DNA of 64,000 nucleotides from a virus. The position numbers were made by a program, and so were the translations under genes. The stretch lies in UHGV virus genome UHGV-0294963; one strand, given 5' to 3'. The notes beneath the pieces were generated by a model that was not told the origin of the DNA, made no database searches, and was given only the letters and a program-made list of their open reading frames with translations. Positions within the stretch are counted from its first letter, which is position 1, and each line of letters begins with the position of its first letter. This document shows positions 1 through 64,000 of the stretch, piece by piece.

Positions 1-632
1 CTGCTGAAATGGCTCATACCAAGGGTTATGTTGAAACACTCTGGGGCAGACGAAGACACTTGTCGGTTATGATGCACGACCCCTATGAATTCAGATATAA
101 GGACGGGTGTAATCCGGATTTTGACCCGTTCGATTTAGATAACTGTAATGACACGAACGAGTTATCAGAAGCGACTAAGAAAAAGTATATCAAGGACCTG
201 CTGGGGTTCAAGTACCGTCGTGACAAGAATGAGTATATCGAAGGGTTGAAAGCTCAAGGAATTGAGGTGTCTGACTATTCATATCAGATAAGTGAGCAGA
301 GTAGAAAGTGCTTGAATGCCAGAATTCAAGGGTCGGCTGCTGATATGAGTAAGCTCGCAATGATTGCGATTGATAAAGATGAGCGGCTAAAGAAGCTCGA
401 CTGTTATCTACTTCTGATGATTCATGATGAGGTTATATGTGAATGCCCTATCGAAAACCACAAAGAAGCAATCACCTATATTAAAGAAGATATGGAAAAG
501 GTAGCATCACATCTTCCGGTACCGTTTAAGTCAGACCCTGAAACAGCGGTGTGCTGGTATGGAGCTGAGGTTGATATAGATGAAGACGGTGAGCTTGAGG
601 ACGGAGGCGATGATGGTGAAGAGAGTGCATAA
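1..632 (+). CDS. DNA polymerase, family A (Pol I-like), C-terminal part; gene starts upstream of window
   Basis: The frame is open back to position 1. GYVETLWGRRRHL matches PolA motif B region, QGSAADMSKLAMI matches the O-helix region, and LLMIHDEV is motif C. An acidic tail ends the protein. Confidence 0.8.
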   Translation, partial: AEMAHTKGYVETLWGRRRHLSVMMHDPYEFRYKDGCNPDFDPFDLDNCNDTNELSEATKKKYIKDLLGFKYRRDKNEYIEGLKAQGIEVSDYSYQISEQSRKCLNARIQGSAADMSKLAMIAIDKDERLKKLDCYLLLMIHDEVICECPIENHKEAITYIKEDMEKVASHLPVPFKSDPETAVCWYGAEVDIDEDGELEDGGDDGEESA

Positions 633-1233
633 GGTGGATATCAGTAGCAATAGTGGTATAAACTCTGTATCCTTAACATTGAATATGACATATTCAGATT
701 TCAAGGCTTGGATGTTGGGTTTAGCAGCTATGGGTGATTTATCTAGATTAGCTACCAAGGAGGTTGAGGACGTGCTTATTCACGTCCTCGCCACTATGGA
801 AACCACACCTTGGTATCTGAAACACAAGGTGTGGAGAAGGATAAACGATGATGGGGTTCTGAAAGGATACGTAGCGGCTATAGATAACCTTAGGCTTAAG
901 CAAAAACCAGAACTTATAGAAGCTTCGGTACAAATTGCACACCGAAGTGAGTGGTTAGCTAAGCTAGGTAAAGAGCGTGAAGAGAAATATAAAGCTAATC
1001 TAGAAAAGCAGATAGAAAATCTATGGCGGATAGGTATAGTCGAGGTGTGGTCTGAAGATTGGTTTGAAGATATCGAGGATTATCTAGAGCACATTCAGCG
1101 TTTGGGATACCACGTTTTCTGGAGCCAAGCTCGCAGAAATAATCAAGGTATGACTCAGCAGGTCTATTACATAACACTCAACCCACAGTTTCGGCATATG
1201 AGCGAATGGAAAAGGAGGAAAGATAATGGCTGA
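580..1233 (+). CDS. hypothetical protein, paralogous to next ORF
   Basis: 217 aa ORF overlapping the polymerase stop. Its C-terminal domain (WRIGIVEVWSEDWFEDIEDYLEHIQRLGYHVFWSQARRNNQG) is repeated in 1226..1588. Confidence 0.5.
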   Translation: MKTVSLRTEAMMVKRVHKVDISSNSGINSVSLTLNMTYSDFKAWMLGLAAMGDLSRLATKEVEDVLIHVLATMETTPWYLKHKVWRRINDDGVLKGYVAAIDNLRLKQKPELIEASVQIAHRSEWLAKLGKEREEKYKANLEKQIENLWRIGIVEVWSEDWFEDIEDYLEHIQRLGYHVFWSQARRNNQGMTQQVYYITLNPQFRHMSEWKRRKDNG

Positions 1234-1588
1234 CTTTTATCAGAAAGGAGATTGTTTTCCTGAGCTAAAGACGGCGAGCGAACAACGAGCTAACGGTGAT
1301 GCGTGGCGAGAACAGTTACAAATTCAGATTTGGTGCCAGAAGCGTGACGAGATATACCTAGCCATCAATGAGCTATGGAAGATTAAAGGTCTTGCTTGGG
1401 TAAATATCTGGGAAGAGCAGTGGTTTTCTGGTATTGAACAGTTCTTAAGTGACCTTCAGGAGATGGGTTATCATGTCTACATTGGCGATTCAGGTCGCCC
1501 TAATAATCAAGGTAAGGTTCAGAAAAGATACTGCGTGTACCTAGAAGCCTTACCGGACACAGAGGAGTGGAGTATAGATGGACAGTAG
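1226..1588 (+). CDS. hypothetical protein, tandem paralog of 580..1233 C-terminal domain
   Basis: 120 aa. LWKIKGLAWVNIWEEQWFSGIEQFLSDLQEMGYHVYIGDSGRPNNQG aligns with the upstream ORF. Confidence 0.5.
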   Translation: MADFYQKGDCFPELKTASEQRANGDAWREQLQIQIWCQKRDEIYLAINELWKIKGLAWVNIWEEQWFSGIEQFLSDLQEMGYHVYIGDSGRPNNQGKVQKRYCVYLEALPDTEEWSIDGQ

Positions 1589-1913
1589 AAACAATATAAT
1601 GAATCGAGACTGGTCAAAAGAGTTCATTACCAAGATGGAAAAGGCTATCGAGACTTCTCACTATAAGTACGGTTGGATGTCTGATACCTATCCTGAGCTT
1701 GCTCAAGCAGCAAGGTGCATACAGGAGCGATTAGACCTCTATAACAAGACGCACAACCTAGATTATCTGGTAGATATCGCCAATTTCGCAATGATTGAAT
1801 ACAAACACCCTTCTTATTCGGACGCAGCTTATACGCCACAGGACAGTGACAAATCACCAGGTCTTGCGGGAGGAATTTCACATAAGGAGTTGATGGAGCA
1901 GTATGACCGTTGA
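1578..1913 (+). CDS. hypothetical protein (weak MazG/NTP-pyrophosphohydrolase-like resemblance)
   Basis: 111 aa ORF in operon context. The MazG resemblance (DIANFAMIEY helix) is weak and from memory only. Confidence 0.4.
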   Translation: MDSRNNIMNRDWSKEFITKMEKAIETSHYKYGWMSDTYPELAQAARCIQERLDLYNKTHNLDYLVDIANFAMIEYKHPSYSDAAYTPQDSDKSPGLAGGISHKELMEQYDR

Positions 1914-2196
1914 CGACAGACTAGCTAAGATTGGATTTAGTAAGGTGTATGAAGATGTTCGGCGTGTTCACTATGAGAGGTATGACAAAGAGTATAGATA
2001 TTATCACACGGTAGTGATAGAACGTCGAAGTGTCTGGAATGAATTCCGACTGCAGTCTTATGATGAGAACCTCATCGATAATAAAAGCATTGGTAATACT
2101 AACGTGGCATTATCTACTGCCGAACTAAAGCTATTTCTTAAAAAGATGAAGCAGAAAGAGTACGAATATGTGAAACACAGAATGATACGGATTTAA
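1903..2196 (+). CDS. hypothetical protein
   Basis: 97 aa ORF immediately followed by a strong terminator. Confidence 0.4.
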   Translation: MTVDDRLAKIGFSKVYEDVRRVHYERYDKEYRYYHTVVIERRSVWNEFRLQSYDENLIDNKSIGNTNVALSTAELKLFLKKMKQKEYEYVKHRMIRI

Positions 2197-2210
2197 GCCA
2201 CCAGAGAGAA

Positions 2211-2248
2211 ACACGGTAGTGTCGTTGTCGACACTACCGTGTTTTTAT
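2211..2248. terminator. bidirectional rho-independent terminator between convergent + and - transcription
   Basis: Perfect 14 bp stem ACACGGTAGTGTCG/CGACACTACCGTGT with loop TTGT, followed by TTTTTATTT on the + strand. A pyrimidine/T-rich tract follows on the - strand. It sits between the + stop at 2196 and the - stop at 2379. Confidence 0.8.
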
Positions 2249-2274
2249 TTGTAGTTATATGATACATAAATCAC

Positions 2275-2384
2275 GTTGCTACACAACGCACGCTAATGAT
2301 TTGCGTGTGGTTCACACGAATCACATAAACTTATACATGATTTACTACCGTGTGGTATGCTTTAGCGTGCTACGTGATTTAATT
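2275..2384. repeat. family B intergenic element (inverted TTAGCGTGC sites plus CCGTGTGGTATGC)
   Basis: cgcacgctaatg ... ccgtgtggtatgctttagcgtgctacg. The same motifs recur at ~15.1, 40.9, 42.05, 45.0, 47.35 and 52.0 kb. Confidence 0.5.
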
Positions 2385-4586
2385 GAGCACTAAGAAGTGA
2401 CCTGCACTGTTCTCAGCTTTGAATGCCTGAATATCAGCTACAGGCTTCCAGTCGATGAACGTACCGTCGTTTGCTAGAAGCATTTGCATTAGAGTTTCCT
2501 TAGCGATGTCTTCAGAGTCTCCAGGAACGACAATCCCGTCAAAATTGTCTTCTGGGAGCATACACTCAGCGACAAAACCAGGGCCTTGTGCTTGAGTGTC
2601 TCTTAGGTCTTCATAACCGAGTCCATATGCAGCGAAGTCACCTTCCTCAAAAACTCGATTTGTGCCTGTATCTGCAGCTGCAGGTTCACCGACTATACCT
2701 ACGCCGCCGAGTGCATTGCTGTTAAAGCTGAGTGATGAGTTAAGACCAGCAGCATCTTCTGATTTCTTCATATGTTCCTGTCTTTTCTTAAATGCTGCTT
2801 TGAGCTTGTCTAGAGCAGATGCTCCTTTGTTTGCGTCACAGCTGGTATCTGAATTAGCATGCTTAGATGCGTCTAGATTGTCTTCGTCACCGTGAAGCAT
2901 ATCGTAAGAAGCCGCTGCCTGCTTGATATAGTTGACAGCATCGCTGCCCTTCATTCTCTTATCCAAGCTGCCTGATTCGGTACGGATAATGCTGTAATCC
3001 TTGAATAAGGTTACATAGACAGTTGCGTTTGCCAAGTCACCTGAGGCAATCATTTCATTATCATTGTATCCCGCAGGTGCTACGAAAGCACCGATATCGC
3101 CGACTTTGACTTCAACGCTGGTAGTATCAGGATTCTTCTCAATTGCACGAGTAAGAGCAGCTTGGAGCGACTCGTCGGTGAGCTCATCGGTAAGCACTTC
3201 TGTAGTGTTTTCGTCAAGTGAGGCATCAAGGTCCTCCCAGTTGACATCTTTGTACTTTCTTGCGATGTACTTCTGGATGTCAGGTTTAACCTTCATCGCT
3301 TCTTTTCTTCCGATGTACTTATTGAGAAGCAGCCAGGTTACGATAGACGCATCCAGCTTATATGCTTCTTGAGGAGTGATGAGCTTCTGCTCGACCATAG
3401 GCTGAAGAAGTTTCGCATTTTTTCTGTAAGCATCGATAGGCTTAATTGTTCCTGCCTTGACGCCTTCCAGAATTGCGGCAGGGTCATCAGGAATATTCTC
3501 TGCAACGGAGTACAATCCTTTCTTAATTAGCTTATCCTTTAGTGCTGGGTCAACCTTAACAGCATAGTCAGGTGAAATATAACCCTGTTGTACCAGCCAA
3601 AGAATCCTATCAGGAGCTCTACGTGCAACGATTTCTGGTGCAATCAAGCCCTTGGTGACAAGGTCTTTAGCAAGTGTCGGCTTAGCTTTGAGAACCTTTT
3701 CTGCATCGACATAACCCTTCGTGACCAAACGCATAACACCAGGTGTGCTCATACGGTCGAGGTCAGACTTTTTAAGTTCTGCGATGCCGTCTGCGAGGAA
3801 GTACTCATAGCAGCGAGCTGGAGGATTCTGCAGCATACTATCGACCATATCAGACAAAAGACCTGCAAGCCAGTAAGCTGTATGCTGGTCTCTCTTGTTC
3901 GCATTGTCACCGTTTGCTGTATATCCATACATACCCTGCTCAACATCGATGAATCTTCCCGACCTATGGTAGATTAGATGAGCCTCAGAGTTAGGATTGT
4001 AGTTAGGTTCGAATGACCAATCATCTACACCGCTCTCATCAGTCTCAGCACCCACCTCAACCGTGAGTGAAGACTTGGCTACCCACTGGGTAGTGCCGAG
4101 TTTTTGAGAAGTGTACATCAAGGTTGACAGAATTAGGTCATCACCTTTGTTCTCACGGAAGGCGGTATAACGGAATCCGGGAGGAAGGTCAACAGCTTCT
4201 TGTGCAGCTCTGAATACGTTCTTGACACGCACTGCTACACCAGGGTCAAGTGCAGAATTAAGCCCAGTGCTCTGACCTTTGAGTGAATTATAGAAAGCAT
4301 CGATGCGTCTGCAGCACTCAAGATTGGTATCAAGCCAATCACCGAGGTCTTCTGCACACATATCAGGGCTTTCGATGTCATACTGCGGAACATATGCAAA
4401 TCCTTCTTCGGTAGCTTCACTATTCTCTGTCGGAGTATAAATCTCGACAGCAGTACCGTCAGGAAGATTGATTGTAAAGCCTACCTTTGAGTCATCAATG
4501 ATAGTACCTTCTGTTCTGCAGCAGTTGAGTGTTCGGGCATTTGCAATGCCCATCGTTTTGCACATTTCTGAAATAAATACGTTCAT
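2379..4586 (-). CDS. large virion-associated protein (735 aa), last gene of late operon; function unknown (tail or internal protein)
   Basis: Long ORF with RBS AAAGGAGGT. It has internal ~20 aa repeats (LVTKGxIxPE-like) and one LNSS motif near the C-terminus. It lies downstream of the tube candidate. Confidence 0.55.
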   Translation of the reverse strand: MNVFISEMCKTMGIANARTLNCCRTEGTIIDDSKVGFTINLPDGTAVEIYTPTENSEATEEGFAYVPQYDIESPDMCAEDLGDWLDTNLECCRRIDAFYNSLKGQSTGLNSALDPGVAVRVKNVFRAAQEAVDLPPGFRYTAFRENKGDDLILSTLMYTSQKLGTTQWVAKSSLTVEVGAETDESGVDDWSFEPNYNPNSEAHLIYHRSGRFIDVEQGMYGYTANGDNANKRDQHTAYWLAGLLSDMVDSMLQNPPARCYEYFLADGIAELKKSDLDRMSTPGVMRLVTKGYVDAEKVLKAKPTLAKDLVTKGLIAPEIVARRAPDRILWLVQQGYISPDYAVKVDPALKDKLIKKGLYSVAENIPDDPAAILEGVKAGTIKPIDAYRKNAKLLQPMVEQKLITPQEAYKLDASIVTWLLLNKYIGRKEAMKVKPDIQKYIARKYKDVNWEDLDASLDENTTEVLTDELTDESLQAALTRAIEKNPDTTSVEVKVGDIGAFVAPAGYNDNEMIASGDLANATVYVTLFKDYSIIRTESGSLDKRMKGSDAVNYIKQAAASYDMLHGDEDNLDASKHANSDTSCDANKGASALDKLKAAFKKRQEHMKKSEDAAGLNSSLSFNSNALGGVGIVGEPAAADTGTNRVFEEGDFAAYGLGYEDLRDTQAQGPGFVAECMLPEDNFDGIVVPGDSEDIAKETLMQMLLANDGTFIDWKPVADIQAFKAENSAGHFLVLN

Positions 4587-4601
4587 GCTACTCTACCTCC
4601 T

Positions 4602-5150
4602 TTAAGACATAGGTCCCAGGTAAATTGCACGAGAAACTTCAAGTGTGCAGTTGAACTTGACAATGTCCGAAGACTTGTAGTCAGCATCGCCGAAACCTAG
4701 CGATGAAATCCAGACGCCTCTCCACTTCCAGATACGAGAGAAGTTAGGGTCTCCATCACCAGAATCACGAAGAACATAAGCGTCCTTCATATAGCGGCTT
4801 GGTCTTCCCACCTTTTCTGTAGCAGCGTCGAATACCTGCTGGTCAAGGTCAACCAAAGCCTGCTGGCTGTCCAATCCAACGTATCCCTTGATAGTCCAAG
4901 ATACGTTCTGGTATGTAGGCTTACCTGCAAACTTCAAGCTGTCATTGCCGTAGAAGTCTTCGATTACGCCGTAACCTTTCTTGAACTCACCCAGGGAGTC
5001 TGTAGATAGCGTCAAGATATCCGAAAATGAAGCAAGCTCAGAAGAGTTGACATTGTATAGTCTAATCTCGAACTTGTCTTTCAGATATGGCATATAGTCG
5101 TCCTGACCAATCATGTGGTCAGTGCCATAATACATTCTGTCCATCCACAT
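4602..5150 (-). CDS. putative tail tube protein
   Basis: 182 aa with a strong RBS. Size and position next to the sheath gene fit a tube protein. No diagnostic motif was found. Confidence 0.4.
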   Translation of the reverse strand: MWMDRMYYGTDHMIGQDDYMPYLKDKFEIRLYNVNSSELASFSDILTLSTDSLGEFKKGYGVIEDFYGNDSLKFAGKPTYQNVSWTIKGYVGLDSQQALVDLDQQVFDAATEKVGRPSRYMKDAYVLRDSGDGDPNFSRIWKWRGVWISSLGFGDADYKSSDIVKFNCTLEVSRAIYLGPMS

Positions 5151-5184
5151 AGACTCGTCCTCCTTTTTAATTGATTTTAACTGT

Positions 5185-5260
5185 TCTGCTTAAATGCACG
5201 AAGGTACAGTGTATAAATTTACAGCCTAACCGACGCAGCATTTAAGCAAAACCGCTGTGC
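5185..5260. repeat. family C inverted repeat (CTGCTTAAATGCA ... GCATTTAAGCAAAAC)
   Basis: ~12 bp arms flank a TGTATAAATTTACA core, between the HU and tube genes. Confidence 0.5.
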
Positions 5261-5536
5261 TTACTTGTTCACACGCTCTTTGAGCTTGTAGCTTACCTTG
5301 AGCGCCGGTGCCTTGCTAGCATTGATGTCGATAGGCTGCTTTGTCTGAGGATTGATGCCCTTACGAGCTGCTCTCTCACGGACTTCGAATGTACCGAAGG
5401 ACTGAATGGTAACACTGTCACCCTGCTCAAGTGCTTCTGTGATTACATCGAACACACCGTCGATTGCTTTGTATGCCTGCTCATTAGTGAAGCCTGCCTT
5501 TTCTTTGAGTTTGGAAACGAATTCCTGCTTATTCAT
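5261..5536 (-). CDS. HU/IHF-family histone-like DNA-binding protein
   Basis: 91 aa. GFGTFEVRERAARKGINPQT is the canonical HU arm motif. The N-terminal helices resemble bacterial HU. Confidence 0.85.
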   Translation of the reverse strand: MNKQEFVSKLKEKAGFTNEQAYKAIDGVFDVITEALEQGDSVTIQSFGTFEVRERAARKGINPQTKQPIDINASKAPALKVSYKLKERVNK

Positions 5537-5627
5537 AATATCTAACTCCTTTGTAATAGATTAGTGATGTGCGTCTGTAACGAACGCCCCACGTTCTAAT
5601 ATACAGACGCACATCAGTATCACGGTA

Positions 5628-8285
5628 TTAGTCGTATGTCTCCTGGAAACCTGTAGGAGGAAGCAGGAACAAGTCGACATCGACTGTGTCAATAACACCA
5701 GTAACAGCAAGCTCAACCCTACCAATAACGGTGTTAGCATTGATGCGGTCAAGGTTAATGATATCGGGGTTCATGATAATACGATAGCCCCATGGATTGT
5801 ACTCATTACCTGTAAGAGCACCGACAGCTCTCATTTCATCAAGCAGAGGACTGAGTCCTGCATAGAAGTGTGAATATGCGTCTTCATTGTTGTATCTAAA
5901 CAGAATCTGAAGTGCTGTGTCCCAGATACGCTGCTTAACTCTGTTGGTAAGGAATCTGGTAGACAGATTCTGAAGTGCGTTGTAGGAACCAAGCGGCTTA
6001 TCCCAGAGTGTGCTATTACCAAAGCAAGTGAATCCCTTACCAGGAACCTCCATCAATGGATTTAAGCACACACCTTCGTCATGGTCTTGAATGAGGTCAA
6101 GATAATGCCTCTTGATTTTATATTCAGGTGTATGAACGACACCAGTACCGAGCATGCCCGCAGGTACCATCCACCACTTATTCTGCCCACCAACTCCCTT
6201 AGCATTGATGATAAGAAGTAGGTGTGCGATTTCAGGTGCAATCCAGGAATTAGCACCTGAAAGTGCTAGTGTAGTCTTACACCAAGGACCTACGACTTCA
6301 CCAAATGTCGAGTAGGTAGGACCTACGGCCTGGGAGACAGAATCCTTATACTTAAGAGCACCTGTCTTGACTGCAGAAGACCCTGTGCCTGTCTGAATAC
6401 CTCTAGGCATGCCGAAAGGTGTGCCAATGAGTGCAGCTCCGCACTTAGAATTAGCGGCAACTTCAATCATCTTGGTTACAAGCGTTGATACCTCATACTC
6501 CATGTAGAACGGATTAGCAGATGTATCACCATTTGCTTCAAGGAAGGACTGCGGTACATATTGGTCATCTGCGATACCCTGAACAAGGGCATCCCAATCA
6601 TAGACGATAGGGTCTGTAAGTTCATCGACTGTCTTATAGAAACGGCTATACATTATCTGCTGATTATATAGACGAACTAGAGCGTCAGGTTCATCAGTTG
6701 CGTATTTGGTTGCAATTCGATTAATATAATCGTAGAACTGACTATCAGTCGGAAAACGTTCTGCGACGATTGCTTTAACATCGTCGACTGTAATCTCTTC
6801 ACCGTCAGGTAATGTAGTTGCGTAGTCGGTACCATATATGAGTGAGGTAACCTGAACTCCGGTCGGATACTCTGAAGGAGAAATATTAGCTCCAGAACTG
6901 TAGACAATGAATGAAGGAGAGTCTAGGTTACTGAACGTAGCTTCTGTGATTAAAGGTCGATTGTCAGTAGCTGCGTCCTCATCAAATGCTACAGAAACGA
7001 TTTCTAGAAGCTGGTCGGTAGGAACAATCTCATTCGGGTTATTGTTATAACCGTTGTTGTCGAACACCTCGACTGTACCGATTTTGAAACCATCACTATT
7101 TAGGCCGCACTTAATGCGAACCTTCAGGTTGTTGCCGAACGAACCAGGGAATTTGGCTTGGAATCGAATGAGCTGAGTAGTTGATGGGATACTGGCAGCA
7201 ACACCTTCCGCGTAGAGTATGTCATGATTGCCAGAAGGTCGGTCTGTCCATGCGGAACCTAGTCGAACAGTGAACAATCCCAAATCAGAGTCATCTGAAG
7301 TGCTAGAGTAGATGTTCGATATACTGTTGTCAGATACAGCCTTGAGGCTCAGAAGTGCAGGTATGCTTTCAAGTTGAATGTACGTGAAGTCAGGTGCAAG
7401 AACGCTGTCGACAGTAATTGTACCATTCATTGCAGCAACACTAGGAACGTAAGTCGAGGTCTCTGTAATTGTGATATTACGTCTTTCAAGTACCGTACCG
7501 TCGGATGCGAATACAGATACCTGAACTGTGCCAGAAACAGTAACCTTCTTACCACGCTCTGACTTGTTGCCGACGATGACCGTTGAGTTTGTTGGCTTAA
7601 TCTGAGTAGTAAGAACTTCAGGCTTGCCGAACGCAACAATCAATGGCTTTTTCGTGTCGATTGCAGTTGCAGACTTAGCAGAAATCTTGAACTGGTTAGG
7701 AATAGAACCATGCACCGTCTTGTATCTATTGGTAACCGGGTCATAGACAGCCGAGAATACCTTGTATCTCAGAGTAGAATCTGGGTCAGGCATACCCCAA
7801 TCCCACACGATTCTACCGCCGACAAGTGTGTCGCGAGGAATATAAAATCTATACGGGATATTCTTATATGAAGCTGCTGTAGGTGTAGTCACCATATCAG
7901 GATAAAGCATAAGCGTATCGGCTGCAGGAGTAGGCTCTGTACCTCCGATAGGAACCACATATAGACTGTTGTGGCTTTTCTCACCCAGACCATCGACTCT
8001 CTTGACAAGAATATCATAGCCAGAAGCGAGAAGTTTGAGTGCGTAGTCGTACGATTTCTCGCGAGCACCAAGATACTTGTTCGCACCTCTGAAGGTCGAT
8101 ACAAAGTCTGTAGTGCCCCGGAAGCCTGCACTGAAATGTACCCAGTCCGGGTTGGCGTCCTCGTCACCCTCTACGAAGGTAGGACCCCAGATTGCAGCAA
8201 TCGGGAAAGCAACCGTTGCGTAAGAATTATTCTTAGTCTGGAAGCTGTAAGTCTCCGAATGCTCATAGATGTTAATTCTTGGCAT
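5628..8285 (-). CDS. tail sheath protein
   Basis: The ORF table starts at a TTG at 8291; an ATG with AGGAGGAG RBS is at 8285. The N-terminus (AIWGPTF...DFVSTFRGANKYLGAREKSYDYALKLLASGYDILVKRVD) resembles the sheath N-domain, e.g. T4 gp18 FQWGPAF...YGNDLRVVRAVD. The C-terminal region (WWMVPAGMLGTG...NPL...VIGRVELAVTGV) resembles the sheath C-domain. Comparison is from memory only. Confidence 0.6.
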   Translation of the reverse strand: MPRINIYEHSETYSFQTKNNSYATVAFPIAAIWGPTFVEGDEDANPDWVHFSAGFRGTTDFVSTFRGANKYLGAREKSYDYALKLLASGYDILVKRVDGLGEKSHNSLYVVPIGGTEPTPAADTLMLYPDMVTTPTAASYKNIPYRFYIPRDTLVGGRIVWDWGMPDPDSTLRYKVFSAVYDPVTNRYKTVHGSIPNQFKISAKSATAIDTKKPLIVAFGKPEVLTTQIKPTNSTVIVGNKSERGKKVTVSGTVQVSVFASDGTVLERRNITITETSTYVPSVAAMNGTITVDSVLAPDFTYIQLESIPALLSLKAVSDNSISNIYSSTSDDSDLGLFTVRLGSAWTDRPSGNHDILYAEGVAASIPSTTQLIRFQAKFPGSFGNNLKVRIKCGLNSDGFKIGTVEVFDNNGYNNNPNEIVPTDQLLEIVSVAFDEDAATDNRPLITEATFSNLDSPSFIVYSSGANISPSEYPTGVQVTSLIYGTDYATTLPDGEEITVDDVKAIVAERFPTDSQFYDYINRIATKYATDEPDALVRLYNQQIMYSRFYKTVDELTDPIVYDWDALVQGIADDQYVPQSFLEANGDTSANPFYMEYEVSTLVTKMIEVAANSKCGAALIGTPFGMPRGIQTGTGSSAVKTGALKYKDSVSQAVGPTYSTFGEVVGPWCKTTLALSGANSWIAPEIAHLLLIINAKGVGGQNKWWMVPAGMLGTGVVHTPEYKIKRHYLDLIQDHDEGVCLNPLMEVPGKGFTCFGNSTLWDKPLGSYNALQNLSTRFLTNRVKQRIWDTALQILFRYNNEDAYSHFYAGLSPLLDEMRAVGALTGNEYNPWGYRIIMNPDIINLDRINANTVIGRVELAVTGVIDTVDVDLFLLPPTGFQETYD

Positions 8286-8889
8286 CTTCAATCTCCTCCT
8301 TTACGTTATTATATAACTCAGAATCTATGTACCAATCCAGATAACGTAGATTTTTTCTCCTGATGTCGATGATGTTAGCGCCTAACACACGAATCGGAAT
8401 TATCTGTTGATATAGGATTCCGGATACCGAGAATTGGTCAACTCCAGAACTGCTCTGAAAGTCACCATTTATTAAAATTTGACCGTGAATTGAGCGGTCA
8501 GAGCCATAAGGTAGATTTACCGTAAGCCTAGGTTTATTTAAGAACAAGAATGATATCTCGCTTGTCAGCTCGTCGATATCGTCTTGTGTATATGCAAGTA
8601 GAGTAACTGTATAATCCGCTTGTATCGGTACAGCCTGCTCATTTATTTTCTTGTGTTCTTGAACTCTGTCGACCCTGCCCTTACGAGCTATCGGCCAGGA
8701 CTGTAATTGCCTTTCAGGAGTCCAGTTAGTTCTGAAAAGCACAACAGCTGGTAGTTGAAGTCGATTTTCCTTGTGCATTGCGATAACATTCCAGTAATCT
8801 TTTACTGGAACTATCGCAACCTCACCCTTGAAATTTTCTTTGAAATACTCGTAGAGTGCGGTATCATATAGGTGTATCATTAGCTTCAC
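8272..8889 (-). CDS. hypothetical structural protein (neck/tail-terminator region)
   Basis: 205 aa ORF in the late operon between neck candidates and the sheath. Confidence 0.45.
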   Translation of the reverse strand: MKLMIHLYDTALYEYFKENFKGEVAIVPVKDYWNVIAMHKENRLQLPAVVLFRTNWTPERQLQSWPIARKGRVDRVQEHKKINEQAVPIQADYTVTLLAYTQDDIDELTSEISFLFLNKPRLTVNLPYGSDRSIHGQILINGDFQSSSGVDQFSVSGILYQQIIPIRVLGANIIDIRRKNLRYLDWYIDSELYNNVKEEIEDAKN

Positions 8890-9211
8890 CTACTCCCGTA
8901 TCTGAAGAGGATGTGCTAGACGTCTGAGTAGATGAAGAACTAATGCCTTCGTCGAAACCACCACCGGTGTCTATATCGATATTGGTTCCGCCCTGGGCAG
9001 TAACCTCAGCACCGAAGTCTGCATCATCCAGCGAATCTTCCTCAATTCTGTAAAGGAGTCCCTCAGGAATATTGAACAGACCCCCGCATAATGGACACTG
9101 ACACGCATAAGGCAGATTCTCAGAATCGACTTCGATAAGTGTCTTTGGTGTCGAATCGGGCATAGCTAATCCTGAGTCTTTCAGGTTATCAGGTAATTGC
9201 ATTTTAATCAT
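8864..9211 (-). CDS. hypothetical structural protein with zinc-ribbon (CQCPLCGG)
   Basis: 115 aa with a Cys motif and an S/T-rich acidic C-terminus. Confidence 0.45.
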   Translation of the reverse strand: MIKMQLPDNLKDSGLAMPDSTPKTLIEVDSENLPYACQCPLCGGLFNIPEGLLYRIEEDSLDDADFGAEVTAQGGTNIDIDTGGGFDEGISSSSTQTSSTSSSDTGVGEANDTPI

Positions 9212-9219
9212 ATTCTCAC

Positions 9220-9711
9220 CTACTCTTTTAAGAACCGTCTGGGTTCAGAATTTTTCTTAGCGATGTCTCTTTCAGTCTGTTCGGTTAGGGGTCTATGATT
9301 ACCCACAAGCGGAACTATCTGACATATGATATGGTCAGGACATACCAGTCCTGTAGTCAGCTGTGTTACTTGGAACAGCCTGGTTTCGATTGCGGTTACC
9401 TGACCGTCGATTTCGAAGAGACAACCTCGTTGGATATGAGGTACATCAAATGGGACATGAATAAGGAAGGGTAGATTGTCAGATTTTTCGACAACCCACC
9501 CTAGATTCCTATATGTCGTTAGTTTGGGTTCTCCTTCGAAAATACCGAATACCGGTATACGTTCGGAATACCCATCAGGAGCAGGTTGATTGAAGAAATC
9601 GATATTGTTGTTGAGTGGGTATCTGTACTGAAACTCCACGCCTACCTCATATACAGTGTGCTTGAATTGTTCCCTCAGATACCTGATTTCCTCAGGGACG
9701 ATTAGACTCAT
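9220..9711 (-). CDS. hypothetical head-tail joining protein
   Basis: 163 aa ORF in the late operon. Confidence 0.45.
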   Translation of the reverse strand: MSLIVPEEIRYLREQFKHTVYEVGVEFQYRYPLNNNIDFFNQPAPDGYSERIPVFGIFEGEPKLTTYRNLGWVVEKSDNLPFLIHVPFDVPHIQRGCLFEIDGQVTAIETRLFQVTQLTTGLVCPDHIICQIVPLVGNHRPLTEQTERDIAKKNSEPRRFLKE

Positions 9712-9734
9712 AGCTGCTCCTCCCTTACTGTAGA

Positions 9735-10058
9735 TTACTCTACTTCAGGCTCGCCGCCTTCAGCAGCGCCGTCCTCAGCCAGAGTTTCGGTGTTGAGGTC
9801 GACGTCAACGGTATACTCATCACCGGACTCAGGCACGCAGTTTAGAACGATACCTGTGTCAGAAGGTGCGAGAGACACGCCGATTGTTGGGTCAGAAGAA
9901 AGCTCTGCAAGAACAGCCTGAATAACAACTTCCATGTCTTCAATGCTGTAATATACAGTACCCTCAACCTCCTTAGAAGAATTAAGATTAGCACCCTTAC
10001 CTTTCTTGGAACTATTCAGGTCGAGTCTAAGAATTCGTCTTTTAGCATTTCTAGCCAT
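9735..10058 (-). CDS. small virion protein with N-terminal basic leader and two LNSS motifs
   Basis: Start moved to the ATG at 10058, which has a strong RBS GGAGGTTAT. N-terminus is MARNAKRRILRLDLNSSKKGKGANLNSSKE. C-terminus is acidic. Confidence 0.5.
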   Translation of the reverse strand: MARNAKRRILRLDLNSSKKGKGANLNSSKEVEGTVYYSIEDMEVVIQAVLAELSSDPTIGVSLAPSDTGIVLNCVPESGDEYTVDVDLNTETLAEDGAAEGGEPEVE

Positions 10059-10083
10059 AATAGATAACCTCCTATCAGTTATA

Positions 10084-10788
10084 TTACAACACGGTTTGCG
10101 GTGTGTTGTTCTGTACCAAATATTCACGCTCTGCTCTAAGCTCTTCTAATCCCTCTGCGAGAAGTTGTTCTCCGTCGAGCTGAACAGGGCTATTCGGTAA
10201 CTTGACCTTGCGTCGTTTACTACCTACATATATCTTCATGTACGCTATAGCAAGTTTGCGTAGTTGACTTTGAGCGAAACTTGTCTTTAACTCTGAAGGG
10301 TCATCATATTCAGGAATGTATGTAATAGTAACATACACCGGTTTCGGAACGTTCGCTGCTACATATAGGTATTGATTCTGCTGGTCATAGTGATATTGTA
10401 AGTCTTCCGACACTGTGTTCTTAATCTGTTGAACAAGCATCAGTTGAACGTATCTGTCGAAATATGCGTGATAAGCACCTGAGTTCGGTACGGCTGCCAT
10501 TCCCGCAAGCGACGTAAAGACATTACCGACACTGGTGTTGTCTACATTCAAGCCTGCAGGAACTTCAGCACGCCGAATTGAAATGAAATCTTTAACTTTT
10601 AGGTTACCAACCCAAATTCGCTCTTTATAAGGTACGGTTAAATCGGCGTACTCATGAAGCTTCTCTTTCAGCTCTCTAAAAGCTTTCATGAGAATCTTCA
10701 TGTCGTCGCCGTCATTAACCTCTTGAGCAGTCCAAGGCACTTCAAGGTGCATATCATCCAGATATTCTTGAATTGTGGGGTTCAGCAT
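10084..10788 (-). CDS. hypothetical head-tail connector protein
   Basis: 234 aa with RBS AAGGAGGGG. Position is downstream of the MCP. Confidence 0.5.
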   Translation of the reverse strand: MLNPTIQEYLDDMHLEVPWTAQEVNDGDDMKILMKAFRELKEKLHEYADLTVPYKERIWVGNLKVKDFISIRRAEVPAGLNVDNTSVGNVFTSLAGMAAVPNSGAYHAYFDRYVQLMLVQQIKNTVSEDLQYHYDQQNQYLYVAANVPKPVYVTITYIPEYDDPSELKTSFAQSQLRKLAIAYMKIYVGSKRRKVKLPNSPVQLDGEQLLAEGLEELRAEREYLVQNNTPQTVL

Positions 10789-10812
10789 TTAACCACCCCT
10801 CCTTATCTGGAA

Positions 10813-11328
10813 TTAGCCTTCTCCGCCGTCTCCGCCGTCAGCGGCTGCAGAAGTAACTGTAAAGCCGAAGTCTTTGAGGGCTGCACCTGCCTGAACGTAG
10901 AAGGAAGCTTCTGCGTAGGTATCACACGCGAATGTGTTCGTAGTGCCGTCGAGCTCTGCAGTCATTTTGAAGGTCTGCCATGCTCTGTAGATAGAAATCT
11001 GAGGAATGAGGTATGCCTCAAGAATATTCATGAGGTCCATTGCCACAGACTGCGGCCATCTCTTCTGGGCAGAAGTGAGTAAGCTGAGGTTTGCGATTGC
11101 AGTAACAGCACCGTTTGAGTTGGTGAAGAGATTCTCCTTGTTGTACTCAGGTGCAGTTGCGCCGTCAGCTGCATAGATGTAAGGCTTAGAAGCACCAGGC
11201 CACTTACCAGGCATTGTGCTGGAAGAAAGACCAGGGATTGGTGCAACAGTCTTCACGTTTGGCTCCTGATTCTGCATATTGTAGATATCATTGGCAGCCG
11301 TATAGGTGATTGTAACATTGTAACTCAT
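10813..11328 (-). CDS. hypothetical capsid-associated protein (decoration candidate)
   Basis: 171 aa with a Gly/Asp-rich C-terminus, immediately downstream of the MCP. Confidence 0.45.
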   Translation of the reverse strand: MSYNVTITYTAANDIYNMQNQEPNVKTVAPIPGLSSSTMPGKWPGASKPYIYAADGATAPEYNKENLFTNSNGAVTAIANLSLLTSAQKRWPQSVAMDLMNILEAYLIPQISIYRAWQTFKMTAELDGTTNTFACDTYAEASFYVQAGAALKDFGFTVTSAAADGGDGGEG

Positions 11329-11349
11329 AGCGTTAATCCTCCTTTAGAA

Positions 11350-12720
11350 TTAGTAAACCAGGTTGGTAACAACGCCACGGATGAATGCCTTCGGGTTCAC
11401 CATCTTCAGTGCGTTAGATGTTGCGAAGCCCTGCTGACCTGTGAATGTAGCATCCATAAGAGCAGCTGTAGCAGTAACCGGCATATATGTACCGAATACA
11501 TAAGAAGGCTCAACATCGTTAGCTGAGACGTGACCGAGGACGTACTGGTCGTGAGGAATACCACCACGGAAGCAGTAAACCTTCTTATCGCCGAGTTCGC
11601 CGGCATAGTAAGAACCAGTTGTCTTCTGAGTGTTAGCGGGTTTGAACATAGACATACCCTGGATAACAGTCATGACGCTGGAACCAACGAGCATGAAGTT
11701 AGGACGAATACGACCTGTTGCGTCGTAGATTCTCTGAGAACCTGCGTTGATAGCTCTGATGAAGGAGTTATCATGTGCAAGGTCGCCTGCCTGTCCCTGG
11801 CCGATAGGAGGAGTAGCGCTCCAAACAACAGGTTGACCTGCTGCTGCCTTCTGCCACATATCGTGAGCAACCTTGGTGTTGAGCTCATTTACGATAGTAG
11901 ACGTTGCCTGCTCCTCGAGCATCTTAGGACCATCGAGACCGTACTGCTGTTCCATATCGTAAGCAGCTGCCATGGACCAACGTGCTGCGAGAGTGTTGTC
12001 CTCTGCAACAAGGTCGAGCCATTCAAGAGTGCTGTAGATAGGGGGTGTGTTCGCAGAAGCGGAAATGTTATCAACTCTGTAAGAAGCAAGTGTAGTAGCA
12101 GCTGCTGTTACACCTGTGATAACACCGGTTGCATAGTCGATTGTACCTGCATCAACAACAGTCGAGCCATTGAGGTACTGAATCTTACCCTCGCCGTCGT
12201 CGAAGTAGCTGTGACCAGCCTGCTCAACGATTCTAACCGTTGTAGGAACAACAGGAGCGCGGAGGAAGAGGTCAGTGAGTGGCTCGTTATTGACATCACT
12301 ACCAGAGTAGTTCTCAGTGCCTCTTGCGAGCTCGAAGGGGCTTGCAGAAACCTGACCTGCCTTTACAACACCCTTATCTTCACCGAAGTGGAAAAGAGTG
12401 TAGGGAATTGCAGTATGTCTGCTAGACATAGGCTGCATGGTGCAGAACTCAGGAATGAGCCAGTCGACAAGTGTTGCACGAAGCACGTTCATGTAGGTTG
12501 TCTTCTGGAGCACATCACCGGGCTGAGTAGCGCTCGGGATAATAGAAGTAGGAAGGAGACTCGAGTTGAGCGCTCTCTTCTGCAGGGCGTATGCGTTATT
12601 GAGAATCTTCTGAGCTTTAGAAAGCCCAATAGCGTCATACCCACGTAGTCCTTTTGCAGTACGGCTGGAATTCAGGCTCTGAATTCCTGCCTTGCCTGCG
12701 TTTGTGTACGGCTTAAGCAT
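11350..12720 (-). CDS. major capsid protein (candidate) with N-terminal propeptide
   Basis: 456 aa with strong RBS, placed after the portal and scaffold/protease candidates. Two LNSS motifs lie at residues ~16 and ~51, as expected for proteolytic N-terminal processing. Confidence 0.55.
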   Translation of the reverse strand: MLKPYTNAGKAGIQSLNSSRTAKGLRGYDAIGLSKAQKILNNAYALQKRALNSSLLPTSIIPSATQPGDVLQKTTYMNVLRATLVDWLIPEFCTMQPMSSRHTAIPYTLFHFGEDKGVVKAGQVSASPFELARGTENYSGSDVNNEPLTDLFLRAPVVPTTVRIVEQAGHSYFDDGEGKIQYLNGSTVVDAGTIDYATGVITGVTAAATTLASYRVDNISASANTPPIYSTLEWLDLVAEDNTLAARWSMAAAYDMEQQYGLDGPKMLEEQATSTIVNELNTKVAHDMWQKAAAGQPVVWSATPPIGQGQAGDLAHDNSFIRAINAGSQRIYDATGRIRPNFMLVGSSVMTVIQGMSMFKPANTQKTTGSYYAGELGDKKVYCFRGGIPHDQYVLGHVSANDVEPSYVFGTYMPVTATAALMDATFTGQQGFATSNALKMVNPKAFIRGVVTNLVY

Positions 12721-12734
12721 AAGTAATCTCTCCT

Positions 12735-13337
12735 TTAGCTAAAGTTTTTGAAGTGCGAATTGTATAACATCTCACACAAAGCATTCTTACGCAACTCTGC
12801 CAGTTGACGGCTGGTATTCGTTAACCTGAGAGTGCCTTGTGGGAGGTTTCGCCTTGAGGCTGCGAGCTGAACTGGAACAGCATATTTGAAAGCTGGTAGC
12901 GCTACAAAGTCAAACCCAAAGAAGTCAATTGGACCGGTTGTTCTACCAGGTACGGTACCTGTATCGGTACATCCATCAGCACGAATGCTGACACCAGGCT
13001 TAATACCGTGCATATACAAGTCTTTGATATATCTGCCTTCTTCGGTTGAGTCCAGAAGCTCAATTTTGCCTTTCAGCTTGTTCCCTTCTCTGTAACAGTC
13101 GATTAGGAAACCAGCTTCAGTCTTGCGGAACCCCGGTGTGTTATCCGTAGGGTGCTCGATGTATGCAGGATAGACCCTGCGTGCGAGACAATCCTTGAAG
13201 GTTTCATTATTCAAGAGCCAATCGATTGTTGCTCCCGAAAAAGTCAAACCATCCTGATTGGGAATGTCAATGTCGAGAAAGTCACCACCTACGACAAACC
13301 TTCCGGTGCTTCTGTCTTGGGTCATTTCTGTAACCAT
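12735..13337 (-). CDS. putative scaffold protein or prohead protease
   Basis: 200 aa located between portal and MCP. No catalytic motif could be verified. Confidence 0.35.
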   Translation of the reverse strand: MVTEMTQDRSTGRFVVGGDFLDIDIPNQDGLTFSGATIDWLLNNETFKDCLARRVYPAYIEHPTDNTPGFRKTEAGFLIDCYREGNKLKGKIELLDSTEEGRYIKDLYMHGIKPGVSIRADGCTDTGTVPGRTTGPIDFFGFDFVALPAFKYAVPVQLAASRRNLPQGTLRLTNTSRQLAELRKNALCEMLYNSHFKNFS

Positions 13338-13424
13338 CTGTAATCACCTCGCTTAAATAGACGTCAAATTGTTGTCTATTCAATCTACATTATATGAACA
13401 ATTGTCAGGATTGTCTGCTACTGA

Positions 13425-15011
13425 CTAGATAAAGGGATTTTCCTCAGTCTCAGCTTCACCTTCTGCCGGTTCGGCAATGTCAGTCTTGTTCAGCATGCTA
13501 TAGATTGCAGGGTCGATAACATCAAGCTGCCCTTTGATAGACTTAATCTTAACCTGAGAGTCTGTAACACCGAGATTTTCAAGCAATGCGATGATATCGT
13601 TAGCTCTAGTAACAGCGTTAGACTGCAGTTCAGACTTTGTTTCGTCTTCAGGGCCTACCGGCGGTTGCATCTTAACCTCAAACCTGTCTCTGTATTGTGG
13701 TAGGTCGTTCTTAATGAAGTATGTATTCAATGCTTCACGAATGCCCTCACTATACGCATGCTGCAAGCTGATGATTTTACGATACAACCTGATGTTATTC
13801 TGCGTTAGGATTGTAGCACCTCCGGTACCTTCCTCGTCGGTAGACTGTCCTAGATTACCGGGTGATACATCAGTGATGGAAGTGATTTTCTGTTTGTACC
13901 AATCTAGGTCGACGATGTCTCGTATATTCACGTCGCCGCCGAGTGTTTCTAGATTGATAACACCTTTACCGTCACGAGTAACCGTGTAGACAATTTTCTC
14001 CAACGGACCTGGGTCTGCGTAAGAAGAAGCTGAACCAGTATTCGTGTTCGCTGCCAGCTTATGCTCCATCTGTCTTTTGAGCTGGTCAAGAAGACGACGT
14101 TCCTCTTCGGGTGAGCAGTCACCAACCTCAAGCTGAAGAATTCGCAACAGAGCAGACTTGGTAACCCGATTAGCAACAATCGCGTCTTCAAGAAGTGACA
14201 GTATCTGTGCAGGTACATAAGCATCGATGAACAACGGGTCACCTTGATAGATGGTATAAGGTGTTATGCCGTCTGCATCTTCAACCTCGATTTCTGACGG
14301 ATACAAAGACAGATTGTAGACAATATGGATTACGGAGTCACTTGATTGAACAGACCAAGGTTTGTTCTTGATTCTGCACCATTTGTCATATGATGTCTCG
14401 CTGATGTTATCTTGAAGTGAGAAGTCTACACAGAACGCAGACGGCTCATCATCATGTCTAAGTTCATAGATAATCGCTGGGCTAATCGCGACGTCTGTAC
14501 GAACGTCCCAATGCTGATTCGGATTTCTCTGATTTAGACTAAGAACACCTTGGCTGTCATCTTTTGCTCTAGGCGTTACGAATTCGGTAGTTTTGAGGTA
14601 AAGGTTAGAATACGTAACCAACTCAATCATATGGCTATAGGCACGCCAATTCAACTTCCATGCCTTCATTCGCTCATTTGCTGCTTTCGCAGCCATTATC
14701 GAAACTTCATCATCGTTGATGGGTACAGCCCAGATTACATCGCCATCGGCGTTAGCACCTGTAGCATTCGTAGCATAGATTTCGATTGCTGGTCCTATGA
14801 TTGCATCGGACTTCAATTGAGTCATGCAATTATACATCGTAGCTCTATCTTTCAGTGCAGTTGCAGATTGTTTAATCTGGTCCAGGTCAGTTAGTGCGCC
14901 AGTCAGCACACGATAGTCGATGTCATATAAGTCAGTTTTTCTTTTGACTTGGTTAGCAGGGACTGCGTTGTTATCTATAATCTGCTTTCTCCTTCGTTTA
15001 AAAAGCCCCAA
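13425..15011 (-). CDS. portal protein (candidate)
   Basis: 528 aa with a TTG start and AAGGGGGT RBS. It sits directly downstream of the large terminase with an acidic C-terminus; size is typical. Confidence 0.5.
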   Translation of the reverse strand: MGLFKRRRKQIIDNNAVPANQVKRKTDLYDIDYRVLTGALTDLDQIKQSATALKDRATMYNCMTQLKSDAIIGPAIEIYATNATGANADGDVIWAVPINDDEVSIMAAKAANERMKAWKLNWRAYSHMIELVTYSNLYLKTTEFVTPRAKDDSQGVLSLNQRNPNQHWDVRTDVAISPAIIYELRHDDEPSAFCVDFSLQDNISETSYDKWCRIKNKPWSVQSSDSVIHIVYNLSLYPSEIEVEDADGITPYTIYQGDPLFIDAYVPAQILSLLEDAIVANRVTKSALLRILQLEVGDCSPEEERRLLDQLKRQMEHKLAANTNTGSASSYADPGPLEKIVYTVTRDGKGVINLETLGGDVNIRDIVDLDWYKQKITSITDVSPGNLGQSTDEEGTGGATILTQNNIRLYRKIISLQHAYSEGIREALNTYFIKNDLPQYRDRFEVKMQPPVGPEDETKSELQSNAVTRANDIIALLENLGVTDSQVKIKSIKGQLDVIDPAIYSMLNKTDIAEPAEGEAETEENPFI

Positions 15012-15104
15012 TGTCGTTTACCCCCTTACTGTAATAATGTAATACAACACCACATATCTGCTGTAGCTTGCTTATGTTTTGCGTGGTTTTGTTAACCATG
15101 TAAT

Positions 15105-15165
15105 ACAGTTATACACATTTACAGTCACACACGCATGCTGTAGCGTGCTATGTAGTTCGTATATC
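15105..15165. repeat. family B element (TGTAGCGTGCTATGT)
   Basis: cacacacgcatgctgtagcgtgctatgtag, between the terminase and portal genes. Confidence 0.45.
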
Positions 15166-15232
15166 ATATAATACACCGGTAAATCAAGATAAAGAAGCAC
15201 GTCGCAGCGAAATACTGTGACGTGCTTCTGAT

Positions 15233-15268
15233 TTTGCTTAAATGCAGTGATACTGCATTACTGTTTAG
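15233..15268. repeat. family C element (TTTTGCTTAAATGCAGTgatACTGCATT hairpin)
   Basis: Shares the GCTTAAATGCA arm with the other family C copies. Confidence 0.45.
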
Positions 15269-15278
15269 TTATTAAGAA

Positions 15279-17231
15279 TCAGTGCATTTGTGTTAATCGG
15301 TCGAAAAATGACCAATCGTCTGGATTTCTTTCGAACGCAGTTCTGTCGTAGGCTTGCAGCCCACCGAATAGGCCGTTCTTGAACGACGAAGGCATTTTAT
15401 CTTCTTTTTCGTGTGAATACATCGTAAAATCATGTAAAACCGGAGTATAAGGTAACAGACTCAAATCCCATACAGCGCCTGCCAAGCTATCCGAAATATC
15501 TTTTGAACCATTAGCAGGATGGTCTAGCTTACCTGTATGGGTATCGTATTGAAGATAAATCAATTCATTTTCTAATCTAGCGTAATGAATTAGACTAATT
15601 CTACGCTCCATCATCGATTCACGCAGAGTCTTATAACCTTCTGGTGTACGGTCGAGTGAGCGTATAGCCGTGGTGAATCCTTTATCTCGCAATATCTGAT
15701 GAGACTCAGCTGTCTGGTAGGTATCGGTACTGATTATAGCAATATTAAATCCCACACTTCGTAGCCAGTACAGGAACCTTCGGTTCTTTGCCATGCTAAT
15801 TTCGGTACCAGGTGGAGCCTTGATACCGACAGAGAATACCTGAGCATAAACTCGTTTTTCTATTGTTCCATCATCGGTATCTGCCAGAACATTATCTACA
15901 TAGCAAGCACCCGATATACCAGTAATATCATTCTTCAATGACGTATCAAGATGTATAGCCATCGGTCTTGATTTATATTCCTTAGGTACCTTTTCTAGGT
16001 CGAAAAATTCTTGATACTCCATATGGTCGTTGCATCCTATCTCAAGTACCTCCGCTGAGAACGGATTTGGTCTATCTGTGTAGCACGAGCTGATAATCTT
16101 ATAACTGAAGTAGCTGGTTGTACCCGGTAGTGCTTTACCAGCAAGGTCCTGTAATGCAGTTATGATGTTGAACCGAAAATCTGACTCTAGTTCAACCGGG
16201 ACATCCAGTATCTCATATCCAAGCTGTCGTATGGCATCAAGGTCTTCTCCTTCTTCAATCACTCTAGGAGTTAGCTGTTTCGCACCGTAAGCAACCTTAA
16301 ACATTTTACCAGAATATGTATCAGAGGGTTTTACAACCCACAGCGGCTCGTCGACAATGAACAGTTTATCAGCGTCGTTCTCTTTTCGGCGTTTATCTAG
16401 ATACACCTCTAAGAAGTCGTCTTCTGCTTTCTTAGAAGAAACCAGGAACATCTTACCCAAGAGTTTTCCGTTCCTGATGAAACGTGATTTAATTCTGGCT
16501 TTAACCGAAGAGTAAGTCTGCATAATCTTAGACTTCTCCATGGTTGTATTCGAACCCGGTGCGAAGTTAACCTCATCAAGGAAACCACAGAATATTTGCT
16601 GACCTAAACCGTGACTTGCTTTAGAACCAGCTTTAATAGCAATATGTTTTCCTGGTACATAATAAGGGTTAGATGCGGAACCTGCAACGGTACCATGAGA
16701 CAGAAACCAAGGAGATTCCATAAGACACGCATGAAGTCGTCCGTAACCAACGCTTTGTGCCAGTGCAACCGTAGCGTTGAAGAAGAATATAGCAATTTCG
16801 TCGGTATCTGCGAATCCGAAATATCTTTGAGGGAATTTCAGACATAATAGTCGATATGTTAGGTAAGCAATGGCATAGACTGCAATCGCGGTCTTACCAA
16901 TACCGATAGCCCCTGTAAACGCAATTTCTTCGTATTCGGTATCTCCACCGGCAAATATCTTGCGTAGTTGTTCTCTCCAGAAAGGGTATATCTGATTACC
17001 TAGATTAGTGGCTTTACCTAGATATTCAGGGTCTTCTAGAAACGTGTCTATATCTACCGGAATCTCTTCATAGTCTTCTAGCCAGACTTTTTCATAGGTT
17101 TCACTCTCACCTGTTTCACTGAGCTCTCTGAGTATCTGCTGCATAGTCTCTTGCTCAGAAGGAGACAATGAATTATAGATACTTTGAAATCGTTCAGGAG
17201 CTAGCATAGTGAGATTTAGCGTACTACTCAT
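15279..17231 (-). CDS. terL: terminase large subunit
   Basis: 650 aa. Walker A is FTGAIGIGKT and Walker B-like is FLDEVNF. The C-terminal half has acidic nuclease-type motifs. First gene of the structural block. Confidence 0.8.
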   Translation of the reverse strand: MSSTLNLTMLAPERFQSIYNSLSPSEQETMQQILRELSETGESETYEKVWLEDYEEIPVDIDTFLEDPEYLGKATNLGNQIYPFWREQLRKIFAGGDTEYEEIAFTGAIGIGKTAIAVYAIAYLTYRLLCLKFPQRYFGFADTDEIAIFFFNATVALAQSVGYGRLHACLMESPWFLSHGTVAGSASNPYYVPGKHIAIKAGSKASHGLGQQIFCGFLDEVNFAPGSNTTMEKSKIMQTYSSVKARIKSRFIRNGKLLGKMFLVSSKKAEDDFLEVYLDKRRKENDADKLFIVDEPLWVVKPSDTYSGKMFKVAYGAKQLTPRVIEEGEDLDAIRQLGYEILDVPVELESDFRFNIITALQDLAGKALPGTTSYFSYKIISSCYTDRPNPFSAEVLEIGCNDHMEYQEFFDLEKVPKEYKSRPMAIHLDTSLKNDITGISGACYVDNVLADTDDGTIEKRVYAQVFSVGIKAPPGTEISMAKNRRFLYWLRSVGFNIAIISTDTYQTAESHQILRDKGFTTAIRSLDRTPEGYKTLRESMMERRISLIHYARLENELIYLQYDTHTGKLDHPANGSKDISDSLAGAVWDLSLLPYTPVLHDFTMYSHEKEDKMPSSFKNGLFGGLQAYDRTAFERNPDDWSFFDRLTQMH

Positions 17232-17234
17232 AGC

Positions 17235-17438
17235 CTACTCTCCCTTCTTACAGCGAAACGTCTTGATTTCAGAAGTTTCGCGGTCGATGCGTACTGTAGG
17301 CATCTTCCTGCCGCGAGTGATAGTAAGGAGCAAGGAGGACTCGTTTTCAGGGTCCTCCTTAACATCCACGGTGAGCACATCCTGATAGAGAGAACGAGCA
17401 GCTTTTTCAGCTTCTTTTCGTTCTTTCTTTGAAATCAT
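17235..17438 (-). CDS. hypothetical small basic protein
   Basis: 67 aa with an RBS. Confidence 0.4.
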   Translation of the reverse strand: MISKKERKEAEKAARSLYQDVLTVDVKEDPENESSLLLTITRGRKMPTVRIDRETSEIKTFRCKKGE

Positions 17439-17722
17439 TTTGTTTCCACCTCAGGGTTCAGATAAGCATTGATATCCGCACCGATTGCGTACAAGTCAGC
17501 AACCCAGTCAAGAAGCTGCTTGGTATTGTCTTGGGACTCGCCTGATGTTTCGCTAAGCGGTGTTTCTAGTCTTGCTTCAACAGACGCAGCGAGCTGCTGA
17601 GCCTGGTCAGTAAGATTTTGGGAGATTGTGAGCAAGAGCTCACGGTCGACTCCCACCGAGCTGTTCAATTTAGTAGAAGCTGTGGGTTTCGACGTCTGTG
17701 TCTTGGGATTGTAGCGAACCAT
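17435..17722 (-). CDS. small virion/internal protein candidate with N-terminal leader ending in LNSS
   Basis: Start moved to ATG 17722 with RBS AGGAGGTTAAG. N-terminus is MVRYNPKTQTSKPTASTKLNSS. Confidence 0.5.
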   Translation of the reverse strand: MVRYNPKTQTSKPTASTKLNSSVGVDRELLLTISQNLTDQAQQLAASVEARLETPLSETSGESQDNTKQLLDWVADLYAIGADINAYLNPEVETK

Positions 17723-18035
17723 AATTCTTAACCTCCTGTTCAAGTTTAGGCTGACTCTGTTCAACAGAGTCATCTTTGACATTATCGATGTATTGGTGCA
17801 TAAAGTTTTCCAACGGCTCACAGATTTTCTTGTTACCGCGGAATGTGTGGTACAAATCTTCTAGCTTGTATGTAATATTCTCACCGGCTGCTAATGCTTT
17901 CAGACACTGACCAATCTGAACAGTTTGTGTCTGTGTTAGCAGAGTATCTACGCAAGAAAAGATACGATACAGCTCATTGTACCAGTCTTTCGGCTTATAC
18001 CGCTCCTGCGAGCAGTCCTTTGGCTCTGAGTTCAT
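17670..18035 (-). CDS. hypothetical protein
   Basis: 121 aa. Its 3' end overlaps the next gene. Confidence 0.4.
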   Translation of the reverse strand: MNSEPKDCSQERYKPKDWYNELYRIFSCVDTLLTQTQTVQIGQCLKALAAGENITYKLEDLYHTFRGNKKICEPLENFMHQYIDNVKDDSVEQSQPKLEQEVKNYGSLQSQDTDVETHSFY

Positions 18036-18330
18036 CTAACCACCTCCGCTTTAGGTCATCTGGTGTCATTCCTGCTGGTATTTCCTGAACAGCAAAATGA
18101 TTAGACCACAGTACCTTTCTGGGATATGCTTTACAGCAGCCCCAGTATCCCATAAGCTGTTTCAGAGCGGTGTATGACATATTTCGATAATATACCTTGT
18201 CTTCATATACCCATTCTTCATCAGGGGAATTAACAGTGACGACAAGTTTATCGACATACTTGAAATATTCATTTAGGACGTTTATTGGTAATTGCCCTAT
18301 CCAGTCGATTGTGGATATTCCTATAATCAT
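17995..18330 (-). CDS. hypothetical protein
   Basis: 111 aa with RBS GAAGGAGGG. Confidence 0.45.
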   Translation of the reverse strand: MIIGISTIDWIGQLPINVLNEYFKYVDKLVVTVNSPDEEWVYEDKVYYRNMSYTALKQLMGYWGCCKAYPRKVLWSNHFAVQEIPAGMTPDDLKRRWLDELRAKGLLAGAV

Positions 18331-18457
18331 CCTTTGACCCTCCTTCAGGACGAGTACTCAGGAATTTGGAGCACTCTGTGATGTAGTCCTCGGTAGCGTC
18401 AACTCTCGTCCTGCTTAGTTGCAGAAGTGTTCTCAGAAGAGCATAGTCTGTCGACAA
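18269..18457 (-). CDS. hypothetical small protein (TTG start)
   Basis: 62 aa with a very strong RBS AAGGAGGTGG before the TTG. Confidence 0.4.
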   Translation of the reverse strand: MSTDYALLRTLLQLSRTRVDATEDYITECSKFLSTRPEGGSKDDYRNIHNRLDRAITNKRPK

Positions 18458-18767
18458 GTCTGTCCACCTCCTTGAGTTGAAGCGTACCTAGAACTTCTTT
18501 GGTTGCGTCTTTTCTTGACATTGTTTTCATCTTAATAACGATTTCTTTTGCTGCGAATACAGCAAGGAGCTCGAACAGTGACGGGAATTTCACTGGTTGA
18601 TTAGGAAACACAGCACATAGGTGTGTGAAACCTTGTACGCCCACACAAGCAATTACCGGTGCCCAAGCCGACACATCGAGTTTATATTCATCTGGGAGCG
18701 AACCTAATATTTCTATCAGGTCGTCTGAGCTCCAGTTTTCTGTGAATCGGTCGAGGTACTGGTACAT
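18399..18767 (-). CDS. hypothetical protein
   Basis: 122 aa ORF. Confidence 0.4.
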   Translation of the reverse strand: MYQYLDRFTENWSSDDLIEILGSLPDEYKLDVSAWAPVIACVGVQGFTHLCAVFPNQPVKFPSLFELLAVFAAKEIVIKMKTMSRKDATKEVLGTLQLKEVDRLVDRLCSSENTSATKQDES

Positions 18768-19297
18768 AGTTTTGCCAACTCCTTTGCAGCATCACGAATG
18801 TTCTGACGCTCTTTAGATGTAAGTTCTGTTTGCTGAGCGTCTTCAATCGTGTCGAATATGATGGCGTCTTGAACATCAATCGGTATATCGATATTCTTAG
18901 TCGCCTGCTGTAGAGACATTAGCAGCTGCGTGTACATCGGAATGTACTGAGCGTCATGTTCTACATCAGACCGCATAAGAGCATCGATAGCATATTCCAG
19001 CTTGTTGGTGAGTTTGTCAGTAATCCGGTTAAAGCGTAGCAGACGTAGTTCCTTATTCCGCTCTTTAAGCTGCTGGATTAGCTTCAGCCTTGTACCAGGC
19101 TGAATAGCTCTAATTGCTTCAGTGTCACTGATAAGCAAATGATATATAAGCTGATTGTTTCTTTCAACCCAAGCCTGTAGTCCTTGATAGGATTCATCTG
19201 ACTTAGGTAACTCAATCGGTTGACCGGTTCCATAGTTAAAGACGTCAGCATAGTTCTTTACGGTTGCTTCGTATTTCGGATTATTCATCGACACCAC
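18716..19297 (-). CDS. hypothetical protein (GTG start)
   Basis: 193 aa. Confidence 0.45.
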   Translation of the reverse strand: MVSMNNPKYEATVKNYADVFNYGTGQPIELPKSDESYQGLQAWVERNNQLIYHLLISDTEAIRAIQPGTRLKLIQQLKERNKELRLLRFNRITDKLTNKLEYAIDALMRSDVEHDAQYIPMYTQLLMSLQQATKNIDIPIDVQDAIIFDTIEDAQQTELTSKERQNIRDAAKELAKLCTSTSTDSQKTGAQTT

Positions 19298-19763
19298 CTA
19301 CATTACCTGGATCGCACTCTGGTTCTGTATAAGAATCGGTTACGATGTCGAAACCGACACGCTTACCAGAGATTTCTGGGTTTGTGAATTCGACGTGACC
19401 GAGGCTTTTTAGTAGCTCTTCGAGTCTTTCTGCTGTCTCTTTCTTGACTGACTCTTCGAATTCGAACACAACAGACTGGTCTTTGTTGATGAATACACGA
19501 GTCATCTTGGGGATATCGCCGTGAATTCTAATGTTGTAGTACAGTGTGCGGAGCATGGTAGCGTCGAAATACGACGGATATAAAGCCTGGTGAACAGGCA
19601 TAGACTCATGAAAGTTCGGGCACATACTCGAATTCAGCGAAGGTGCTTTCCCATCGAGTTGTCTAATAGTGCTTTGTGCTTTCTCGCTAAATAGCTGAAT
19701 AAAAGCACCAGGGTCTACCTTGTTCTGTCTTGCACAATCAAGTCTCATAATTTTACCGAACAT
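19281..19763 (-). CDS. virion protein candidate with 45 aa N-terminal leader ending in LNSS
   Basis: 160 aa. The leader reads ...RQLDGKAPSLNSSMCP. Confidence 0.5.
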   Translation of the reverse strand: MFGKIMRLDCARQNKVDPGAFIQLFSEKAQSTIRQLDGKAPSLNSSMCPNFHESMPVHQALYPSYFDATMLRTLYYNIRIHGDIPKMTRVFINKDQSVVFEFEESVKKETAERLEELLKSLGHVEFTNPEISGKRVGFDIVTDSYTEPECDPGNVGGVDE

Positions 19764-19765
19764 GA

Positions 19766-20416
19766 TTAGTCCTCCCTTCTATTGGTTTGAGCATCAAGTA
19801 TACTCTGAATATTCATTGGCAAACTAAGCCACGAAAAGTCTAAAGCGGTATTCTTGGCTAAATCCACTTCCATAATATCACCGCCGAAATTCTTTATCGG
19901 TGGTGGGTATTGCCTAAGCAGCTCGGGCGTTCTGTTCTCGTCGAACAACACAACCACATGAGTGTGGCGTTCCATACAACCACGAATTCGACAGTTTCCA
20001 GTCAAGACTGTCGAGTTAGACTGAACCTTGTGCTTCTTGATACACCAACGAACTGTGGTATATCCAAGAGTTATAGCCGATTGTAGATACTCACGAGTTG
20101 CTTGGTTTATAATCGGATTGACTTTAAATCTGATGTCGAAACCCCATTGACGTAAACCTTTCAAGATTTCGTTGGTTCGTAGGAATGCGTCATCATCATA
20201 GTCAACGATTGTACCTGAAGCAGACGTAAAAGCCGCAAATACTACACCGAAAGCGGGATGAACCACCTGAATTCTTGCACCCTCAAGAACGTGCGAATTC
20301 ACGAACTGAGTGTATCTAATTTTCAGTGACTTATCAATATTGCTAACGCAATTTGTTGCTTGTCTCCAATTATCGATAGCATAGTATCTTGGCTTGAAGT
20401 CGTCCATGGTTATCAC
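19766..20416 (-). CDS. hypothetical protein
   Basis: 216 aa ORF. Confidence 0.45.
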   Translation of the reverse strand: MITMDDFKPRYYAIDNWRQATNCVSNIDKSLKIRYTQFVNSHVLEGARIQVVHPAFGVVFAAFTSASGTIVDYDDDAFLRTNEILKGLRQWGFDIRFKVNPIINQATREYLQSAITLGYTTVRWCIKKHKVQSNSTVLTGNCRIRGCMERHTHVVVLFDENRTPELLRQYPPPIKNFGGDIMEVDLAKNTALDFSWLSLPMNIQSILDAQTNRRED

Positions 20417-20691
20417 TCCTTGGGAGCGTAGGAACCATCAATCTGAAGATTATGGAATCCTCCTGTAGTTTTGATAGGCACACCAACCCAGGTACCCTGA
20501 TTTTCATCCCAGAATACCAAGAGAGTGCCATTCGGTGCGAGTACAGTAAATGCAGTACCGAGTTTACGAACCTGTTTATAGTCAGGATTGTCTTTGAGAA
20601 TTTTCTCAATTTCAACCTCTGATTTGCCGGAAAGGTCTTTGGTCTGAATTGTACCATCGCAATTCAGGTTGTTCAGCTTGACGTTAATCAT
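20413..20691 (-). CDS. hypothetical protein
   Basis: 92 aa. Preferred over the overlapping frame 20370..20657. Confidence 0.45.
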   Translation of the reverse strand: MINVKLNNLNCDGTIQTKDLSGKSEVEIEKILKDNPDYKQVRKLGTAFTVLAPNGTLLVFWDENQGTWVGVPIKTTGGFHNLQIDGSYAPKE

Positions 20692-21106
20692 TGTCAGTTT
20701 CCTCCTCTGTGAATGTCGTTGGTAGTGTAAACTCTGTCTTAGGAGTTACAAAGGTCAAGGAATTGAAGTCTTTGAGGAATAGACTCCTAACCTTACCCGC
20801 TGGGATAGATTCTAGATACCAGCCATTTATAGGCGGGTTATCGTCGACTGAATACCAACCCTTGCATACCCGCCAACGCTGAATAGTTTGATTGTCTAGA
20901 TAAATTTCATCACCAACCGTGAGTGACTGGTCGAGGTCAGGCACATACAGAAAATCTCTGTCGGTTATCAGCGTAATCTGGTCACCTGGATAATCATTAC
21001 CGTCGACATCAGATACCTGAGCCACAACGGTATTCAGGACAGATACGCTGGTTATGTCAATCTGAGTACCAGTGTTCTCGTCGACACCATATAGAACATT
21101 CTTCAT
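20684..21106 (-). CDS. hypothetical protein
   Basis: 140 aa ORF. Confidence 0.45.
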   Translation of the reverse strand: MKNVLYGVDENTGTQIDITSVSVLNTVVAQVSDVDGNDYPGDQITLITDRDFLYVPDLDQSLTVGDEIYLDNQTIQRWRVCKGWYSVDDNPPINGWYLESIPAGKVRSLFLKDFNSLTFVTPKTEFTLPTTFTEEETDND

Positions 21107-21135
21107 GGTATCCTCCTTTCAGAGTTATTTCTGAC

Positions 21136-21345
21136 CTAGTCTTGTGCTCTGAACGGATTAGCAAACTCAGAACCATTCAGCGAGATTGTATTATCAGGAT
21201 TTAACCTGTCTGCTGCAAATGTCAAGCGTCTGTAGTCTTTGAGCAGTCGAGCAGTTTGCTCTAGGTCGTCTTTAGATACAATAGCATAATCGTCTTGGTT
21301 CGCTTTCACCTCGAATGAGGAAATCAACTGATTAAGATTCTTCAT
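21136..21345 (-). CDS. hypothetical small protein
   Basis: 69 aa ORF. Confidence 0.4.
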   Translation of the reverse strand: MKNLNQLISSFEVKANQDDYAIVSKDDLEQTARLLKDYRRLTFAADRLNPDNTISLNGSEFANPFRAQD

Positions 21346-21438
21346 CGATTATCACTTCCTTTCGGTATATTCATATTATACACGAAAGTGCCTAGAGACA
21401 TCGAAGATATGCTATTTAATCTAATATACAGAAATAAA

Positions 21439-22638
21439 TCAATTATAGGTAATGCCGGTTAAGTTCGGGTACTTCGCGTGAACCGCTTCATACTGAGCTT
21501 GACCACCTACCCAGATGGTGCAAGCGTTCGGCACACCTGTAAATATATCAGGTTGGTCGATTATCGGTGTGTCATTAACCACCTTGGTGAAGTCGATTGA
21601 TGATACATCGATGTAGTTAAGACTGGTGCAATTCTTGAATAAACCTTCCGCGGTATCTATCTTATCTAGACAGCAAGAGCCTAAATCAATTCGCTCTAGG
21701 ACTGAATCATCTGCGAACATATAGCTGATATCAGTTGCGCTATGCGTATCAAGTAACGGTAGTCCTGTAATATCTTGTAGCAAGCTGTTAGCAGCTAACG
21801 CATAACTAAAGGTTGTCACGTTACCCGTATAAACGTGTTCAAGATTTAACCTCGTAGCACGCTGTTGATAAAACAGGTGTGACGCGGTGGTAAAATCAGT
21901 AGCATCAGTTACCGTCCAAATCTCACAATCTTTATACCAGGTATCAGCAGGAACTGCTCGAACTGAACCGATATCTGCATAGTAGGTTGTCTGTGGGGTA
22001 ACAGCACTGGCTGAGGAATATCCTGCAATACGATATGGTTGAGGAAAATCAGAGTTATAAGCTGACTCTAATTTCTTCAACCTAGCCAGTACACCACCAG
22101 GTACTACCCCTGCTTGGTATTCTTGTGCTATCGGAATTAAGCCCGTCATAGTTATCCTAGCATTGGTAACCGGATTAACAGCAGTCATCTGTGTGACTAC
22201 CTCGTCGTAATTAGCTTGATATCCGATACCTATGCCATAATACCGATTAAGTGGAATAGCTAAATCTATCTTATTTAGAATTCTGTAACGAATTCTAAAG
22301 GTAGACGAAGGTCGAGTAGCAGTATACAGATATAACTTCCCGTTTACCGTTTCGACAGCGGTGATACTCTCGAATGCTTGATATTGAGCTTGACGCTCAG
22401 CTTGTGTAGCATTATATGAGTAAATCAGTTGAATTACTGGAACTGTATCTTCCTTGATATTATAGTAGGGCGTTTCCCATCTATATTGCGTACCATAGAT
22501 ATACCAATCTGAATTTACGACATTGGCATATATAGGGTCTCCTGTCTGATGATATGAAGGGTAAACGTTGATAAAATCATCTACATCAGTGAATACCAAC
22601 TCTACTGTAGGTGATACCTGACTAACCTTAAATAGCAT
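21439..22638 (-). CDS. leucine-rich repeat (BspA-type) protein, receptor-binding/tail fibre candidate
   Basis: 399 aa with RBS AAGGAGGTC. The C-terminal half has LRR-like repeats (LxxIDLxxCxLxxIxxAEGLFxNCTSLNYIDVSSIDFT) typical of BspA-family cell-surface proteins. Confidence 0.55.
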   Translation of the reverse strand: MLFKVSQVSPTVELVFTDVDDFINVYPSYHQTGDPIYANVVNSDWYIYGTQYRWETPYYNIKEDTVPVIQLIYSYNATQAERQAQYQAFESITAVETVNGKLYLYTATRPSSTFRIRYRILNKIDLAIPLNRYYGIGIGYQANYDEVVTQMTAVNPVTNARITMTGLIPIAQEYQAGVVPGGVLARLKKLESAYNSDFPQPYRIAGYSSASAVTPQTTYYADIGSVRAVPADTWYKDCEIWTVTDATDFTTASHLFYQQRATRLNLEHVYTGNVTTFSYALAANSLLQDITGLPLLDTHSATDISYMFADDSVLERIDLGSCCLDKIDTAEGLFKNCTSLNYIDVSSIDFTKVVNDTPIIDQPDIFTGVPNACTIWVGGQAQYEAVHAKYPNLTGITYN

Positions 22639-22675
22639 ACTATCTGACCTCCTTATTAGGTTTGATTTTTGCGTA

Positions 22676-22736
22676 AATGCAGGGTAGTGCGGTGTACATT
22701 ATATTATATTAAACCACTGCATTTAAGTGGCATCGG
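22676..22736. repeat. family C-like inverted repeat (GCGTAAATGCAG ... CTGCATTTAAGTGGC) around a TATAAT-rich core
   Basis: Arms flank tacattatattatattaaacc. It lies upstream (in - direction) of the LRR gene and is a candidate promoter/operator. Confidence 0.4.
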
Positions 22737-22737
22737 T

Positions 22738-22769
22738 TATAAAATAGGGCGGTTCAACCGAACCGCCCT
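22738..22769 (-). terminator. rho-independent terminator for - strand
   Basis: 10 bp GC-rich stem AGGGCGGTTC/GAACCGCCCT followed on the - strand by ATTTTATAA. It follows the stop of 22832..23230. Confidence 0.7.
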
Positions 22770-22831
22770 ACCTTCAATCGAGTTTGAAATATTTGCTAAG
22801 AATTTTCCGCTTAGCCGGAGTTACCACGTGA

Positions 22832-23230
22832 TTACTGGAAGAAGTCACCAGAATCTTCACCAGCTGCAGTTTCACCCATGTCGTCGTCCCCGGATTCAGT
22901 TTCGCCGGTTCCTTCACTTTCTGATTCTTCTGCAGTTTCTTCTGTCGGTTCTTCGAATTGCTCATCGCCAATCACTTCAGGTTTTTGAGAAGTGACATCC
23001 AGCACTGCAACCTGGACAAAATCTGCAGGATACATATCAGAATCTGTAAGCTGGATTTTCTTGGATTTCGGATTATAAAGTAGAACAGCTTTCTTAAGGT
23101 CAAGCGAACTTCCGTCTTCCAATGCGATGATAGAACCTACATCTTGCATGAACTGCTCATCAACCTCACTATCATATTGACTGGGGCTAACGTTAGCAGA
23201 AGCATTAACCTTGATGCGCCTCAAAGTCAC
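22832..23230 (-). CDS. hypothetical protein with extremely acidic C-terminus
   Basis: 132 aa. C-terminus is EEPTEETAEESESEGTGETESGDDDMGETAAGEDSGDFFQ. Confidence 0.45.
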   Translation of the reverse strand: MTLRRIKVNASANVSPSQYDSEVDEQFMQDVGSIIALEDGSSLDLKKAVLLYNPKSKKIQLTDSDMYPADFVQVAVLDVTSQKPEVIGDEQFEEPTEETAEESESEGTGETESGDDDMGETAAGEDSGDFFQ

Positions 23231-23583
23231 TCACCTCCTAGGTCACGAAGACCCGAATAATTATCAAGTTTATGAATTAAAGAAGCAGTCAACCTTTGAT
23301 ATTGATATCTACGGTTGTTTCTTATCTTTCTCCAGAAGTACTTACCTTTAGAGCCAGCTTTATATAAGCCTTTGGCTACATTCAGCGGTACGTCAAAGTA
23401 GGTATAGACAGAACCGTCTTTGAACCGAATCCAGAGCTGCTCCTTCTCAACCTTATAGACCATCCCGTCGATATTAGACGATTGAAAGTCGGTATACATC
23501 TTTTCTTGTTCACGCTCAGCACCGGGATGATTCTTGGTGAATGGGTTAGCCTGTGATTTAACCCTGCAGTTTAGTCTTAGCAC
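23227..23583 (-). CDS. hypothetical protein
   Basis: 118 aa ORF. Confidence 0.45.
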   Translation of the reverse strand: MLRLNCRVKSQANPFTKNHPGAEREQEKMYTDFQSSNIDGMVYKVEKEQLWIRFKDGSVYTYFDVPLNVAKGLYKAGSKGKYFWRKIRNNRRYQYQRLTASLIHKLDNYSGLRDLGGE

Positions 23584-24256
23584 CGTTACCCCTACTTCCT
23601 GTATAATCTAGTGACTCTAGGTCACCGTAGTGTATTGTCGTTGCTTCCTCGAATGTCAGATACTTCCAGACAAAATCATACGGACGAGCTACCGACGGTA
23701 TATTGCCCATATTATATATCTCGTCTTCCCAGAAGTAATCAAATGCGAATTGGTCATCTGGCGCTACATCCATCCAATGTAAGCAGCACTGTCTGATGCG
23801 TCGTTCTATCCGTTCCTTACTCTTTGGAGGTCTGGCACCTTGTACATCCGAAATGTGGTCTTGAAAATACCAAAGTACCCATTCTGCAGCAGCTTCAAAG
23901 GTAGGATATATCTGACGTAGATTACCCCACGGTGTGTACCTACCTATAGGGCGATTTGTAATACGTCGCATCGCTTCTTTATCTGCGTCTTTGTATATCT
24001 TCCAATGTTCATTCTTTAAGCCGAGTCTATCAGGAATAGCTGGTTCATTGCTGAAATCCCACTTCGTAACGTCGTACCTGTGAGTAAGGTCAGTTATACC
24101 TAAGAATTTCTGGCGATATACCTCATTACGAACACTGATAATGTGTCTGCGATATTTCTGATACGGAGTTAGATTAGAGAATCTCTCTCGACTCATCCAT
24201 CTAAGTTTCCACCGTATCTTATCCTTCTGAAGTGAATTCTGCATTAAGGGTTGCAT
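23558..24256 (-). CDS. hypothetical protein
   Basis: 232 aa ORF. Confidence 0.45.
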   Translation of the reverse strand: MQPLMQNSLQKDKIRWKLRWMSRERFSNLTPYQKYRRHIISVRNEVYRQKFLGITDLTHRYDVTKWDFSNEPAIPDRLGLKNEHWKIYKDADKEAMRRITNRPIGRYTPWGNLRQIYPTFEAAAEWVLWYFQDHISDVQGARPPKSKERIERRIRQCCLHWMDVAPDDQFAFDYFWEDEIYNMGNIPSVARPYDFVWKYLTFEEATTIHYGDLESLDYTGSRGNGAKTKLQG

Positions 24257-24579
24257 TAGCCTTCCTCCTTAAGGTCCTTACCAGGAATATGGTTGAGCTT
24301 CCGTCTATAACCATAAGCAGATTTGGTATCATCACAACCGTAGACTGCAAATTGAATTCTCTTGTATATGCTTTCGTCCTTCGCCTTTGTCTTTGTGTGG
24401 GATTTTACCCACTCGACAGCGTCCCACATATCGTGATATGTCTGCTTGACAACGCCGTCTTCTAGACGTTGAACGTGATACTCTAGAGTACCTTCAGAAA
24501 TACGCTCTTTAGCGTCTTCTGTGTGTTCATGATGGGCGAAGGTGGAGTTGAGAGAATTCTTAATAGGAATCCTTATCAT
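24256..24579 (-). CDS. hypothetical protein (start chosen at ATG 24579 with RBS)
   Basis: The longer ORF-table version (to 24690) would overlap the 784 aa gene. The internal ATG has RBS AGGTGGAG. N-terminus is MIRIPIKNSLNST. Confidence 0.35.
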   Translation of the reverse strand: MIRIPIKNSLNSTFAHHEHTEDAKERISEGTLEYHVQRLEDGVVKQTYHDMWDAVEWVKSHTKTKAKDESIYKRIQFAVYGCDDTKSAYGYRRKLNHIPGKDLKEEG

Positions 24580-24598
24580 ACAGCTCCACCTGCCTTTC

Positions 24599-26953
24599 TT
24601 ATTGTTCCGGGAATCTGAATTTGATATCCTTGTCGATTGCCGCTTTGCATTCATCAATTGTCTTGTAGATGTGTGGTGAGAACTTACCATAAGGACTTAC
24701 TGCAATATACCCTCCTGACTTCTCACCGCCGGTGATGAGATAATCCTTGTATCTCATAGCACCATCGTCGACGATACTATCATCCAGGTCTACCTCAGAA
24801 CTGTTCAGAGAATCATTATCAACTACAACAGCGAAGCCGTCTTCGAGAGGCTTTATACCAGAAAGCTGGATGCCGAACTCTGCAGCAATTGGCTCGATTT
24901 CGGTTGGCTCCATTCCACGAATGATAATCTTATAGCCTGAGCCTTCACCTTCCGTAGTAGGCACGGTGCTTACCTGCTTTGCTCCTTCTTTGATTTTCTC
25001 GACGAACAATTTTAATGCAGGATTGTCGTGTACCGAGCTATTCAGTTCAGACTTTCTAGAAGAATCCATCTTGACTTCGTCGTTCATGTCGCAGACGGTA
25101 GTCCAGATGCAACCAGGATACTCGACTTCAAATTGTTCTTGAATTGCTTCGTATAAATCCATGCCCTCAAGATTGTCACTGACTGTAATTACTGCCGGCT
25201 TCTCAATTTCATTGCCGTTCTCGTCCTCGTAGTACACCTGAAATTGTTTCTTAGGCTTGTTCACGTCAGCAGTACTCGGTTCGATTGAGCTATCTACACT
25301 CTGCTTTGTTGGAGTAACGTCACCTTCATGAGCGTCGAAAGAATCCCAGCCGTTCTGTACCAGTGTGGTCACGACGTGCTCTATGATATCATCTGCTTCT
25401 GATGCTTGCTCGTCAGAGCCGTCAAAGCCAATGCGAATCGTAGTCGAATCTGGTCGAGCAACCTGCTGAATAGTGATATCCAGATTTTTATCTCTCAATT
25501 CGTTCTCGATAATATTCTTAAGGTCGGACACTCTTTCCTGAGTGCGAGCGAAGTCCTGGGGAACCGTTACCTCACTGATAGCACAATTAAGAGAGCTGTC
25601 GATATCATCGAAATCCTCGGAGTCGAGAGGGTCATCATCTCCGAGGATAACGCGCATAATTTCGTCAACAATTAGCAAGTCTTCAGCGGCCTGTATAATG
25701 TCTACAAGAGCTTCATGCTCATCGACGCTTGCCAATAGCTCCTTTAGTGAACCTTCTACGTCGCCGAACATCTTTTCCTTGATTTGGTCATCGTAGTTAA
25801 GGTCTTCGATAGCCTCTACAATACCAACCAACATTTCATGTTCATCGACCTCTGCCGCAGCTTCCTTCAGCGAATTGGCGGATTCACAGTTCAGTTCATT
25901 CTTTTTTTTAGATGAGTCGAGGCTTTCATCACCTTCGCATACGCAGGGTTCCTGGCCGCACTCGGGGCAGACAGCATCAGTCGGAAGAGCTGCTTGAGCA
26001 GCATCAGCAATTACGACAAAACCTTCAGGAATTTCGTCGTCCTCTGTTTCCTTGACGAAGAGTGCGAGCTCATTGGTATCAGGATTCTGAACAATCTTGA
26101 TATCGTCGAGTGCAACCTCATTGCCAGACTCAGTGGTAATCATTGCAACTTCCTCAGAACCTTCACCGACAACATCTCCGCCATCAGTGTTTCCTTCAGG
26201 TTCTTCTGAAGAGTTCAGCGTAGTACTTCCTGTGGTCTTGTTAGTCCCTTTAGCAGAGTCGAGCTCCTCGGTTGCAGATTCCCAGTCGACAGATTTGGTT
26301 ACATCTGATGATTCTACTGCCTGGCGTGCCTTCTCTGCGTCTGCATCCGGGCAGTCGATTTTTACCTTAACGTCGGTATTGTTAACCTTCTCGAAGTCAA
26401 CCTTAGCACCAGGAACAGCTTTCTCGATTCTGCTTCTGAGCAGACGCTCTGTAGTATCATTATCAAGGTCGGCAAAATCATTATAGATAGTCACTGTGCC
26501 TAAAACCTTGGTGGAACCAACTTCGCAGTTAAGACTAGAATCAGCATTTGTCTTGTCGCAGGAGCCATTCATGTCATCCTTTGTGTACCACTTACCGTCT
26601 GTACGATACCAGAGCTGTTCTTTACCGTCCTTGACAGCCCAGAAATCACCGTCCAAACCTGCCTCTTCAGGAGATGCAAGACGAACAACCTGAGCGCCAG
26701 TCTCATTCTCGAAAGCTTCGAGATATTTCTTTGCTTCTTCTTCGCTAAGCCAATGACAGAGCTCCTGAAGTACAGATTCTCTTGAGCAGTTGAGCTTACG
26801 AATAGTTGCTAGACTTACGCTTGCGATAGCAGAAGTTCTACTCCTCGAACTATTTAGCTCTGTGTTGCGAGGGCGACGCTGCTTTGTCGTAGACTGAGTC
26901 TGAGTCTGAGTCTGAGCATTTGTCTTTGCAACCGGTTTAGTTACATTTACCAT
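24599..26953 (-). CDS. large highly acidic protein with eight LN[SC]x motifs at ~100 aa spacing (candidate protease-processed internal head/ejected polyprotein)
   Basis: 784 aa with RBS AAAGGAGTAATC. Composition is very D/E-rich. LNSS/LNCS/LNCE/LNCA motifs lie at residues ~31, 52, 143, 245, 345, 455, 640 and 725. There is an internal tandem repeat (AAAEVDEHEMLVGIVEAIEDL / LASVDEHEALVDIIQAAEDL). Confidence 0.6.
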   Translation of the reverse strand: MVNVTKPVAKTNAQTQTQTQSTTKQRRPRNTELNSSRSRTSAIASVSLATIRKLNCSRESVLQELCHWLSEEEAKKYLEAFENETGAQVVRLASPEEAGLDGDFWAVKDGKEQLWYRTDGKWYTKDDMNGSCDKTNADSSLNCEVGSTKVLGTVTIYNDFADLDNDTTERLLRSRIEKAVPGAKVDFEKVNNTDVKVKIDCPDADAEKARQAVESSDVTKSVDWESATEELDSAKGTNKTTGSTTLNSSEEPEGNTDGGDVVGEGSEEVAMITTESGNEVALDDIKIVQNPDTNELALFVKETEDDEIPEGFVVIADAAQAALPTDAVCPECGQEPCVCEGDESLDSSKKKNELNCESANSLKEAAAEVDEHEMLVGIVEAIEDLNYDDQIKEKMFGDVEGSLKELLASVDEHEALVDIIQAAEDLLIVDEIMRVILGDDDPLDSEDFDDIDSSLNCAISEVTVPQDFARTQERVSDLKNIIENELRDKNLDITIQQVARPDSTTIRIGFDGSDEQASEADDIIEHVVTTLVQNGWDSFDAHEGDVTPTKQSVDSSIEPSTADVNKPKKQFQVYYEDENGNEIEKPAVITVSDNLEGMDLYEAIQEQFEVEYPGCIWTTVCDMNDEVKMDSSRKSELNSSVHDNPALKLFVEKIKEGAKQVSTVPTTEGEGSGYKIIIRGMEPTEIEPIAAEFGIQLSGIKPLEDGFAVVVDNDSLNSSEVDLDDSIVDDGAMRYKDYLITGGEKSGGYIAVSPYGKFSPHIYKTIDECKAAIDKDIKFRFPEQ

Positions 26954-26992
26954 AGTGATTACTCCTTTCGGTTATTGAAGTAATAGTCTATC

Positions 26993-27014
26993 TCGAGATA
27001 TACTATTTCCAGAA
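26993..27014. other. perfect 9 bp hairpin CAGAAGCAT-TTCG-ATGCTTCTG between GIY-YIG gene and the 784 aa gene
   Basis: Inverted repeat seen directly. A TGTATAAT box lies next to it. Candidate attenuator, processing site or late-promoter region. Confidence 0.4.
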
Positions 27015-27055
27015 GCATTTCGATGCTTCTGTATGTTCTATTATACATAGGACTA

Positions 27056-27514
27056 TCAGGTTGTCTGTTTATATCCCGGATTCCATCCTTTCTGGATGTA
27101 AGTAGCGAACTGACACTCTGGTATGTGCTTGATTACTCCGTCTTTATTAACAACACGTCTATTCCTTCGAGCTTCTGCAAGTTTCGCATAGCTTCTCGGT
27201 GAATCTCGTTTGAATCGATTGAAACCGAAACGAATATTTGTAGTCTGATATTCTCTAATATATTGAGCTTCTAAATCACAAGCTAACTGAGCTGCGTTGG
27301 TCTGAGACTTAGGTACTGTAGCTAATATTTCGTACCTGAAGGAATCCCAACCAAATCTATTGATGGCTTTCCAGAAGCAGCTACAGTGCTTATACCCAGC
27401 ACCTCCGTTTCCTGCACGCTCAGCTTGCTGTGAACCGGTTTTACCGATATAACGCCTACCGTCTGGTGCGATATACGCATAAATCGTATAGCAGTCACCC
27501 TTAAGATATGCCAT
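27056..27514 (-). CDS. GIY-YIG homing endonuclease
   Basis: 152 aa with RBS AAAGGAGGTTAC. N-terminus is YTIYAYIAPDGRRYIGKTG (GIY-YIG motif). The basic C-terminal region looks like a DNA-binding domain. Confidence 0.7.
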   Translation of the reverse strand: MAYLKGDCYTIYAYIAPDGRRYIGKTGSQQAERAGNGGAGYKHCSCFWKAINRFGWDSFRYEILATVPKSQTNAAQLACDLEAQYIREYQTTNIRFGFNRFKRDSPRSYAKLAEARRNRRVVNKDGVIKHIPECQFATYIQKGWNPGYKQTT

Positions 27515-27524
27515 ATATGTAACC

Positions 27525-27580
27525 TCCTTTGTTGTTATCGTATCTATATTATAACATATTTCTGTTAACTCTACGAAGTT
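27525..27580 (-). promoter_or_regulatory. conserved early-type promoter element copy (AACTTCGT..TGTTATAATATAGATAC)
   Basis: + strand reads tcgtatctatattataacatatttctgttaactctacgaagtt. Upstream of the GIY-YIG gene. Confidence 0.55.
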
Positions 27581-27592
27581 ATAATAAAAACG

Positions 27593-27672
27593 GTTTTGCT
27601 TAAATGCTGTGACACTGCGTTATACTTTACACATACGCATATCGTGCATTTAAGCAAAACCGTAGTAGTTAC
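27593..27672. repeat. family C inverted repeat, 18 bp perfect arms ACGGTTTTGCTTAAATGC / GCATTTAAGCAAAACCGT with 39 bp spacer
   Basis: Seen directly, between the dut stop and the GIY-YIG promoter. Confidence 0.6.
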
Positions 27673-27687
27673 GGACTTTTCGTAGTT

Positions 27688-28128
27688 TTATACGCCGGTA
27701 GACCCAAAACCACCATCACCCCTGTCGGTGTCAGAGAGTTCATCCACTTCCTCAAAGTCGGCTCGAGTAATACCGAGAACGACGAGTTGAGCAATACGGT
27801 CTCCGTCCTTAATGTGCGCAGGGAACTGACCATGATTGATAAGCGGTACGATAATCTCGCCTCGATAGTCAGAATCAACCAGACCGATTGAGTTGATTAG
27901 AGTCACACCTTGCTTGGTTGCAAGACCAGAACGAGGAAATAGACAGAGAGCTACATCATTGTCCTCGGGTGCAGCACTGATTCCTGTAGATACTTTCTGA
28001 ATCTGACCTGGATTGATTACAAGCTCTCCTGCTGGAATATCTGCGTAGATATCATACCCAGCGGCTTGGGTAGAACCTTGAGTCGGGAGCGTAGCAGTTT
28101 CACTGAGTTTCTTGATACGAATTTTCAT
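27688..28128 (-). CDS. dut: dUTP pyrophosphatase (trimeric dUTPase)
   Basis: 146 aa. All conserved dUTPase motifs are present (AGYDI, PRSGLA, GLVDSDYRGE, RIAQLV, DRGDGGFGSTG). RBS is AAGGAGGAC. Confidence 0.95.
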   Translation of the reverse strand: MKIRIKKLSETATLPTQGSTQAAGYDIYADIPAGELVINPGQIQKVSTGISAAPEDNDVALCLFPRSGLATKQGVTLINSIGLVDSDYRGEIIVPLINHGQFPAHIKDGDRIAQLVVLGITRADFEEVDELSDTDRGDGGFGSTGV

Positions 28129-28142
28129 GTTAATAGTCCTCC

Positions 28143-28451
28143 TTAGATGTGTCTTTCAGAACGATACTTCTGCTTGATGTTCGGGTATTTTTCATGGTCT
28201 ACCTCAGACATGAACATATCGAGAGGACGGGCTGCAACGTCGACACCTTCGAGACAGGGAGGATTGTACAGCGGCTTATACAGCACCAGGATTTCACCAG
28301 TCTCTGTGTGCTTAGCAGTACCGATAAGTACGAACAGGTACTCGGTACTATTCTGGTCTTCCACGGTTTCACGTTTGAAATGGCGAATGACATCGCCAAC
28401 CTTAAATCTGTCTTTGAACATAATTCTTAAGCTCCTTTTGTTTAGTTTCAA
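28143..28451 (-). CDS. hypothetical protein
   Basis: 102 aa ORF. Confidence 0.4.
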   Translation of the reverse strand: MKLNKRSLRIMFKDRFKVGDVIRHFKRETVEDQNSTEYLFVLIGTAKHTETGEILVLYKPLYNPPCLEGVDVAARPLDMFMSEVDHEKYPNIKQKYRSERHI

Positions 28452-28686
28452 GATATTCTGAACGGGTTTTTGTCAAGTCCATCAATTCATTGAATAACAA
28501 GAACGTATCTAACTGGTCTCCGTCGAATTTAATGCTATATGGCTGACTGGTTATATCAGTAATCACGACTTCGATTGACTTAACCCGATTCGCACGTACA
28601 TCGAGCTCGCTTACTAGATTTACGAGCTTGTCCCATCCATCTTTATGCTCGGTTAGAACACCTAACATCCACTCCTCGTTCGTCAT
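28402..28686 (-). CDS. hypothetical protein
   Basis: 94 aa ORF. Confidence 0.4.
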   Translation of the reverse strand: MTNEEWMLGVLTEHKDGWDKLVNLVSELDVRANRVKSIEVVITDITSQPYSIKFDGDQLDTFLLFNELMDLTKTRSEYLETKQKELKNYVQRQI

Positions 28687-28708
28687 TCTAGACTCTTTTC
28701 TAAGGAAA

Positions 28709-28732
28709 TAGAAGCGTGCTTGAACACGCTTC
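28709..28732 (-). terminator. candidate terminator hairpin after ligase gene
   Basis: 9 bp stem AGAAGCGTG/CACGCTTCT with loop CTTGAA, followed on the - strand by ATTTCCTT, which is a weak T tract. Confidence 0.4.
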
Positions 28733-28753
28733 TATCTATTATAAATACCGGTA

Positions 28754-30478
28754 TCAAAGTGTTCTATCAGCAAAGACTTCACCAACACCCTTGATTACTT
28801 CTTGAATAAATGGGACCCGAATTTGGTCGTATACTGTAGCACCCTTAGCATTGCCGATAAGATGCTGAATCTGTGATTTAGGTAGTGCCATAAAACCAGC
28901 AAGGGCATTCTGGAACGATTGACCTGCATAATGAGAACGGAGGTATGCCTCGATTTCACCAGCACCAGCTTTCGCAAGACCGTTAATACCCAGACCAACC
29001 AGAATCTGTGCTAACGTCATCGACTTCTTAGACGCATCAACTCTTTGCATATAGGTATTCATCTTCGCCCTGCCACTACCTGGAATTGTGAGTATGTCGA
29101 TAGGCTTGATTTTATAGAAGTCAGCCGGAGTCTGAAGTTTACCTTTATCAAAGAGTGCAGTTACCAAGCTGCTTGCGACACCCTTGAAATTACCGACTTT
29201 CTTGTCAGTCCAACCGTTCAGACGAGCCAGCAGCTTCTCCTTGCACTTAACATTCGCACAAACACCTAGTGCTGAAATACCGGTAAGTACCGAACCACAA
29301 GCCGGGCAAACCGTAGGCTTAGGAATTGGAATAGACTCGGGTGTGTGCCTTGCAGATTTAATTGCAGGAATAATATCACCTGCTTTATACACAACAACCA
29401 TATCGTTAATTTGAACATCGAGTTCCTGGATTCGTCCCCAGTTATGCAGCGTAGCTTTGGTAATGGTACTACCCATGACATTAACCGGCTCCAGAATAGC
29501 TACAGGATTGAGCTTACCGGTTGCGCCTACCTGCCACTCAACACCTTTAAGGAGAGTCTCCTTTTCTTGTGCAGGAAATTTATAAGCAATAGCCCATCTC
29601 GGTACTACACCATTATCTCCAAGCTGTTCTCTAAGTTCGAGATTATCAACCTTGAGAACCATACCATCAATCGGAATATCCTCAGCTTCACGCTTTGCCT
29701 GAACCTCGGAGATAATGGCTGCTACATTTTCACCGGTGCTCACTTCCCAATGAGCTACGGGACTAAAGCCCCACAATGCTAATGCCTGCAAGCACTTGCT
29801 ATGAGTATCGAGGGTGCCTACAGCCGAAGGAATGTCGTTGATAGTCTTCGGATTTTCAAGATTGAACACTCTGCAAGAGAGGTAAGCAGCTCTTTCAGGT
29901 TCGCTGTCTCTCTTGAATATACCCACAGCGGTATTTCGAGGATTTGCTTGTTTTCCGTATCTCTTGCAGTAGTCTGCAAAGCGAGACTTTAGCATAAACA
30001 CCTCACCGCGGACGATTATTTCATCTTTACAGTCGATTGTCTTAGGAATATCGGCAATATACTGAGCAGCGGAGATACGCTCTACACCCTTTTTACCGTC
30101 ACCTCGGGTTGATGCCGAAACGAGCTCACCATTTCTGTAGATAAGCTGAACAGACAAACCGTCGAGTTTATATTCTTGGAATACCTTTGACACGTTCTTG
30201 TGCTTATTCAGGAACTCTTTAGCATCGTCGACCGTGAATACATCGAGAAGACTGAGCATCGCGACGGGATGTATGACATCGCCATCACCCATATCGGGAT
30301 TTACCGACTGCGTCGGGCTGTTCTCTGCAGCTCGATGATACTTCTCATAATCGTAGATGTCTGCCATATAGCTGTCATACAGTTCATCAGAAATACCAGT
30401 TAAAGCTCCTTGAATGTAGAGCAGTCGTGCATTGTTCACGACTTTGATAAGTTCATGATATCTTTCTTCTGTTATCAT
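28754..30478 (-). CDS. ligA: NAD-dependent DNA ligase (LigA family), lacking an obvious BRCT domain
   Basis: 574 aa. Domain Ia-like N-terminus (ISDELYDSYMADIYDYEKYH). Adenylation lysine motif is KLDGLS. TRGDG motif is present. Cys4 zinc finger is CPACGS...CANVKC. C-terminal helix-hairpin-helix region. RBS is AGGAGGTTAAG. Confidence 0.9.
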   Translation of the reverse strand: MITEERYHELIKVVNNARLLYIQGALTGISDELYDSYMADIYDYEKYHRAAENSPTQSVNPDMGDGDVIHPVAMLSLLDVFTVDDAKEFLNKHKNVSKVFQEYKLDGLSVQLIYRNGELVSASTRGDGKKGVERISAAQYIADIPKTIDCKDEIIVRGEVFMLKSRFADYCKRYGKQANPRNTAVGIFKRDSEPERAAYLSCRVFNLENPKTINDIPSAVGTLDTHSKCLQALALWGFSPVAHWEVSTGENVAAIISEVQAKREAEDIPIDGMVLKVDNLELREQLGDNGVVPRWAIAYKFPAQEKETLLKGVEWQVGATGKLNPVAILEPVNVMGSTITKATLHNWGRIQELDVQINDMVVVYKAGDIIPAIKSARHTPESIPIPKPTVCPACGSVLTGISALGVCANVKCKEKLLARLNGWTDKKVGNFKGVASSLVTALFDKGKLQTPADFYKIKPIDILTIPGSGRAKMNTYMQRVDASKKSMTLAQILVGLGINGLAKAGAGEIEAYLRSHYAGQSFQNALAGFMALPKSQIQHLIGNAKGATVYDQIRVPFIQEVIKGVGEVFADRTL

Positions 30479-30480
30479 TC

Positions 30481-30702
30481 TTAACCTCCTAGAATTAGAG
30501 CTTCACGCTCTTTTACTTTTTCAACGATGCTAGACCAAGACAGTTCTTTATCTGGGTAACTGTCTATATAGAATTCAACATCGTTATAGACATAGTAGAT
30601 GTGATATATGCGAGACTGGGTAGCCTTATCCCATAGCGTCTTGCATCGCCAAGGACCTAAGCAATTATCCTTCATCTGTAACCTCTCTGACTTCCACGTC
30701 AT
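30481..30702 (-). CDS. hypothetical protein (alternative frame to 30661..30832; one of the two may be spurious)
   Basis: 73 aa ORF directly upstream of the ligase. Confidence 0.3.
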   Translation of the reverse strand: MTWKSERLQMKDNCLGPWRCKTLWDKATQSRIYHIYYVYNDVEFYIDSYPDKELSWSSIVEKVKEREALILGG

Positions 30703-30832
30703 CGTAGTCGGTATGAGCTATCGGTCGCCGCATAGCGCGGTCGAATTCAGGCAATGCCTTATCGACAGCTTCTTCTTCATCTTCTGCTTCTACTTCGATA
30801 GAAGTACATTGATAGAACGTAACGCAGTAGGT
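30661..30832 (-). CDS. small acidic protein (57 aa, below ORF-table cutoff)
   Basis: ATG at 30832 is preceded by GAAAGGAGTG. Sequence is MKTYCVTFYQCTSIEVEAEDEEEAVDKALPEFDRAMRRPIAHTDYDDVEVREVTDEG. Found by reading the sequence manually. Confidence 0.35.
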
Positions 30833-30856
30833 TTTCATCAGAACACTCCTTTCTTC

Positions 30857-30905
30857 CCCCTATGTGCTATTACATTCAATATTATAACACATAGGAGGTG
30901 TGGCA
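30857..30905 (-). promoter_or_regulatory. degenerate copy of conserved promoter element
   Basis: + strand reads caatattataacacataggaggtgtggcatacgaagtt. The downstream conserved part is truncated. Confidence 0.35.
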
Positions 30906-30917
30906 TACGAAGTTTCA

Positions 30918-31679
30918 TTACAGAAATTGCTTATAGATAGGGTCTAAGCTATTATTGATAAAATCGCATTGATGGCACTTAAAGTCGATAATTTTTCGAA
31001 TTATTTCTACTTCAGAATCATAGATAGATGCTACTTTAGGACAGTGGTCAGACTCACCTAAGCTGATACCGCCATCAATTCGGATAGCAGGTGTGCAATA
31101 GAAGTGAGACACAAAAAGATGTTCAACAATCAAACCAATTGACGGGTTCTTCAACTGCTTGGTAACCGCTCGCACATTAAGACACTTAGACGCTTTCGCT
31201 TTCCATGGTAGCTTATTAGCGAGAGCTCTGCCTTGTGGGTATATCTGAGTAACACATCGGTCGCATAGAATAAATCCTGACTCACGCCAAAGTCTCTTGT
31301 GTAAGGGTAAGGCTTTCGGGTAGTATCTAGAGTCTGTAGATACCTGCCAAAATACTTTCGTGCACGGTGTTCCCGCTGCAATTCTTTTAGCAGCATCGGG
31401 ATGTTCTAGGCACCAGAATCCGTTCGTCGTAATCGTAATCACAGATTGGTGTCTCTCTTCAGAAAACCTGGTTAGTATTCTGTTCATAATCAATTCAAAA
31501 TCAGGGTGTTCGGTAGGCTCACCACCTGACACGACGACATGCTCATAAGCTTCGTTTCTGATTAGAAACTCTAGAACATCGTTGAGCGTGTCTAAAGTCA
31601 TATGTTCTCCTTCAGGTGTTGCACTGTTCATACAATGAGTACAACCCATCGAACATTTTTCAGTCAATTTCAGCAGCAT
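30918..31679 (-). CDS. radical SAM domain enzyme
   Basis: 253 aa. CSMGCTHC is a CxxxCxxC cluster motif near the N-terminus. VVVSGGEPT is a SAM-binding glycine-rich motif. Additional C-terminal cysteines are present. Confidence 0.7.
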   Translation of the reverse strand: MLLKLTEKCSMGCTHCMNSATPEGEHMTLDTLNDVLEFLIRNEAYEHVVVSGGEPTEHPDFELIMNRILTRFSEERHQSVITITTNGFWCLEHPDAAKRIAAGTPCTKVFWQVSTDSRYYPKALPLHKRLWRESGFILCDRCVTQIYPQGRALANKLPWKAKASKCLNVRAVTKQLKNPSIGLIVEHLFVSHFYCTPAIRIDGGISLGESDHCPKVASIYDSEVEIIRKIIDFKCHQCDFINNSLDPIYKQFL

Positions 31680-32163
31680 CTGGAGCTCCTTTCGGCTTTA
31701 CACAAGGCTGCCATCCAAGAACATCGACAAGGTCGACATAATAGGAATCGCAGTCGAAATCCTGGTCTTCAGTTCGGTACCAACCGACGTGGTATTCACC
31801 ACTGTTATCGTAGAAGAATACGGTCTGTTCATTATCAGGTGTCTTTACAGCAGGGTCAATCCACGCATCAACCAAACCTTTCGCATAACCAGCGGTCCAA
31901 CCAGCTTTGAATGGGTAGTCTTCTCGACAAGATTTAACTGGTAGATTTTCGTACCTATTCTTCAGGCGAGAAACCTGTCGCTTAAGGTTAGCAATTTCTT
32001 TCTTGCAGTTCTTCACCTTAGCTGTTTCTTTAAGAAGTATCGGCTGTAATGCTTCAGTCATCGCATCGCATCCTGCATTTCGAGCAAGCTGTCTCTGCTC
32101 ATCGATATAAGATTGAATCCGTTGTTCAGGAACTTCTTTATTGTCTATCCACATCGCATTCAC
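31660..32163 (-). CDS. hypothetical protein
   Basis: 167 aa ORF. Confidence 0.45.
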   Translation of the reverse strand: MNAMWIDNKEVPEQRIQSYIDEQRQLARNAGCDAMTEALQPILLKETAKVKNCKKEIANLKRQVSRLKNRYENLPVKSCREDYPFKAGWTAGYAKGLVDAWIDPAVKTPDNEQTVFFYDNSGEYHVGWYRTEDQDFDCDSYYVDLVDVLGWQPCVKPKGAPDAAEID

Positions 32164-32543
32164 CTCCGTGCAGGATGATTATCTCGCGCTACAAATCTGA
32201 TATCAAGCTGTTCACCAGTCTTGGTGTTAACCAGACCGTTAAAATTCTTACTAACATCGACATGGCAATTCTTAAGGATATACCTGATTATTTCAGCACC
32301 AGACATATAATGCTGTTTGTAGACAGTACCACCAAGTGAGAGCTGATATACGCCGAACCTGTCGATACCCAGAACAAGCTGAATAAATGTAATCTCTTCA
32401 AGAACTGTGCGGTTAGCACGAGTTTCGTATCCTGACTTACCAATCGCCCGATAGTACCAAGATGTATCACCTTCAAGCGAGCCTCTGGTTGCTGACAGGT
32501 ATAGATAATTAAGAGCCGCTTGAATTTGAGTTGATGGTTGCAT
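32160..32543 (-). CDS. hypothetical protein
   Basis: 127 aa with RBS AAAGGAGGAAG. Confidence 0.45.
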   Translation of the reverse strand: MQPSTQIQAALNYLYLSATRGSLEGDTSWYYRAIGKSGYETRANRTVLEEITFIQLVLGIDRFGVYQLSLGGTVYKQHYMSGAEIIRYILKNCHVDVSKNFNGLVNTKTGEQLDIRFVARDNHPARR

Positions 32544-32557
32544 TGTTTGCTTCCTCC

Positions 32558-32608
32558 TTTATTTATTGTATCTATATTATAACACATTCCTGCGTGTGTT
32601 ACGAAGTT
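32558..32608 (-). promoter_or_regulatory. conserved promoter element copy
   Basis: tttattgtatctatattataacacattcctgcgtgtgttacgaagtt. Confidence 0.6.
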
Positions 32609-32646
32609 ACAGAAAACGCCGACGCTCAGGACGCCGACGTTCTGGA

Positions 32647-33123
32647 TTAATCTGTATCATATGGCATAGGGAGTGGCAGCCAAGCAATTGGATATATCGG
32701 TTCACGTCCACCGTGAGGTATGAACTTTCCGTCCCTGAACATACATTGGATAACTGTCTTTATACCGCAATGCTTATACGTTACCAGCACATTACACAAA
32801 CCGTGACCGGGAGGTTTGTCGGTATCATCAGGTAATCGCTCACTGACTGGTATCCAGTCTTTAGTACCGTGTGCAAGAATTTCTTCGCACTCGGCGAATT
32901 TCGGACATCCCCTGCACTCCTGCTGCTTGCGACAGTACTCCCTTATATTCACAAAAGGTTCTGCTTTGATTTTGCAGTACTCTTCTTCTAGCTTTATAAG
33001 ATGACTTAATTGGTTCAACAAGCTCAGCGTGAGGCGTTTACCGCCCGCACGCGGGGCGACAAGCGGTACGCCTGCTTGTAGCGCACTAATCAACTCTTGA
33101 GGTGTCAGTGTTTCCATAGACAT
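32647..33123 (-). CDS. hypothetical Cys-rich protein
   Basis: 158 aa. Contains CRKQQECRGCPKFAEC. Confidence 0.45.
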   Translation of the reverse strand: MSMETLTPQELISALQAGVPLVAPRAGGKRLTLSLLNQLSHLIKLEEEYCKIKAEPFVNIREYCRKQQECRGCPKFAECEEILAHGTKDWIPVSERLPDDTDKPPGHGLCNVLVTYKHCGIKTVIQCMFRDGKFIPHGGREPIYPIAWLPLPMPYDTD

Positions 33124-33126
33124 TAC

Positions 33127-33348
33127 CTACACCTCCTCTACACCGTTTTTCGGCTCAGTCTGTGAGTCGTCATACTCTTCTAGATAAGCATCGATATCGT
33201 CGAGCAAGCAGTAACCGTCACAGTCTGCATCATCATAGCGCGCAGTTACGCACATCGCATCGAAATTACCGCCAGCTCGAACATTCGCCAGAAACTCCTT
33301 AGTCGCCTTCAAAAGTGTCAGCGCTCTCAGTTCTTCCACCATCATCAT
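33127..33348 (-). CDS. hypothetical small acidic protein
   Basis: 73 aa ORF. Confidence 0.4.
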   Translation of the reverse strand: MMMVEELRALTLLKATKEFLANVRAGGNFDAMCVTARYDDADCDGYCLLDDIDAYLEEYDDSQTEPKNGVEEV

Positions 33349-33392
33349 CTCCTTCTGTAATCAATTCACCTGCAACCACATGAATATCCTCC

Positions 33393-33593
33393 TTATCCTA
33401 ATAAGTCCCAGAACTCTTTAGAAGTAATCTGGTATATCTTAGTCGAGTCATAGGCATCGGTGATGACTACCTCTCCATTCTGCTCATACATGGAAATGAG
33501 CAATCCAGTACTGTCTTTCGGGTTACCACCGACTTTGCTGTCCTGGATGCGGTTTTCTTCTTTTAGCTCACGTCGTATAGGTAAATCCTTCAT
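33393..33593 (-). CDS. hypothetical small protein
   Basis: 66 aa ORF. Confidence 0.4.
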   Translation of the reverse strand: MKDLPIRRELKEENRIQDSKVGGNPKDSTGLLISMYEQNGEVVITDAYDSTKIYQITSKEFWDLLG

Positions 33594-34455
33594 GATAAAC
33601 CCCCTCCTTGATGGGCAAGACTACAATGTCGTGATTGCAAGCAGAAGCATGGTTGTTCGCCATATCAATAAATACAGATATTTCGCTAAATTCAACCGAA
33701 CTGTTACTTATCAGCTTTAAGCCTACAGTATCTCCCCAAACGAACAAAGTACCCGCCGGTAAAGTCGAAAAGGTCTGCTTGGTACGTTCTTTGTCAGAAA
33801 TAACCTTAACCTTGATATTAGAAGAAACCGTTCTGAGCTTATAGTAATCCATATCTACAATATTAGATTCATACGCTGCAGGGTGCTTTACCCAATCACC
33901 GTCTACCCGGTTGTCTTTTATCTTAATGCCTATCAGATTATACCAGCGGAATACAGCACCTACCGGTAATTCTGAGAACGAAATATCACCCTCCCAGTCT
34001 TCCTTCAGCTTCTCGATTTCAGATTGACTCAACGGCTTCACCCACAAGTCGGTTCGAGAGGTAATTCGATGTCCGTTGTCTAAACGAATAATATTTCCTT
34101 GATGCTTGGGCGACTTATCAGTGATAATCTCATTCGTGAGTTTTCTGAACAGCTTACCACCGAAGTTAAAGATAGTGCCTACAGGGACTTTCTCGAGAGG
34201 AAGCATACCACGCATCGCCTGATATCTCTTCTTATCGATTTTGCAGCCAGGGTATGCTTTTTCGATAGCAGCTACAATTTCGGTATTTATCTGTTCGGTG
34301 TTGGTGCAACCAGAAGCAGAATACCAGTCGTCGCCTAGGAAGTAATGACATAGTTCATCAAGAGCAACCTGAGCTTTCATTGGTGGTGCAAATATACCAT
34401 AATCACCAGGTTCGCATAAACTCAAAATACGGTCTCTGTCAAATTTCTTGTGCAT
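33568..34455 (-). CDS. hypothetical protein
   Basis: 295 aa ORF. Confidence 0.5.
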   Translation of the reverse strand: MHKKFDRDRILSLCEPGDYGIFAPPMKAQVALDELCHYFLGDDWYSASGCTNTEQINTEIVAAIEKAYPGCKIDKKRYQAMRGMLPLEKVPVGTIFNFGGKLFRKLTNEIITDKSPKHQGNIIRLDNGHRITSRTDLWVKPLSQSEIEKLKEDWEGDISFSELPVGAVFRWYNLIGIKIKDNRVDGDWVKHPAAYESNIVDMDYYKLRTVSSNIKVKVISDKERTKQTFSTLPAGTLFVWGDTVGLKLISNSSVEFSEISVFIDMANNHASACNHDIVVLPIKEGVYHEGFTYTT

Positions 34456-34465
34456 ACAAACCTCC

Positions 34466-34903
34466 TTAGAACATCATCGGTTTACTCTTACCTGCTATCT
34501 CCTGCAGCTCTGAGTAAGAAATTCTGAACCCTAGCTGCTCCTCTTTGCAGTGCTCAATGAGCTCTTCATAAGTCATTTCGCCACTTGCAACCTTCAACGC
34601 AAGTCTGAGTTTTTCGATAGCAGCTTCGCCAGCACCCTCACCGTTATCGCGGTCATACAGACGAGTGTCGATTACATCAGGAGCGATGTCGATTTTCATT
34701 ACCTTACCGTTCAGGTAATCGAAATAGATTTCCTCCTCGCCGTTCCTGCCTGTATGACGAGCTTGCTTGATGAGCTCACCTGCTCTCCGAATATTCAACT
34801 TACCAGTATAGCCCAGAAAACTCATACCCTGCATTCTAGAATCGTTCCAGAGGGCTACAAGTACCTGAGCCTTATCCAAACCCCTGATATCCACCTTTGC
34901 CAT
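34466..34903 (-). CDS. hypothetical protein (start moved to MAKVD ATG; longer ORF-table N-terminus is translated promoter)
   Basis: The ORF-table version includes CYNIDTITHK, which is the promoter element. The true start has the RBS. Confidence 0.5.
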   Translation of the reverse strand: MAKVDIRGLDKAQVLVALWNDSRMQGMSFLGYTGKLNIRRAGELIKQARHTGRNGEEEIYFDYLNGKVMKIDIAPDVIDTRLYDRDNGEGAGEAAIEKLRLALKVASGEMTYEELIEHCKEEQLGFRISYSELQEIAGKSKPMMF

Positions 34904-34920
34904 AATGTATACCTCCTTGT

Positions 34921-34969
34921 GTGTTATTGTATCTATATTATAACACAGAATAACCGTGATTGCGAAGTT
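34921..34969 (-). promoter_or_regulatory. conserved promoter element copy
   Basis: gtgttattgtatctatattataacacagaataaccgtgattgcgaagtt. Confidence 0.6.
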
Positions 34970-35177
34970 AATCTCCGTAATAGCCAACCTCAGTCATGTT
35001 TCGCTGTCTAATCAGATGTAACTCTTCATCGCAGTCTTCTACCACCCAGATGTTGTCATCATCGAAAGTTTCACGAACAGTTTTGACTTGAACGACTATC
35101 ATGACATATCCATATTTTTCGGTAGTAGCGACGTCACCCACTTCTGGTTCGCCAGTTCTAGAATAGAAACTACTCAT
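34968..35177 (-). CDS. hypothetical small protein
   Basis: 69 aa ORF. Confidence 0.4.
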   Translation of the reverse strand: MSSFYSRTGEPEVGDVATTEKYGYVMIVVQVKTVRETFDDDNIWVVEDCDEELHLIRQRNMTEVGYYGD

Positions 35178-35550
35178 CAGACTTTTCCTCCTCTACTCTT
35201 GATTTCTGAGGTATGCTAGAAAATGGTGTATATACCTTGTTACCTGCAATCGACGAAATAATGCGACAATACAGTTCAATCCGACTATCGCCAAACCAGC
35301 ATAGGGCGTGTTCAGGCAAGCGGGCTTGATAACGTTTCTTCTTAGCTGGGCAGTAATTTTTCAGGCTATCCTTGCAAGACGGATAGACATCATAACCGCC
35401 GCGCTCATGTGTTATCTCAAGTTCTTTATCACCGATTAGGGCGTAGACCATTACCAGCAGGTCTTCCTCAATCTTGGGTATTATTGCCTTATCGATATAA
35501 TTCTTGGCGCGATATCTCATGTCATCCTTGGTGTCTTTTCTCATTGACAA
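35170..35550 (-). CDS. hypothetical protein
   Basis: 126 aa ORF. Confidence 0.45.
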   Translation of the reverse strand: MSMRKDTKDDMRYRAKNYIDKAIIPKIEEDLLVMVYALIGDKELEITHERGGYDVYPSCKDSLKNYCPAKKKRYQARLPEHALCWFGDSRIELYCRIISSIAGNKVYTPFSSIPQKSRVEEEKSDE

Positions 35551-35556
35551 CTCACC

Positions 35557-35808
35557 TCATTTCTGTACCCAATAGTACCACTTGCTAATTGTGCCGATTA
35601 TACCTACCACCAGCATAAATACTATACCTAATGGCCAGAGCATTACCTCGACGCTTTCTGGTATGTCAACTTTCTGTTCGGACGGTCGGTCTTTCTCGAC
35701 ACAGCACATGAAGATTACACCGATGACTGTGTAGACAAGGCCCAATACAATCGCAAGCAAGACTATTCCTGCATTCTGATACATGGAAATCACCTCACTC
35801 TGACGCAT
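35557..35808 (-). CDS. small membrane protein (two predicted TM helices)
   Basis: 83 aa with hydrophobic stretches IVLLAIVLGLVYTVIGVIFMCCV and LWPLGIVFMLVVGIIGTI. Confidence 0.5.
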   Translation of the reverse strand: MRQSEVISMYQNAGIVLLAIVLGLVYTVIGVIFMCCVEKDRPSEQKVDIPESVEVMLWPLGIVFMLVVGIIGTISKWYYWVQK

Positions 35809-36067
35809 ACTCTAGGGCATCTGAAACTTCTTGCAAACTCTGAAGTGCATCGTCTATTGAATTGGCTGCGGTATCTAGATTGTCGCAAGCCGCATCGCAT
35901 TTTTCATAACGCTCGGTTGCTTGCAAACGCTCTGGAATATTATCACGAGCCATCTGCTCATTGAAGGATACGCAGTCGATGTCTGACTGAATATCTTCCA
36001 GAAGTTCCTGAGCCTTGATAATTTTATCCAGAGTCACACTTATGGCTTTTCTTCTCGTTTCATTCAT
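35795..36067 (-). CDS. hypothetical protein
   Basis: 90 aa ORF. Confidence 0.4.
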   Translation of the reverse strand: MNETRRKAISVTLDKIIKAQELLEDIQSDIDCVSFNEQMARDNIPERLQATERYEKCDAACDNLDTAANSIDDALQSLQEVSDALEYASE

Positions 36068-36540
36068 TTCCTTTTCCTCCGTTTCTGTACTCCTTCATAT
36101 ACCTGATTCCAGCACGTAGTGCAGGTATCTTGGCTACGATTTTCATAGAGAGTATGGTTTGGAGTGCAATCATACTCTCTGGAGAACAATGTGTAATCGC
36201 TGGGACATCCCGACACACCACCTTGTGCTAAATCAGTAATAGCTGAGGGCAAGCTGTCGGTTACTATCTGTCGTAAGGTCTTACCCAAGAGCTCGGGATG
36301 CGGTTCCTCGATTTTTTCCTTTACGGTGGGAACCCATCTTTTGTCGTAAAGAATGGTATTGACTTTCTGGTCACCGTCGTAGACGTCAACCCAGGCTTCC
36401 GTCAGATTGTAATGATAATGGTTTTCCCAGAGCTCGAGCTGTTCCTCAGCTTTACACATCAGTTCCATATTCTCCTGAACGAACAAGGTATAACCCTCCG
36501 TGGTTTTCGCCCAAGGCGCATAGGTATAATGTTTACTCAT
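36064..36540 (-). CDS. hypothetical protein
   Basis: 158 aa ORF. Confidence 0.45.
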   Translation of the reverse strand: MSKHYTYAPWAKTTEGYTLFVQENMELMCKAEEQLELWENHYHYNLTEAWVDVYDGDQKVNTILYDKRWVPTVKEKIEEPHPELLGKTLRQIVTDSLPSAITDLAQGGVSGCPSDYTLFSREYDCTPNHTLYENRSQDTCTTCWNQVYEGVQKRRKRK

Positions 36541-36551
36541 GATAACCCTCC

Positions 36552-36854
36552 TTAATCAAGCAGAACGTTCGAATTAGCAGCAAGATAATCCTTCACCTTT
36601 TCAGTATAGAACATATGACCGAGATTTAAGAATGCGAACGCATTTACACCGCTATCCGGAAAACCGTTAACCTGCAGCCAATGCTGGTAGTGCTTCTGCA
36701 GCTGTTCTCGGTCGTTGAAGTTTATATGGTCTGTGGGAGTCTTTTCGATGTATTTCTGGCAAACCTGAGCGTCGTTCAGTCTTATCAGATTACAGTCGCA
36801 AGTTCCGTCGGTATTATATTCGCAGTCCAGAGCGTTACATACGATTTTTGGCAT
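36552..36854 (-). CDS. hypothetical Cys-containing protein
   Basis: 100 aa ORF. Confidence 0.45.
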   Translation of the reverse strand: MPKIVCNALDCEYNTDGTCDCNLIRLNDAQVCQKYIEKTPTDHINFNDREQLQKHYQHWLQVNGFPDSGVNAFAFLNLGHMFYTEKVKDYLAANSNVLLD

Positions 36855-36940
36855 AAAGCTACCTCCTCAAGCAATTTTAACTCTAACAGGTGTAACCGAA
36901 TAAAGAATCACAATGTTTGCAATTAGCACGATACTCACGA

Positions 36941-37273
36941 TTACACATTATCATCTTCCTCTGCATACCGAAACATCGGTTCGAATCCGCATTCATGCGC
37001 ATCCGGCTTAGGGTCGAGTGATACCAGGAATCTGGCATATTCGGTAGGCCCAGGGTGGTAGTAGACAGAATAGCCTTTGGCAAAGAGTTTCTTTAAGGAC
37101 TGCTCGATTCCTGAATACTCTTCATTCACGTTAATCATAAATTCGCCAACCACATCAAGCGTCTTGACACGGTTAAATAGCTTCTTTTGACCTTCCTTGT
37201 CTATGTGCAGCTTCTGAGTTGAACGTTTAGTCTTTTCTCGTCTGCGTCTAAGTATTTTTGCAGAAAATAGCAT
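36941..37273 (-). CDS. hypothetical protein
   Basis: 110 aa ORF. Confidence 0.45.
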   Translation of the reverse strand: MLFSAKILRRRREKTKRSTQKLHIDKEGQKKLFNRVKTLDVVGEFMINVNEEYSGIEQSLKKLFAKGYSVYYHPGPTEYARFLVSLDPKPDAHECGFEPMFRYAEEDDNV

Positions 37274-37335
37274 ATTACTCCTCCTCTTTCTGTTTGAGTA
37301 AACCCATAAGACGACTTCACTCTAAAATCCTGATT

Positions 37336-37392
37336 GTGTTCTACACTTATCGTATCCACATTATAACATATTACAATGCGCAGTACGAAGTT
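37336..37392 (-). promoter_or_regulatory. conserved promoter element copy (variant)
   Basis: cttatcgtatccacattataacatattacaatgcgcagtacgaagtt. Confidence 0.5.
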
Positions 37393-37442
37393 ATTCCCAC
37401 ATAGAACGCTTGTTCACAGTTTCAAGAACATTCTTGTATAGC

Positions 37443-37667
37443 TTAAAGTACGTCATCTCCTAACTGGTCTTTTCTTTTAGTAGTTTCTTCAGAGCTTGTC
37501 TGAGCACATGCTGCAAAAAGACGTTGAAGTGCATCGCATCGCCCTGCTTGAATTTCCCTCGAACAGATGTTGCAATTTCCAGAGCAAATGTCGGTACCGT
37601 GGAATGGCTGACGCCACTTGCATGATTTAATAGCTTCATTGATTTCTTCCTGAGTAGGGTGTTCCAT
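37443..37667 (-). CDS. hypothetical Cys-rich small protein
   Basis: 74 aa ORF. Confidence 0.4.
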   Translation of the reverse strand: MEHPTQEEINEAIKSCKWRQPFHGTDICSGNCNICSREIQAGRCDALQRLFAACAQTSSEETTKRKDQLGDDVL

Positions 37668-37741
37668 CTGTAATTCCTCCTATAGCTTGCGAAATTCTTC
37701 AGCGTCTGTCAGCTATCGCAAAAGAACGTGTTTCACTTCAT

Positions 37742-38041
37742 TTATGACCAACCTCTGTTATATTCAGCCTTCCTCTTGATGTAGCAGCTTGGACAGATGC
37801 ATTTGCCATTCAGCCAAATCATGTCGTCATAGGCGACTGACTGCTGACAGTCTGGACATAGACGATAGTCTTCCTTAGGTTCTGAAGCTAAATCAACTCC
37901 AATAATATAAGGCTGTTCTGACTGGGCTTCATAAGATGCACAGCTGATTGAATACGGGTCGGCAATCGGAAGTCTTCCGAGAGTGCAGAGGGTCACGTCT
38001 GCCCTCTCACAGAATCTACAAGTTATGCAATAATTATCCAC
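37742..38041 (-). CDS. zinc-ribbon protein (GTG start)
   Basis: 99 aa with several CxxC pairs. RBS AAGGAGGAC precedes the GTG. Confidence 0.45.
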   Translation of the reverse strand: MDNYCITCRFCERADVTLCTLGRLPIADPYSISCASYEAQSEQPYIIGVDLASEPKEDYRLCPDCQQSVAYDDMIWLNGKCICPSCYIKRKAEYNRGWS

Positions 38042-38314
38042 GATTAGTCCTCCTTATCTACTGATATGACAAAGCACATCAGGTTTAATCTGAACGATAC
38101 GGTGTGACCGGACGTCAATTGCTTCTGTCGAGGTTGTCTTCCTCCAGAGCAAGCTGAGTTTTCTCAGCTCTATCGCCACACTCTCGCTTGGTTCTAAAAG
38201 TCCTGATTGCTTTTGCCATATTCTATCCTCCATAATTCGTTGTTCTCAGCAATGAGCCTGTCGAGCTCAGTACCGAGAACCTTCTGTAGTTCTAGCCTGG
38301 TCACACGGTTCTTC

Positions 38315-38512
38315 CTACTCACTGAAAATCTGGGCAGCTTTCTCAGCAATTCGCGTTGCGGTTGATAAACCCACTTCCCAGCCGATATACTTTCTGTGAC
38401 AGTCTTCGCACCCCTCGAACTCCTTCATGTCGTTACCGCGACAGTTGTCGCAGTAAGCGTAGCATAGCTCATTCTGAATGAATTTAATCAGTTCTACTTT
38501 CTTCTCACCCAT
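38315..38512 (-). CDS. zinc-ribbon small protein
   Basis: 65 aa. Contains CYAYCDNC...CEDCHRK. Confidence 0.45.
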   Translation of the reverse strand: MGEKKVELIKFIQNELCYAYCDNCRGNDMKEFEGCEDCHRKYIGWEVGLSTATRIAEKAAQIFSE

Positions 38513-38541
38513 GGTTATTCTCCTCTCGTCTTTTTACCTAC

Positions 38542-38976
38542 CTAGATATCCTCCGGATTGCCTGGACATATCGAACACCAGTAATCAGAACCCTCAAGAT
38601 ATTGAAACTTACAATCTAAGCAATTACCGTCTGGTTTGTTCATTTTGGTGCTTTGTTTAGCTACATTTCCCTCAGCATCACCGTCCATTCTTGCGCCGCA
38701 ATGTGGACAGAATTCGTAACCTTCGGATACCTTGACATATCTATTAGTGGACTCTTGTTCGCAGACAGAGCAATCCGCTTGATATACGTCAGATACATCA
38801 TTATAAAACTCAGATATCCACCTTCCATGCTTCACAAGCTGTACGTCTGCGGCGGAAACTTTCTGAACTTCTTTATCTATACCATCAAGCATTAGAATAG
38901 CACCCATATTTTGTAAACCCTGTCGATGCTTATAGATAATATCAGATACGCACTCACTACTTATATATTTAGCCAT
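38542..38976 (-). CDS. zinc-ribbon protein, paralog of next gene (start moved to MAKYISSE)
   Basis: C-terminal CPHCGARMDGDAEG is shared with the neighbouring CFGCGAKMDGDTDG. Confidence 0.45.
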   Translation of the reverse strand: MAKYISSECVSDIIYKHRQGLQNMGAILMLDGIDKEVQKVSAADVQLVKHGRWISEFYNDVSDVYQADCSVCEQESTNRYVKVSEGYEFCPHCGARMDGDAEGNVAKQSTKMNKPDGNCLDCKFQYLEGSDYWCSICPGNPEDI

Positions 38977-39295
38977 CTGTATCACCGTCCATTTTTGCAC
39001 CACAGCCGAAGCAGTATCTGAAGTCATTCCTGTTCCATGACTTGCTACCTCTTTCCTGTCCACAGTTCTCGCAATATGCGTTGTACGTCCCGTCACCCAT
39101 GGGAATCCATCTTGAATGAATCATAGACTGTGCGTCTGCGGCTGGGGTATCTTTGGGAATAACTATAAAATCATTTAGCAGTTCATCGATATGCTCATCT
39201 GTCCATACTGGAGATTCATTGCTCACACTGGATATATACCAATCAGACAGATAGCCATTACCCACAGCAGCTTCTTTGTTTATATACTCAGCCAT
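38969..39295 (-). CDS. zinc-ribbon protein, paralog of previous gene (start MAEYINKE with RBS AAGGAGGTAG)
   Basis: Tandem duplication of a CxxC...CxxCGAxMDGD module. Confidence 0.45.
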   Translation of the reverse strand: MAEYINKEAAVGNGYLSDWYISSVSNESPVWTDEHIDELLNDFIVIPKDTPAADAQSMIHSRWIPMGDGTYNAYCENCGQERGSKSWNRNDFRYCFGCGAKMDGDTDG

Positions 39296-39308
39296 TTTCA
39301 CTACCTCC

Positions 39309-39608
39309 TTACTTATCTTCGTCATCGTAGCAGTAATGTCTTTCATCCGGGTCTGCTAATACCAATTTTGAACAGCTCTGTGCAGAGGCTTGTTCTGGTG
39401 TAAGGTCGCCGTAGAGGTCGTGATAATAGTTAGGGTGATATACCTTGAGGTACGCAGTGTCATTTATGCAGTCCGTGTAGCCTCTTGGGCAGGTAGGTAC
39501 ATAAGCTTGAAATAATGAGTGTGTTGGAACATCTGCATAGACAGGGTTCTCGCGGCATTCTATACATCTTGACTTGTCGGTTGCACATACATCGCATCTA
39601 GATAACAT
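39309..39608 (-). CDS. Cys-rich small protein
   Basis: 99 aa ORF. Confidence 0.45.
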   Translation of the reverse strand: MLSRCDVCATDKSRCIECRENPVYADVPTHSLFQAYVPTCPRGYTDCINDTAYLKVYHPNYYHDLYGDLTPEQASAQSCSKLVLADPDERHYCYDDEDK

Positions 39609-39642
39609 AATCAGTCCTCCTCTTGATAAGACAAATCTCTAG

Positions 39643-40083
39643 CTATACCTCATCATAGAAATCATCGTGATAGACAGAGTCGTCGAAATAATCACGAGCT
39701 TCGCTACAGGTGTACCAGCAGTATTCGACAAGCCTCAGTTCGTCTGGTTTAATTTCTCTGCCGCTAAGAAGCTTGCTGAACTTATTGCTGTACTTCGCAT
39801 ACTCTGCAAAGCTTAACCGTCTCGCTCTACCCCAGTCACCCTCAACATCGTCCTTAGAAGACAGAACATAATCAAGGAAGAAATTGGTAGTAGGTGCAAT
39901 TTCAAAATTTGTACCTGCAAGACAACTTTCTATATCCCAGTCTCCTTCAGCATTGAATATTCTACAGGCTTCCTCAACAGATATCTGCATTCTTATAACT
40001 TTTCTGTGACAATAATCACTCATTTTCATTCTCCTTTCTGAACAATGGAACCATGTCGTCACCACTCTAGTGACAGTATGCAA
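39643..40083 (-). CDS. hypothetical protein
   Basis: 146 aa ORF. Confidence 0.45.
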   Translation of the reverse strand: MHTVTRVVTTWFHCSERRMKMSDYCHRKVIRMQISVEEACRIFNAEGDWDIESCLAGTNFEIAPTTNFFLDYVLSSKDDVEGDWGRARRLSFAEYAKYSNKFSKLLSGREIKPDELRLVEYCWYTCSEARDYFDDSVYHDDFYDEV

Positions 40084-40170
40084 TAAGCTGTAACGATAAT
40101 ACAGGATAAGGTACCTACCGTGAAGATAATATAGATTAGGTATTCTAACAGATTAAATATCGCTTTCATA

Positions 40171-40395
40171 TTACTCGACCTCTTTCGTATCGAACACATC
40201 TGGTATGATTACGATAGCATCATCAGGCAATCCGCGTTGTCTTAGAACACTATGCCACCCATCCGGGTCACTTTCATACTGTCTACGAGTCAGATATAGA
40301 TATTCCTCTTCTGGCTGACCTGAATCATGGAACAGACGCTCAGCTGCCTGTTCGATTGCTTTCTTGAGCTTTTCCTTGTAATATTTGCTAGACAC
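40171..40395 (-). CDS. hypothetical small protein
   Basis: 74 aa ORF. Confidence 0.4.
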   Translation of the reverse strand: MSSKYYKEKLKKAIEQAAERLFHDSGQPEEEYLYLTRRQYESDPDGWHSVLRQRGLPDDAIVIIPDVFDTKEVE

Positions 40396-40408
40396 AGTAT
40401 CAACTCCT

Positions 40409-40453
40409 TTACTGTACCTATATTATAACATATTGCGGTGTGGGTAACGAAGT
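40409..40453 (-). promoter_or_regulatory. conserved promoter element copy
   Basis: ctgtacctatattataacatattgcggtgtgggtaacgaagtt. Confidence 0.55.
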
Positions 40454-40469
40454 TGCGAAGCACCGCATA

Positions 40470-41050
40470 AGCACTCTAAAATTCCAGAATTGTCAACCGC
40501 AAGCTAGGAGTCGGGACTTCTGATATAGAAACTTTTTGCGAGAAATCGTGCTAGCAGAAAACGGTATCTAGGATTCTGGGGGTGTGGATTACCTGACACG
40601 AGAAGCTGGGCTTTCGAAATCAAGGGAGTCAAGAACCAGGGCTGGGAGACCGAGGAGTAGGGTTCGTAACCGGGAGCTGGGAGGTAGGGGTAGGGGGTAA
40701 AGGGTAGGGGATAGGGGGTTTGGATATGGAGACTTTTTGCGAAATCAGTGTCGGAGAAAAAACGTAAAAAGCGGGTCCGTAGTATCGGAATACCGTTGAA
40801 AGGTATTTCAGGACCGGTATTTTCGGGCGATTATTTTAAGGTATCTACAGCAGAACTTCGGTATTTTCCTGGTTTTGTGTTATATAACACATCTAGCAGA
40901 ACGACTCGAAGCTCCTTGCTACCAGCCTGAACCTAGCACGCTAACGCACGCTAAGGGCTTGCTGCTAGACATATGTTATACATCGTAGCTATGTTACCCT
41001 TAGCGTGCGTTGTGCTGCTATGTGCTGCTTTAGCGCTCACGAGCTCGTTG
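40470..41050. other. ~580 bp non-coding region with G-quadruplex motif, direct repeats, iteron-like GGTATTT(T)C repeats and palindromes; candidate replication origin / regulatory hub
   Basis: The G4 motif is GGGAGGTAGGGGTAGGGGGTAAAGGGTAGGGGATAGGGGG at ~40675-40715. AGCTGGG is repeated. GAnACTTTTTGCGA(G)AAATC occurs as a direct repeat at ~40528 and ~40728. GTGTTATATAACAC is a 14 bp palindrome at ~40884. CGCACGCTAAGGG/CCCTTAGCGTGCG is a perfect inverted pair at ~40940-41020. Confidence 0.5.
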
Positions 41051-41051
41051 C

Positions 41052-41486
41052 TTAAATGAGTGGCATTCTCCACCAAGCACTGTCTTCTTTGAGCTCTTCT
41101 GGGACTGCTCCGTTCGAATCCAAGATATAGAATGCCAGCTGTGCTGCTTGCTGCATTACCGTGGGGTGCATCGAACCCCTGACCACTCTCAGACTTACTT
41201 CCTTAAGAATTCCTTCCTGTCCCTCTTCGAGCCCTAAGCCAGAAGCGATAAGCTTCTTTGCTAACTCGATACTTCTCTCATCTCGACCGTCGGGGTAACG
41301 CTGTGCCATTGCCAGCACAAAAGCTACGCTGAAGTTATAGGCTTCCTCACCTACCTGAGCGTCTTCGATTGCCTGTGCGATTTCTGGAACACGCTTTGCG
41401 AACCCAAAGCTATTTGCTTCACTATCGAGCTCTTTGGTTGCCAAGGCATAAGCTCTTGCTTTAAGACATTCGATGAACTTATCCAT
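41052..41486 (-). CDS. hypothetical protein (start at MDKFIE ATG with strong RBS GGAGGTATAG)
   Basis: The ORF-table longer form starts at a GTG without an RBS. Confidence 0.45.
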   Translation of the reverse strand: MDKFIECLKARAYALATKELDSEANSFGFAKRVPEIAQAIEDAQVGEEAYNFSVAFVLAMAQRYPDGRDERSIELAKKLIASGLGLEEGQEGILKEVSLRVVRGSMHPTVMQQAAQLAFYILDSNGAVPEELKEDSAWWRMPLI

Positions 41487-41600
41487 ATCTATACCTCCTA
41501 TAAGGGTGTCCGGTTGAGTAAGCATTGTTCTCACTACTGCGAGAACTCGGACTGTGGTTTCTATGACCTACGCTGTGACGCAGTCGTCTTACCCAACCCA

Positions 41601-41656
41601 TTGTTTGTTTTTACTGTATCTATATTATAACACACGACGGTGGTTGAAACGAAGTT
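41601..41656 (-). promoter_or_regulatory. conserved promoter element copy
   Basis: tgtttgtttttactgtatctatattataacacacgacggtggttgaaacgaagtt. Confidence 0.6.
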
Positions 41657-41663
41657 CTAGAAC

Positions 41664-41840
41664 CTAGAACAGAACTGTGAAAAAGTTCCAAGTGAAGTAC
41701 ATCGGGTTTACTTCGTCGTTGTGCAGCACAATATTACAGTACGACACTACAACCCAGACGACAAATAAGAACATTGCGGTGAGGAAGAAGCTCTCGAGCA
41801 CTCTATCCCATCTGATGTGTCTACGTCTTGTTCTCTCCAT
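41664..41840 (-). CDS. small membrane protein (58 aa, below ORF-table cutoff)
   Basis: ATG at 41840 with RBS GGAGGAAACG and its own promoter copy upstream. Sequence MERTRRRHIRWDRVLESFFLTAMFLFVVWVVVSYCNIVLHNDEVNPMYFTWNFFTVLF has one TM helix. Confidence 0.4.
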   Translation of the reverse strand: MERTRRRHIRWDRVLESFFLTAMFLFVVWVVVSYCNIVLHNDEVNPMYFTWNFFTVLF

Positions 41841-41896
41841 AATCGTTTCCTCCTAAGCCTTATGCTTTCTTTTTCTGTTGTTTGTTTTACTGTATC

Positions 41897-41950
41897 TATA
41901 TTATAACATTTCTAGAATAGATTTACGAAGTTTGGAGTTACCAATTATAA
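41897..41950 (-). promoter_or_regulatory. conserved promoter element copy
   Basis: tgtttgttttactgtatctatattataacatttctagaatagatttacgaagtt. Confidence 0.6.
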
Positions 41951-42039
41951 CCATAATTAAAGAACACACCCTTAGGCGTGCTCTTTATTTTGCGGTGGTT
42001 TTGCTACGATTCTGCTTGGAGTCACCTTATTCATGGTTA

Positions 42040-42085
42040 CATTATACAAGAAGCACAACCGTGTGGTATGCGTTAGCTGCTAACG
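42040..42085. repeat. family B element (ACCGTGTGGTATGCGTTAGCTGCTAACGTG)
   Basis: Nearly identical to the 2330-2360 copy. Confidence 0.45.
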
Positions 42086-42552
42086 TGATTGAGAAAGTAT
42101 TCTGTGAACGGGGCTTCACACTGTCGCCAACGCTCCTCGGTATAGGCTGCCACAATGCGGTCCCAAGCTTGGTCTTCTGTCAGACCTTCTGCTGTCATCA
42201 AGGATTTCAGAATAGTACCGTAATGGCATTTCGAGTTACCAAACTCTCCACACACATATCCATACCGTGCCATGATATATTCTTTGCTACCGAACTTTGC
42301 AGCACGAGCGTCTTCTGCGTGTATCCGAGCTGACCTGCACGCTCCAGTATTCCATCTTATCTCTTCTTGAATGCTATTCTGTTGAGCAGGGTAATAAGCA
42401 GCACGTTCAGATTGCCATGCCGAAGCTCTAGCCCTAGCCTCTGCCCTCCGAGCCTCTTCACGCTGAACTTCGGCCTGAGCTTCAGCTAGATACTCAGCAG
42501 CTCTCTTAGCATTGCGCATTTCTTCCCAAGTCCATTGAACACCGTTCGGCAT
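42073..42552 (-). CDS. hypothetical protein (start MPNGVQW with RBS AAAGGAGGTG)
   Basis: Has an Ala/Arg/Glu-rich central coiled-coil-like segment. Confidence 0.5.
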   Translation of the reverse strand: MPNGVQWTWEEMRNAKRAAEYLAEAQAEVQREEARRAEARARASAWQSERAAYYPAQQNSIQEEIRWNTGACRSARIHAEDARAAKFGSKEYIMARYGYVCGEFGNSKCHYGTILKSLMTAEGLTEDQAWDRIVAAYTEERWRQCEAPFTEYFLNHVSS

Positions 42553-42554
42553 AA

Positions 42555-42818
42555 TTACACCTCCTTTAATTCGTACCAGTCTGGGTCGTAGCAAGAACCC
42601 ATAATGTTGTGCGCTGCATTGTTAAGAGCAGCCACAAGACCCTTGCCGGACTTGGGATTAGTGTTAACCTTACGGCAACCCTTCTCATGCTGCCAAGATG
42701 CGCCACATTCGAGTTTGTATCCGAATACGTGTCCGATGAGATACTCGAGAGTGCCGGTGTACTCGGTTTCTCTTCCCTTGTGGTGACAGATAACAGTGTA
42801 TTCTTTCTTCTGTGCCAT
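42555..42818 (-). CDS. hypothetical protein
   Basis: 87 aa ORF. Confidence 0.45.
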   Translation of the reverse strand: MAQKKEYTVICHHKGRETEYTGTLEYLIGHVFGYKLECGASWQHEKGCRKVNTNPKSGKGLVAALNNAAHNIMGSCYDPDWYELKEV

Positions 42819-42844
42819 AATCGTTACCTCCTACGGATTGTCGG

Positions 42845-42899
42845 TGTTGTTTTTATTGTATCTATATTATACAGGATGCGAGGTGGGAGTTACGAAGTT
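42845..42899 (-). promoter_or_regulatory. conserved promoter element copy
   Basis: ttttattgtatctatattatacaggatgcgaggtgggagttacgaagtt. Confidence 0.55.
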
Positions 42900-43230
42900 A
42901 TTCTTCCCGCTCTTCCTTGATGTAGCAGTATTCGACTTTCCAACTATCTGGCACATACTGCTCCAATCTGATGTTATCATCGTCACCTGCTAAGCTACTG
43001 GCAAAGATTGACCTGCCGATGTTCGACGGGATGAAGAACTTATTGTGATTGGTGAACGCATAACTGCGAGACTCCAAGCTGTATTCTTGATTAAAGCTGT
43101 TCGATGAAATAACTGCGACCATCACGCACGTAGCAGACTTATCACCCTTGACATGAATGTCGTGCTTCTTATTGAACTCAATAAGATACTGAACTGCTTC
43201 CTGCCAGGTCATTCTTCTATTAGCTGACAT
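42898..43230 (-). CDS. hypothetical protein
   Basis: 110 aa ORF. Confidence 0.45.
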   Translation of the reverse strand: MSANRRMTWQEAVQYLIEFNKKHDIHVKGDKSATCVMVAVISSNSFNQEYSLESRSYAFTNHNKFFIPSNIGRSIFASSLAGDDDNIRLEQYVPDSWKVEYCYIKEEREE

Positions 43231-43231
43231 A

Positions 43232-43411
43232 TTACTCTACCTCCTCTTCTAGCATGTCTACGATAGCTCCGTGTATAACTCGCTTAATACTGGCACCCAT
43301 GACACCTTTGCTAAGCCAACGGCTTACTTCTGTATAGCTTCTGAATTCTTTGACAATCTCCCCATTGTCTATTGCTACGTATCTGGTGTTTGCGTTAAAC
43401 TGTCTTTCCAT
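43232..43411 (-). CDS. small protein (59 aa, below ORF-table cutoff)
   Basis: ATG at 43411 with RBS CAAGGAGGTAGC and a promoter copy upstream. Sequence is MERQFNANTRYVAIDNGEIVKEFRSYTEVSRWLSKGVMGASIKRVIHGAIVDMLEEEVE. Confidence 0.4.
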   Translation of the reverse strand: MERQFNANTRYVAIDNGEIVKEFRSYTEVSRWLSKGVMGASIKRVIHGAIVDMLEEEVE

Positions 43412-43436
43412 AAGCTACCTCCTTGTGGTCTAGGAC

Positions 43437-43496
43437 TTGTTTTATTGTATCTATATTATAACATATCTACACCTGCAATACGAAGTTTCCAGAACC
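43437..43496 (-). promoter_or_regulatory. conserved promoter element copy
   Basis: ttgttttattgtatctatattataacatatctacacctgcaatacgaagtt. Confidence 0.6.
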
Positions 43497-43573
43497 GTGA
43501 TACCACAGCAAGAGCCCCAGGCTCCCTGCCCAGGGCTCTTGACTTCGACTTAGGAGGTCGGGTATTGGTTAGA

Positions 43574-44248
43574 TTACTCTGCTACATCGAACGGGTCCTC
43601 AACCTCGTCCTCTGTAGGAGCTTCGGCTGCTGCTTTCTTTGCTGCCTTCTCGGCTTCCTTAGCAGCCTTTGCTGCTGCTTTCTCTTCTGCTTCTTTTGCC
43701 TTTGCTGCAGCCTTTTCTATTGCTTCGGGGTTTTCCCACTTGCCTGCGGTTGTACCTGCATCTATCTGCGCGATGATGTCAGTGAACTCTCTGAGCACCA
43801 ACGCTGCTTTCTCGGTAGTGTCGTGCTTTGTCTTAGCAAAACGAGCTGCGAAATCGGAAATTGTGCTTGCCATTCCTCTGAGTGGAATACCTGCTTCGAC
43901 GAACGCTCTTACGTTGCGTATATCAACAAGATTGACGAATTTATTCTCGTTGATGGTCTTGAGCACTGCCTTAGGGTCTTCGCCTGCTGCTACTGTGATT
44001 ACGTCCCAGAACATTGCGTCGTTCTTGTTACGAGTTGCTGTAATGTACAGCATTGTTCTATCCTCGTCTGCTGGAACGATGACGTCGTTGAACTTCGGGA
44101 GCTTTACCTCAGGAGCCTGAACCTCTGTAATCTCGATTGCCTCTGTGCTGTTGATAACCTCGTTTGCCATAGTAGCATCCTCCTTCTTGATAGTAGCAGT
44201 TTCGTTGATTTCCTGTACGTCTATGTTCTTAATGATTTCCTGTGCCAT
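43574..44248 (-). CDS. paralog family protein A (conserved ~130 aa C-terminal domain shared with 48092..48658 and 52552..53247)
   Basis: Start moved to MAQEIIKN; the upstream 25 codons are translated promoter. Shares LYITATRNKND...MFWDVITV...LRGMASTISDFAARF...IDAGTTAGKWENPE with the other two. The variable N-terminus is an E/T/V-rich low-complexity region. C-terminus is KAAAKAKEAEEKAAAK. Confidence 0.55.
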   Translation of the reverse strand: MAQEIIKNIDVQEINETATIKKEDATMANEVINSTEAIEITEVQAPEVKLPKFNDVIVPADEDRTMLYITATRNKNDAMFWDVITVAAGEDPKAVLKTINENKFVNLVDIRNVRAFVEAGIPLRGMASTISDFAARFAKTKHDTTEKAALVLREFTDIIAQIDAGTTAGKWENPEAIEKAAAKAKEAEEKAAAKAAKEAEKAAKKAAAEAPTEDEVEDPFDVAE

Positions 44249-44278
44249 AATATTTTCCTCCTTGAACCTTATCGGTTT

Positions 44279-44330
44279 GTGTTTTATTGTGCTTACATTA
44301 TAACATGAATACGTCTGTATCACGAAGTTG
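44279..44330 (-). promoter_or_regulatory. conserved promoter element copy (tandem 1)
   Basis: gtgttttattgtgcttacattataacatgaatacgtctgtatcacgaagtt. Confidence 0.55.
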
Positions 44331-44368
44331 TGTAAGCACTGTTTCTTTGGTTACAGTACCCAACCGGT

Positions 44369-44421
44369 GTGTTGTTTACTGTGCTTATATTGTAACATAC
44401 ACTGGTGTCGTTTACGAAGTT
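44369..44421 (-). promoter_or_regulatory. conserved promoter element copy (tandem 2)
   Basis: tgttgtttactgtgcttatattgtaacatacactggtgtcgtttacgaagtt. Confidence 0.5.
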
Positions 44422-44427
44422 TCTACA

Positions 44428-44793
44428 TCAGTGACCTCTTCTGCTGAACCTATCAAAGTCTCTGCCTACCTGCCGTTTCGTTTCGTCCAACTGGTCGTCA
44501 ATCATCTTAAGAATGACTTCCTGAACGATGCGGCACACCTCGACACCTGAAGGTTTGTGCCCTAACGCAGCCTCCAGGGCATCTCTTGCTGGGATGTTCC
44601 GAGTCACACCGTCTATTGTGCAAGACATTGAAGTGTCTGGCTTCTGCTCAAAGAAGATGTTCTTGTCGTCCTCTCTGCTGTACATATAGTATGTCAGCGT
44701 GCCTCTGGCAAATGCTGCTTTTCTTATTACAAAGCCCATCGACTTCTCAAAGAAGGTTTTGAGCTGAGTATCCTTTTCGGTTACATTTCCCAT
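44428..44793 (-). CDS. hypothetical protein
   Basis: 121 aa ORF. Confidence 0.45.
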   Translation of the reverse strand: MGNVTEKDTQLKTFFEKSMGFVIRKAAFARGTLTYYMYSREDDKNIFFEQKPDTSMSCTIDGVTRNIPARDALEAALGHKPSGVEVCRIVQEVILKMIDDQLDETKRQVGRDFDRFSRRGH

Positions 44794-44813
44794 TCTGTAC
44801 CCTCCTTACCGGG

Positions 44814-44869
44814 TTGTGTTTTATTGTGCTTATATTATAACATTTCATGATTAAGAAAACGAAGTTTGA
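44814..44869 (-). promoter_or_regulatory. conserved promoter element copy
   Basis: gttgtgttttattgtgcttatattataacatttcatgattaagaaaacgaagtt. Confidence 0.55.
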
Positions 44870-44959
44870 TTTACCAAGAATGCCGTGCAGCACATTGCTT
44901 GAGGTATTATTATGCAATAAAAATACCTCGATTATGCAGTGGTTTTGCTTGAGGTAATA

Positions 44960-45045
44960 ATGTTACCAATAAAAGTATACATCGCACACCACCACACGGT
45001 ATACCGTAGCGTGCTGTGTCTGCGGTGAATACCGATAGATAGCAG
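44960..45045. repeat. family B element (CACGGTATACCGTAGCGTGCTGTGT)
   Basis: caccacacggtataccgtagcgtgctgtgtctgcgg. Confidence 0.45.
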
Positions 45046-45048
45046 TAA

Positions 45049-45120
45049 GCATTTATAGAGCTTCGAGTATCCATATGGTTTTGTGTTATATAACACATTT
45101 TACCGTGCATACCGAAGCTC
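45049..45120. repeat. ~70 bp palindromic element centred on GTGTTATATAACAC with TAGAGCTTCG / CGAAGCTCTA arms
   Basis: atagagcttcgagtatccatatggttttgtgttatataacacattttaccgtgcataccgaagctctacgaac. Confidence 0.5.
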
Positions 45121-45129
45121 TACGAACCC

Positions 45130-45156
45130 ATAATAAAAGCGGCATAAGCCGCTTTT
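45130..45156 (-). terminator. rho-independent terminator
   Basis: Stem AAAAGCGGC/GCCGCTTTT with loop ATAA. On the - strand it is followed by TTTTATTAT. It lies directly after the stop of 45158..45448. Confidence 0.7.
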
Positions 45157-45157
45157 A

Positions 45158-45448
45158 TCACTTCTTAATATGATGTCGCTTCCTAAAGAAATTCAATGCC
45201 TTGCGATATCTGCTGACATCAGCATCTATGAATCGAAGCGGTTCAGTCACCTCAACTTCGACCTCGACCTCGACGTCTGTAGACTCATCAGCATCTGGCA
45301 GTTTCGCTACCAGAGTTGAGCCTATCCTCGTCAGCTCCTCTTTAGTCCCTACCACTTCAGGAAGCCAGGTTGTAAAATCGATGATGTCTTGTGTGGATTC
45401 CCATAACCGGTACACCCGGTCAGGGGTTATTGTCTCTTTCTGTGCCAT
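45158..45448 (-). CDS. hypothetical protein
   Basis: 96 aa. Contains an EVEVEVEVTE repeat. Confidence 0.45.
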   Translation of the reverse strand: MAQKETITPDRVYRLWESTQDIIDFTTWLPEVVGTKEELTRIGSTLVAKLPDADESTDVEVEVEVEVTEPLRFIDADVSRYRKALNFFRKRHHIKK

Positions 45449-45474
45449 ATCTGTCTCCTTTATGTACTACTGGT

Positions 45475-45807
45475 TTAATCAGGTGGTAATGCTTCGACAC
45501 GACTTAACAGCTTGCGAAAATCAATTCCGTATTCCGTTTCGATATGCTTTCTGATGTCCAGGGCGTTATATGGTTGAAGCCAAGGAGCAAGCTCAGGTAT
45601 GTCGGTTAGAGACAACATGTCTTCGAATAGCTTTGTCTGTCTTTTCTGCTTCCAACCTTGAGCCATCTCTAGAACGTACATCACGAATGCCATACCCTGA
45701 ATTGCACCTTCGAGTGTTGCCTGCTGATAACGCTGATTGAACTCGTTCTGAAGCTTAGCAGCCACTACCTGTTTCAGCTGGTCCACTGTTTGTATTCTCG
45801 ATTTCAT
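45475..45807 (-). CDS. hypothetical protein
   Basis: 110 aa ORF. Confidence 0.45.
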   Translation of the reverse strand: MKSRIQTVDQLKQVVAAKLQNEFNQRYQQATLEGAIQGMAFVMYVLEMAQGWKQKRQTKLFEDMLSLTDIPELAPWLQPYNALDIRKHIETEYGIDFRKLLSRVEALPPD

Positions 45808-45961
45808 GGTGCACCTCCTTTACGTCGTAGATACGAACATCGTCATGCAAATTGAACCGCTCTCTTGCCAGCATACCAACACCTTCGAATCTTGGAGCGA
45901 GAATCTCTCCGCTCCCTGTCTGCCCGTTGCGTAAGATGTATCTAAATCTGAACTTTCGCAT
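45755..45961 (-). CDS. hypothetical small protein
   Basis: 68 aa with RBS AAGGAGGTTGC. Its 3' end overlaps the next gene. Confidence 0.4.
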   Translation of the reverse strand: MRKFRFRYILRNGQTGSGEILAPRFEGVGMLARERFNLHDDVRIYDVKEVHHEIENTNSGPAETGSGC

Positions 45962-45971
45962 AGCAACCTCC

Positions 45972-46355
45972 TTAATATCTCATGCGGATTCTGACAACAC
46001 GACCCTTCGACACCTTTCTTATGCCGCGCTCTGCCAGATAACTCATGAGCTTGTCGAGTGCGACGTAGCGAGACTCTTTGATATCGTAGTCACACAGGTC
46101 TTCACCAGACTCCTTATGAGCTTCGTAGCTCACGAATACACCCAGGGTGGTGGATCCGTCCGGATAACGGAGCATTCGGATTCCACCGAGTTTCACCTTT
46201 TTATAGTTCGCAATAGAACCCCAAACCCCTTCGTATGCGCGAAACGTACTGGGATTCTCGAGAGCGATGATACCGAGCTCTGCGAGCTGAGAAACAACCT
46301 GTCCTACAAGTGCGATATTCTTATCCATATGAGTACCTCCTAAGTAAGTGAACAA
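45972..46355 (-). CDS. hypothetical protein
   Basis: 127 aa ORF. Confidence 0.45.
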   Translation of the reverse strand: MFTYLGGTHMDKNIALVGQVVSQLAELGIIALENPSTFRAYEGVWGSIANYKKVKLGGIRMLRYPDGSTTLGVFVSYEAHKESGEDLCDYDIKESRYVALDKLMSYLAERGIRKVSKGRVVRIRMRY

Positions 46356-46403
46356 CGACTTGTTCTATTGTATCTTAATTATACAAGATTTCGGTAGTGG
46401 TTC
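46351..46403 (-). promoter_or_regulatory. conserved promoter element copy (variant)
   Basis: ttgttctattgtatcttaattatacaagatttcggtagtggttcacgaagtt. Confidence 0.5.
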
Positions 46404-46411
46404 ACGAAGTT

Positions 46412-46630
46412 TCACGTTCCTACGATAAGACCTGTGAGGTCTCCTACTTGACTGCGAGCTTCTTTAATTGCTTCGGCTTTTGCCTGAGAATAGGTTCCGG
46501 ATTTAATAATCGGATCCTCGAAATCTGTACCGCGAGTGGACACGATAAAGAATGCCCAAGTGCCCATCCCTCTAGGTCTGCGACCGTAAACCTCTTCGTA
46601 TGTGTCTGTGAAAATCTCTATCTTTGCCAT
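46412..46630 (-). CDS. hypothetical small protein (start MAKIEIF; ORF-table N-terminus MCYNIDTIKHGGIH is promoter plus RBS)
   Basis: RBS GGAGGTATTC lies before the second ATG. Confidence 0.5.
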   Translation of the reverse strand: MAKIEIFTDTYEEVYGRRPRGMGTWAFFIVSTRGTDFEDPIIKSGTYSQAKAEAIKEARSQVGDLTGLIVGT

Positions 46631-46641
46631 ATGAATACCTC

Positions 46642-46693
46642 CATGTTTTATTGTATCTATATTATAACACATTCAGACTGGGGATGCGAAGTT
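46642..46693 (-). promoter_or_regulatory. conserved promoter element copy (near-consensus)
   Basis: atgttttattgtatctatattataacacattcagactggggatgcgaagtt. Confidence 0.65.
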
Positions 46694-46931
46694 AGCAATC
46701 CTCGTCAATGATGTTACCGAACTCGTCTCTTTCGATACCGTCTTCCTCCTCGTAGCCGATAATGTAAGAGAACACCTCTTCGGCTTCTTCCTGAGTGAGG
46801 TCATAGTCAACCTGAAGCTGCGTAATGGTTGCACCTTCGTCAGTACCGTCCCAACCTTCCTCATACAATATGCGAGCTGCCTCCTTCTCGTTATTGAATT
46901 GGCAGAGTGTCTTAATATCGTTCTGTGCCAT
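46692..46931 (-). CDS. hypothetical small acidic protein
   Basis: 79 aa ORF. Confidence 0.45.
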   Translation of the reverse strand: MAQNDIKTLCQFNNEKEAARILYEEGWDGTDEGATITQLQVDYDLTQEEAEEVFSYIIGYEEEDGIERDEFGNIIDEDC

Positions 46932-46945
46932 ACTCGTGACCTCCT

Positions 46946-46996
46946 TGTGTTTTATTGTACCTATATTATAACATATCTGATGTGTAATTGCGAAGT
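46946..46996 (-). promoter_or_regulatory. conserved promoter element copy
   Basis: gtgttttattgtacctatattataacatatctgatgtgtaattgcgaagtt. Confidence 0.6.
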
Positions 46997-47006
46997 TACG
47001 CTCATC

Positions 47007-47201
47007 TTATGCCAGTGTGCTTTCGTAGTTGTGAAGAACGTGTCTTCTGAATATTCGACCGTTGTTATCCTGCTGTATAGCTCTGTTCCAAACCTGTGCC
47101 AGGTTAGCAGGCTCCGCGTAGCATTCTGCTTCGTCTCTTGCCCACTGCTTACAAGCTTTATATAGAACTACAGGATTTCCAATATTTCTCTTCTTACGCA
47201 T
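47007..47201 (-). CDS. hypothetical small protein
   Basis: 64 aa ORF. Confidence 0.45.
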   Translation of the reverse strand: MRKKRNIGNPVVLYKACKQWARDEAECYAEPANLAQVWNRAIQQDNNGRIFRRHVLHNYESTLA

Positions 47202-47226
47202 ATGAGTACCTCCTGCCCGTTTAGGA

Positions 47227-47277
47227 CTTGTTTTATTGTATCTATATTATAACACATCTAGAGTAGCATCCCGAAGT
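47227..47277 (-). promoter_or_regulatory. conserved promoter element copy
   Basis: cttgttttattgtatctatattataacacatctagagtagcatcccgaagtt. Confidence 0.6.
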
Positions 47278-47299
47278 TTCTGACACACCGGTGCTGTGG

Positions 47300-47430
47300 T
47301 TTACATGAGTACACAATACCATAAAGATACACAGCATGCGGTAGCGTGCTGTGGGTTCCGTATCATTGATATATAATTACACACCGTGCACAACCACGTG
47401 GTATACCACAGTTTGCGAGGTGGTGCTTTC
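47300..47430. repeat. family B element pair (GGTAGCGTGCTGTG ... CACAACCACGTGGTATACCACAG)
   Basis: Seen directly. Same motifs as at 52.0 and 45.0 kb. Confidence 0.5.
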
Positions 47431-47449
47431 GTAGTAGCGGTGGTAGCGG

Positions 47450-47522
47450 TAGCTCCTCGGAGCTTCGAGTTCTTCTGCTGAGCGCCTTCTATTTCTTAAT
47501 CACAGATGCGGGTGGAACTCGA
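47450..47522. repeat. repeat D (AGCTTCGAGTTCTTCTGCTG ... AATCAC ... GGAACTCGAAT), potential stem-loop
   Basis: Near-identical element at ~52090-52165. A related one is at ~53530. Confidence 0.45.
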
Positions 47523-47534
47523 ATTGCGATAGTT

Positions 47535-47568
47535 AAAAAGCGTAGAGCTCTTTCGAGCCCTGCGCTTT
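47535..47568 (-). terminator. rho-independent terminator
   Basis: Hairpin AAGCGCAGGGCTC-GAAA-GAGCTCTACGCTT has one wobble and one mismatch. On the - strand TTTTT follows. It lies directly after the stop of 47571..47969. Confidence 0.6.
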
Positions 47569-47570
47569 GC

Positions 47571-47969
47571 TTATTCCTGGTGGTCGGCAACCCAGTCTTC
47601 GACGAGCTCTCTGAGCGCCCCGTCTGCACAGTCCAGTACGCTGTCTCCGTCCTCCTCGGCCTCTTCGATAATGTCTTCGATTTCCCCGTCCTCCAGGTCG
47701 TAACCTCTGTCAGCAGCGAACGCACGCATCTTCTTGTAGACATCGTCGTATGCTTCGCTCTCGGCTTCCTCCTTGTGGTCGGCACGGTACTCCTTGGCGA
47801 AAGCTTCGGGTGAGGAATACGGACCTCCTAGGTCAAAGTCACGGCCGCCGTTGTCGTACCATTCGGTAAACGCATTGTCGAGCTCTTCGACTGACTTGTT
47901 GAATTCCTTCGACAGGTTGGTGAGTGTCTCTTCGAGGGTCTGTACCCATTTTTTAGCTTCTTTAAGCAT
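47571..47969 (-). CDS. hypothetical acidic protein
   Basis: 132 aa, D/E-rich. Confidence 0.45.
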   Translation of the reverse strand: MLKEAKKWVQTLEETLTNLSKEFNKSVEELDNAFTEWYDNGGRDFDLGGPYSSPEAFAKEYRADHKEEAESEAYDDVYKKMRAFAADRGYDLEDGEIEDIIEEAEEDGDSVLDCADGALRELVEDWVADHQE

Positions 47970-47989
47970 ACTGCTACCTCCTAATGGTC

Positions 47990-48047
47990 TGTTGTTTGTT
48001 TTACTGTACCTATATTATAACACAGCTGAAAATTGGATTACGAATTT
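47990..48047 (-). promoter_or_regulatory. conserved promoter element copy (ACGAATTTT variant)
   Basis: tgttgtttgttttactgtacctatattataacacagctgaaaattggattacgaatttt. Confidence 0.5.
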
Positions 48048-48091
48048 TCAAGTAGGGCATGGACCTTTCAGTCCCTACGCTTGCTTGGTTA

Positions 48092-48658
48092 TTAGTCTTC
48101 TGCGAGAGCTTCGGTTTCTGCTGTTTCAGGAGCTTCCTCCTTCTCAGGCTCAGGGCGTACCCATGCACCGTTGTTCTCACCATTCTCGACTGCTGTAAGA
48201 ATAGTTCCGAACACTTCGAGTGCTACTGCTACACGCTCGCCCTTAGTGTCTGTTACCTTACAGTAGCGGTTGAACACATCTGACACTGTACTTGCTGTGC
48301 CACGTACTGCTCTATGCTCTTCGACACACTGAGCAATAATGCTAAGGTCAATGTATGAAATGAACTTATCGTTGCCAATAATTTCTGCAGCCTTAGTCGG
48401 GAGTTCTATTGCACAACCCTTTACTTTCTGAGTTGCATCGTCGTCGTTGACTTCGATAACGTTCCAAGCGAGTCTTGTGTTCTTGCCACGAGATGCTGTA
48501 ACAAGAAGCATCTGCTTAGGACCAGTAGGAGCTGCGACTTCTTCGATTACTTCTGCGGTTGTGCTGATTGTGTTCTCTACCATGGTAACATCCTCCTTGA
48601 TAACTTCTACAGTGTTCTCGATTGCCTGTGCGTTCTTCTTGATGTTCTTCTTTGCCAT
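48092..48658 (-). CDS. paralog family protein B
   Basis: 188 aa. Shares MLLVTASRGKNTRLAWNVIEV...KGCAIELPTKAAEIIGNDKFISY...AVRGTASTVSDVFNRYCKVT with 52552..53247. Confidence 0.55.
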   Translation of the reverse strand: MAKKNIKKNAQAIENTVEVIKEDVTMVENTISTTAEVIEEVAAPTGPKQMLLVTASRGKNTRLAWNVIEVNDDDATQKVKGCAIELPTKAAEIIGNDKFISYIDLSIIAQCVEEHRAVRGTASTVSDVFNRYCKVTDTKGERVAVALEVFGTILTAVENGENNGAWVRPEPEKEEAPETAETEALAED

Positions 48659-48700
48659 AATATGTACCTCCTAAGTACTCTTTACCGTGCCCTATTGGGC

Positions 48701-48756
48701 GTTGTTTGTTTTACTGTACCTATATTATACAACATCTAGGTACTGTTTACGAAGTT
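48701..48756 (-). promoter_or_regulatory. conserved promoter element copy (tandem 1)
   Basis: ttgtttgttttactgtacctatattatacaacatctaggtactgtttacgaagtt. Confidence 0.55.
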
Positions 48757-48812
48757 TGTAAATCTTTCTAAATCGTGTGCTGTGGTCTACGTCTGTGTCG
48801 TTTGTTTTTGTG

Positions 48813-48867
48813 TTGTGTTTTATTGTATCTATATTATAACACTGCTAGATTTGGTTTCCGAAGTTCT
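48813..48867 (-). promoter_or_regulatory. conserved promoter element copy (tandem 2)
   Basis: gtgttgtgttttattgtatctatattataacactgctagatttggtttccgaagtt. Confidence 0.6.
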
Positions 48868-49284
48868 CAAATCTTACGCACGCTGGTGTTTGCGGTGTGA
48901 TTGTGCAGGTGTATAGTTATACGCCTAGGTTGAGTTGCGTGGTTCTGCGTGTGGTTTGCTGTGGGTATGGCGGTGTGCGTGGTTAGAATGCTGAAGTTCA
49001 GAATCGTATATAGCTAAAAAGCCGCCCGCAGGGCAAGTCCGAAACTCGTGGAACAGGCGGCCCAGGTGGGGGTCGTCGAAGACAAGATATGTTCGTCACC
49101 GATAACGGTGAGTGGTAGGTACGAAAGGTTTACCTGTCGGTGGGCGTACAGAATGGGAGCCCGGCGAACATATATTATATTGTGAGGCGTGTAGAAGATA
49201 TAGAATTGCGAATCCTGTACGAAATCAAGAGCTTCGAGTTAAGCTGCTTTGTACGATTTACACAAATTCCGTCAGAAACCGCAA

Positions 49285-49328
49285 CAAAAACCCATCGAAG
49301 TGAGGGTCTTTACTTCGATGGGTTTTGC
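49285..49328. terminator. bidirectional rho-independent terminator
   Basis: Perfect 11 bp stem CCCATCGAAGT/ACTTCGATGGG with a 10 nt loop. It is flanked by AAAAA on one side and TTTT on the other. Confidence 0.7.
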
Positions 49329-49458
49329 TTCCCGTGTGAGCTATACGAATATATGAAAACTGTGGAACAGTCGTCAGGTTGGGGGTCAGTAGCACTACTA
49401 CTATAATGATTATAACAACTCGAACGTAGAAAGTCAAGACTTTTGCTACAATTTCGTT

Positions 49459-49512
49459 ATCTTATACAAAGTACGAATAAGTACTGCAGCAATTTCTTGT
49501 ATAAGATTTTTA
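49459..49512. other. hairpin/operator candidate: perfect 11 bp inverted repeat ATCTTATACAA / TTGTATAAGAT enclosing AGTACgaataaGTACT
   Basis: Seen directly. Followed by TTTTTAATTC. Confidence 0.4.
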
Positions 49513-49615
49513 ATTCTAAGTCGAAGCACACCGGTGTTACGTTCAAATCACTCACCGCCAAAACAGACGCCTTTCGGCGCCTGCTTCGGTATATAAAACT
49601 TAGGAGATGTGAGGA

Positions 49616-50311
49616 TTACTTAAATGATGCGATAATGAATCGCTTCGAGTCTCTTGGGAATCTTGCTCCAGTCTGGAGTAGTCTTCCATATTCGTCTTTT
49701 ACGTCACAATAGACACATCTAGGGCTAACCTTAACAATGATGCAGGTGTAAACATTCGAGCCCTCACGCATCTGAATGCGATGTCCTTCTGCCTTGCCAC
49801 TATTGAGCACTTCTTTGAATCTATCCCAGAGGGCCTGCTCGGCCGCTTTATCCTTGGCAATGATTGTGTCGTATTCTTCCTTCGACGGTCGGGAAAGAAA
49901 CTTAGGAGGTGCACAGGTCTTACCAAGAACTGTGATTGGGGTTTCCTCCGCTGCAATATAGTCAATTGCCAGTTTTTCGACATCGTCCAGAACTTTGGAT
50001 AACGAGCCACCTAAGAAGCCCCAACCGTCTGATGTGTAAATGCCGCAGAGCTTCGGTACTAGATATCCGGTAAGTTTGTCGAGGTCTCTTGACGTTGCCT
50101 CGTCGCAGTTGAGCGTATACATGATGCTGGCAATTACTGGGCGAAGAGTCAAACCCTTCATATACTTCGTTGCCATCGTGTTAAGAACGTGATGGACTGA
50201 CATAAACGCTGCGACACGTTCGATACCCCATTCCTCATCTGATTTGAGCTTGTCGGCTTCGTGAACGTTGAAATTGAACCCATTCTGGGTGATGGTAAGA
50301 AATGTTGCCAT
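49616..50311 (-). CDS. hypothetical protein
   Basis: 231 aa ORF. Confidence 0.5.
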   Translation of the reverse strand: MATFLTITQNGFNFNVHEADKLKSDEEWGIERVAAFMSVHHVLNTMATKYMKGLTLRPVIASIMYTLNCDEATSRDLDKLTGYLVPKLCGIYTSDGWGFLGGSLSKVLDDVEKLAIDYIAAEETPITVLGKTCAPPKFLSRPSKEEYDTIIAKDKAAEQALWDRFKEVLNSGKAEGHRIQMREGSNVYTCIIVKVSPRCVYCDVKDEYGRLLQTGARFPRDSKRFIIASFK

Positions 50312-50344
50312 GTGCTACCTCCTAAGGACTGTACCTGTGTGGTA

Positions 50345-50395
50345 CTGTTTTATTGTATCTACATTATAACACGACTGAGGAGCGGATTCCGAAGA
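50345..50395 (-). promoter_or_regulatory. conserved promoter element copy (CCGAAGATT variant)
   Basis: ctgttttattgtatctacattataacacgactgaggagcggattccgaagatt. Confidence 0.5.
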
Positions 50396-50404
50396 TTTAT
50401 ACAC

Positions 50405-50470
50405 GGTATGGCTTAAATGCACGCAACGCAAATGTATAAACATATGTGCAAAGTAAGCAAAACCCAGCAG
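50405..50470. repeat. family C-like element (GGCTTAAATGCA ... TGTATAAACA ... AAGTAAGCAAAACC)
   Basis: Seen directly. It is followed by a CCAGCAG...CTGCTGG hairpin. Confidence 0.4.
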
Positions 50471-50509
50471 CTAGGCCCCCAGAATCGGGAGCCTCTGCTG
50501 GTAGCACGG

Positions 50510-50791
50510 TTACTTGATTTTAACCGTGCTGTATGGAGTTTCCTTGGTAAACTTCGCTGCGAGTCTCGGGTGTGCAGCTCTGAATTCCTCAGCATTGATG
50601 GACCTACGAACTGCTTCTGTAATAGTAACGCTGTGAACACCAGCTGTCACTGTCTTTGAGGGCTCTGCAGCTGCGAATGCCTTGAGCTCTGCTTTGATAG
50701 CATCTGCTTCCTTTGCGATAGCGTCTGCTTCTGCTTTGAGCTTGAGGTACTCTACGATTTTTTCTTTTAGATTCTTCTTTGTAACTGCCAT
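50510..50791 (-). CDS. hypothetical protein
   Basis: 93 aa, Ala/Lys-rich and helical. Confidence 0.45.
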   Translation of the reverse strand: MAVTKKNLKEKIVEYLKLKAEADAIAKEADAIKAELKAFAAAEPSKTVTAGVHSVTITEAVRRSINAEEFRAAHPRLAAKFTKETPYSTVKIK

Positions 50792-50821
50792 ACGATTACC
50801 TCCTAAAGTAACTGACTTGGT

Positions 50822-50873
50822 TTATGTTTTATTGTATCTATATTATAACACATTAAGGTGTGATTTACGAAGT
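50822..50873 (-). promoter_or_regulatory. conserved promoter element copy
   Basis: tttatgttttattgtatctatattataacacattaaggtgtgatttacgaagtt. Confidence 0.6.
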
Positions 50874-50894
50874 TATGAGTTAGTGGTGTACCAC

Positions 50895-51392
50895 TTATTT
50901 GCGGTACACATGGTCCTTATGCTCTTCGATGAACGCTTCGAGTTGTTTAATAGTACCTAGCTTATCTTCAAGCTGCCTAATAGTACCCAGCTCACCGTTC
51001 TCGTTCTTGCCTTTCCAGTCCCAATTGCCATCCTTGTCTGTAACGTCCCAGTAGCGGTATGAAGGAGTGAAGCTTCGGTAAAGTGTTGGACATCCGCTCG
51101 GACTATAACCTTCTGGTGTGAAATCTGCAGTATGTGCCCACATACCGTTAGCACAGCCTTTAGCTCCAACCTTAAAGCATACATAACCGGTGTAGCCGAG
51201 CTTAATAGCTTCACTGAGGAACTGACGCATCTCCTGTAGTTTCGATTTGCTCAGATAATCAGTCCACCAATCAAAAATGCTGAGCTCATTGCAGACGCTC
51301 TGGGTACGAAGCCTACCGGGATATCTTTCTAATAAATCTTCTACTCTGTCGAGTACGTCCTGTGCGTTACATCTGAATTCCTTGTTTTCCAT
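50895..51392 (-). CDS. hypothetical protein
   Basis: 165 aa. Has a short internal repeat GELGTIRQLEDKLGTIKQLEA. Confidence 0.45.
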   Translation of the reverse strand: MENKEFRCNAQDVLDRVEDLLERYPGRLRTQSVCNELSIFDWWTDYLSKSKLQEMRQFLSEAIKLGYTGYVCFKVGAKGCANGMWAHTADFTPEGYSPSGCPTLYRSFTPSYRYWDVTDKDGNWDWKGKNENGELGTIRQLEDKLGTIKQLEAFIEEHKDHVYRK

Positions 51393-51422
51393 ATATCTTA
51401 CCTCCTAAGTAACTGTCGGGCT

Positions 51423-51473
51423 TTGTGTTTACTGTACCTATATTATAACATATGCCAGGTGGCGTTACGAAGT
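51423..51473 (-). promoter_or_regulatory. conserved promoter element copy
   Basis: tttgtgtttactgtacctatattataacatatgccaggtggcgttacgaagtt. Confidence 0.6.
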
Positions 51474-51487
51474 TATCAATTTAGGGC

Positions 51488-51847
51488 TTAATAGCCCATA
51501 CCCTTGACAACCGCTTCGGCACACTCGTGAATGTACGCCTTGCCAGCGAATGTGTAGTGTTTCTGGTAAGCCTGCTGGGGACCTTCGATACCACAACCGT
51601 AATAGCCAGTCATGCACATAAACTCGATTTCGTCTACCAGCTCGTCGTGGTTGCTAAGAGACGCCTTGGCATCGATGTATTCCTCGTCAGCTTCGTCGTA
51701 GTCGCACAACGTGTTTTCAAGACCTCCGATGAGACTGCAGCCGGCGTAATACATATTAGCGAGAATCTCACGTTTACGGTCGTCGGTTGCCTTGATGGTT
51801 TTTACAAACTGCTGAGCCTCATGAATTTCTGTTCTTGGTCTATACAT
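51488..51847 (-). CDS. hypothetical protein
   Basis: 119 aa ORF. Confidence 0.45.
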   Translation of the reverse strand: MYRPRTEIHEAQQFVKTIKATDDRKREILANMYYAGCSLIGGLENTLCDYDEADEEYIDAKASLSNHDELVDEIEFMCMTGYYGCGIEGPQQAYQKHYTFAGKAYIHECAEAVVKGMGY

Positions 51848-51871
51848 AAGCTACCTCCTAAGTGCTATGTG

Positions 51872-51926
51872 GTTATTGTTTTATTGTACCTATATTATAA
51901 CATACTCAGAATAGGTAAACGAAGTT
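51872..51926 (-). promoter_or_regulatory. conserved promoter element copy
   Basis: ttattgttttattgtacctatattataacatactcagaataggtaaacgaagtt. Confidence 0.6.
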
Positions 51927-51949
51927 TCAGCATTACGGTGTGCGTGATG

Positions 51950-52085
51950 TACAAGACATTGGATTCTTAATATAGCAACACGCACGCTAAGGTTTTGCTG
52001 TGGATACCGTGTGTATGGTTATAACTTATACGTGGTGCACAACCGTGGTGTAAACCACAGCGTGCTATGTCTGGTACAACCAGCC
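51950..52085. repeat. family B element pair (CACGCACGCTAAGG ... CACAACCGTGGTGTAAACCACAGCGTGCTATGT)
   Basis: Seen directly. Confidence 0.5.
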
Positions 52086-52089
52086 AGCT

Positions 52090-52165
52090 GGTGGTATCTA
52101 CATAGCAGCTTCGAGTTCTTCTGCTGCATTTGATTGGTTTTTCAATCACGAACTGCAGTGAAACT
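52090..52165. repeat. repeat D copy (AGCTTCGAGTTCTTCTGCTG ... AATCACGAACTGCAGTGAAACTCGAATGTGCGG)
   Basis: Matches the 47450-47522 copy. Confidence 0.45.
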
Positions 52166-52185
52166 CGAATGTGCGGTATACCACA

Positions 52186-52210
52186 ACAAAAAGCGGGACT
52201 CTTGCCCGCT
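52186..52210 (-). terminator. rho-independent terminator
   Basis: Stem AGCGGG/CCCGCT with loop ACTCTTG. On the - strand it is followed by TTTTTGTTG. It lies after the stop of 52228..52512. Confidence 0.6.
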
Positions 52211-52227
52211 CGGTATTTCGATTAGAT

Positions 52228-52512
52228 TTATCTGCCCCAGCCTTTCGCAAGGAATGATTGAACTACCTTGTCTTCGACTCCTGCGTCTTGAACTGCCTCG
52301 ATTACAGCAAGTAGATATTCGTGTTCGTCGGAAAAATCGTTCTGTTTGTATAGAGTTAGCAAGTCAGGAAGTTTCGAAAACGACGTAACTTTGAGAATTG
52401 CCTTATCTGGTTGATATCTCTGAAATTTATCTGTAGCTTCGGCTTCACTGTCTGCGTAGATTATCGTAAAATCGTTTGTACCTTTGCCCCAATATACTCT
52501 ATAACGCTCCAT
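52228..52512 (-). CDS. hypothetical protein
   Basis: 94 aa ORF. Confidence 0.45.
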   Translation of the reverse strand: MERYRVYWGKGTNDFTIIYADSEAEATDKFQRYQPDKAILKVTSFSKLPDLLTLYKQNDFSDEHEYLLAVIEAVQDAGVEDKVVQSFLAKGWGR

Positions 52513-52551
52513 GATGTACCTCCTTCGAGTTGATTAGTTCGTTCGGATGAA

Positions 52552-53247
52552 TTACGCTGCCTGGATGTCTTCGATTGCTATGCTGTCAACCTGGTCGTCA
52601 CCTTCCTCAGGAGCTTCGGTTTCCTGAGGACGCTCCCATCCACCGTTAGTGGTACCTGCTTCGATTTCTGCAAGGACCTCACGGAACACGTTATACACGG
52701 TGTTAACCTTATCTGCACCTTCGAGCTCTGTTACCTTGATGTAACGATTAAACACATCTGAAATTGTGCTTGCCATACCACGTACTGGCTTACCTTCGGC
52801 AACAAACTTCTCGACGATGTCCTGATCAAGCCAAGACACAAACTTGTTTGTGCCAATAGCTTCGGCAACCTGAGTTGGGAGGAGTGCTGCGCAGCCCTTA
52901 ACTTTAACAGTTTCGTCTGTTTCGGTAACCGGAATCTGGAACCATCTGAGGAATGTAGACTTGCCACGACTTGCAATGAACAAGAGTGTGTTCTTCGGTC
53001 CCTGTGCTTCCTCGAGTGCGTCGACCTCTGCCTGTGCTTCTTCGAGTGTTTCGATTGCTTCTACTACCTCTGTGTAAACGTTCTTCTCTGCCATATCTTT
53101 ATCCTCCTTAACAAATTCGGTTGTGATGTCGTTACCATTACAAGTTACAGACACGATTCCTTTGAGTGCCTTAACTGCTTTCTTGTTTGTGAGTGTCTCT
53201 ACAGTGCCGTTTGTGAGAGTTGCGATGTATGTATTCTTCTTAGCCAT
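52552..53247 (-). CDS. paralog family protein C
   Basis: 231 aa. The C-terminal 130 aa domain is shared with 48092..48658 and 43574..44248. Confidence 0.55.
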   Translation of the reverse strand: MAKKNTYIATLTNGTVETLTNKKAVKALKGIVSVTCNGNDITTEFVKEDKDMAEKNVYTEVVEAIETLEEAQAEVDALEEAQGPKNTLLFIASRGKSTFLRWFQIPVTETDETVKVKGCAALLPTQVAEAIGTNKFVSWLDQDIVEKFVAEGKPVRGMASTISDVFNRYIKVTELEGADKVNTVYNVFREVLAEIEAGTTNGGWERPQETEAPEEGDDQVDSIAIEDIQAA

Positions 53248-53290
53248 AATATGTACCTCCTAAGTACTCTTTGGTGCGTCCCAGTGGGAC

Positions 53291-53341
53291 TTGTTTTATT
53301 GTATCTACATTATAACACACACGCCCACGCAAAAAGAAGTT
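53291..53341 (-). promoter_or_regulatory. conserved promoter element copy (tandem 1; AAGAAGTT variant)
   Basis: cttgttttattgtatctacattataacacacacgcccacgcaaaaagaagtt. Confidence 0.5.
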
Positions 53342-53380
53342 GTGCGTTTTCTGCACCCAGTGTGTCTTTTGCTGTTCTGT

Positions 53381-53436
53381 GTTGTGTTTTATTGTATCTA
53401 TATTATAACACTGCCAGACGTGGGTTCCGAAGATAA
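53381..53436 (-). promoter_or_regulatory. conserved promoter element copy (tandem 2)
   Basis: gtgttgtgttttattgtatctatattataacactgccagacgtgggttccgaagat. Confidence 0.55.
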
Positions 53437-53507
53437 GGTACACCCAGAATAGTTACGCATATTATAATGAACGTGCGCGCACGCGATTAACACAGAAGAG
53501 GGTTAGG

Positions 53508-53555
53508 ACTCGAAGCTCAGATGGCTATAGCTTTCTTTCTGAGCTTCGAGTCCTT
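53508..53555. other. large perfect hairpin GGACTCGAAGCTCAGA / TCTGAGCTTCGAGTCC (16 bp arms, 16 nt spacer)
   Basis: Seen directly. The arm sequence is related to repeat D (AGCTTCGAGT). Confidence 0.5.
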
Positions 53556-53617
53556 CTGTTGCACGCGATTAGCAAGAACTTGAAGTTATCTACTCAACTT
53601 CGGAGTAGAAGAAATAG

Positions 53618-53675
53618 AACTTCGTGATTTGTATATGAGACTGTTTATAATGTAGATACAGTTAAACAACTTCGT
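53618..53675 (+). promoter_or_regulatory. conserved promoter element copy in + orientation
   Basis: + strand reads aacttcgtgatttgtatatgagactgtttataatgtagatacagttaaaca. This is the same architecture as the - strand copies but inverted, and it faces the small + strand ORF. Confidence 0.5.
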
Positions 53676-53775
53676 GATACTGTTCTGGAATAGATTAAAC
53701 TACTCTAGAATAGAAACTGAAGTTGTCTATTCTAAACATACCGGAGCTTCGGTGTCGTTAGCAGGAGGTGATAGA

Positions 53776-53982
53776 ATGGAACAGATAATCCGTAGAAGGT
53801 ATTCCGAAGATTGTCAGGTACCTGCGGTGGCATTCGAGTGTTGGAAGACTGTTCTAACTCGATTTCGAACTTCGGCTTGGCAGAAGACGATTTTCGACAT
53901 ATCAGCGTGCGATAATTTTCCGGTGTCTGTTCTCCTTGCTACCACCCCTGTTCTCCCGAGTTTCCAGCCCGATTTGGAGTAG
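53776..53982 (+). CDS. small + strand protein (68 aa), candidate regulator
   Basis: ATG preceded by GCAGGAGGTGATAGA. Sequence begins MEQIIRRRYSEDCQVPAVAFECWKTV. It sits in the only + strand island of the - arm. Confidence 0.35.
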   Translation: MEQIIRRRYSEDCQVPAVAFECWKTVLTRFRTSAWQKTIFDISACDNFPVSVLLATTPVLPSFQPDLE

Positions 53983-54221
53983 TTCTTTTTGTATAGAATT
54001 CACAAAAATCACCTATCGTAGGCGGTGGATTGTCGTTAGGCACTGCTAGAAGAGGATGATAGATGATGGAAATAAACGGTCAATGGGCGGAAATTTTGAA
54101 CCGGTATCTTGGTGATAACTGAACGGTTTCGAGCGCCGCGATTCCTTTCTGTTTATTTCTCACAAACCGGATGACATACCACCGTTACGCTGGTGTGTTG
54201 TTACTACATTTTCTAGAATAT

Positions 54222-54258
54222 TCATAGATTACCTGTGACATTTGTCGTTGCCGACATT
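54222..54258. promoter_or_regulatory. operator-like repeat GTGACATTTGTCG-ttgcc-GACATTTGTCAC
   Basis: Two copies of the palindromic GACAtttGTC in direct orientation, seen directly. Confidence 0.4.
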
Positions 54259-54452
54259 TGTCACCTTTTTACTCTGTATTTTTGGTGTATTACCTGGTGT
54301 ATCCATAGTGAACTCTTGGTATATAAAAACACCGAGCGTACCTAACGCCCGGTATTATTGTGATATTCAGGTTCTGTCATCGACTTCTACCGAAATCCGA
54401 TTTCGATGGAATAAACTTTCTACGTCGCAATACATATACATTCATGTCTGCA

Positions 54453-54490
54453 TTTTAAGAAATAAGAACCCCACCATTATGGCGAGGTTC
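54453..54490 (-). terminator. rho-independent terminator
   Basis: On the - strand an 11 bp stem (GAACCTCGCCA/TGGTGGGGTTC with two G-U pairs) and loop TAA are followed by TTATTTCTTAAAAT. It lies after the stop of 54520..54741. Confidence 0.55.
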
Positions 54491-54519
54491 TGGGTTATTT
54501 AATAGAAATTCGGGTCTAA

Positions 54520-54741
54520 TTAGAAGCTTTCGAGTGATTCGTTTCGGAACACATCAGCGATGTCTTGAACGGTAAGTTCGTCATGACAGAACCTATCTAT
54601 CACATCAACTTTCTGTTCGGGCGATAGGAGTTTATCAGTGCAGATGTCGTGAATGATGACATATACTGCTGATTTTCCGATCTCTGACTTCTTCTTGTTG
54701 CGGTACTTTCCTTCAAGAATCTGCTTAAACTTCTTACTCAT
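54520..54741 (-). CDS. hypothetical small protein
   Basis: 73 aa ORF. Confidence 0.4.
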   Translation of the reverse strand: MSKKFKQILEGKYRNKKKSEIGKSAVYVIIHDICTDKLLSPEQKVDVIDRFCHDELTVQDIADVFRNESLESF

Positions 54742-54975
54742 AACCTACTCCTTTTACTCTAATTTCATTTGCTGTTATCACGTCATTAACATCGTTTCTC
54801 ATCAGCTCGTTCTCCTGTATAAATCTTTTAACGCAATTTCTAGCAGAAGTAACTTCCAGAAATGGTCGGTGTATTCTTGCTGAGCCTCTAATCTAAGTAT
54901 TTCTGCTTGAATTATGCTGAGTAGTCTATCTCTGTCGAGCTCTACTACCTGCATACATACCTCCTGTTACAGTGA

Positions 54976-55275
54976 TTATCGGATTATGCCGTCCAGTACG
55001 ATGTCGACTGTTCTCTCGATATCTTGATAATCGAAGTCTAATTCGAACGTCTTACCTGCTTCGTCTGTGATATTTAATGTATAGTCAGGATAGTCAGGGC
55101 TGTAGATATTAGGTTCTGCTCTGAATGTGAGATTAAACTTCTGACCTAGAGATAACTGATAATTATTAGTACCTGTCTCTGTAAAGTCGGTGAACGCATC
55201 GAGTAAGACACTCATTAAATCTAGACGCATCGATACAGGTTCGTTGCTTATAATTCTTGAATTAACCTTTCCCAT
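54976..55275 (-). CDS. hypothetical protein (start MGKVNSR with RBS GGAGGTATAGC)
   Basis: The ORF-table start is 18 nt further upstream without an RBS. Confidence 0.45.
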   Translation of the reverse strand: MGKVNSRIISNEPVSMRLDLMSVLLDAFTDFTETGTNNYQLSLGQKFNLTFRAEPNIYSPDYPDYTLNITDEAGKTFELDFDYQDIERTVDIVLDGIIR

Positions 55276-55292
55276 GCTATACCTCCTACACA

Positions 55293-55343
55293 TTGTTTTA
55301 TTGTATCTATATTATAACATAAATATAACACAGAAACGAAGTT
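55293..55343 (-). promoter_or_regulatory. conserved promoter element copy
   Basis: attgttttattgtatctatattataacataaatataacacagaaacgaagtt. Confidence 0.6.
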
Positions 55344-55348
55344 ATTAA

Positions 55349-56164
55349 CTATTCCACCATCTCTAGCTCTTCATCCTCATCATAGCCAGCTTCTTCCATT
55401 ATTTGTCTGGCTATCTGTTTTTCGAACGATTCCTCGTTATGCTTAAAATACCTTCTACCGGCTTCTTTCTTCTTGTTTTCTTGTTCTTGATACTTTACGT
55501 CACCTAGCTTAGCTCGTTCTGCATCTTCTTTCTGCTTATTATGTCCGAAGAATCTAGAGTCTGAGTTTCTATGTAGACTGGCTACCTGTATCTCATCCGG
55601 GTCTTCATAATAATAACCATCTCGTCCTGGTTCATCCGGCACGAATAATTTGATATACAGAGCATCGTGATGTAGTGGATTCTTACTACCCTTTATGGTC
55701 TCATCAACTGCAGCAGTATCTGGGAATAGAACTGACAGTGGCATTCTCCATTCATAGAATACTCCGTGGTCATATTTGGTTTTCTTTGCAGTTGTCTTAG
55801 CTCTCTTAGCTCCTGCGAAGTGCTGGCCTTTTATATCTATCGATTTTACTGCCTTAATCAAGTCAGAATGGTCAATCTTCCTGTCTGGATGACTTCTATT
55901 ATAATTCTTTAGTGTCTGTGCGAAGTTACTTTCAGCGTCCTTACCGTCTATCAAACAATCGAATCTAAACAGTGATGACGGTGCTGCTTTCACATAATCC
56001 ATCAGCTTTTGTAATTCCTCTGGCTTAGGATAATACCTAATCTTTTTGTCACCTCCAGGACCTAGATTAGCGCAGTTTAATTTCAACTGCTCTGCTAAAT
56101 ACCTGGGTATGTTGATTGAACAGCATAGGATTATCGGTTCTGATTTAAGCTGTACTCTTAGCAT
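55349..56164 (-). CDS. hypothetical protein (start MLRVQL with RBS AAAGGAGGATAC)
   Basis: 271 aa with a basic/acidic C-terminal tail. Confidence 0.5.
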   Translation of the reverse strand: MLRVQLKSEPIILCCSINIPRYLAEQLKLNCANLGPGGDKKIRYYPKPEELQKLMDYVKAAPSSLFRFDCLIDGKDAESNFAQTLKNYNRSHPDRKIDHSDLIKAVKSIDIKGQHFAGAKRAKTTAKKTKYDHGVFYEWRMPLSVLFPDTAAVDETIKGSKNPLHHDALYIKLFVPDEPGRDGYYYEDPDEIQVASLHRNSDSRFFGHNKQKEDAERAKLGDVKYQEQENKKKEAGRRYFKHNEESFEKQIARQIMEEAGYDEDEELEMVE

Positions 56165-56194
56165 TTCGTATCCTCCTTTAATAGCATGCGGTAA

Positions 56195-56262
56195 CTGCTG
56201 AGCCGTGCTTGTAATGAAAGTTACGCACACGTCGTGCATTTAAGCAAACTCGTTATTCTAAT
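56195..56262. repeat. family C-like element (…GTTACGCACACGTCGTGCATTTAAGCAAAC)
   Basis: Shares the TGCATTTAAGCAAA arm with the other copies. Confidence 0.4.
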
Positions 56263-56317
56263 GGTGAATGACGATGTGCTCCACTATCTATTATAGTCTT
56301 TTGCAGTAAGATAGTAA

Positions 56318-56345
56318 TTGCCCTGATAACACCGTACCAGGGCAA
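56318..56345 (-). terminator. candidate terminator hairpin TTGCCCTG-ataacaccgtac-CAGGGCAA
   Basis: 8 bp stem. On the - strand a moderately T-rich tract follows. It lies after the stop of 56357..56629. Confidence 0.35.
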
Positions 56346-56356
56346 TCAAATTCGAG

Positions 56357-56629
56357 TTAGAGTGGTCTATAGTAGGTATAGACTACCGTTTCTTCGTCCA
56401 GGTCGCCACAACCCCAACCGTCTAGCACCTTACAGATATACCAGTCATCTCCTCCTGTAATGGGAGAATTGGTAGGTGAGTATTCAAGTATAATAGGGTC
56501 GAATCTATCTGACTGTAATGCAAGCGGTATCGATGTATCAACTATAATCTCAACTTCTTCCGAACACCCGAAACTATAAAGTGCAGAAGCTGAGTAATAC
56601 CAGAGGGTGAACCTGTTTTTCAGGAGCAT
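56357..56629 (-). CDS. hypothetical protein
   Basis: 90 aa ORF. Confidence 0.4.
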   Translation of the reverse strand: MLLKNRFTLWYYSASALYSFGCSEEVEIIVDTSIPLALQSDRFDPIILEYSPTNSPITGGDDWYICKVLDGWGCGDLDEETVVYTYYRPL

Positions 56630-56631
56630 AC

Positions 56632-57201
56632 TTATTTCTGGTCGATGAATGTAGCGGCTTCATCTGCGACATGCAGCATCCAAGCCAAGGGGTTGTCGTT
56701 GAACACCTGACTAATCACTCCCTGCTTTCCTTCTTCCCAGGTAGCCATATGGCAGTTGATTGCTGCTGCTTCTGCTGGATTCAGCTTAATATACTGCTGA
56801 GCAATGTAGACAGACTTGCTACCATGTCCTCCGAACTTAAAGCATTCATCGTGGTCCCAAGTCTGGTATTTCTCCCACTGTCCGAACATATTCTTTCTGC
56901 TCTTCTCTGTAGGCTTATAGGTATTGATTTTGCACAGGTCATGCAGCAAAGCAACGATGATTCTTGAACTGCGCGCAGTAGCAACCTTGTCGTTATATAC
57001 GGTGGCAATTCTCTCGAGCTCATCGTAAACCGCTAAGCAATGGTCAACAAGACCACCTGCATATGCTCCGTGGTACTTAGAGCTTGCCGGTGCGGTGAAC
57101 CAGTCGGAACTGGGACTGTTCAGATAACTGATAAGGTCCTCAATACCCGGTACCTGTGTGCTGCGAAGTAGATTAATATATCTCTCTGCTGGTGTTTCCA
57201 T
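56632..57201 (-). CDS. HD-domain phosphohydrolase
   Basis: Start METPAERY with RBS AAAGGAAATATT. Conserved motifs are H...H (KYHGAYAGGLVDHCL) and HD (LLHDLCK), with later H/D residues. Confidence 0.65.
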   Translation of the reverse strand: METPAERYINLLRSTQVPGIEDLISYLNSPSSDWFTAPASSKYHGAYAGGLVDHCLAVYDELERIATVYNDKVATARSSRIIVALLHDLCKINTYKPTEKSRKNMFGQWEKYQTWDHDECFKFGGHGSKSVYIAQQYIKLNPAEAAAINCHMATWEEGKQGVISQVFNDNPLAWMLHVADEAATFIDQK

Positions 57202-57202
57202 A

Positions 57203-57769
57203 TTAAATATTTCCTTTCTGTTTATCATTCGCTGCCAGCTTGTTAGCTTGACAATAGATGTAATAGTAGCAGAAATTGTCGAACACATTACCAATCAGTG
57301 CTGCAACGAATAGCACGGTTAAACTCATGTCGGTCATCAGCGCGATTCCTGCACCTGCAAGTGTTGCTATGCTATTCACGATGTTGCAGTTGTTGTCATA
57401 TCGTTCTCTGCTTTTCTCATCTGGGTGTACCTTAGCTCTAAGTCTAATGCCTCCGTTTGCCATATTCCTTGTTATCAAAGCATATATTAGAACATTCAAT
57501 GCGAAGTAGAATCGCAAGTCACCGGTGATTATAACATGAGCAAATAATATCACATCGGCAATAATCTCCAGAGTAACTATAGATAGATAATGCTTGTATA
57601 AGAAATCACCTTTCTTATTCCAGAGTATGCCGAATACAACAACACCCAGACAGGTTACTATCTGTTCACCTGAAATGTAGAAGTAGTTGACCACCTTTAT
57701 CGTCTCAGCATAGATGTATGGATAACTCATCGAATAAAATATGCTGCAGATGAGGTTGGTGGTCAGCAT
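57203..57769 (-). CDS. polytopic membrane protein
   Basis: About 5 hydrophobic helices. The start is uncertain because the ORF-table N-terminus overlaps the upstream gene. Confidence 0.5.
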   Translation of the reverse strand: MLTTNLICSIFYSMSYPYIYAETIKVVNYFYISGEQIVTCLGVVVFGILWNKKGDFLYKHYLSIVTLEIIADVILFAHVIITGDLRFYFALNVLIYALITRNMANGGIRLRAKVHPDEKSRERYDNNCNIVNSIATLAGAGIALMTDMSLTVLFVAALIGNVFDNFCYYYIYCQANKLAANDKQKGNI

Positions 57770-57773
57770 AAAT

Positions 57774-58529
57774 TTAGACAGTTTCTGCCGAGTCATTACG
57801 CTCACCGTCTTCAAGCTTGTCAACATCCTTAGCACGGCGTCTAACATTATCATGGAATTGCTTATAACGCTGATTGTATTCATCAGCGTCAATCGATGTA
57901 AATTGCTCATCGACTTCTTTGAAGTACCAATTCAGAACTTCAACCTTACCATCTGGGCACTTAACTGACTTGATTTCCATGGTGTCGAATTCACCAGGTA
58001 TACCGCTGACTGCGAAGTCGAACGCACTGACATAATATCTACCTGTAGGCCAATAAGGCATCTCGATAGGGTACATTTCAGAAATCTTTCTTGATACAAA
58101 GCCATTCGTCCAGCAGGTACCGGCACTATTCGTGCATACGACACGTTCTACGTCACTAAATGTAGCCTCGCCAGTCTTCTTGTCAACATCCTTGAACAGA
58201 GAGTGACAACGCTTGCATTGATACGTTGCTACATCATCAGTTTCGTGAATCAGGTTCCAGGATTCTGGTACGTCTTCGATAGGTGTCAGCGGATAACCAT
58301 CAAGCAGTCTCTTAAGAATACCTCGAGTTACGCCGAAGCTGTACCCGCTGTGCTTGTCTTCCATCAGTGACTTGTAAGCCTTAAGAGCGCTAGCATAGCA
58401 ACCTCCTGCGTACTGCTTACCCATCTCTTTCATATCTTCGTCTGTCTCTTCAGGGTCATTTTCTATGGCAGCGGTTTCACGCTTTAGTGCCAATTCAACT
58501 TCTTTTTCTGCCCATTCGGTCATACTCAT
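57774..58529 (-). CDS. hypothetical protein
   Basis: 251 aa. Has a CKRCHS...C...C cluster. Confidence 0.5.
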   Translation of the reverse strand: MSMTEWAEKEVELALKRETAAIENDPEETDEDMKEMGKQYAGGCYASALKAYKSLMEDKHSGYSFGVTRGILKRLLDGYPLTPIEDVPESWNLIHETDDVATYQCKRCHSLFKDVDKKTGEATFSDVERVVCTNSAGTCWTNGFVSRKISEMYPIEMPYWPTGRYYVSAFDFAVSGIPGEFDTMEIKSVKCPDGKVEVLNWYFKEVDEQFTSIDADEYNQRYKQFHDNVRRRAKDVDKLEDGERNDSAETV

Positions 58530-58534
58530 GCTCT

Positions 58535-59224
58535 TTACCTCTTCTTTCCTGTAATAATTTCGCTGTATGGAAGACTTTCAATCCACTCACAGAATGTGTG
58601 CCATTCATCCAGCTTGTGGTCTTTACGATAATGATACATCGCGCCAAGTGTTTCATAGTTGAGCATCACGGTACGCTTCTGATTATAACTCGACGGCAGA
58701 AGCTGAATGAGCTGCCACCAAGCGTTCTTGTTCTTGGTCTCGATAAACTGGTCTCGATAGTAGTTCAGAAGTTCGATAGTCTTTTTCAGAACTTCCATCG
58801 AGTCCAGATTGAGGTGGTCGGTTGAAAAATCACTGACCTCAAATTCCTTGCTGTGAATCTTGTGCATAGTAGAACAGGAATTCATTTCAATACTATCCTC
58901 GATGAGATGGTCACCAGCGTAGCTGTAGAAGTCTTCCTCGTCGACGAAGTCCTTACCCTTGCGATACGTCTTGAATTCCTTCCAGAAATACAACGGTGCG
59001 TCAATATCAACACATACCGTGATAAATCTACGATACTTAGCGTGTACCGGACCGCCTGAAGCAAGTGAGTTCATCAGCTTAAGGTCATTCGGACCAACCG
59101 TGTCATCTTGGTTATTAAACTTCCCAAAACCGCTGTCTGACTTATCCCAGGAGTTCTTGGGGTTTCGCATACCGCGAACAGCAGCTTCTAGGTTAGTTAC
59201 TCGAGTTTGTGTGAGTTCTATCAT
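58535..59224 (-). CDS. divergent ThyX-like (flavin-dependent thymidylate synthase fold) protein lacking the canonical RHR motif
   Basis: The C-terminal segment LLPSSYNQKRTVMLNYETLGAMYHYRKDHKLDEWHTFCEWIESL resembles the ThyX C-terminal helix region, recalled from memory as LP.S..T......N.R....F..LR.D..AQWEIR. The position of the RHRxxS dUMP-binding motif is occupied by FKTYRKG. Comparison is from memory only. Confidence 0.35.
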   Translation of the reverse strand: MIELTQTRVTNLEAAVRGMRNPKNSWDKSDSGFGKFNNQDDTVGPNDLKLMNSLASGGPVHAKYRRFITVCVDIDAPLYFWKEFKTYRKGKDFVDEEDFYSYAGDHLIEDSIEMNSCSTMHKIHSKEFEVSDFSTDHLNLDSMEVLKKTIELLNYYRDQFIETKNKNAWWQLIQLLPSSYNQKRTVMLNYETLGAMYHYRKDHKLDEWHTFCEWIESLPYSEIITGKKR

Positions 59225-59411
59225 CTGAGTTCATCTCCTTTAGTGTTTTCGGTTCAGTTCGTAAGAATGATGCCGTAAATGCTTTCTCCTCAGGGCAATC
59301 CTCGCAGTTCTTGTCGTCCTGATAAGGGCAAGAACACCCGATTATAGGACATTCGTACTCATCTGAATTTCCTTCGTGAGTTCTGTCATCCCAGAAATTA
59401 TATTCAGCCAT
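59193..59411 (-). CDS. Cys-rich small protein
   Basis: 72 aa. Contains CPIIGCSCPYQDDKNCEDCPEE. Confidence 0.4.
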   Translation of the reverse strand: MAEYNFWDDRTHEGNSDEYECPIIGCSCPYQDDKNCEDCPEEKAFTASFLRTEPKTLKEMNSDDRTHTNSSN

Positions 59412-59700
59412 CTGACTTATCCTTCCAGGGACTGAGTGCCTTCATTACATCGTTCATCTTGACATTAAGCTGAATCTTTTCAGCATACTCATCATACCAT
59501 TTGATTTTAGCTTTATCTTGCTCCTCGCTATTACCGTCTTTGTTACCTGCACGGTAACCGTACTTGTATGCGTTCAGTTTGCAAAACCAGTAGACAGCGA
59601 TGTCACCGAACTGTTCACGCATCTCTACGATGCATTCTTTTCTGCCTTCCTGGTTATAATGTGACGGGTGGTCAACATTTTGCTTAATTACGTCGTCCAT
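59404..59700 (-). CDS. DUF3310-like phage protein
   Basis: HPSHY...ECIVEM...AYKYGYRAGNKDG resembles the DUF3310 signature (from memory). Confidence 0.45.
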   Translation of the reverse strand: MDDVIKQNVDHPSHYNQEGRKECIVEMREQFGDIAVYWFCKLNAYKYGYRAGNKDGNSEEQDKAKIKWYDEYAEKIQLNVKMNDVMKALSPWKDKSDG

Positions 59701-59789
59701 CTATATTCTCCTTTATGTAAGGGAGGTTATCTAGAATCCCTCCCGAAGCGTCTATATGAAGGTACCCTAATCTAGAATCGTTCGGCGAA

Positions 59790-60092
59790 TTATTCTGTAG
59801 CAGCTGCCTGCAAATTAGGGTATACGATGTCCCTGACGGTGAAGTTCTCCCACTTCTTGTAGACATCGATGTACGCTTCATCCTTATCGCCGTTGTATGT
59901 TATTTCATAATACATACCGTCAGACATGGGTGTGCTGAACAGACCCTTATGATTTTGCAGGGACTTGCCGTACCAGACGTTATAAACTTCTTCAGGCTTG
60001 AGCTCCTTAGAGTCAGTCACATCACGATGTTTATTGAAATACTTCGCAACCTGTTCCTGACCAAATTCGATAAATTCTGCGGAACTGAACAT
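59790..60092 (-). CDS. hypothetical protein (start MFSSAEF with RBS AGAAAGGAG; ORF-table N-terminal 73 codons run through the tRNA gene and are rejected)
   Basis: RBS spacing is correct for the ATG at 60092. Confidence 0.45.
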   Translation of the reverse strand: MFSSAEFIEFGQEQVAKYFNKHRDVTDSKELKPEEVYNVWYGKSLQNHKGLFSTPMSDGMYYEITYNGDKDEAYIDVYKKWENFTVRDIVYPNLQAAATE

Positions 60093-60235
60093 CAGTCTCA
60101 TCTCCTTTCTAGAAAAATAATGGCGGGTATATCTAGCATTACCCGCCTTCGAGTACTTTGGAGGTTTTCCTATGGCTTGGGAAAACTGACCGGAAGCTAG
60201 AATCCGAAGAGATGTGGGCTTGGGAAAGCCCTGGT

Positions 60236-60306
60236 TGGGGCAGCGGGATTCGAACCCACGGAATGACAGAGTCAAAGTCTGTTGCCTTACCGCTTGGCTA
60301 TGCCCC
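60236..60306 (-). tRNA. tRNA-Gln (anticodon UUG)
   Basis: The revcomp reads GGGGCATAGCCAAGCGGTAAGGCAACAGACTTTGACTCTGTCATTCCGTGGGTTCGAATCCCGCTGCCCCA. The anticodon arm is ACAGA-CTTTGAC-TCTGT with U33 and A37. The T-arm is GTGGGTTCGAATCCCGC. The acceptor stem is 6 of 7 paired. No encoded CCA. Confidence 0.7.
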
Positions 60307-60341
60307 AGCAAGAATCCCAGTAGAACTGGGATAGATAAAAA

Positions 60342-60623
60342 TCAGCAATAGTTTCGGGTTAGTAATCTTTCAAAGTAATCTTTCAGCTCTATACCAGACT
60401 CTGGTACATCCTGCTTAATTCCTTCCGATTCATCTTTCATGAACCCTTCGAAGTAGTTCGCGACTATACGAAGCCCTTCCACGAAAGATTCGAGCGTGTC
60501 TAGGTCCACTCTATTGTCTCTAAGGTCCTGTCTGAACTCGCTGACACCTTTCCTGAGTCTTGTTAGTTCTTCTTTCGCCTTGTGAGCCTCGGTATTATCA
60601 AGAACAACAACCGTGACTTTCAT
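60342..60623 (-). CDS. hypothetical protein (start MKVTVVV with RBS GTAGGAGGTAC)
   Basis: The ORF-table version starts 18 nt upstream inside the RBS region. Confidence 0.45.
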   Translation of the reverse strand: MKVTVVVLDNTEAHKAKEELTRLRKGVSEFRQDLRDNRVDLDTLESFVEGLRIVANYFEGFMKDESEGIKQDVPESGIELKDYFERLLTRNYC

Positions 60624-60640
60624 CGTGTACCTCCTACACA

Positions 60641-60690
60641 TTTAATATTGTAAGTATATTATAACACGCATTAACCACGAAAACGAAGTT
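60641..60690 (-). promoter_or_regulatory. conserved promoter element copy (variant)
   Basis: tttaatattgtaagtatattataacacgcattaaccacgaaaacgaagtt. Confidence 0.5.
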
Positions 60691-60700
60691 GTGCGTGTAC

Positions 60701-60926
60701 CTACTTGGAATGAAGTCCTGACTGTCTGTTCAGTTCTGCTTCATTCCAGATAAATGACGTTCCCGTACCTACGATACCTAATATCTTGAAGTCAGGGCGA
60801 TAGGGGATTACGAAGTCTACGTCCTGATACTCAAAGGTTCCATCATCGTTCTTCGAGGCTATCAGCACGGAGATATCTCCGTGCTCCGCCATAGTAGATA
60901 CAAGATTCTTAATCAGTGTTGACATT
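60701..60926 (-). CDS. hypothetical protein (start near MLMSTLIK; upstream part of ORF-table entry overlaps next gene out of frame)
   Basis: Start site is uncertain. Confidence 0.35.
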
Positions 60927-61352
60927 AGCATTGTCATCATCCTCCTTGTCGTTTGCTGGTGTGAATTTACCAGGAAATTCATGTATTCCTTGTGCAAGCA
61001 TATCTGCAAAGACTTTGTCAAGTCCTGTCGCCTCAAGCTGATGTGCTGTAGAATCGATGCACATCTGACGCTGCACTGACTTCATAAAATCGGTAAAAGC
61101 TTCGTGCAAGCCATTGACATACTTGTCTACCTCTGCTTCTGCTTCAGGTGTAACTTCTTTTACCTTCGGCATCGGTGTAATACTGTCTACGCAGTGCAGT
61201 AGAAGGTCAGATACCGTATGAACTAAACCTTCATACATATCACTAATACTGCACTGAGAACGCATCAGAGTGCCTTTATCTGTGAACACCATTGTGTAGT
61301 ATCCGTTGTTCGGTTCTGTGCAGATTACAGTAATAGAGCTTCCATCAATCAT
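60909..61352 (-). CDS. hypothetical protein
   Basis: 147 aa with an acidic C-terminus. Confidence 0.45.
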   Translation of the reverse strand: MIDGSSITVICTEPNNGYYTMVFTDKGTLMRSQCSISDMYEGLVHTVSDLLLHCVDSITPMPKVKEVTPEAEAEVDKYVNGLHEAFTDFMKSVQRQMCIDSTAHQLEATGLDKVFADMLAQGIHEFPGKFTPANDKEDDDNANVNTD

Positions 61353-61363
61353 AAGATTTCACC

Positions 61364-61609
61364 TCACTTATCATATGTCTCATCAACATCACCTTCAGGA
61401 TAATAGCAATTGGTACGAATCCAATCATTCTTCTGATAGGTGTCGAGTCGATAGCAGTACGTGTCACCATACGGTTCTTTGCTGATGATGACATTTTCAC
61501 CTCTATCATTGACGCACGCTGCAGGAAGCTGAGTATCAGAACAGAATACTTCTAGCGTAGCAAACGATATAGGTGAACATACAGTTCTAGGTATTGTGTT
61601 AGAATTCAC
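61364..61609 (-). CDS. hypothetical small protein
   Basis: 81 aa ORF. Confidence 0.4.
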   Translation of the reverse strand: MNSNTIPRTVCSPISFATLEVFCSDTQLPAACVNDRGENVIISKEPYGDTYCYRLDTYQKNDWIRTNCYYPEGDVDETYDK

Positions 61610-61840
61610 CTGGGATTACTCCTTTCGAACGTATCCACTTTTATTATGTGCCCTGAGCATCCTCCAGCAGCTATTACAGCACTCAACTGGTCAGGGCATA
61701 TCTTCCAAAAATAAGCTTGATTGTGCTGAGTGGTTATGTACACGATGTAGCTACCTCGATTACATCGCAATTCACAAGGGAAATCGTGTATAACCAAATC
61801 ACCATTCACCAGTACCGGCTGCTTCATACGCTTAAACCCT
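61606..61840 (-). CDS. hypothetical protein (3' portion of ORF 61606..62049; probable internal start)
   Basis: Overlaps 61832..62113 in another frame. Only the downstream part looks coding. Confidence 0.3.
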
Positions 61841-62113
61841 ATCGACATATGTATGAACGCAGTCATTGAGAACATACCAGAGTAGTGACATGAACTCAAA
61901 TCCATCGTGGTTCTGACTAACTTCCTCGACGTTAGTATGTTCCCAGATATCTTGAGCCACCTTGACGAAGTCGTCATCAGTTCTTGCTGATTTTGCCTTG
62001 ATGAACATATCAGAGTAATTCTCATTCGAACCCCATGTATAGAGTCCATACCGAATACAAACTCCTCTAAGCTCGCTGATATTGAGTTTTCTTTCGATTT
62101 TAATACCGTCCAT
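61832..62113 (-). CDS. hypothetical protein
   Basis: 93 aa ORF directly downstream of a promoter copy. Confidence 0.45.
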   Translation of the reverse strand: MDGIKIERKLNISELRGVCIRYGLYTWGSNENYSDMFIKAKSARTDDDFVKVAQDIWEHTNVEEVSQNHDGFEFMSLLWYVLNDCVHTYVDRV

Positions 62114-62138
62114 ATCTAGCCTCCCAGCATATAGTTGA

Positions 62139-62192
62139 TTGTGTTTTATTGTATCTACATTATAACATATACCAGAGGACCGAAACGAAGTT
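62139..62192 (-). promoter_or_regulatory. conserved promoter element copy
   Basis: ttgtgttttattgtatctacattataacatataccagaggaccgaaacgaagtt. Confidence 0.6.
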
Positions 62193-62194
62193 GC

Positions 62195-62578
62195 TTACGG
62201 TGAGCCTAAGGTCATCAGTAGACAGTTTACGGTATAGTTTTCTCGTACTAGGTCACAGTCATGGCGCTGTAGCGTGCCGACCTCTTTGAGCCTCCAACCT
62301 CTTTTATACATGACTTTAAGAAAGTCGATTAGCGAGGTGTCTCGTGCAGTAATCGCGATGGTACCCACGTCTGCCATGATTAGTTGTGTCATGAATTCAT
62401 CGATATAGTCTTCACTTGGTAGTTGAGTTACCTCATACAGTTCGCTACCGTGGCGTAGACTATCGACATAGTTCCGCATGGCAGTTGCTTGACCAGAACC
62501 TAAGCGTTGGTCAGCTGCACCAGATTTGAACCTGTTATGCTGCTCAACCAGCTGCTCAAGATAAGAATTCTTCTCCAT
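62195..62578 (-). CDS. hypothetical protein
   Basis: 127 aa ORF. Confidence 0.45.
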   Translation of the reverse strand: MEKNSYLEQLVEQHNRFKSGAADQRLGSGQATAMRNYVDSLRHGSELYEVTQLPSEDYIDEFMTQLIMADVGTIAITARDTSLIDFLKVMYKRGWRLKEVGTLQRHDCDLVRENYTVNCLLMTLGSP

Positions 62579-62912
62579 GACTTGTCATCTCCTCATAATC
62601 CTCTGGGTTATACTTCTTCATCCATTCACCAAGAATTGCTGTAGCCTCCTTCTGAGACAGATTAAATCTCTCTTCTAGGTAAGGAGCTGCACAGAACATA
62701 TTGGTAATTCCAGACCTGCGTAACTTTTCCAGAAATATCCAGTATTTATTCTGAGTCACCAGGAACACCTCCCCGCCTATACTCAGCTTTGTGCGGTACC
62801 TCGCAGTCATCTTGTGTGAATAGAAATACAGGTTCTTGATTTTCGGTGGTGTATAGATACGCAGGCTTTTCGACCACGGTGTAGCGAGCATGGCAATCGA
62901 ACGCGAACGCAA
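62556..62912 (-). CDS. hypothetical protein
   Basis: 118 aa ORF. Confidence 0.4.
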   Translation of the reverse strand: MRSRSIAMLATPWSKSLRIYTPPKIKNLYFYSHKMTARYRTKLSIGGEVFLVTQNKYWIFLEKLRRSGITNMFCAAPYLEERFNLSQKEATAILGEWMKKYNPEDYEEMTSHGEEFLS

Positions 62913-63201
62913 TCTCCCTGTCTGCTATCTCAGGATTCTGCTCAATCATTTCGGTCAGAAATTCTGCCAAGTCTTTGACAGTCAGATTCTGAGAGTGTGG
63001 TACAGGACCGGGTACTTGGTCATTCCAAGCTTCAATAGCCATCGCGTCGGTACCATTTACTACTCTAGGACCTTCATGATTACACGCACCGCATTTTACC
63101 CAACGGTACCAGCAGAAAGGACCTTTTGTTGCGCAAAGTAACGGTAACTCTGCTCTACATTCGGGGCAAGGCTTAGTTGCAGAATTTTCAAATGGACTCA
63201 T
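62746..63201 (-). CDS. hypothetical protein with N-terminal zinc ribbon
   Basis: Contains CPECRAEL...CGACNHEG. Overlaps the previous ORF out of frame over a long stretch, so one of the two N-termini is probably wrong. Confidence 0.4.
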   Translation of the reverse strand: MSPFENSATKPCPECRAELPLLCATKGPFCWYRWVKCGACNHEGPRVVNGTDAMAIEAWNDQVPGPVPHSQNLTVKDLAEFLTEMIEQNPEIADREIAFAFDCHARYTVVEKPAYLYTTENQEPVFLFTQDDCEVPHKAEYRRGGVPGDSE

Positions 63202-63212
63202 GTTTAATCTCC

Positions 63213-63959
63213 TTATATGACCAGACAGCCAGTTCTAGAACATACTGCTTTCTGAAAGTCACTTCTACTCAACTCCGTTTTCTCGTGATATTTCGCTTCC
63301 GCAAACATCTGGTCGATTACGTCGACGAATTCGCAGGGGAAAGACCGGTCACTCATAGGACCGTAGATAATCTGCAGTAGAAATTCCTTATCTACATCCT
63401 TAGAATATGAAATATCGAATGCTCTAGCATAGTCATCTAAGATAGATAGAGCACAATCACCGAGGTAACACTCTAGAATAGGTTTAACACCAATGCGAGT
63501 AAATCTACGCACCAGAGCCTTATCTGCAGACAAGTGTTCCTCGAATTCTGTATCTGTTGTGGCAGTAATTACGCTAAACTCACCTCGTGCTAAGGCAGGC
63601 TTCAGCAAATTAGCAGCGGACACAGCACCTTCTGCTTCACCAAGAGACGTGAGCGTGTGAGCTTCATCGATAAATAGAACTACCCTTCGTTTGAGCTTTC
63701 CTAATTCATGGATAATTGTCTGGAGTCTCTCTTCGAAATCACCACGGAACTTCGCACCACCGAGTATATCACCACAGGACAGTTCATAAATCATCGGTAA
63801 ACCCGGACTTAGCAGTGATAGCGGTTCGCAGTCAGAATCTTTAATCCAGTTCCGATATAGCATGTTTTCCAGCTTTTGTGCTAAGCCTTCCACTATAGAC
63901 GTCTTGCCGCAGCCTGTGGCGCCTGTAAGCATGATATTCGGTTTGGTTTGTCTGAACAA
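63213..63959 (-). CDS. Clp/Hsp100-type AAA+ ATPase, single D1-like domain
   Basis: Walker A is LTGATGCGKTSIVEGLAQ. GAKFRGDFEERLQTII, Walker B LFIDEAH and AVSAANLLKPALARGEF...ITATT...RRF align closely with the ClpA/ClpB D1 domain (recalled sequence). The N-terminus may extend beyond the ORF-table start. Confidence 0.7.
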   Translation of the reverse strand: MFRQTKPNIMLTGATGCGKTSIVEGLAQKLENMLYRNWIKDSDCEPLSLLSPGLPMIYELSCGDILGGAKFRGDFEERLQTIIHELGKLKRRVVLFIDEAHTLTSLGEAEGAVSAANLLKPALARGEFSVITATTDTEFEEHLSADKALVRRFTRIGVKPILECYLGDCALSILDDYARAFDISYSKDVDKEFLLQIIYGPMSDRSFPCEFVDVIDQMFAEAKYHEKTELSRSDFQKAVCSRTGCLVI

Positions 63960-64000
63960 AGCAATCTGAATTTTCTCAATTTCAGCATCTCTAGCGTAGC

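Follow-up and report, generated by a model that had tools for sequence, protein, structure and literature searches.

A conserved non-coding control region with a hypervariable C-rich spacer among the early genes of an uncultured phage

A gap of 656 bp without genes (40396-41051) is a conserved non-coding control region within the cluster of early genes of an uncultured phage, whose genome of ~160 kb we have examined over a stretch of 64 kb (the window). It is bounded by two ORFs of the - strand, 41052-41534 upstream and 40171-40395 downstream. Read along that strand, the region would begin with a very stable hairpin that closes the upstream gene, followed by a symmetric early promoter variant, its -10 a perfect palindrome, from which transcription could start in both directions. 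The leftward start would give an untranslated RNA with a conserved leader of ~125 nt ending in a U-rich tract. Then comes a fast-evolving spacer between direct repeats, extremely C-rich, G-poor and apparently unstructured as RNA, and finally the canonical early promoter of the next operon. We tentatively suggest that this is an early non-coding transcription unit, in which a C-rich unstructured RNA would halt transcription ahead of the next early promoter, most likely by loading the termination factor Rho.

An earlier, sequence-only reading of this stretch had described the region as gene-free, and this was confirmed. The ORFs within the gap are short and lack ribosome-binding sites (RBS), and across the 12 relatives that are full-length at the locus (among ~18 related contigs compared) neither reading frames nor start codons are kept, while the substitutions show no codon-position pattern. 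A hidden small gene on the sense strand was rejected, the stop-free frames being a by-product of composition that shifts in frame between relatives, as was an antisense ORF (...RSIGIPLKGIS.PVFSG...), which is broken by an 11-nt insertion in the group of relative L002 and has non-synonymous variable sites. The region is syntenic and independent of its neighbours: its position is constant although the flanking genes vary among relatives. The relatives themselves are metagenome and IMG/VR contigs, the source of which we take to be the rumen. Comparison by blastn with 50,697 phage records matched no cultured relative, a host search with the invariant 24-mer found no match among 185,579 genomes, and degenerate pattern searches for remoter relatives brought back the same clade only. 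The capsid protein has only distant matches (24-30% identity) in myoviruses of Bacillus, Listeria, Streptococcus and Flavobacterium, and is distantly SPO1-like.

Just past the stop of the upstream gene, the - strand contains a long hairpin (40931-41023) of the kind named family B in the earlier reading. The perfect 13-bp inverted pair reported there was found as its core, CGCACGCTAAGGG (40945-40957) and CCCTTAGCGTGCG (40997-41009); the arms extend to 27 nt with 81% complementarity, and the RNA folds at -47.4 kcal/mol (z = -5.0 against shuffles). Related AGCACGCT...TTAGCGTGCG elements are found after other genes, at ~2.3, 15.1, 42.0, 45.0, 47.3 and 52.0 kb. The hairpin is not a classical intrinsic terminator because it is without a U-run, and it may serve to stabilise the 3' end, for processing or as a pause site.

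The early promoter family of this phage (AACTTCGT-N16-TGTTATAATATAG) is present in ~28 copies on the - strand of the window. To rank its members we have used a weight matrix trained on 19 canonical promoters, for which the top score in shuffled windows was 13.3 bits. The canonical promoter of the downstream operon (40410-40454, - strand) consists of AACTTCGTTACCC (40442-40454) and then TGTTATAATATAGGTACAGTA (40410-40430), followed by the RBS AAGGAG and the GTG start (40393-40409) of ORF 40171-40395; scored over 40422-40454, it reached 40.2 bits, rank 2 among all positions. The second promoter of the region (40854-40913, both strands) has two arms around a 14-bp palindrome, GTGTTATATAACAC, at 40877-40890. 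The + arm reads AACTTCGG (40854-40861), 16 nt, TGTTATATAACA, and the - arm AGCTTCGA (the reverse complement of 40906-40913), again 16 nt and TGTTATATAACA. The + arm (40854-40886) scored 18.2 bits, rank 23 overall and the top + strand site of the window; the - arm (40881-40913) scored 11.5 bits, rank 26, a value within the range of the best shuffled scores (maximum 13.3). Both copies of the palindrome listed by the earlier reading were recovered, the other one lying at 45083-45096 (16.1 bits, rank 25), against 0.29 copies expected in the window. The palindrome arms thus come directly below the canonical family in the ranking. The palindrome is a promoter element with at least two copies per genome, and both arms of the promoter are kept in all relatives. 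They lack the conserved downstream block of the early promoter family, ATATAGATACAATA. Judged on its sequence, the palindrome is the common -10 of a two-way variant of the early promoter, with predicted starts at ~40893 (+, rightward) and ~40874 (-, leftward).

Promoters of this type have a precedent, since symmetric -10 elements give divergent transcription in bacteria (Warman et al., 2021, via PMC10268837, PMC12825309). Those described in these two sources also have a near-palindromic -10 serving both strands and a -35-like element on each side; their divergent starts are expected ~18-20 bp apart, and the divergent RNA is often non-coding or antisense (PMC10268837, PMC12825309). The phage element differs in that its -10 is a perfect 14-bp palindrome, in that both predicted arms carry the phage-specific AACTTCG/AGCTTCG at exactly 16 nt, and in that the common hexamer TATATA is without the usual T at position -7.

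The leftward arm would give rise to an untranslated leader of ~120-130 nt (40753-40874, - strand), which ends in a U-rich tract, CGCTTTTTACGTTTTTTCTCC (40753-40773). The leader carries several GAAAATACC-type units, plus one inverted copy. These are the GGTATTT(T)C units that had been described as iteron-like, and they are indeed present, with GGTAT at 40802, 40816, 40840 and 40860 (spacings of 12, 25 and 19 bp); the form GGTATTTYC occurs five times in the window (0.79 expected), two of the five in the gap. A stretch of 44 nt (40766-40809) is identical in relative L003, whose neighbouring gene is only 72% identical. Promoter and leader together share 78-84% identity with four relatives over 90-98% of their length, compared to 69-89% for the adjacent gene, and in more distant relatives the leader is conserved above the neighbouring genes. 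A structured RNA was considered and rejected: the leader folds no more stably than shuffles (z = -0.6), and the hairpin ahead of the U-rich tract is weak, its changes uncompensated across relatives. A small hairpin, GAAATACC-N7-GGTATTCC, is possible in the leader; Alifold gave one small hairpin with zero compensatory changes among relatives, and the 3' arm of the only conserved hairpin is invariant even when left free in the search pattern, so that it offers no changes by which covariation could show. Rfam returned no match at the gathering score and three chance-level matches (E > 6) at a permissive threshold, and the only tRNA of the window is at 60.2 kb. The strong conservation of the leader is without a structural explanation, and this counts against a Rho-dependent stop.

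Directly 3' of the U-rich tract begins the first copy of a direct repeat (DR1, 40714-40749), and the last copy (DR2, 40513-40549) is found upstream of the early promoter, both on the - strand. The repeat claimed at a distance of about 200 bp corresponds to the pair 40513-40541/40714-40742 (29 nt, 79% identical, 201 bp apart), although its 11-mer core alone is not above chance. A copy of DR1 is located 28-34 nt past the invariant motif in all 12 full-length relatives, and a copy of DR2 ahead of the downstream promoter in every one; in some, the tract itself contains one or two more, giving 2-4 per genome at irregular spacing, with one on each side of the tract in every genome. Concerted evolution of both repeats was rejected, since the two sequence types are mixed within genomes (L003, L002 and L014).

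The spacer between the repeats (40560-40740, - strand) is hypervariable, C-rich and G-poor on the sense strand. Its peak, a window of 78 nt (40654-40731) with 42 C and 4 G (54% C, 5% G), is the top C>G sense-strand window of the 64 kb, and the corresponding peak is likewise the top of the locus in 11 of the 12 relatives. Only 13-45% of the spacer can be aligned to relatives, and three unit types occupy it, C4-5TA, CTCCCRR and CACCCCG. As RNA, a run of ~52-56 nt is predicted to be unpaired in the minimum-energy fold.

On the + strand the same tract appears as a G-tract array, GGGAGCTGGGAGGTAGGGGTAGGGGGTAAAGGGTAGGGGATAGGGGG (40672-40718), with eight runs of at least three G (six in the shorter string of the first reading). 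The array is the sole canonical G-quadruplex (G4) motif of the G3+N1-7 type (at least four runs of at least three G, loops of 1-7 nt) in the 64 kb, where shuffles contained 0.29 on average and 2 at most, and its G4Hunter score of 2.44 in 25-nt windows (cut-off 1.5) is the highest of the window, so that the prediction proposed along with the original G4 observation bears it out. Nine of the 12 relatives have a G4 motif at the homologous position, invariably on this strand, and the other three have no canonical one; G4Hunter values of the relatives on that strand are -1.36 to -2.40. The predicted potential for G4 or C-tract structures persists in relatives while the sequence changes, and the comparison strengthens the earlier observation. 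The repeated AGCTGGG units reported beside it do occur, yet in two exact copies only (40604-40610 and 40675-40681), weak evidence when taken alone. The strand assignment had to be reversed: the C-rich - strand had been called the transcribed one, and since the local genes run on the - strand it is the G-rich + strand that is the template, and the RNA reads like the C-rich, non-template strand.

One way to understand the array is as a DNA-level switch, in which a G4 or i-motif formed under negative supercoiling from divergent transcription would tune the adjacent early promoters, as proposed for the immediate-early promoters of herpesviruses. We consider this unlikely. It would fit with the array being the sole non-coding G4 motif in the window and in ~150 kb of the relatives' flanks, with three unlike unit types at the same place, and with runs of at least three C in excess of composition-matched shuffles in all 12 genomes. 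Alphaherpesviruses also keep G4 potential upstream of their earliest promoters, the immediate-early ones, across related viruses (PMC6651000). There, however, the G4 sequences themselves are conserved, folding was shown experimentally and the transcription machinery is eukaryotic (PMC6651000), whereas here it is the predicted potential alone, known from sequence, that is conserved. Besides, three of the 12 relatives lack the canonical motif, the tract lies 100-250 bp from the -35 of either promoter, and simple C-richness explains most of the signal of a quadruplex that is predicted only. In the literature on G4 elements in phages we found no phage precedent.

The explanation that we tentatively prefer lies with the RNA of the tract. 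The C-tract RNA would be a rut-type loading platform for the termination factor Rho, provided that the host has it, and the template-strand G tracts, possibly folded as G4, may add a roadblock, so that untranslated transcripts coming from upstream or from the two-way promoter would be halted short of the next early promoter. Such a stop would fix where the early non-coding RNA ends at its 3' side and shield the operon that follows, and the G4 potential would reflect a selected C-tract composition rather than mark an origin. Along these lines, the sequence offers what a rut site is expected to have, namely a 78-nt C-rich/G-poor stretch in an RNA without a conserved ORF and predicted to be unstructured, and no intrinsic terminator (GC-rich hairpin plus U-run) was found on either strand in 40200-41300, nor, in relative L005, from the two-way promoter to the next promoter. 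The start sites, the RNA ends and the dependence on Rho are all inferred.

The closest analogy is the pR-nutR-tR1 region of lambda, with its Rho-dependent terminator and C-rich rut sites. In both cases an untranslated, C-rich/G-poor and unstructured RNA follows an early promoter and precedes the next genes, and it is the composition that is kept and not the sequence. The differences from lambda are that we found no boxA/boxB-like antitermination hairpin, that the tract, which is made of C runs, goes much further in composition (54% C, 5% G), and that a separate promoter lies directly downstream. A factor-dependent stop is moreover not obviously needed, because ordinary intrinsic terminators occur elsewhere in this phage. 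It also counts against a Rho-dependent stop that runs of at least three C are commoner than composition predicts in all 12 genomes. Rho needs no C runs; they would be the product of G4/i-motif formation or of slippage of short units.

It is also conceivable, though unlikely, that selection acts on the C-tract array itself, either as a trans-acting poly-C-like early RNA (for example a decoy titrating host Rho or another C-binding factor) or as a G4/i-motif DNA switch or G4-assisted origin between divergent early promoters. To our knowledge, there is no established example in tailed phages of a poly-C-like RNA of this kind, of such a switch or of a G4-assisted origin. In the RNA version, an early long non-coding RNA would act in trans, its single-stranded C tracts and the GAAAAUACC units of the leader sequestering a host factor or pairing with G-rich Shine-Dalgarno regions, for which the C-rich motifs of the RsaE/RoxS-type sRNAs of Firmicutes are a model. 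Such a transcript would start from a promoter of its own, its 5' domain is conserved and its C-rich body is predicted to be unstructured; repeated motifs differ in number among relatives, and ACCUCCC-like strings are frequent in the tract. Phage K (Kayvirus, a myovirus of the Herelleviridae) makes intergenic non-coding RNAs of unknown function from early promoters of their own (PMC9241854), a precedent also for the early non-coding unit that we prefer. These RNAs have no sequence relation to the present region and are located close to tRNA genes, and neither C-richness nor hypervariability is described for them (PMC9241854). We nevertheless think a trans-acting RNA improbable: no terminator bounds it, no target was identified, the phage's own GGAGG ribosome-binding sites would be struck too, and hypervariability disfavours specific base-pairing.

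The hypervariability might also mean that the tract has no function of its own and is left over from tandem duplications in the early promoter region, prone to slippage and C-rich through expansion and contraction of its units. Relatives of the L001 type have a decayed promoter copy (-35 AATCTCC, -10 TGTTCGTGT) after the first direct repeat, the repeat copy number varies, and the tandem array of relative L003, (CAGCTGTCAGTTGT)n, is not C-rich. Five contigs break within the tract, as fits strain heterogeneity. What makes this reading doubtful is that the tract is C-rich and G-poor in 11 of the 12 genomes despite complete turnover of the sequence and unrelated units, and that inert DNA of 200-350 bp is seldom retained in phage genomes.

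The region had first been proposed as a replication origin or regulatory hub. The second half of that proposal holds, with an early promoter, a two-way promoter, a kept leader and a strong hairpin; the first half, like the suggestion of a packaging site, found no support in these sequence tests. In an origin, an initiator would bind the direct repeats and GGTAT units as iterons, divergent transcription would put the 400 bp between the promoters under negative supercoiling, and the G4/i-motif-prone tract would aid opening. The non-coding module with its constant place, the 2-4 direct repeats per genome and the position between a divergent pair (rightward start ~40893, leftward promoter at 40454) would all suit this role. 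In the mitochondrial control region, too, a G-tract block and hypervariable segments occur together with two-way promoters. Like iteron origins (lambda ori, P1 oriR) and the one proposed for phage K, the region is non-coding and has promoters close by as well as direct repeats. It differs from iteron origins in having no AT-rich unwinding element (its most AT-rich 40 nt reach 0.65, where the window as a whole has a 99th percentile of 0.72 and peaks at 0.85) and no recognised adjacent initiator gene, and it is probably transcribed, while in phage K the putative origin is untranscribed and has the lowest GC of the genome (PMC9241854). Among the neighbouring genes, PHROGs and Pfam identified no replication initiator, helicase or primase, though most of these genes have no family match. 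The cumulative GC skew, the inspection of which had been advised, shows no inflection: over the 64 of ~160 kb covered, where gene orientation dominates the skew, it declines steadily between 3 and 64 kb, interrupted only by a local plateau (39-42 kb) that is made by the G tract. The window has two widely spaced repeat copies, 201 bp apart, and not three or more in phase, the GGTAT units are not helically phased, RNA of the tract from the leftward arm would be C-rich, whereas an R-loop or G4 primer would require the opposite polarity, and the palindrome is accounted for as a promoter element. A single 8/9 match to a DnaA box (TGTGGATTA, 40583-40591) was discarded, as it is not seen in the relatives' sequences. 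No test run here marks the region as an origin, and we hold such a role to be quite unlikely, to a slightly greater degree than the alternatives above.

A genome terminus, terminal-repeat boundary or packaging signal is very improbable. The idea comes from the contig ends, 5 of ~18 contigs ending 14-190 nt from the invariant motif (a count that leaves out L012 and L013, which were cut in storage), and both the 'a' sequence of herpesviruses and the ends of T7 also join direct repeats with short C/G-rich arrays. The five real ends are scattered over differing offsets (14, 35, 60, 76 and 190 nt), unlike a fixed physical terminus, other contigs of 118-166 kb pass through the region, and the gene for the terminase large subunit (15279-17231) is ~24 kb away. 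The tract is a recurrent assembly break point.

Most parts of this region are ordinary, namely the promoters, the 3' hairpin and the untranslated leader, and the analysis provides an early promoter consensus (AACTTCG, 16 nt, TGTTATA) for an uncultured phage clade. The C-tract spacer stands apart as the unexplained component, since its sequence turns over wholly and its C-tract, G4-prone and G-poor character nonetheless stays on one strand. Should the tract serve in Rho loading or as a G4 element, it would represent a compact transcription insulator, defined by composition, in a phage of the Gram-positive type, and it would then offer a practical test case for the involvement of non-B DNA or poly-C RNA in the control of phage early genes.

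The DNA under study belongs to a large tailed phage, with genes for a tail sheath, a major head protein, a portal, a large terminase and a NAD-dependent ligase, and nearly all of its genes are carried by the - strand. No DNA similarity to phage records was found, and the capsid protein shares 24-30% identity with its counterparts in myoviruses of Bacillus, Listeria, Streptococcus and Flavobacterium. The relatives compared were IMG/VR contigs (147-166 kb) and metagenome contigs, the latter taken to be rumen-derived. All the features listed by the sequence-only reading exist in the window, and there is indeed no credible ORF in the 656 bp that separate the - strand ORFs 41052-41534 and 40171-40395. 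This gap is filled by an intergenic module found in about 18 distinct contigs; its position is constant among relatives and the genes on both sides vary. On the sense (-) strand the order is a hairpin (a terminator hairpin in relatives, a family B hairpin in the window), a two-way promoter, a leader, a direct repeat, a spacer, a second direct repeat and an early promoter.

A repeat search of the window revealed a strongly conserved - strand promoter family (27.5-62.2 kb) with the consensus AACTTCGT-N16-TGTTATAATATAGATACAATAAAA, whose -10 block is matched by about 28 copies. The copies are densest at 41-55 kb, ahead of small genes, and CTAG near -20 is common. A canonical copy (40410-40454, -) lies directly upstream of ORF 40171-40395, at the left edge of the module. 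Conservation extends about 15 nt beyond the -10, a feature that host sigma-70/sigma-A promoters do not usually show. A + strand copy (about 53618-53669) is found in another large gene-free region, 53450-54330, where both strands also have several copies of AACTTCG and AGCTTCGAG. The latter 9-mer appears eight times in the window vs 0.46 expected (26714, 40905, 45059, 47461, 49230, 52107, 53509 and 53542, mostly +), often as AGCTTCGAGTTCTTCTGCTG, and seven of the eight copies are in the 40-54 kb early region.

The palindrome at 40877-40890, confirmed along with its second copy at 45083-45096, has the same promoter architecture on both strands: AACTTCGG (40854-40861), 16 nt and TGTTATATAACA on the + strand, and AGCTTCGA (reverse complement of 40906-40913), 16 nt and TGTTATATAACA on the - strand. 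When sites are scored by a weight matrix derived from 19 canonical copies, the three palindrome-associated arms rank directly behind the canonical family: the + arm (40854-40886; 18.2 bits, rank 23), the 45-kb copy (45087-45119; 16.1 bits, rank 25) and the - arm (40881-40913; 11.5 bits, rank 26), the maximum in shuffled windows being 13.3 bits. Both arms are kept in every relative, and one relative has a further palindromic promoter copy 13 kb away in reversed orientation (L009 1243-1300). The arms belong to the early promoter family, and their architecture matches that of symmetric bidirectional bacterial promoters, in which a single near-palindromic -10 directs divergent starts separated by about 18 bp (PMC10268837). 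As promoters the arms are of uncertain strength: TATATA, the hexamer common to both, has no T at -7, where one is usual, and neither arm carries the block conserved downstream in canonical copies. The second palindromic two-way promoter (45059-45119; - arm AGCTTCGG-N16, + arm AGCTTCGA-N17) is followed by about 190 nt of non-coding DNA before the next early promoter (44830-44866). In relatives, a gene for a CxxC protein is found immediately upstream of the two-way promoter; it is unrelated to the products of two adjoining, overlapping ORFs in the window (38542-39346, -), which are small paralogs (phrog_22543) carrying zinc-ribbon-like CxxC pairs.

The leader that follows (about 125 nt) ends at its 3' side in CGC(A/T)TTTTACGTTTTT. 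Over 90-98% of their length, promoter and leader together share 78-84% identity with four relatives, against 69-89% for the adjoining gene; a stretch of 44 nt (40766-40809) is identical in the relative L003, whose neighboring gene is 72% identical. The region is non-coding, and the leader has no coding signature, no Rfam match, no excess fold stability (z = -0.6) and no compensatory changes among relatives. The GGTAT units described as iterons are present, about three to five per relative and of the type GAAAATACC, but they are unphased and sit inside this untranslated leader. A sigma-70-like match on the antisense strand (TTGAAA-16-TATTTT, 40796-40823, +; also L005 5192-5219) falls within the invariant leader core, and may be due to chance or partly explain why the core is conserved.

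What the spacer conserves is a property, not a sequence. It can be aligned to relatives over only 13-45%, and its units differ: the window has C4-5TA, most relatives have CTCCCAG/CTCCCGA, and L004 has CACCCCG. The top C-over-G segment of the locus lies 41-127 nt past the invariant motif in 11 of 12 loci (C = 37-45, G = 4-11 per 78 nt), and in the window the spacer holds the top such segment of the 64 kb (C = 42, G = 4). Runs of three or more C exceed composition-matched shuffles in 12/12 genomes (P < 0.05 in 7). The G-tract array (40672-40718, +) is, as proposed, the sole canonical G4 motif of the 64 kb (shuffle mean 0.29), with the maximum G4Hunter score of the window (2.44). Nine of the 12 distinct full-length loci, window included, have such a motif in the corresponding position, and without exception its C tracts are on the sense strand; about 150 kb of flanking DNA hold one other, inside a proline-rich coding stretch. 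The strand assignment of the sequence-only reading has to be corrected: the flanking genes use the G-rich + strand as template, and the C-rich sequence is that of the RNA and the non-template strand. We consider a G4/i-motif switch acting at the DNA level and a C-rich RNA acting in trans each unlikely.

The 29-nt direct repeat was verified at 40513-40541 and 40714-40742. In every genome a repeat of about 28 nt has a fixed place past a U-rich tract and appears again before the promoter, with up to two extra copies in some genomes and two sequence types mixed within genomes. L001-type relatives have a decayed promoter copy right after the first repeat, and part of the spacer therefore stems from a tandem duplication that involved the promoter region. 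That the whole tract is a functionless, slippage-prone remnant of this duplication is, given the composition kept among relatives, similarly improbable. Within the L003 spacer (6140-6225), about 5.5 tandem copies of CAGCTGTCAGTTGT adjoin the C-tract array, beside AAAGCTG(G/T)GAGCTAGAA-type repeats. A CA-rich tract (48880-49000, -; C = 32, G = 8 of 78) forms a second G-poor spacer, after an intrinsic terminator and immediately ahead of the early promoter at 48833-48865. Five true contig ends fall 14-190 nt past the invariant motif (L004, L008, L017, L018 and L019); two further apparent ends were storage cuts. The variable positions of these breaks suggest that strains differ in the tract or that it is poorly covered, and do not indicate a fixed terminus; a terminus or packaging site here is very improbable.

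The suggestion of a replication origin is unsupported, since the region has no AT-rich unwinding element (maximum AT 0.65 per 40 nt vs a window 99th percentile of 0.72), no GC-skew inflection within the 64 kb, no replication genes recognizable among neighbors that mostly match no protein family, and no repeat phasing. The origin proposed for phage K lies in the intergenic region that has the lowest GC and is not transcribed; that phage also makes long non-coding RNAs from early promoters of their own (PMC9241854). An origin here is rather improbable. Besides numerous small proteins of unknown function, the neighbors include a protein with a Tad8-like (Thoeris inhibitor) domain and a radical-SAM protein (33568-34455 and 30918-31679, both -), these two pointing to an early anti-defense or accessory region.

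Immediately past the stop of the upstream gene, the hairpin at 40931-41023 (-47.4 kcal/mol, z = -5.0) contains the 13-bp inverted pair, which is perfect (40945-40957 and 40997-41009), and has no U-run. Other genes, in early and late regions, are likewise followed by AGCACGCT...TTAGCGTGCG elements. The hairpin is probably a 3'-end RNA element (a stabilizer, processing site or pause site). Family B elements (AGCACGCTA, about 26 nt, TGTATAA and in some copies TTAGCGTGCG) sit past gene ends in early and late regions alike (about 2290-2380, 15100-15160, 42042-42090, 44960-45015, 47343-47425 and 52026-52074, all -); they may represent long hairpins or promoters of a second class. Elsewhere, a gene-free stretch of about 700 nt holds two candidate small RNA genes (49437-49285 and about 49240-49020, -), neither with an Rfam match; the first combines a near-consensus promoter (TTGACT-17-TGTTATAAT, 49437-49409) with a hairpin near 49335-49285 that has a U-run, and an intrinsic terminator (49036-49022) closes the second.

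The regulatory hub originally suggested is supported. The module brings together elements of known kinds, with early promoters, a promoter of the bidirectional type and an untranslated tract that is rut-like, and its comparatively well-supported peculiarity is a G4-prone C-tract array that is hypervariable yet compositionally conserved. The region has no intrinsic terminator, and the spacer is predicted to be single-stranded in RNA; a C-rich, G-poor, unstructured tract is the defining composition of a Rho utilization site. We tentatively propose that the leftward arm of the palindrome would produce an untranslated RNA subject to a Rho-type stop, although the phage uses intrinsic terminators elsewhere and Rho has no need of an excess of C runs. 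Template-strand G tracts could contribute a roadblock. Transcription into the spacer would then halt ahead of the early promoter at 40454, preventing overrun, and this stop may both set the extent of an early non-coding RNA and shield the operon that follows.

Follow-up and report, generated by a model that had tools for sequence, protein, structure and literature searches.

A repeated terminator-to-promoter cassette containing a symmetric promoter look-alike in the early region of an uncultivated phage

The early/late switch of Bacillus phage phi29 involves p4 dimers and p6 at promoters A2c, A2b and A3, and in the host-takeover module of Bacillus phage SPO1 numerous small early genes are organised into short units that each have a strong promoter and a terminator; the HU-like SPO1 protein TF1 binds preferred sites at early promoters. 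In T4-type phages, composite motifs termed promoter-early stem-loop (PeSL) cassettes have been described, which are compact, the stem-loop lying in or beside a sigma-70 consensus promoter (Arbiol et al. 2010, PMC2839356; Comeau et al. 2014, PMC4122927). Finally, bacteria use bidirectional, pseudo-symmetric promoters in which a shared −10 element is flanked by a −35 element on either side (Warman, Grainger and colleagues; PMC12825309, PMC10268837).

The window analysed here is a stretch of 64,000 nucleotides from an uncultivated phage; the genomes of its relatives measure ~135–166 kb. In its early, ORFan-rich region, three intergenic gaps (44.8–45.16, 47.2–47.57 and 51.85–52.23 kb; 364, 369 and 380 bp) could be aligned end to end with a mean column identity of 69%, which demonstrates homology among them; judged from this alignment, one ~370-bp intergenic cassette is present at the three sites as paralogous copies. 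Read in the direction of the genes, each shows a fixed order: the terminator comes first, then repeat D, the family B sites and the early promoter. A first-pass annotation had proposed this order at 45.0, 47.3 and 52.0 kb, and the full-length alignment bears it out; all of the elements that it named (terminators, repeat D, family B sites and promoters) were recovered, exactly or within a few bases:

45131–45157, minus strand: module 1 intrinsic terminator T1, a hairpin followed by a T run (−20.4 kcal/mol, z −6.0)
45057–45121, no strand assigned: module 1 repeat D, intact, AGAGCTTCGGTAT, with 24-nt geometry, centre TGTGTTATATAACACA (45082–45097) and X box ACTCGAAGCTC (45068–45058)
44983–45018, no strand assigned: module 1 family B block, CACAGCACGCT-ACGGTATACCGT-GTGGTGGTGTGCG, in which ACGGTATACCGT is a 12-bp palindrome
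44810–44868, minus strand: module 1 regular early promoter, AACTTCGT-N-TGTTATAATATAAGCACAATAAAACA (32.6 bits), predicted to drive gene 44428–44793
47535–47568, minus strand: module 2 intrinsic terminator T1 (−18.9 kcal/mol, z −4.7), downstream of gene 47571–47969
47459–47526, no strand assigned: module 2 repeat D, with left box AATTCGAGTTCC, degenerate centre TCTGTGATTAAGAAATAGAAG and X box (47470–47461)
47382–47412, no strand assigned: module 2 family B block, CTGTGGTATACCACGTGGTTGTGCACGGTGT, with overlapping palindromes GTGGTATACCAC, ACCACGTGGT and GTGCAC
47318–47354, minus strand: module 2 second hairpin and T run, CACAGCA(C/T)GC-loop-GC(A/G)TGCTGTG-TATCTTTAT, terminator-like and including AGCGTGCT
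47222–47280, minus strand: module 2 regular early promoter (36.4 bits), predicted to drive gene 47007–47201
52186–52211, minus strand: module 3 intrinsic terminator T1 (−13.8 kcal/mol, z −2.3), downstream of gene 52228–52512
52105–52172, no strand assigned: module 3 repeat D, with left box CATTCGAGTTTCAC, centre TGATTG-AAAAAC-CAATCA and X box (52116–52107)
51980–52070, no strand assigned: module 3 family B region, CATAGCACGCTGTGGTTTACACCACGGTTGTGCACC and an inverted second B1 site, CTTAGCGTGCGTG (51992–51980)
51870–51928, minus strand: module 3 regular early promoter (36.4 bits), predicted to drive gene 51488–51847

Each site thus has a terminator upstream and a promoter downstream, in keeping with its earlier description as a transcription-unit boundary. 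The module 1 terminator, 3' of gene 45158–45448, is terminator-like on the plus strand too; that of module 2 retains its stem in relatives even though both stem strands differ; and that of module 3, the weakest of the three, is directly followed by a B-type palindrome, GTGGTATACCGC (52184–52173). Like PeSLs, these repeated motifs combine promoter and terminator, lie among the small ORFan genes of a hyperplastic early region, would insulate neighbouring units and mark the boundaries of cassette indels. However, this phage is not T4-like, its −35-type box is AACTTCG rather than TTGACA, and its terminators and promoters lie ~250 bp apart, the gap being occupied by a conserved symmetric promoter look-alike, the X motif and palindromic B sites.

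By its sequence, that look-alike, repeat D, is a mirror-symmetric version of the phage's own early promoter, with a centre that has decayed in two window copies. A common palindromic extended −10, TGTTATATAACA, lies between two CTTCG '−35-type' boxes that face it at a spacing of 24 nt on either side, exactly that of the 27 real promoters; an invariant motif, X (ACTCGAAGCTC), forms the distal box. A weight matrix trained on 25 real promoters and scanned over 128 kb gave halves of D (40852+, 45121− and 40915−) as its best non-promoter matches; the module 1 D, at 15.6 bits, was the second-best such match in the window. The arms ATTCGAGTT(C/T)CAC and CAGCAGAAGAACTCGAAGCT, common to 47526–47459 and 52172–52105, and the palindrome at 45.05 kb are both present as first annotated; correcting the earlier description, we regard them as one element in differing states of decay. 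The intact form is found at 45.1 and 40.9 kb in the window, and relatives have it at their counterparts of the remaining two sites: in the more distant relative the palindrome is retained in the module 2-like copy (L064, ATGTTATATAACACAT) and the module 3-like copy (L066), and TGTGTTATATAACACA is kept in the module 3 orthologues of L005, L008, L058, L065, L066 and L077. The left box and X lie 48–49 nt apart where the centre is intact and 53 nt apart where it has decayed, a quantised spacing.

As in bacterial bidirectional promoters, a single −10 region common to both strands is flanked at promoter spacing by a −35-type box on either side, and RNA polymerase could bind in either orientation. 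Repeat D differs in that the shared element is a perfect 12-bp palindrome, in that one box (X) is far more conserved than the box of any real promoter, and in that the centre of some copies has decayed while the boxes persist. Furthermore, D may not fire at all, because its −10, TATATA on both strands (or TATCTA), has an A at position −7 in place of the T normally needed by sigma-70-type factors.

The right arm of D, ACTCGAAGCT, occurs in seven exact copies, all of them intergenic and located between 40.9 and 53.55 kb, against ~0.1 expected and a shuffle maximum of three in promoter-masked intergenic sequence. Enrichment of TAGCGTGC is marginal (six copies, shuffle maximum five). Searching with the 9-nt core, ACTCGAAGC, gave 73 distinct flanked matches at 25 loci, a few of them in coding sequence, in which the next two bases are nearly always TC. 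X is invariant in nearly all 73, including a relative whose flanking genes align at only ~68–76% identity, and the next promoter follows at 189–202 nt in every orthologue. Because the left arm of D varies without compensation while X remains constant, and because an AGCT to ACCT change in one arm of the related palindrome at 53.5 kb is uncompensated in the other arm, X would be recognised as sequence and not through pairing; by this pattern of substitution, the right arm of D is conserved as sequence, not as a pairing partner. The earlier suggestion that repeat D encodes small structured RNAs lost ground: a covariance check found no compensatory changes, an Rfam search gave no match, even at E ≤ 1, and we rejected D as an independent structured-RNA element, as it is a promoter look-alike with a right arm conserved as sequence.

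The ~190 bp between D and the promoter carries near-palindromic B sites (AGCRYGCT; GTGGTATACCAC and GGTTGTGCAC). AGCGTGCT occurs at 45008, 47343 and 52059; GTGGTATACCAC is located at 47398, and variants of it are present in modules 1 and 3. AGCGTGC is present in 19 copies (against 6.4 ± 2.5 by chance) and AGC(GT/AC)GCT in eight, seven of which are intergenic. The cassettes do contain dyad-symmetric sites of the type used by dimeric DNA-binding proteins, as had been proposed. Such inverted-repeat dimer sites among close, partly divergent promoters, as at 53.5 kb, recall phi29 and could set temporal classes, although here they are dispersed in many copies rather than confined to one control region; we know of no sequence or protein homology between the two phages, and no p4- or p6-like protein was identified in this one. 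The spacing of the B block varies between paralogues, from GTGG-N4-CCAC to GTGG-N6-CCAC, a difference more easily reconciled with hairpins than with a rigid dimer site.

These hairpins are central to a wider RNA-level explanation, which we consider unlikely: if D were an active promoter or T1 leaky, a ~190-nt leader carrying the B hairpins, with X at about +8 to +18, would be a small RNA or a cis-acting leader with a role in antitermination, stability or processing, and the transcript would end at the second terminator (in module 2) or enter the next gene. In its forward half, D combines an acceptable −35-type box with the correct geometry, and the B hairpin is predicted in 15 of 15 copies (−11 to −17 kcal/mol), with two pairs seen as both G-C and A-U types and several that are G.U on the gene strand; these, together with the second hairpin and T run of module 2, conserved in seven orthologues, hint at transcription of the region. 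The B block of module 2 is likewise invariant in seven orthologues. Yet the RNAalifold covariation term was only −1.39 over the 15 copies, none of 40 pairs was compensatory among the module 2 orthologues, including those of the second hairpin (window copy −14.7 kcal/mol, z −1.1), and this terminator has no conserved counterpart in modules 1 and 3. Strand asymmetry was also inconsistent: in most module 2 copies the B block is more stable on the antisense strand, as are the module 3 copies taken whole. Folding of D itself differed between modules: the long hairpin is present in module 1 (−30.5 kcal/mol on one strand and −29.7 kcal/mol on the other, z about −7.5) and in module 3, where a different hairpin has replaced the original centre (−24.7 kcal/mol, z −4.0), but the module 2 fold is no better than that of shuffled sequence (z −0.9), and the supposed partner of the conserved X varies without compensation.

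Although the three modules stand as first annotated, the copy number does not, since we also found a degenerate fourth module (49.33–49.23 kb) and an inverted D+B unit (40.85–41.02 kb). These and the features around 53.5 kb are:

49230–49335, minus strand: degenerate fourth module, with a putative small-RNA terminator (49335–49278), remnant palindrome TTTGTGTAAATCGTACAAAG and X box (49239–49230), ~60 nt upstream of a second small-RNA promoter
40852–41023, plus strand: inverted D+B unit, GAACTTCGGTAT, with 24-nt geometry, centre TGTGTTATATAACACA (40876–40891), X box (40904–40913) and an inverted B1 pair (40931–40957 and 40997–41023)
53505–53554, no strand assigned: perfect palindrome with 17-nt arms (53505–53521 and 53538–53554; −30.7 and −32.1 kcal/mol)
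53461–53490, minus strand: host-type promoter-like site, TTAATC-N18-TATAAT, whose spacer holds a 12-bp palindrome, CGTGCGCGCACG
53618–53669, plus strand: the only plus-strand early promoter, AACTTCGT-N14-TGTTTATAATGTAGATACAGTTAAACA

The D+B unit at 40.9 kb (16.6 bits on the plus strand, 12.7 bits on the minus strand) is conserved in L003, L004, L009, L010, L083 and L085. The unit as a whole is inverted with respect to the genes, which suggests that D+B works independently of orientation. The 53.5 kb palindrome, already noted as a perfect hairpin near the inverted promoter copy with arms then given as 16 bp, consists of two X boxes pointing apart (AGGACTCGAAGCTCAGA and TCTGAGCTTCGAGTCCT) between the minus-strand promoters and the divergent plus-strand promoter. 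The neighbouring promoter-like site, whose CGTGCGCGCACG includes the family B half-site GCGTGC, is identical in L001, L005, L008 and L058.

The dyads are long palindromes capable of forming cruciforms, the 40.9 kb copy lies within 650 bp of non-coding sequence that includes GGTATTTTC repeats and, on the plus strand, a run of G tracts, and the phage encodes an HU-family protein (5261–5536), a candidate binder. Roles as replication origins or primer-promoters, as cruciform targets of the HU-like protein in genome compaction, or as partition or packaging signals nevertheless appear very improbable: at least five copies lie within 13 kb, always between terminator and promoter, with a geometry that is promoter-like and not that of an iteron array; no module coincides with an inflection in GC skew, and no replication initiator was identified beside the modules. 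The HU-family protein is also among the likenesses to SPO1, along with large size, presumed Firmicutes hosts and a block of numerous small early genes in short units that carry a strong promoter and a terminator apiece. Our comparison found no DNA or protein similarity to SPO1, and to our knowledge neither a symmetric promoter look-alike nor an X motif has been described there; the terminase is closest, at ~40% identity, to those of Bacillus phages SP-15 and vB_BceM-HSE3.

Cassettes occur at matching positions in at least 10 related phage or metagenome contigs. Their identity to relatives (0.79–0.89) exceeds that of third codon positions in the flanking genes (0.53–0.72; first plus second positions, 0.85–0.92), which shows purifying selection on the cassettes. 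A feature absent from the first-pass annotation is that cassettes and promoters lie at gene-cassette insertion/deletion boundaries between related genomes. In the closest relative, L001, an extra gene (18549–18866) is flanked by a ~60-nt identical D segment and a duplicated promoter, while the window gene 51488–51847, at a spot between two promoters, is missing.

Such duplicated flanks would also be expected if only the terminator and regular promoter were functional, and D, born of head-to-head recombination between promoter copies, persisted with X and B as recently duplicated, PeSL-like recombination scaffolds. The decayed D centres and the lack of module 1 in two relatives (L004 and L006) are compatible with such a residue, as is the paralogy (46% identity) between the next-but-one upstream genes of modules 2 and 3, which points to segmental duplication. 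We nonetheless regard it as improbable given the conservation relative to third codon positions, which is moreover block-wise, X and the B palindromes being invariant and the spacers variable, and given that paralogues only ~60–70% identical to one another are each stable across at least six diverged genomes, with X nearly invariant throughout.

Our tentative preference, at slightly less than an even chance, is for a cassette acting on DNA as a regulated boundary between transcription units. Besides the −10 sequence, the variable spacing of the B block and the hints of transcription given above, two observations weigh against this: modules 2 and 3 have lost the central palindrome, yet their arms and new centre are conserved across six genomes, which a pure promoter model does not predict, and module 1 is dispensable in two relatives. 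In the boundary model, the terminator would stop upstream transcription, and D would be bound in either orientation by RNA polymerase holoenzyme, or by a factor reading the CTTCG box, and would either fire weakly in both directions or hold up polymerase unproductively, as a trap or roadblock. The B palindromes would be operators at which a dimeric phage or host protein tunes the downstream promoter, possibly with a role in timing. Lying at gene-cassette indel boundaries, the same cassettes would also supply homology for recombination and thus for modular gene shuffling, a role that PeSLs have in T4-type phages.

The three intergenic gaps at about 45.0, 47.3 and 52.0 kb (modules 1, 2 and 3) are unusually long and near-equal in length (364, 369 and 380 bp), and they can be aligned end to end with a mean column identity of 69%. 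This makes them paralogous copies of a single cassette rather than mere look-alike arrangements. The first-pass annotation had described one order of elements, repeated three times along the - strand: a terminator, a structured element (repeat D, hereafter D), palindromic family B sites and an early promoter. All of the elements that it listed are present in the window, and the homology of the gaps over their full length bears out the repeated order. Its clean terminators were all confirmed by folding, two of them also being found independently by a pattern scan; each consists of a G+C-rich hairpin with a T run directly after it and is placed 3' of a stop codon.

Terminators of the three modules (- strand)
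45157-45131: terminator of module 1, -20.4 kcal/mol, z -6.0
47568-47535: terminator of module 2, -18.9 kcal/mol, z -4.7
52211-52186: terminator of module 3, -13.8 kcal/mol, z -2.3

The stem of the module 2 terminator is kept in relatives although both stem strands differ in their bases. About 250 bp separate terminator and promoter, with D, its right-arm box (X) and the B sites in between, and the next promoter consistently follows X at 189–202 nt. The B-type sites reported at 2.3, 15.1 and 40.9 kb were also found. Small open reading frames inside the modules (e.g., 44910-45110 and 51967-52149) were considered as coding sequence, a reading that we rejected because they lack ribosome-binding sites and because orthologues differ by indels of 10–12 nt.

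No DNA match to cultured phages was obtained when about 50,000 records were searched in near and distant modes. The nearest terminases, at about 40% identity, are those of the Bacillus phages SP-15 and vB_BceM-HSE3, and are not T4-like. Scans by pattern and by protein identified relatives with conserved synteny and approximately 67–88% DNA identity, comprising six long IMG/VR viral contigs (135–166 kb), one contig of 38.8 kb and eleven metagenome loci, one of which is a 162,085-bp contig already counted among the IMG/VR relatives. We also attempted to assign a host by searching GTDB bacterial genomes for D together with X; all five pattern matches were chance matches, unaccompanied by the phage promoters.

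The early promoter, AACTTCGt-N13-aTGTGTTATAATATAG(A/G)TACAATAAAACA, occurs in 27 copies and precedes nearly every small - strand gene between 27.5 and 62 kb. The genes adjoining the modules are ORFans, and ten proteins encoded around the modules gave no informative match in Pfam or PHROGs. Pfam matches elsewhere in the window include homologues of two Thoeris inhibitors, Tad3 and Tad8; the regions that hold them use the same early promoters as the modules and neighbour them, and these matches suggest that the promoter-rich region carries anti-defence genes.

Other features of the window
57774-58529, - strand: Tad3 homologue (PF25185, E 4e-23)
33568-34455, - strand: Tad8 homologue (PF25189, E 3e-12)
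5261-5536, - strand: HU/IHF-family DNA-binding protein (PF00216, E 5.6e-31), inside the structural-gene block
28754-30478: NAD-dependent DNA ligase
30918-31679: radical SAM protein
60232-60307: tRNA-Gln (anticodon TTG)
5150-5260, 15230-15250, 22690-22760 and 27590-27650: intergenic repeat TGCATTTAAGCA(A/G)AA, often as an inverted pair

The structural/late part of the genome, to which the last of these belongs, is essentially devoid of early promoter copies, and TGCATTTAAGCA(A/G)AA may be a late-promoter or regulatory motif.

The enrichment of the cassette motifs over chance differs in degree from motif to motif. X (ACTCGAAGCT) is present in exactly seven copies in the window, about 0.1 being expected; all seven are intergenic and spread over 40.9–53.55 kb, and in a de novo k-mer count of promoter-masked intergenic DNA X ranks directly after the ribosome-binding site (seven copies vs a shuffle maximum of three). 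The core of the B sites is enriched more modestly, AGCGTGC occurring 19 times vs 6.4 ± 2.5; AGC(GT/AC)GCT has eight copies, seven of them intergenic. The enrichment of TAGCGTGC, however, is only marginal (six copies vs a shuffle maximum of five). An X-like box within the spacer of a small-RNA promoter at 49.42 kb was dropped, as it is confined to the window and relatives do not conserve it. We take X to be neither a Spo0A box nor a cre site, as key bases presumably mismatch.

What D is was settled by the relatives, which keep its centre. The "loop" of D reads TGTGTTATATAACACA in the module 3 orthologues of five loci (L005, L008, L058, L065 and L077), as it does in the module 2-like and module 3-like copies of a more distant relative (L064 and L066), and it is the same palindrome that had been noted earlier at 45.05 kb, with a second copy in the window at 40.88 kb. 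The ancestral D is a dyad composed of A(A/G/T)(C/T)TTCG(G/A)GT, a spacer, TGTTATATAACA, a spacer and ACTCGAAGCTC. On either strand each box begins 24 nt from TGTTATA (a few copies deviate by 1 nt), the same interval as in the 27 real promoters. Furthermore, when 128 kb of sequence was scored with a weight matrix trained on the real promoters, the halves of D scored directly below these.

Weight-matrix scores of D halves
40852, + strand: 16.6 bits
45121, - strand: 15.6 bits
40915, - strand: 12.7 bits

The spacing and these ranks identify D as a fusion of two promoter front halves that share one palindromic extended -10. In modules 2 and 3 of the window the centre is altered and the left box lies 53 nt from X, as opposed to 48–49 nt; these copies retain both boxes, and the altered centre is conserved across six genomes. 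Symmetric bidirectional promoters are known from bacteria (PMC12825309), where divergent transcription start sites lie about 10–23 bp apart. Intact copies of D (those of relatives and the two at 45.1 and 40.9 kb) likewise have a shared -10 with -35-type boxes on either side at promoter spacing. However, in such promoters each -10 keeps A at -11 and T at -7, whereas the hexamer of D, TATATA (TATCTA in some relatives), keeps the A at -11 on both strands and has A, not T, at -7.

Identity between the window and its orthologues is 0.79–0.89 for the cassettes, and for the flanking genes 0.53–0.72 at third codon positions and 0.85–0.92 at first plus second positions. Within the cassettes, conservation comes in blocks, with X, the B palindromes and the hairpins unchanged among linkers that vary. 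At 40.9 kb D and B are together reversed with respect to the genes, which argues for a self-contained, orientation-independent element. The inverted D lies in a non-coding region of 656 bp (40396-41051), the left flank of which is conserved in relatives, several having 130–200 bp inserted after X. Immediately to the left of the inverted D are repeated GGTATTT(T)C units and hairpins, and a tract of about 70 nt (~40.69–40.76 kb) is C-rich on the - strand, the corresponding run of G tracts on the + strand being one that could form a G-quadruplex. The hairpin reported next to the inverted promoter copy at 53.5 kb also proved to be present, with perfect arms of 17 nt, and has two tandem promoters of the - strand on one side and the sole + strand copy (53618-53669) on the other. 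Close by, a promoter-like site on the - strand (TTAATC-N18-TATAAT, 53461-53490), identical in four relatives, carries a perfect 12-bp palindrome, CGTGCGCGCACG, in its spacer, and looks like an operator inside a promoter.

The proposal that D is a structured RNA found no support in Rfam, in covariation or in tests of strand asymmetry. No module matched Rfam either at the gathering score or at E ≤ 1, the only match in the window being the tRNA-Gln; sense and antisense folding energies showed no consistent strand preference. With 15 copies (paralogues and orthologues), RNAalifold gave -14.3 kcal/mol and a covariation term of -1.39, and none of the 40 pairs that it predicted for seven module 2 orthologues had compensatory changes, so that the covariance check suggested earlier yielded no useful covariation. 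The X-core set, 73 distinct flanked matches to ACTCGAAGC from 25 loci (a few within coding sequence), is nearly always followed by TC 3' of the core, and the arm opposite X varies (AACTTCGGTA, AGCTTCGGTA, ATTCGAGTT, GGCTTCGAGTT) without matching changes in X. Similarly, AGCT is replaced by ACCT in one arm of the 53.5 kb site in relatives, with the other arm uncompensated. That the cassette makes an RNA leader or small RNA is thus improbable, if not without points in its favor: the B block is predicted to fold into a hairpin of 10–11 bp in every copy, several of its pairs being G.U on the gene strand and two being seen as both G-C and A-U types; module 2 has a conserved hairpin and T run; and spacing within the B palindrome varies between paralogues. 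However, positive covariation support is lacking for an RNA role. Two putative non-coding RNA genes, neither matched by Rfam, were identified at 49000-49440 (- strand); they share the motif GACCCCCA(A)CC...CTGTTCCAC, and the first shows high conservation throughout the relatives, even in the most distant.

Putative non-coding RNA genes
First, - strand: near-consensus promoter 49437-49409 (TTGACT-17-TGTTATAAT), strong terminator 49335-49278
Second, - strand: start after CCTCACAATATAAT, end at terminator 49036-49022

The cassettes also mark sites at which genes were gained and lost. The closest relative, L001, has an extra gene of 105 codons between module 1 and the next gene, flanked by two D copies with about 60 identical bases in common (ending ...ACTCGAAGCTC) and by the downstream promoter in duplicate. 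Conversely, the gene at 51488-51847 of the window, which lies between two promoter copies, is absent from L001, and two other relatives (L004 and L006) are without module 1. Further gains, losses and replacements relative to L001 have their breakpoints at the repeated early promoters, not at the long modules alone.

Breakpoints at early promoters
Window 51451-51851 vs L001 11363-11413
L001 14826-15379
L001 16142-16773

Modules 2 and 3 each have, two genes upstream, a member of one paralogous family, of which a third copy is at 43574-44323 (46% and 36% identity). This family matches neither Pfam nor PHROGs, two of its three members have tandem early promoters upstream, and the closest relative has an orthologue of 82% identity.

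Paralogous family (- strand)
43574-44323: third copy
48092-48658: member
52552-53247: member

A reading of the cassettes as a largely neutral recombination scaffold is considered unlikely.

The same shuffling behavior is shown by the promoter-early stem-loop cassettes (PeSLs) of T4-type phages (PMC2839356, PMC4122927). Like PeSLs, each module is a repeated intergenic combination of terminator and promoter, the three being homologous, and the cassettes flank ORFans and mark insertion/deletion boundaries between close relatives. They thus belong to an already known kind of element, the composite promoter-terminator cassette, which insulates ORFan units and mediates shuffling. However, PeSLs, which fall into five subclasses by position, are compact, with the stem-loop within or immediately beside the promoter, whereas here D, X and B fill some 250 bp between the two, and the cassettes are about five times longer. 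The PeSL promoter follows the host sigma-70 consensus (-35 TTGACA, -10 TATAAT and an AT-rich upstream region); the early promoter studied here combines a perfect extended -10 consensus (TGTTATAAT) with AACTTCG at the -35 position, and may or may not match the consensus of its host. PeSLs belong to T4-like myoviruses and form recombination mini-circles; this phage is not T4-like by its terminase and represents an unrelated, uncultivated lineage with an unusual -35-type box. Finally, what its cassettes contain also differs: a mirror-symmetric mimic of the promoter that the phage itself uses, an 11-nt motif with hardly any variants, and palindromic sites.

On the most likely of the readings, the cassettes would be boundary and control elements that act at the DNA level, the individual steps being proposed from their anatomy. 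The terminator would end the upstream transcription unit; D would bind RNA polymerase, or a factor reading the CTTCG box, in either orientation, acting as a weak bidirectional promoter of the symmetric bacterial type (PMC12825309) or as a non-productive trap; the B palindromes would be operators for a dimeric protein; and the regular promoter would then restart transcription. The HU-family protein encoded at 5261-5536 is a candidate binder of the cruciform-capable dyads. An origin-like function of the modules is very unlikely, being weakened by the absence of a GC-skew inflection there. A bolder and distinctly doubtful extension is that X (ACTCGAAGCTC = AGCTTCGAGT) and the AACTTCG of the 27 promoters might be recognised not by sigma region 4 but by a factor dedicated to them, of phage or host origin, in a manner resembling sigma appropriation; D would in that case be a double promoter designed not to fire, which holds RNA polymerase behind each terminator as a programmable insulator or timer. 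If this were true, promoter-mimic decoys of this class would be new for phage genomes.

If the cassettes are indeed boundary and control elements, the early, anti-defence-rich block of this phage would be organised into insulated units separated by cassettes that carry a mirror-image promoter mimic and operator-like palindromes. The PeSL idea that regulatory cassettes are also recombination handles would then extend beyond T4-type phages, and D would provide a natural case of a symmetric promoter serving as a boundary element. Practical use can be made of the X motif and the promoter consensus, both of which are sharp enough as markers to pick out this phage group in metagenomes and to delimit its transcription units.

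Follow-up and report, generated by a model that had tools for sequence, protein, structure and literature searches.

The 3' part of a gene for a stand-alone Clp/Hsp100 D1-type AAA+ ATPase was found at the right-hand edge of the window, a stretch of 64,000 nucleotides (64 kb) of DNA from a large uncultured phage. The D1-only architecture of the protein is genuine and defines an undescribed and diverse family, which is phage-borne as far as it has been sampled. Judged by its sequence, the window protein is a D1-type Clp/Hsp100 AAA+ module consisting of a large ATPase subdomain and a helical lid, with nothing else attached. The window is that of a myovirus, with genes for a tail sheath, a portal, a major head protein and an NAD-dependent ligase. 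Its major head protein shows only about 30% identity to the counterparts in large Bacillus, Listeria and Streptococcus myoviruses. Megablast of window positions 61000-64000 against 50,697 GenBank phage records gave no match, so that no close cultured relative was found among these records.

Reading frame and extent of the gene

The gene is located on the minus strand and its stop codon occupies positions 63213-63215.

63213..64000, minus strand: 3' part of the gene for the stand-alone Clp/Hsp100 D1-type AAA+ ATPase, recognised from the open frame, the matches to ClpB, ClpC and ClpA, the homologue P0001 and the contig L006

The open reading frame as listed (63213-63959, minus strand, TTG start, 248 amino acids) is incomplete. 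Translation of the same frame to position 63998 added 13 residues without a stop codon, YARDAEIEKIQIA, and in the phmmer alignment these residues matched the conserved segment GRDEEIRRTIQVL of ClpB, which is N-terminal to the P-loop. Because the frame is open to 63998 and the residues ahead of the TTG are homologous to Clp, the TTG at 63959, which the first-pass annotation had taken as the start, is internal and the gene continues past the window edge. The remaining part of the gene was located on a contig of 66.6 kb (L006), which carries the homologue P0001 (301 amino acids, 95% identical to the window protein) and shows 95.7% DNA identity to window positions 57201-64000. In the DNA alignment, window base 64000 corresponds to base 10119 of this contig and the gene on the contig starts at base 10001. 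This alignment places the ATG 118 nucleotides beyond position 64000, and the window is therefore without the first 118 nucleotides (about 40 codons) of a gene for a protein of 301 amino acids. The part of the gene in the window comprises the 788 nucleotides at its 3' end, representing 261 complete codons and the stop codon. The N-terminus outside the window, as taken from P0001, is MLERSSYYLDSLDLSHRCPTLSKYSRNLTLLAAEDKLPRC and is not a Clp N-domain.

The first-pass annotation had described an open reading frame of only about 250 amino acids with no second AAA+ domain. The length has to be corrected to 301 amino acids and the start moved past the window edge; a second AAA+ domain is indeed absent. 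The same annotation had proposed to inspect upstream sequence for a continuation of the frame, and the frame does continue, as seen in the window and on L006. A two-domain ClpB-like gene upstream, which it had named as the outcome that speaks against its reading, did not appear; the relatives have a gene for a NADAR hydrolase upstream.

Domain identity, motifs and boundaries

Comparison of the window protein with all PDB chains using phmmer revealed matches to E. coli ClpB (E=4.8e-35; query residues 2-235 against ClpB 182-401), S. aureus ClpC (1.2e-34), M. tuberculosis ClpC1 (about 3e-34) and E. coli ClpA (9.8e-30). The Pfam AAA family (PF00004) was matched with 45.3 bits against a cut-off of 21.2, and four motifs of the AAA+ superfamily were present. 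PHROG 4871, 'ATP-dependent protease', was matched at 3.5e-48, and this match was restricted to profile positions 196-442 of 764. Matches to the NCBIfam models of ClpB, ClpA and ClpV were confined to their D1 segment and scored far below the model cut-offs (ClpB TIGR03346, 172.8 against 1232.1; ClpA TIGR02639, 165.8 against 993.15; TssH/ClpV TIGR03345, 159.3 against 884.95). A class-I Clp D1 is marked by the KYR pore loop, the RR fingers and a lid of the AAA_lid_9 type, and assignment of the window protein to this type is supported by the phmmer and Foldseek matches. For the window protein AAA_lid_9 itself did not figure among the 25 top-ranking Pfam families, and it exceeded its cut-off of 22.8 in more distant D1-only members (25.5-29.1 bits, and also 25.9 bits). 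The AlphaFold2 monomer model built with the family alignment reached a pLDDT of 90.3 and a pTM of 0.88. The best PDB folds found by Foldseek were the D1 tiers of ClpC, ClpC1, ClpA and ClpB (TM 0.73-0.78 over 279-298 columns, 30-35% identity).

The following sequence parts were identified in the window protein.

63900..63923, minus strand: Walker A (P-loop), GATGCGKT, read on the DNA and aligned to ClpB K212
63795..63866, minus strand: insertion specific to the family, about 20-30 residues long, that separates the Walker-A helix from strand beta2, taken from alignment A2 and the AlphaFold2 model
63741..63752, minus strand: pore-1 loop K-F-R-G, the equivalent of ClpB Y251, from the DNA and the phmmer alignment
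63663..63680, minus strand: Walker B, VLFIDE, corresponding to ClpB D278/E279; alignments A1 and A3 show no variation at D151 and E152
63555..63563, minus strand: sensor-1, A-T-T, corresponding to ClpB T315; T188 is invariant
63504..63509, minus strand: arginine-finger pair R-R, corresponding to ClpB R331/R332; R204 and R205 are invariant
63216..63485, minus strand: alpha-helical lid (small) subdomain with no inserted M-domain, from alignment A2, the AlphaFold2 model and Foldseek

The motif positions in ClpB were taken from the phmmer alignment, and the motifs were verified directly on the window DNA. Of the Walker A residues, G66, G69, G71 and K72 do not vary across the family and C70 shows a conservation of at least 90%; a P-loop cysteine is typical of the family where Clp ATPases carry valine (GVGKT). 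The family also carries additional family-specific cysteines. The insertion is absent from E. coli ClpA and from the ClpA-like protein of phage GAP32 (alignment A2); the AlphaFold2 model has a long helix (72-93) here and then helix 99-102. The pore-1 loop is K-Y-R-G in most relatives, with tyrosine as the aromatic residue in at least 90% and R125/G126 invariant. In the window copy phenylalanine replaces this tyrosine, which is unusual for the family; phenylalanine, being aromatic, is probably tolerated. The lid is represented in the model by helices 216-234, 244-252, 262-277 and 285-296.

Overall, these results bear out the first-pass view of a phage-encoded single-domain Clp/Hsp100 D1-type AAA+ ATPase, since the window carries myovirus genes and the homologues of 299-328 amino acids have the extent of D1 only. 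The D1 similarity that it had noted, including Walker A, Walker B and the sensor, agrees with the phmmer alignment and with the motifs read on the DNA.

Other AAA+ and P-loop families were considered and rejected. Clamp-loader and replication AAA+ proteins were matched by PHROG 5846 at 4.5e-7 and by orc1/cdc6 at 6e-6, matches that fall short of those to Clp D1 by 40 orders of magnitude. Pfam matches to STAND, NACHT and TniB were discarded as generic P-loop similarity. No specific defence or counter-defence family was found in PADLOC-DB, where the matches were generic P-loop/AAA similarities only (mad8, 1.6e-7 over 27 residues; TRIP13, 1.5e-5), and kinship with TRIP13 was not accepted on such a weak match.

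With D1 (NBD1) of ClpA, ClpC/ClpC1 and ClpB the window protein shares the fold (TM about 0.77) at 30-35% identity to the D1 structures. Shared elements of class-I Clp D1 are Walker A and B, sensor-1, the double arginine finger, the KYR pore-1 loop, the helical lid and the 'GxxEGAxxAxNxLKPxLARGE' pore-2 and helix region. The window protein differs from these D1 modules in the P-loop cysteine in place of valine, in the insertion of 20-30 residues after Walker A and in its extra cysteines, and it differs from class-I Clp proteins as a whole in having no N-domain, M-domain, D2 ring or ClpP-docking loop.

Analysis of the boundaries showed that the full-length homologues begin about 20 residues ahead of the ClpA D1 start (residue 169) and finish at the D1-D2 linker. 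In BLASTP, P0001 residues 21-276 matched ClpA 169-410, and the D1-only span reaches ClpA residue ~438. The C-terminus ...SRTGCLVI corresponds to 'ARIARIP / TGIPV', the start of the D1-D2 linker, in the alignment with E. coli ClpA and the GAP32 protein. A second AAA+ module (D2, that is AAA_2 with ClpB_D2-small) is absent from the polypeptide, which stops at 63213-63215 and is followed by an unrelated gene. Using tblastn, no open reading frame resembling D2 or Clp_N was detected in the 64-kb window or at 13 loci of the family; the window represents about 40% of the phage genome, about 100 kb of which lies beyond it. Clp_N was absent by Pfam in P0001-P0049 and by tblastn with the ClpA N-domain, a result that rests on the 95%-identical homologue because the window is without the first 40 codons. 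No M-domain was present, as the stretch from 'FP-x-x-x-D-x-x-D' to the 'TG-x-[LIV]' element at the C-terminus carries no inserted sequence and Pfam gave no match to UVR or coiled-coil families. The ClpP-docking loop of ClpA and ClpC sits in D2. The IGF/IGL/LGF docking tripeptide is absent from P0001 and from the window protein, and thus the first-pass statement that neither a ClpP-binding loop nor a substrate N-domain is recognisable is confirmed. The candidate prohead protease open reading frame of the window (12735-13337) gave no Pfam match at E up to 0.01 and is therefore not recognisably ClpP-like. A substrate-recognition domain or adaptor was not identified in the protein; as possible determinants of specificity there remain only the N-terminal 20 residues and the insertion of 20-30 residues.

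Family, selection and gene neighbourhood

A search of 5.8 billion proteins identified about 50 close homologues with a length of 299-328 amino acids, with identities of 95% (P0001), 84% (P0002) and 82% (P0003), and then from 67% down to 36%. When 1.84 billion cluster representatives were searched exhaustively with a profile, about 45 proteins scored 264-464 bits, above the generic Clp plateau at or below 247 bits. Thirty of these approximately 45 proteins have 288-474 amino acids and a match that ends no more than about 30 residues from the C-terminus, and they were assigned as D1-only. The D1-only architecture, with a common D1 end boundary, is seen in no fewer than 30 clusters at 50% identity. 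Most of the D1-only representatives terminate in 'TG-x-[LIV]3', which is the same domain boundary; some possess N-terminal extensions of 86-194 residues, and one of the proteins (P0127) has Clp_N. The source pipelines label family members as 'ClpA/ClpC ATP-binding subunit', and our literature searches found no account of a D1-only phage Clp.

Members of the family are carried by phage contigs of 135-165 kb. Scanning GTDB with P0001 (one genome per species, 185,579 bacterial and archaeal genomes) revealed only ordinary cellular Clp proteins at 34-40% identity, and these species genomes gave no indication of a recent donor among hosts or of a copy in a prophage. Among the best 80 loci in IMG/VR, three were D1-only and the other 77 were Clp genes of 500-900 amino acids.

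Comparison of 34 close homologues showed that the Walker A glycine and lysine, the Walker B Asp-Glu, the sensor-1 threonine, both arginine fingers and the pore Arg-Gly are invariant. In 31 D1-only cluster representatives with 32-55% identity to P0001, the catalytic and pore residues are likewise invariant or at least 90% conserved. The D1 gene is under purifying selection, with a dN/dS of 0.06 against L006 and 0.12 against L001. A decaying pseudogene was ruled out by these ratios together with the conservation of length.

The D1 gene belongs to a long co-oriented accessory block with many counter-defence homologues, and some 46 kb separate the D1 gene from the genes for head and portal (11350-15011). 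The gene below comes next.

62746..63201, minus strand: downstream gene of 151 amino acids with a weak Lar-like zinc ribbon in its N-terminal part (Pfam Lar_restr_allev, E=0.0066, below cut-off)

In one relative (L009) the gene immediately 3' of D1 has both Lar_restr_allev and DUF551. The D1 stop codon and the start of the 151-amino-acid gene are separated by 11 nucleotides, and the AAGGAG ribosome-binding site of the latter overlaps the D1 stop codon; the two genes are thus probably co-transcribed. Farther downstream on the same strand there are genes for tRNA-Gln, a Tad3-like protein (4.2e-23), an HD-domain protein, a Tad8-like protein and a radical-SAM protein. The upstream order in relatives is PemK-like, sigma-70-like, two small genes, NADAR and D1, and a Tad2-like gene is present a few kb farther upstream.

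Proposed function and its alternatives

On balance, we favour the view that the D1-only protein acts as an autonomous single-ring unfoldase or remodeller early in infection, with host or defence proteins, or phage proteins, as clients. The protein would assemble as a hexamer of one ring and would thread polypeptides with no protease partner, as ClpX does or as the D1 tier of ClpA does without ClpP. The gene would be expressed from the co-oriented accessory block early in infection, and the most likely clients would be host or defence proteins that need dismantling or phage proteins that have to be remodelled early; this choice of clients is suggested by the location of the gene in a block rich in counter-defence homologues.

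A working one-ring unfoldase is probable because the catalytic and substrate-gripping residues are all conserved, and an oligomer is implied by the invariant arginine fingers, which act in trans and make sense only between subunits. Natural class-I Clp proteins have two rings, and in ClpA D2 is the stronger motor, so a lone D1 ring might be a weak unfoldase. Human CLPB/Skd3 and the torsins are single-ring, D2-only relatives of Hsp100 with other domains such as ankyrin repeats. In contrast to these D2-derived proteins, the window protein is derived from D1 and has no extra domain. Its likeness to ClpX, HslU and Pch2/TRIP13-type proteins is in the proposed mode only, that is one hexameric ring, pore-loop threading and possible independence of a protease; these proteins belong to other AAA+ clades and have other accessory domains, such as the zinc-binding N-domain and the IGF loops of ClpX. 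Nucleotide binding by NBD1 stabilises the hexamers of ClpA and ClpB (PMC5540906), and a ring made of D1 only is plausible for this reason.

It is also conceivable, although unlikely, that, as the main idea of the first-pass annotation has it, the D1-only protein poisons the host machinery by co-assembling with host ClpA, ClpB or ClpC or by titrating adaptors, thereby crippling proteolysis or disaggregation and, for example, stabilising labile antitoxins or phage proteins. The protein is a partial copy of a host machine, D1 holds hexamerisation determinants (PMC5540906), and the gene is surrounded by genes of the host-takeover and counter-defence type. Interference with Clp by fragments or mimics also has precedents. 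Mycobacterial ClpC2 is an N-domain-only decoy. Gp53 of phage SPO1 is an adaptor mimic of ClpC that modulates ClpCP, so that targeting of Clp by a phage is established (PMC6873191). Both precedents are non-ATPase binding modules, whereas the window protein is a complete, apparently catalytic ATPase module. A poison needs ATP binding and interfaces only, yet no variation is seen in the Walker-B glutamate, sensor-1, either arginine finger or either pore loop across homologues with 32-95% identity. Furthermore, the 34-40% identity to cellular Clp D1 and the 185,579 species genomes do not point to a recent host-derived copy, and the family has its own insertion of 20-30 residues; this divergence and the insertion make precise co-assembly with a given host ring less likely. 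Poisoning of host Clp is accordingly ranked as less likely than an autonomous unfoldase.

A narrower version of the autonomous-unfoldase reading, in which NADAR and D1 form a two-gene counter-defence module, is in our view rather improbable as well. NADAR would take the ADP-ribose off guanines in DNA that DarT1-type toxins have modified and would stand in for the Clp N-domain, and the D1 ring would assist, for instance by unfolding the toxin or another factor or by stripping it off; the motor would take apart a DarT1-type or different defence effector, or clear it from the DNA, while NADAR erases the damage. NADAR is located directly 5' of D1 in eight of the 13 family loci (L001, L002, L006, L007, L010, L097, L098 and, in fused form, L012). 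In L006 the D1 start and the NADAR stop codon overlap by 8 nucleotides, and in L012 a difference of 2 nucleotides at the junction results in one NADAR-D1 open reading frame of 445 amino acids. Phage NADARs, T4 AdfN/gp30.3 among them, have been demonstrated to counter DarTG1, and AdfN(T4) is not fully working outside T-even infection, for which its authors suggested that a phage-encoded partner may be needed (PMC11825919). This makes a functional connection attractive. Clp or AAA+ proteins are not mentioned in the Aravind-lab survey of viral NAD/ADPr systems. The suspected partner concerns T4, a phage with no demonstrated D1-only gene, and the adjacency is largely synteny inherited within a single phage lineage, with the fusion seen on a single contig. 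In L009 and L015 unrelated small genes take the place of NADAR; the gene is absent beside D1 in the distant members L013, L014 and L099, and it has an in-frame stop codon (110 amino acids) in L001 and L002, two loci with an intact D1 under constraint (dN/dS about 0.1). An obligate link between NADAR and D1 is disfavoured by these cases in which D1 persists.

There is a small chance that the protein is half of a split Clp, with the D1 ring stacking on a separate D2-like ring or docking to a host D2 or to a complex that contains ClpP, so as to restore a two-tier unfoldase or protease. The protein ends exactly at the D1-D2 linker, its conserved hydrophobic tail (TG-x-[LIV]3) could serve for docking, and only about 40% of the genome is visible. 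Against this, neither the 64-kb window nor the 13 family loci contain an AAA_2 open reading frame, the IGF/IGL loop is absent, and the tail is more readily accounted for as the final structural piece of the D1 lid.

A role as a chaperone in virion assembly or maturation, which the first-pass annotation had mentioned, is very unlikely. It is suggested by the jumbo-phage ClpA-like proteins of PHROG 4871 (Cronobacter GAP32 gp229, Xanthomonas XaC1_311 and Serratia BF), which show about 34% identity over D1 and whose genes in GAP32 and XaC1 are found among virion and tail genes, between a tail-sheath-stabiliser gene and virion structural genes. These proteins are full-length, with 764-774 amino acids, two rings and an N-terminal region. 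The D1 gene of the window is placed in the early accessory block, at the distance from the head genes given above, and its conserved neighbours (NADAR, Lar-like, sigma-like and Tad-like) are not structural, so the context gives no support to such a role.

Finally, a functionless, decaying remnant of a captured clpA, clpB or clpC has a negligible probability. In its favour, the protein is a fragment of a larger architecture; the reading is refuted by the conservation data (dN/dS 0.06-0.12, lengths of 299-328 amino acids maintained down to 36% identity, boundaries recurring in at least 30 clusters and invariant catalytic residues).

The label 'ClpA/ClpC ATP-binding subunit' is misleading for this family, since it implies a protease coupled to ClpP. 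The two-ring Hsp100/Clp proteins are classical unfoldases whose division of labour between D1 and D2 is still debated, and a natural, strongly conserved D1-only family would offer a ready test of D1 as an autonomous motor. The restriction of the family to phages in the sampling, together with Thoeris-inhibitor-like, Lar-like and NADAR neighbours, suggests that it is perhaps a counter-defence family. It may represent an unrecognised class of host-takeover or counter-defence factors that work by ATP-driven remodelling and not by binding or enzymatic reversal. If the coupling to NADAR were true, the protein would be the first anti-defence factor based on ATP-driven protein unfolding and the first natural stand-alone Hsp100 D1 machine.

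Cysteines and domain order of the D1 family

Analysis of the sequence together with alignments A1 (34 close homologues) and A3 (31 representatives of D1-only clusters) revealed a family-typical residue in the nucleotide-binding loop of the stand-alone D1 ATPase.

Window 63900-63923 (-), P-loop G-x-x-G-C-G-K-T of the D1 protein

At the position held by valine in Clp ATPases, at least 90% of the close D1 family (A1) has cysteine, which also replaces valine in approximately 18 of the 31 D1-only clusters (A3). Three further cysteines were found to be near-invariant in the family alignments. In P0001, the 301-aa homologue from contig L006, these are C40, which is part of 'CYAR' at the place of 'VIGR'; C262, in the motif 'FPC'; and the cysteine of the C-terminal 'GCLV'. 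The cysteines of the family could reflect redox sensitivity or a role related to metal in the vicinity of the nucleotide site.

Profile search of cluster representatives placed P0121 (749 aa) and P0126 (766 aa) among the best-scoring D1 relatives. Both appear to contain two tandem D1-like modules, with AAA and AAA_lid_9 followed by a second AAA and without an AAA_2-type D2, which would represent a D1-D1 architecture.

Genes flanking D1

Three states of the NADAR gene (ADP-ribosylglycohydrolase type) upstream of D1 were found among close relatives: overlap, fusion and truncation.

L006 9571-10008, NADAR, overlapping the start of the D1 gene (L006 10001-10906) by 8 nt
L012 6001-7338, in-frame NADAR-D1 fusion of 445 aa, arising through a 2-nt difference
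L001 9571-9903, NADAR truncated to 110 aa by an in-frame TGA; same state in L002

The TGA in L001 and L002 falls on a conserved tryptophan codon. Other genes were also found beside D1.

Window 62746-63201 (-), cysteine-rich 151-aa protein directly downstream of D1, with a sub-threshold match to the Lar (restriction alleviation) zinc ribbon
L014 1102-1482, nucleoside 2-deoxyribosyltransferase-like protein (PF05014)

At locus L009, the gene just downstream of D1 carries Lar_restr_allev and DUF551, and a second Lar-like gene occupies the place of NADAR upstream. The PF05014 gene takes the place of NADAR directly upstream of the gene for P0049, a distant D1-only member (36% identity).

Other genes of the phage

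Window 60232-60307 (-), tRNA-Gln (anticodon UUG), inside the accessory gene block
Window 28754-30478 (-), NAD-dependent DNA ligase (PHROG 3869, E=1.2e-122)
Window 30918-31679 (-), radical-SAM protein
Window 2379-4586, 15279-17231, 21439-22638 and 24599-26953 (all -), four large ORFs (399-784 aa) within or close to the structural region

A DNA ligase gene, with matches to the Pfam families DNA_ligase_aden and OB_DNA_ligase, is likewise found in L009, where it lies downstream of D1 at a distance of approximately 6.7 kb. At an E cut-off of 1e-5, PHROG matched none of the four large ORFs, and ORFs 15279-17231 and 24599-26953 were also without a Pfam hit at a cut-off of 0.001, which underlines the strong divergence of the phage lineage. 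No terminase was identified in the window.

Two homologues of Thoeris inhibitors are encoded in the window.

Window 57774-58529 (-), Tad3 homologue (PF25185, E=4.2e-23)
Window 33568-34455 (-), Tad8 homologue (PF25189, E=2.9e-12)

A Tad2-like gene is also present upstream of the D1 gene in relatives. Overall, counter-defence homologues seem to be unusually abundant in this phage.
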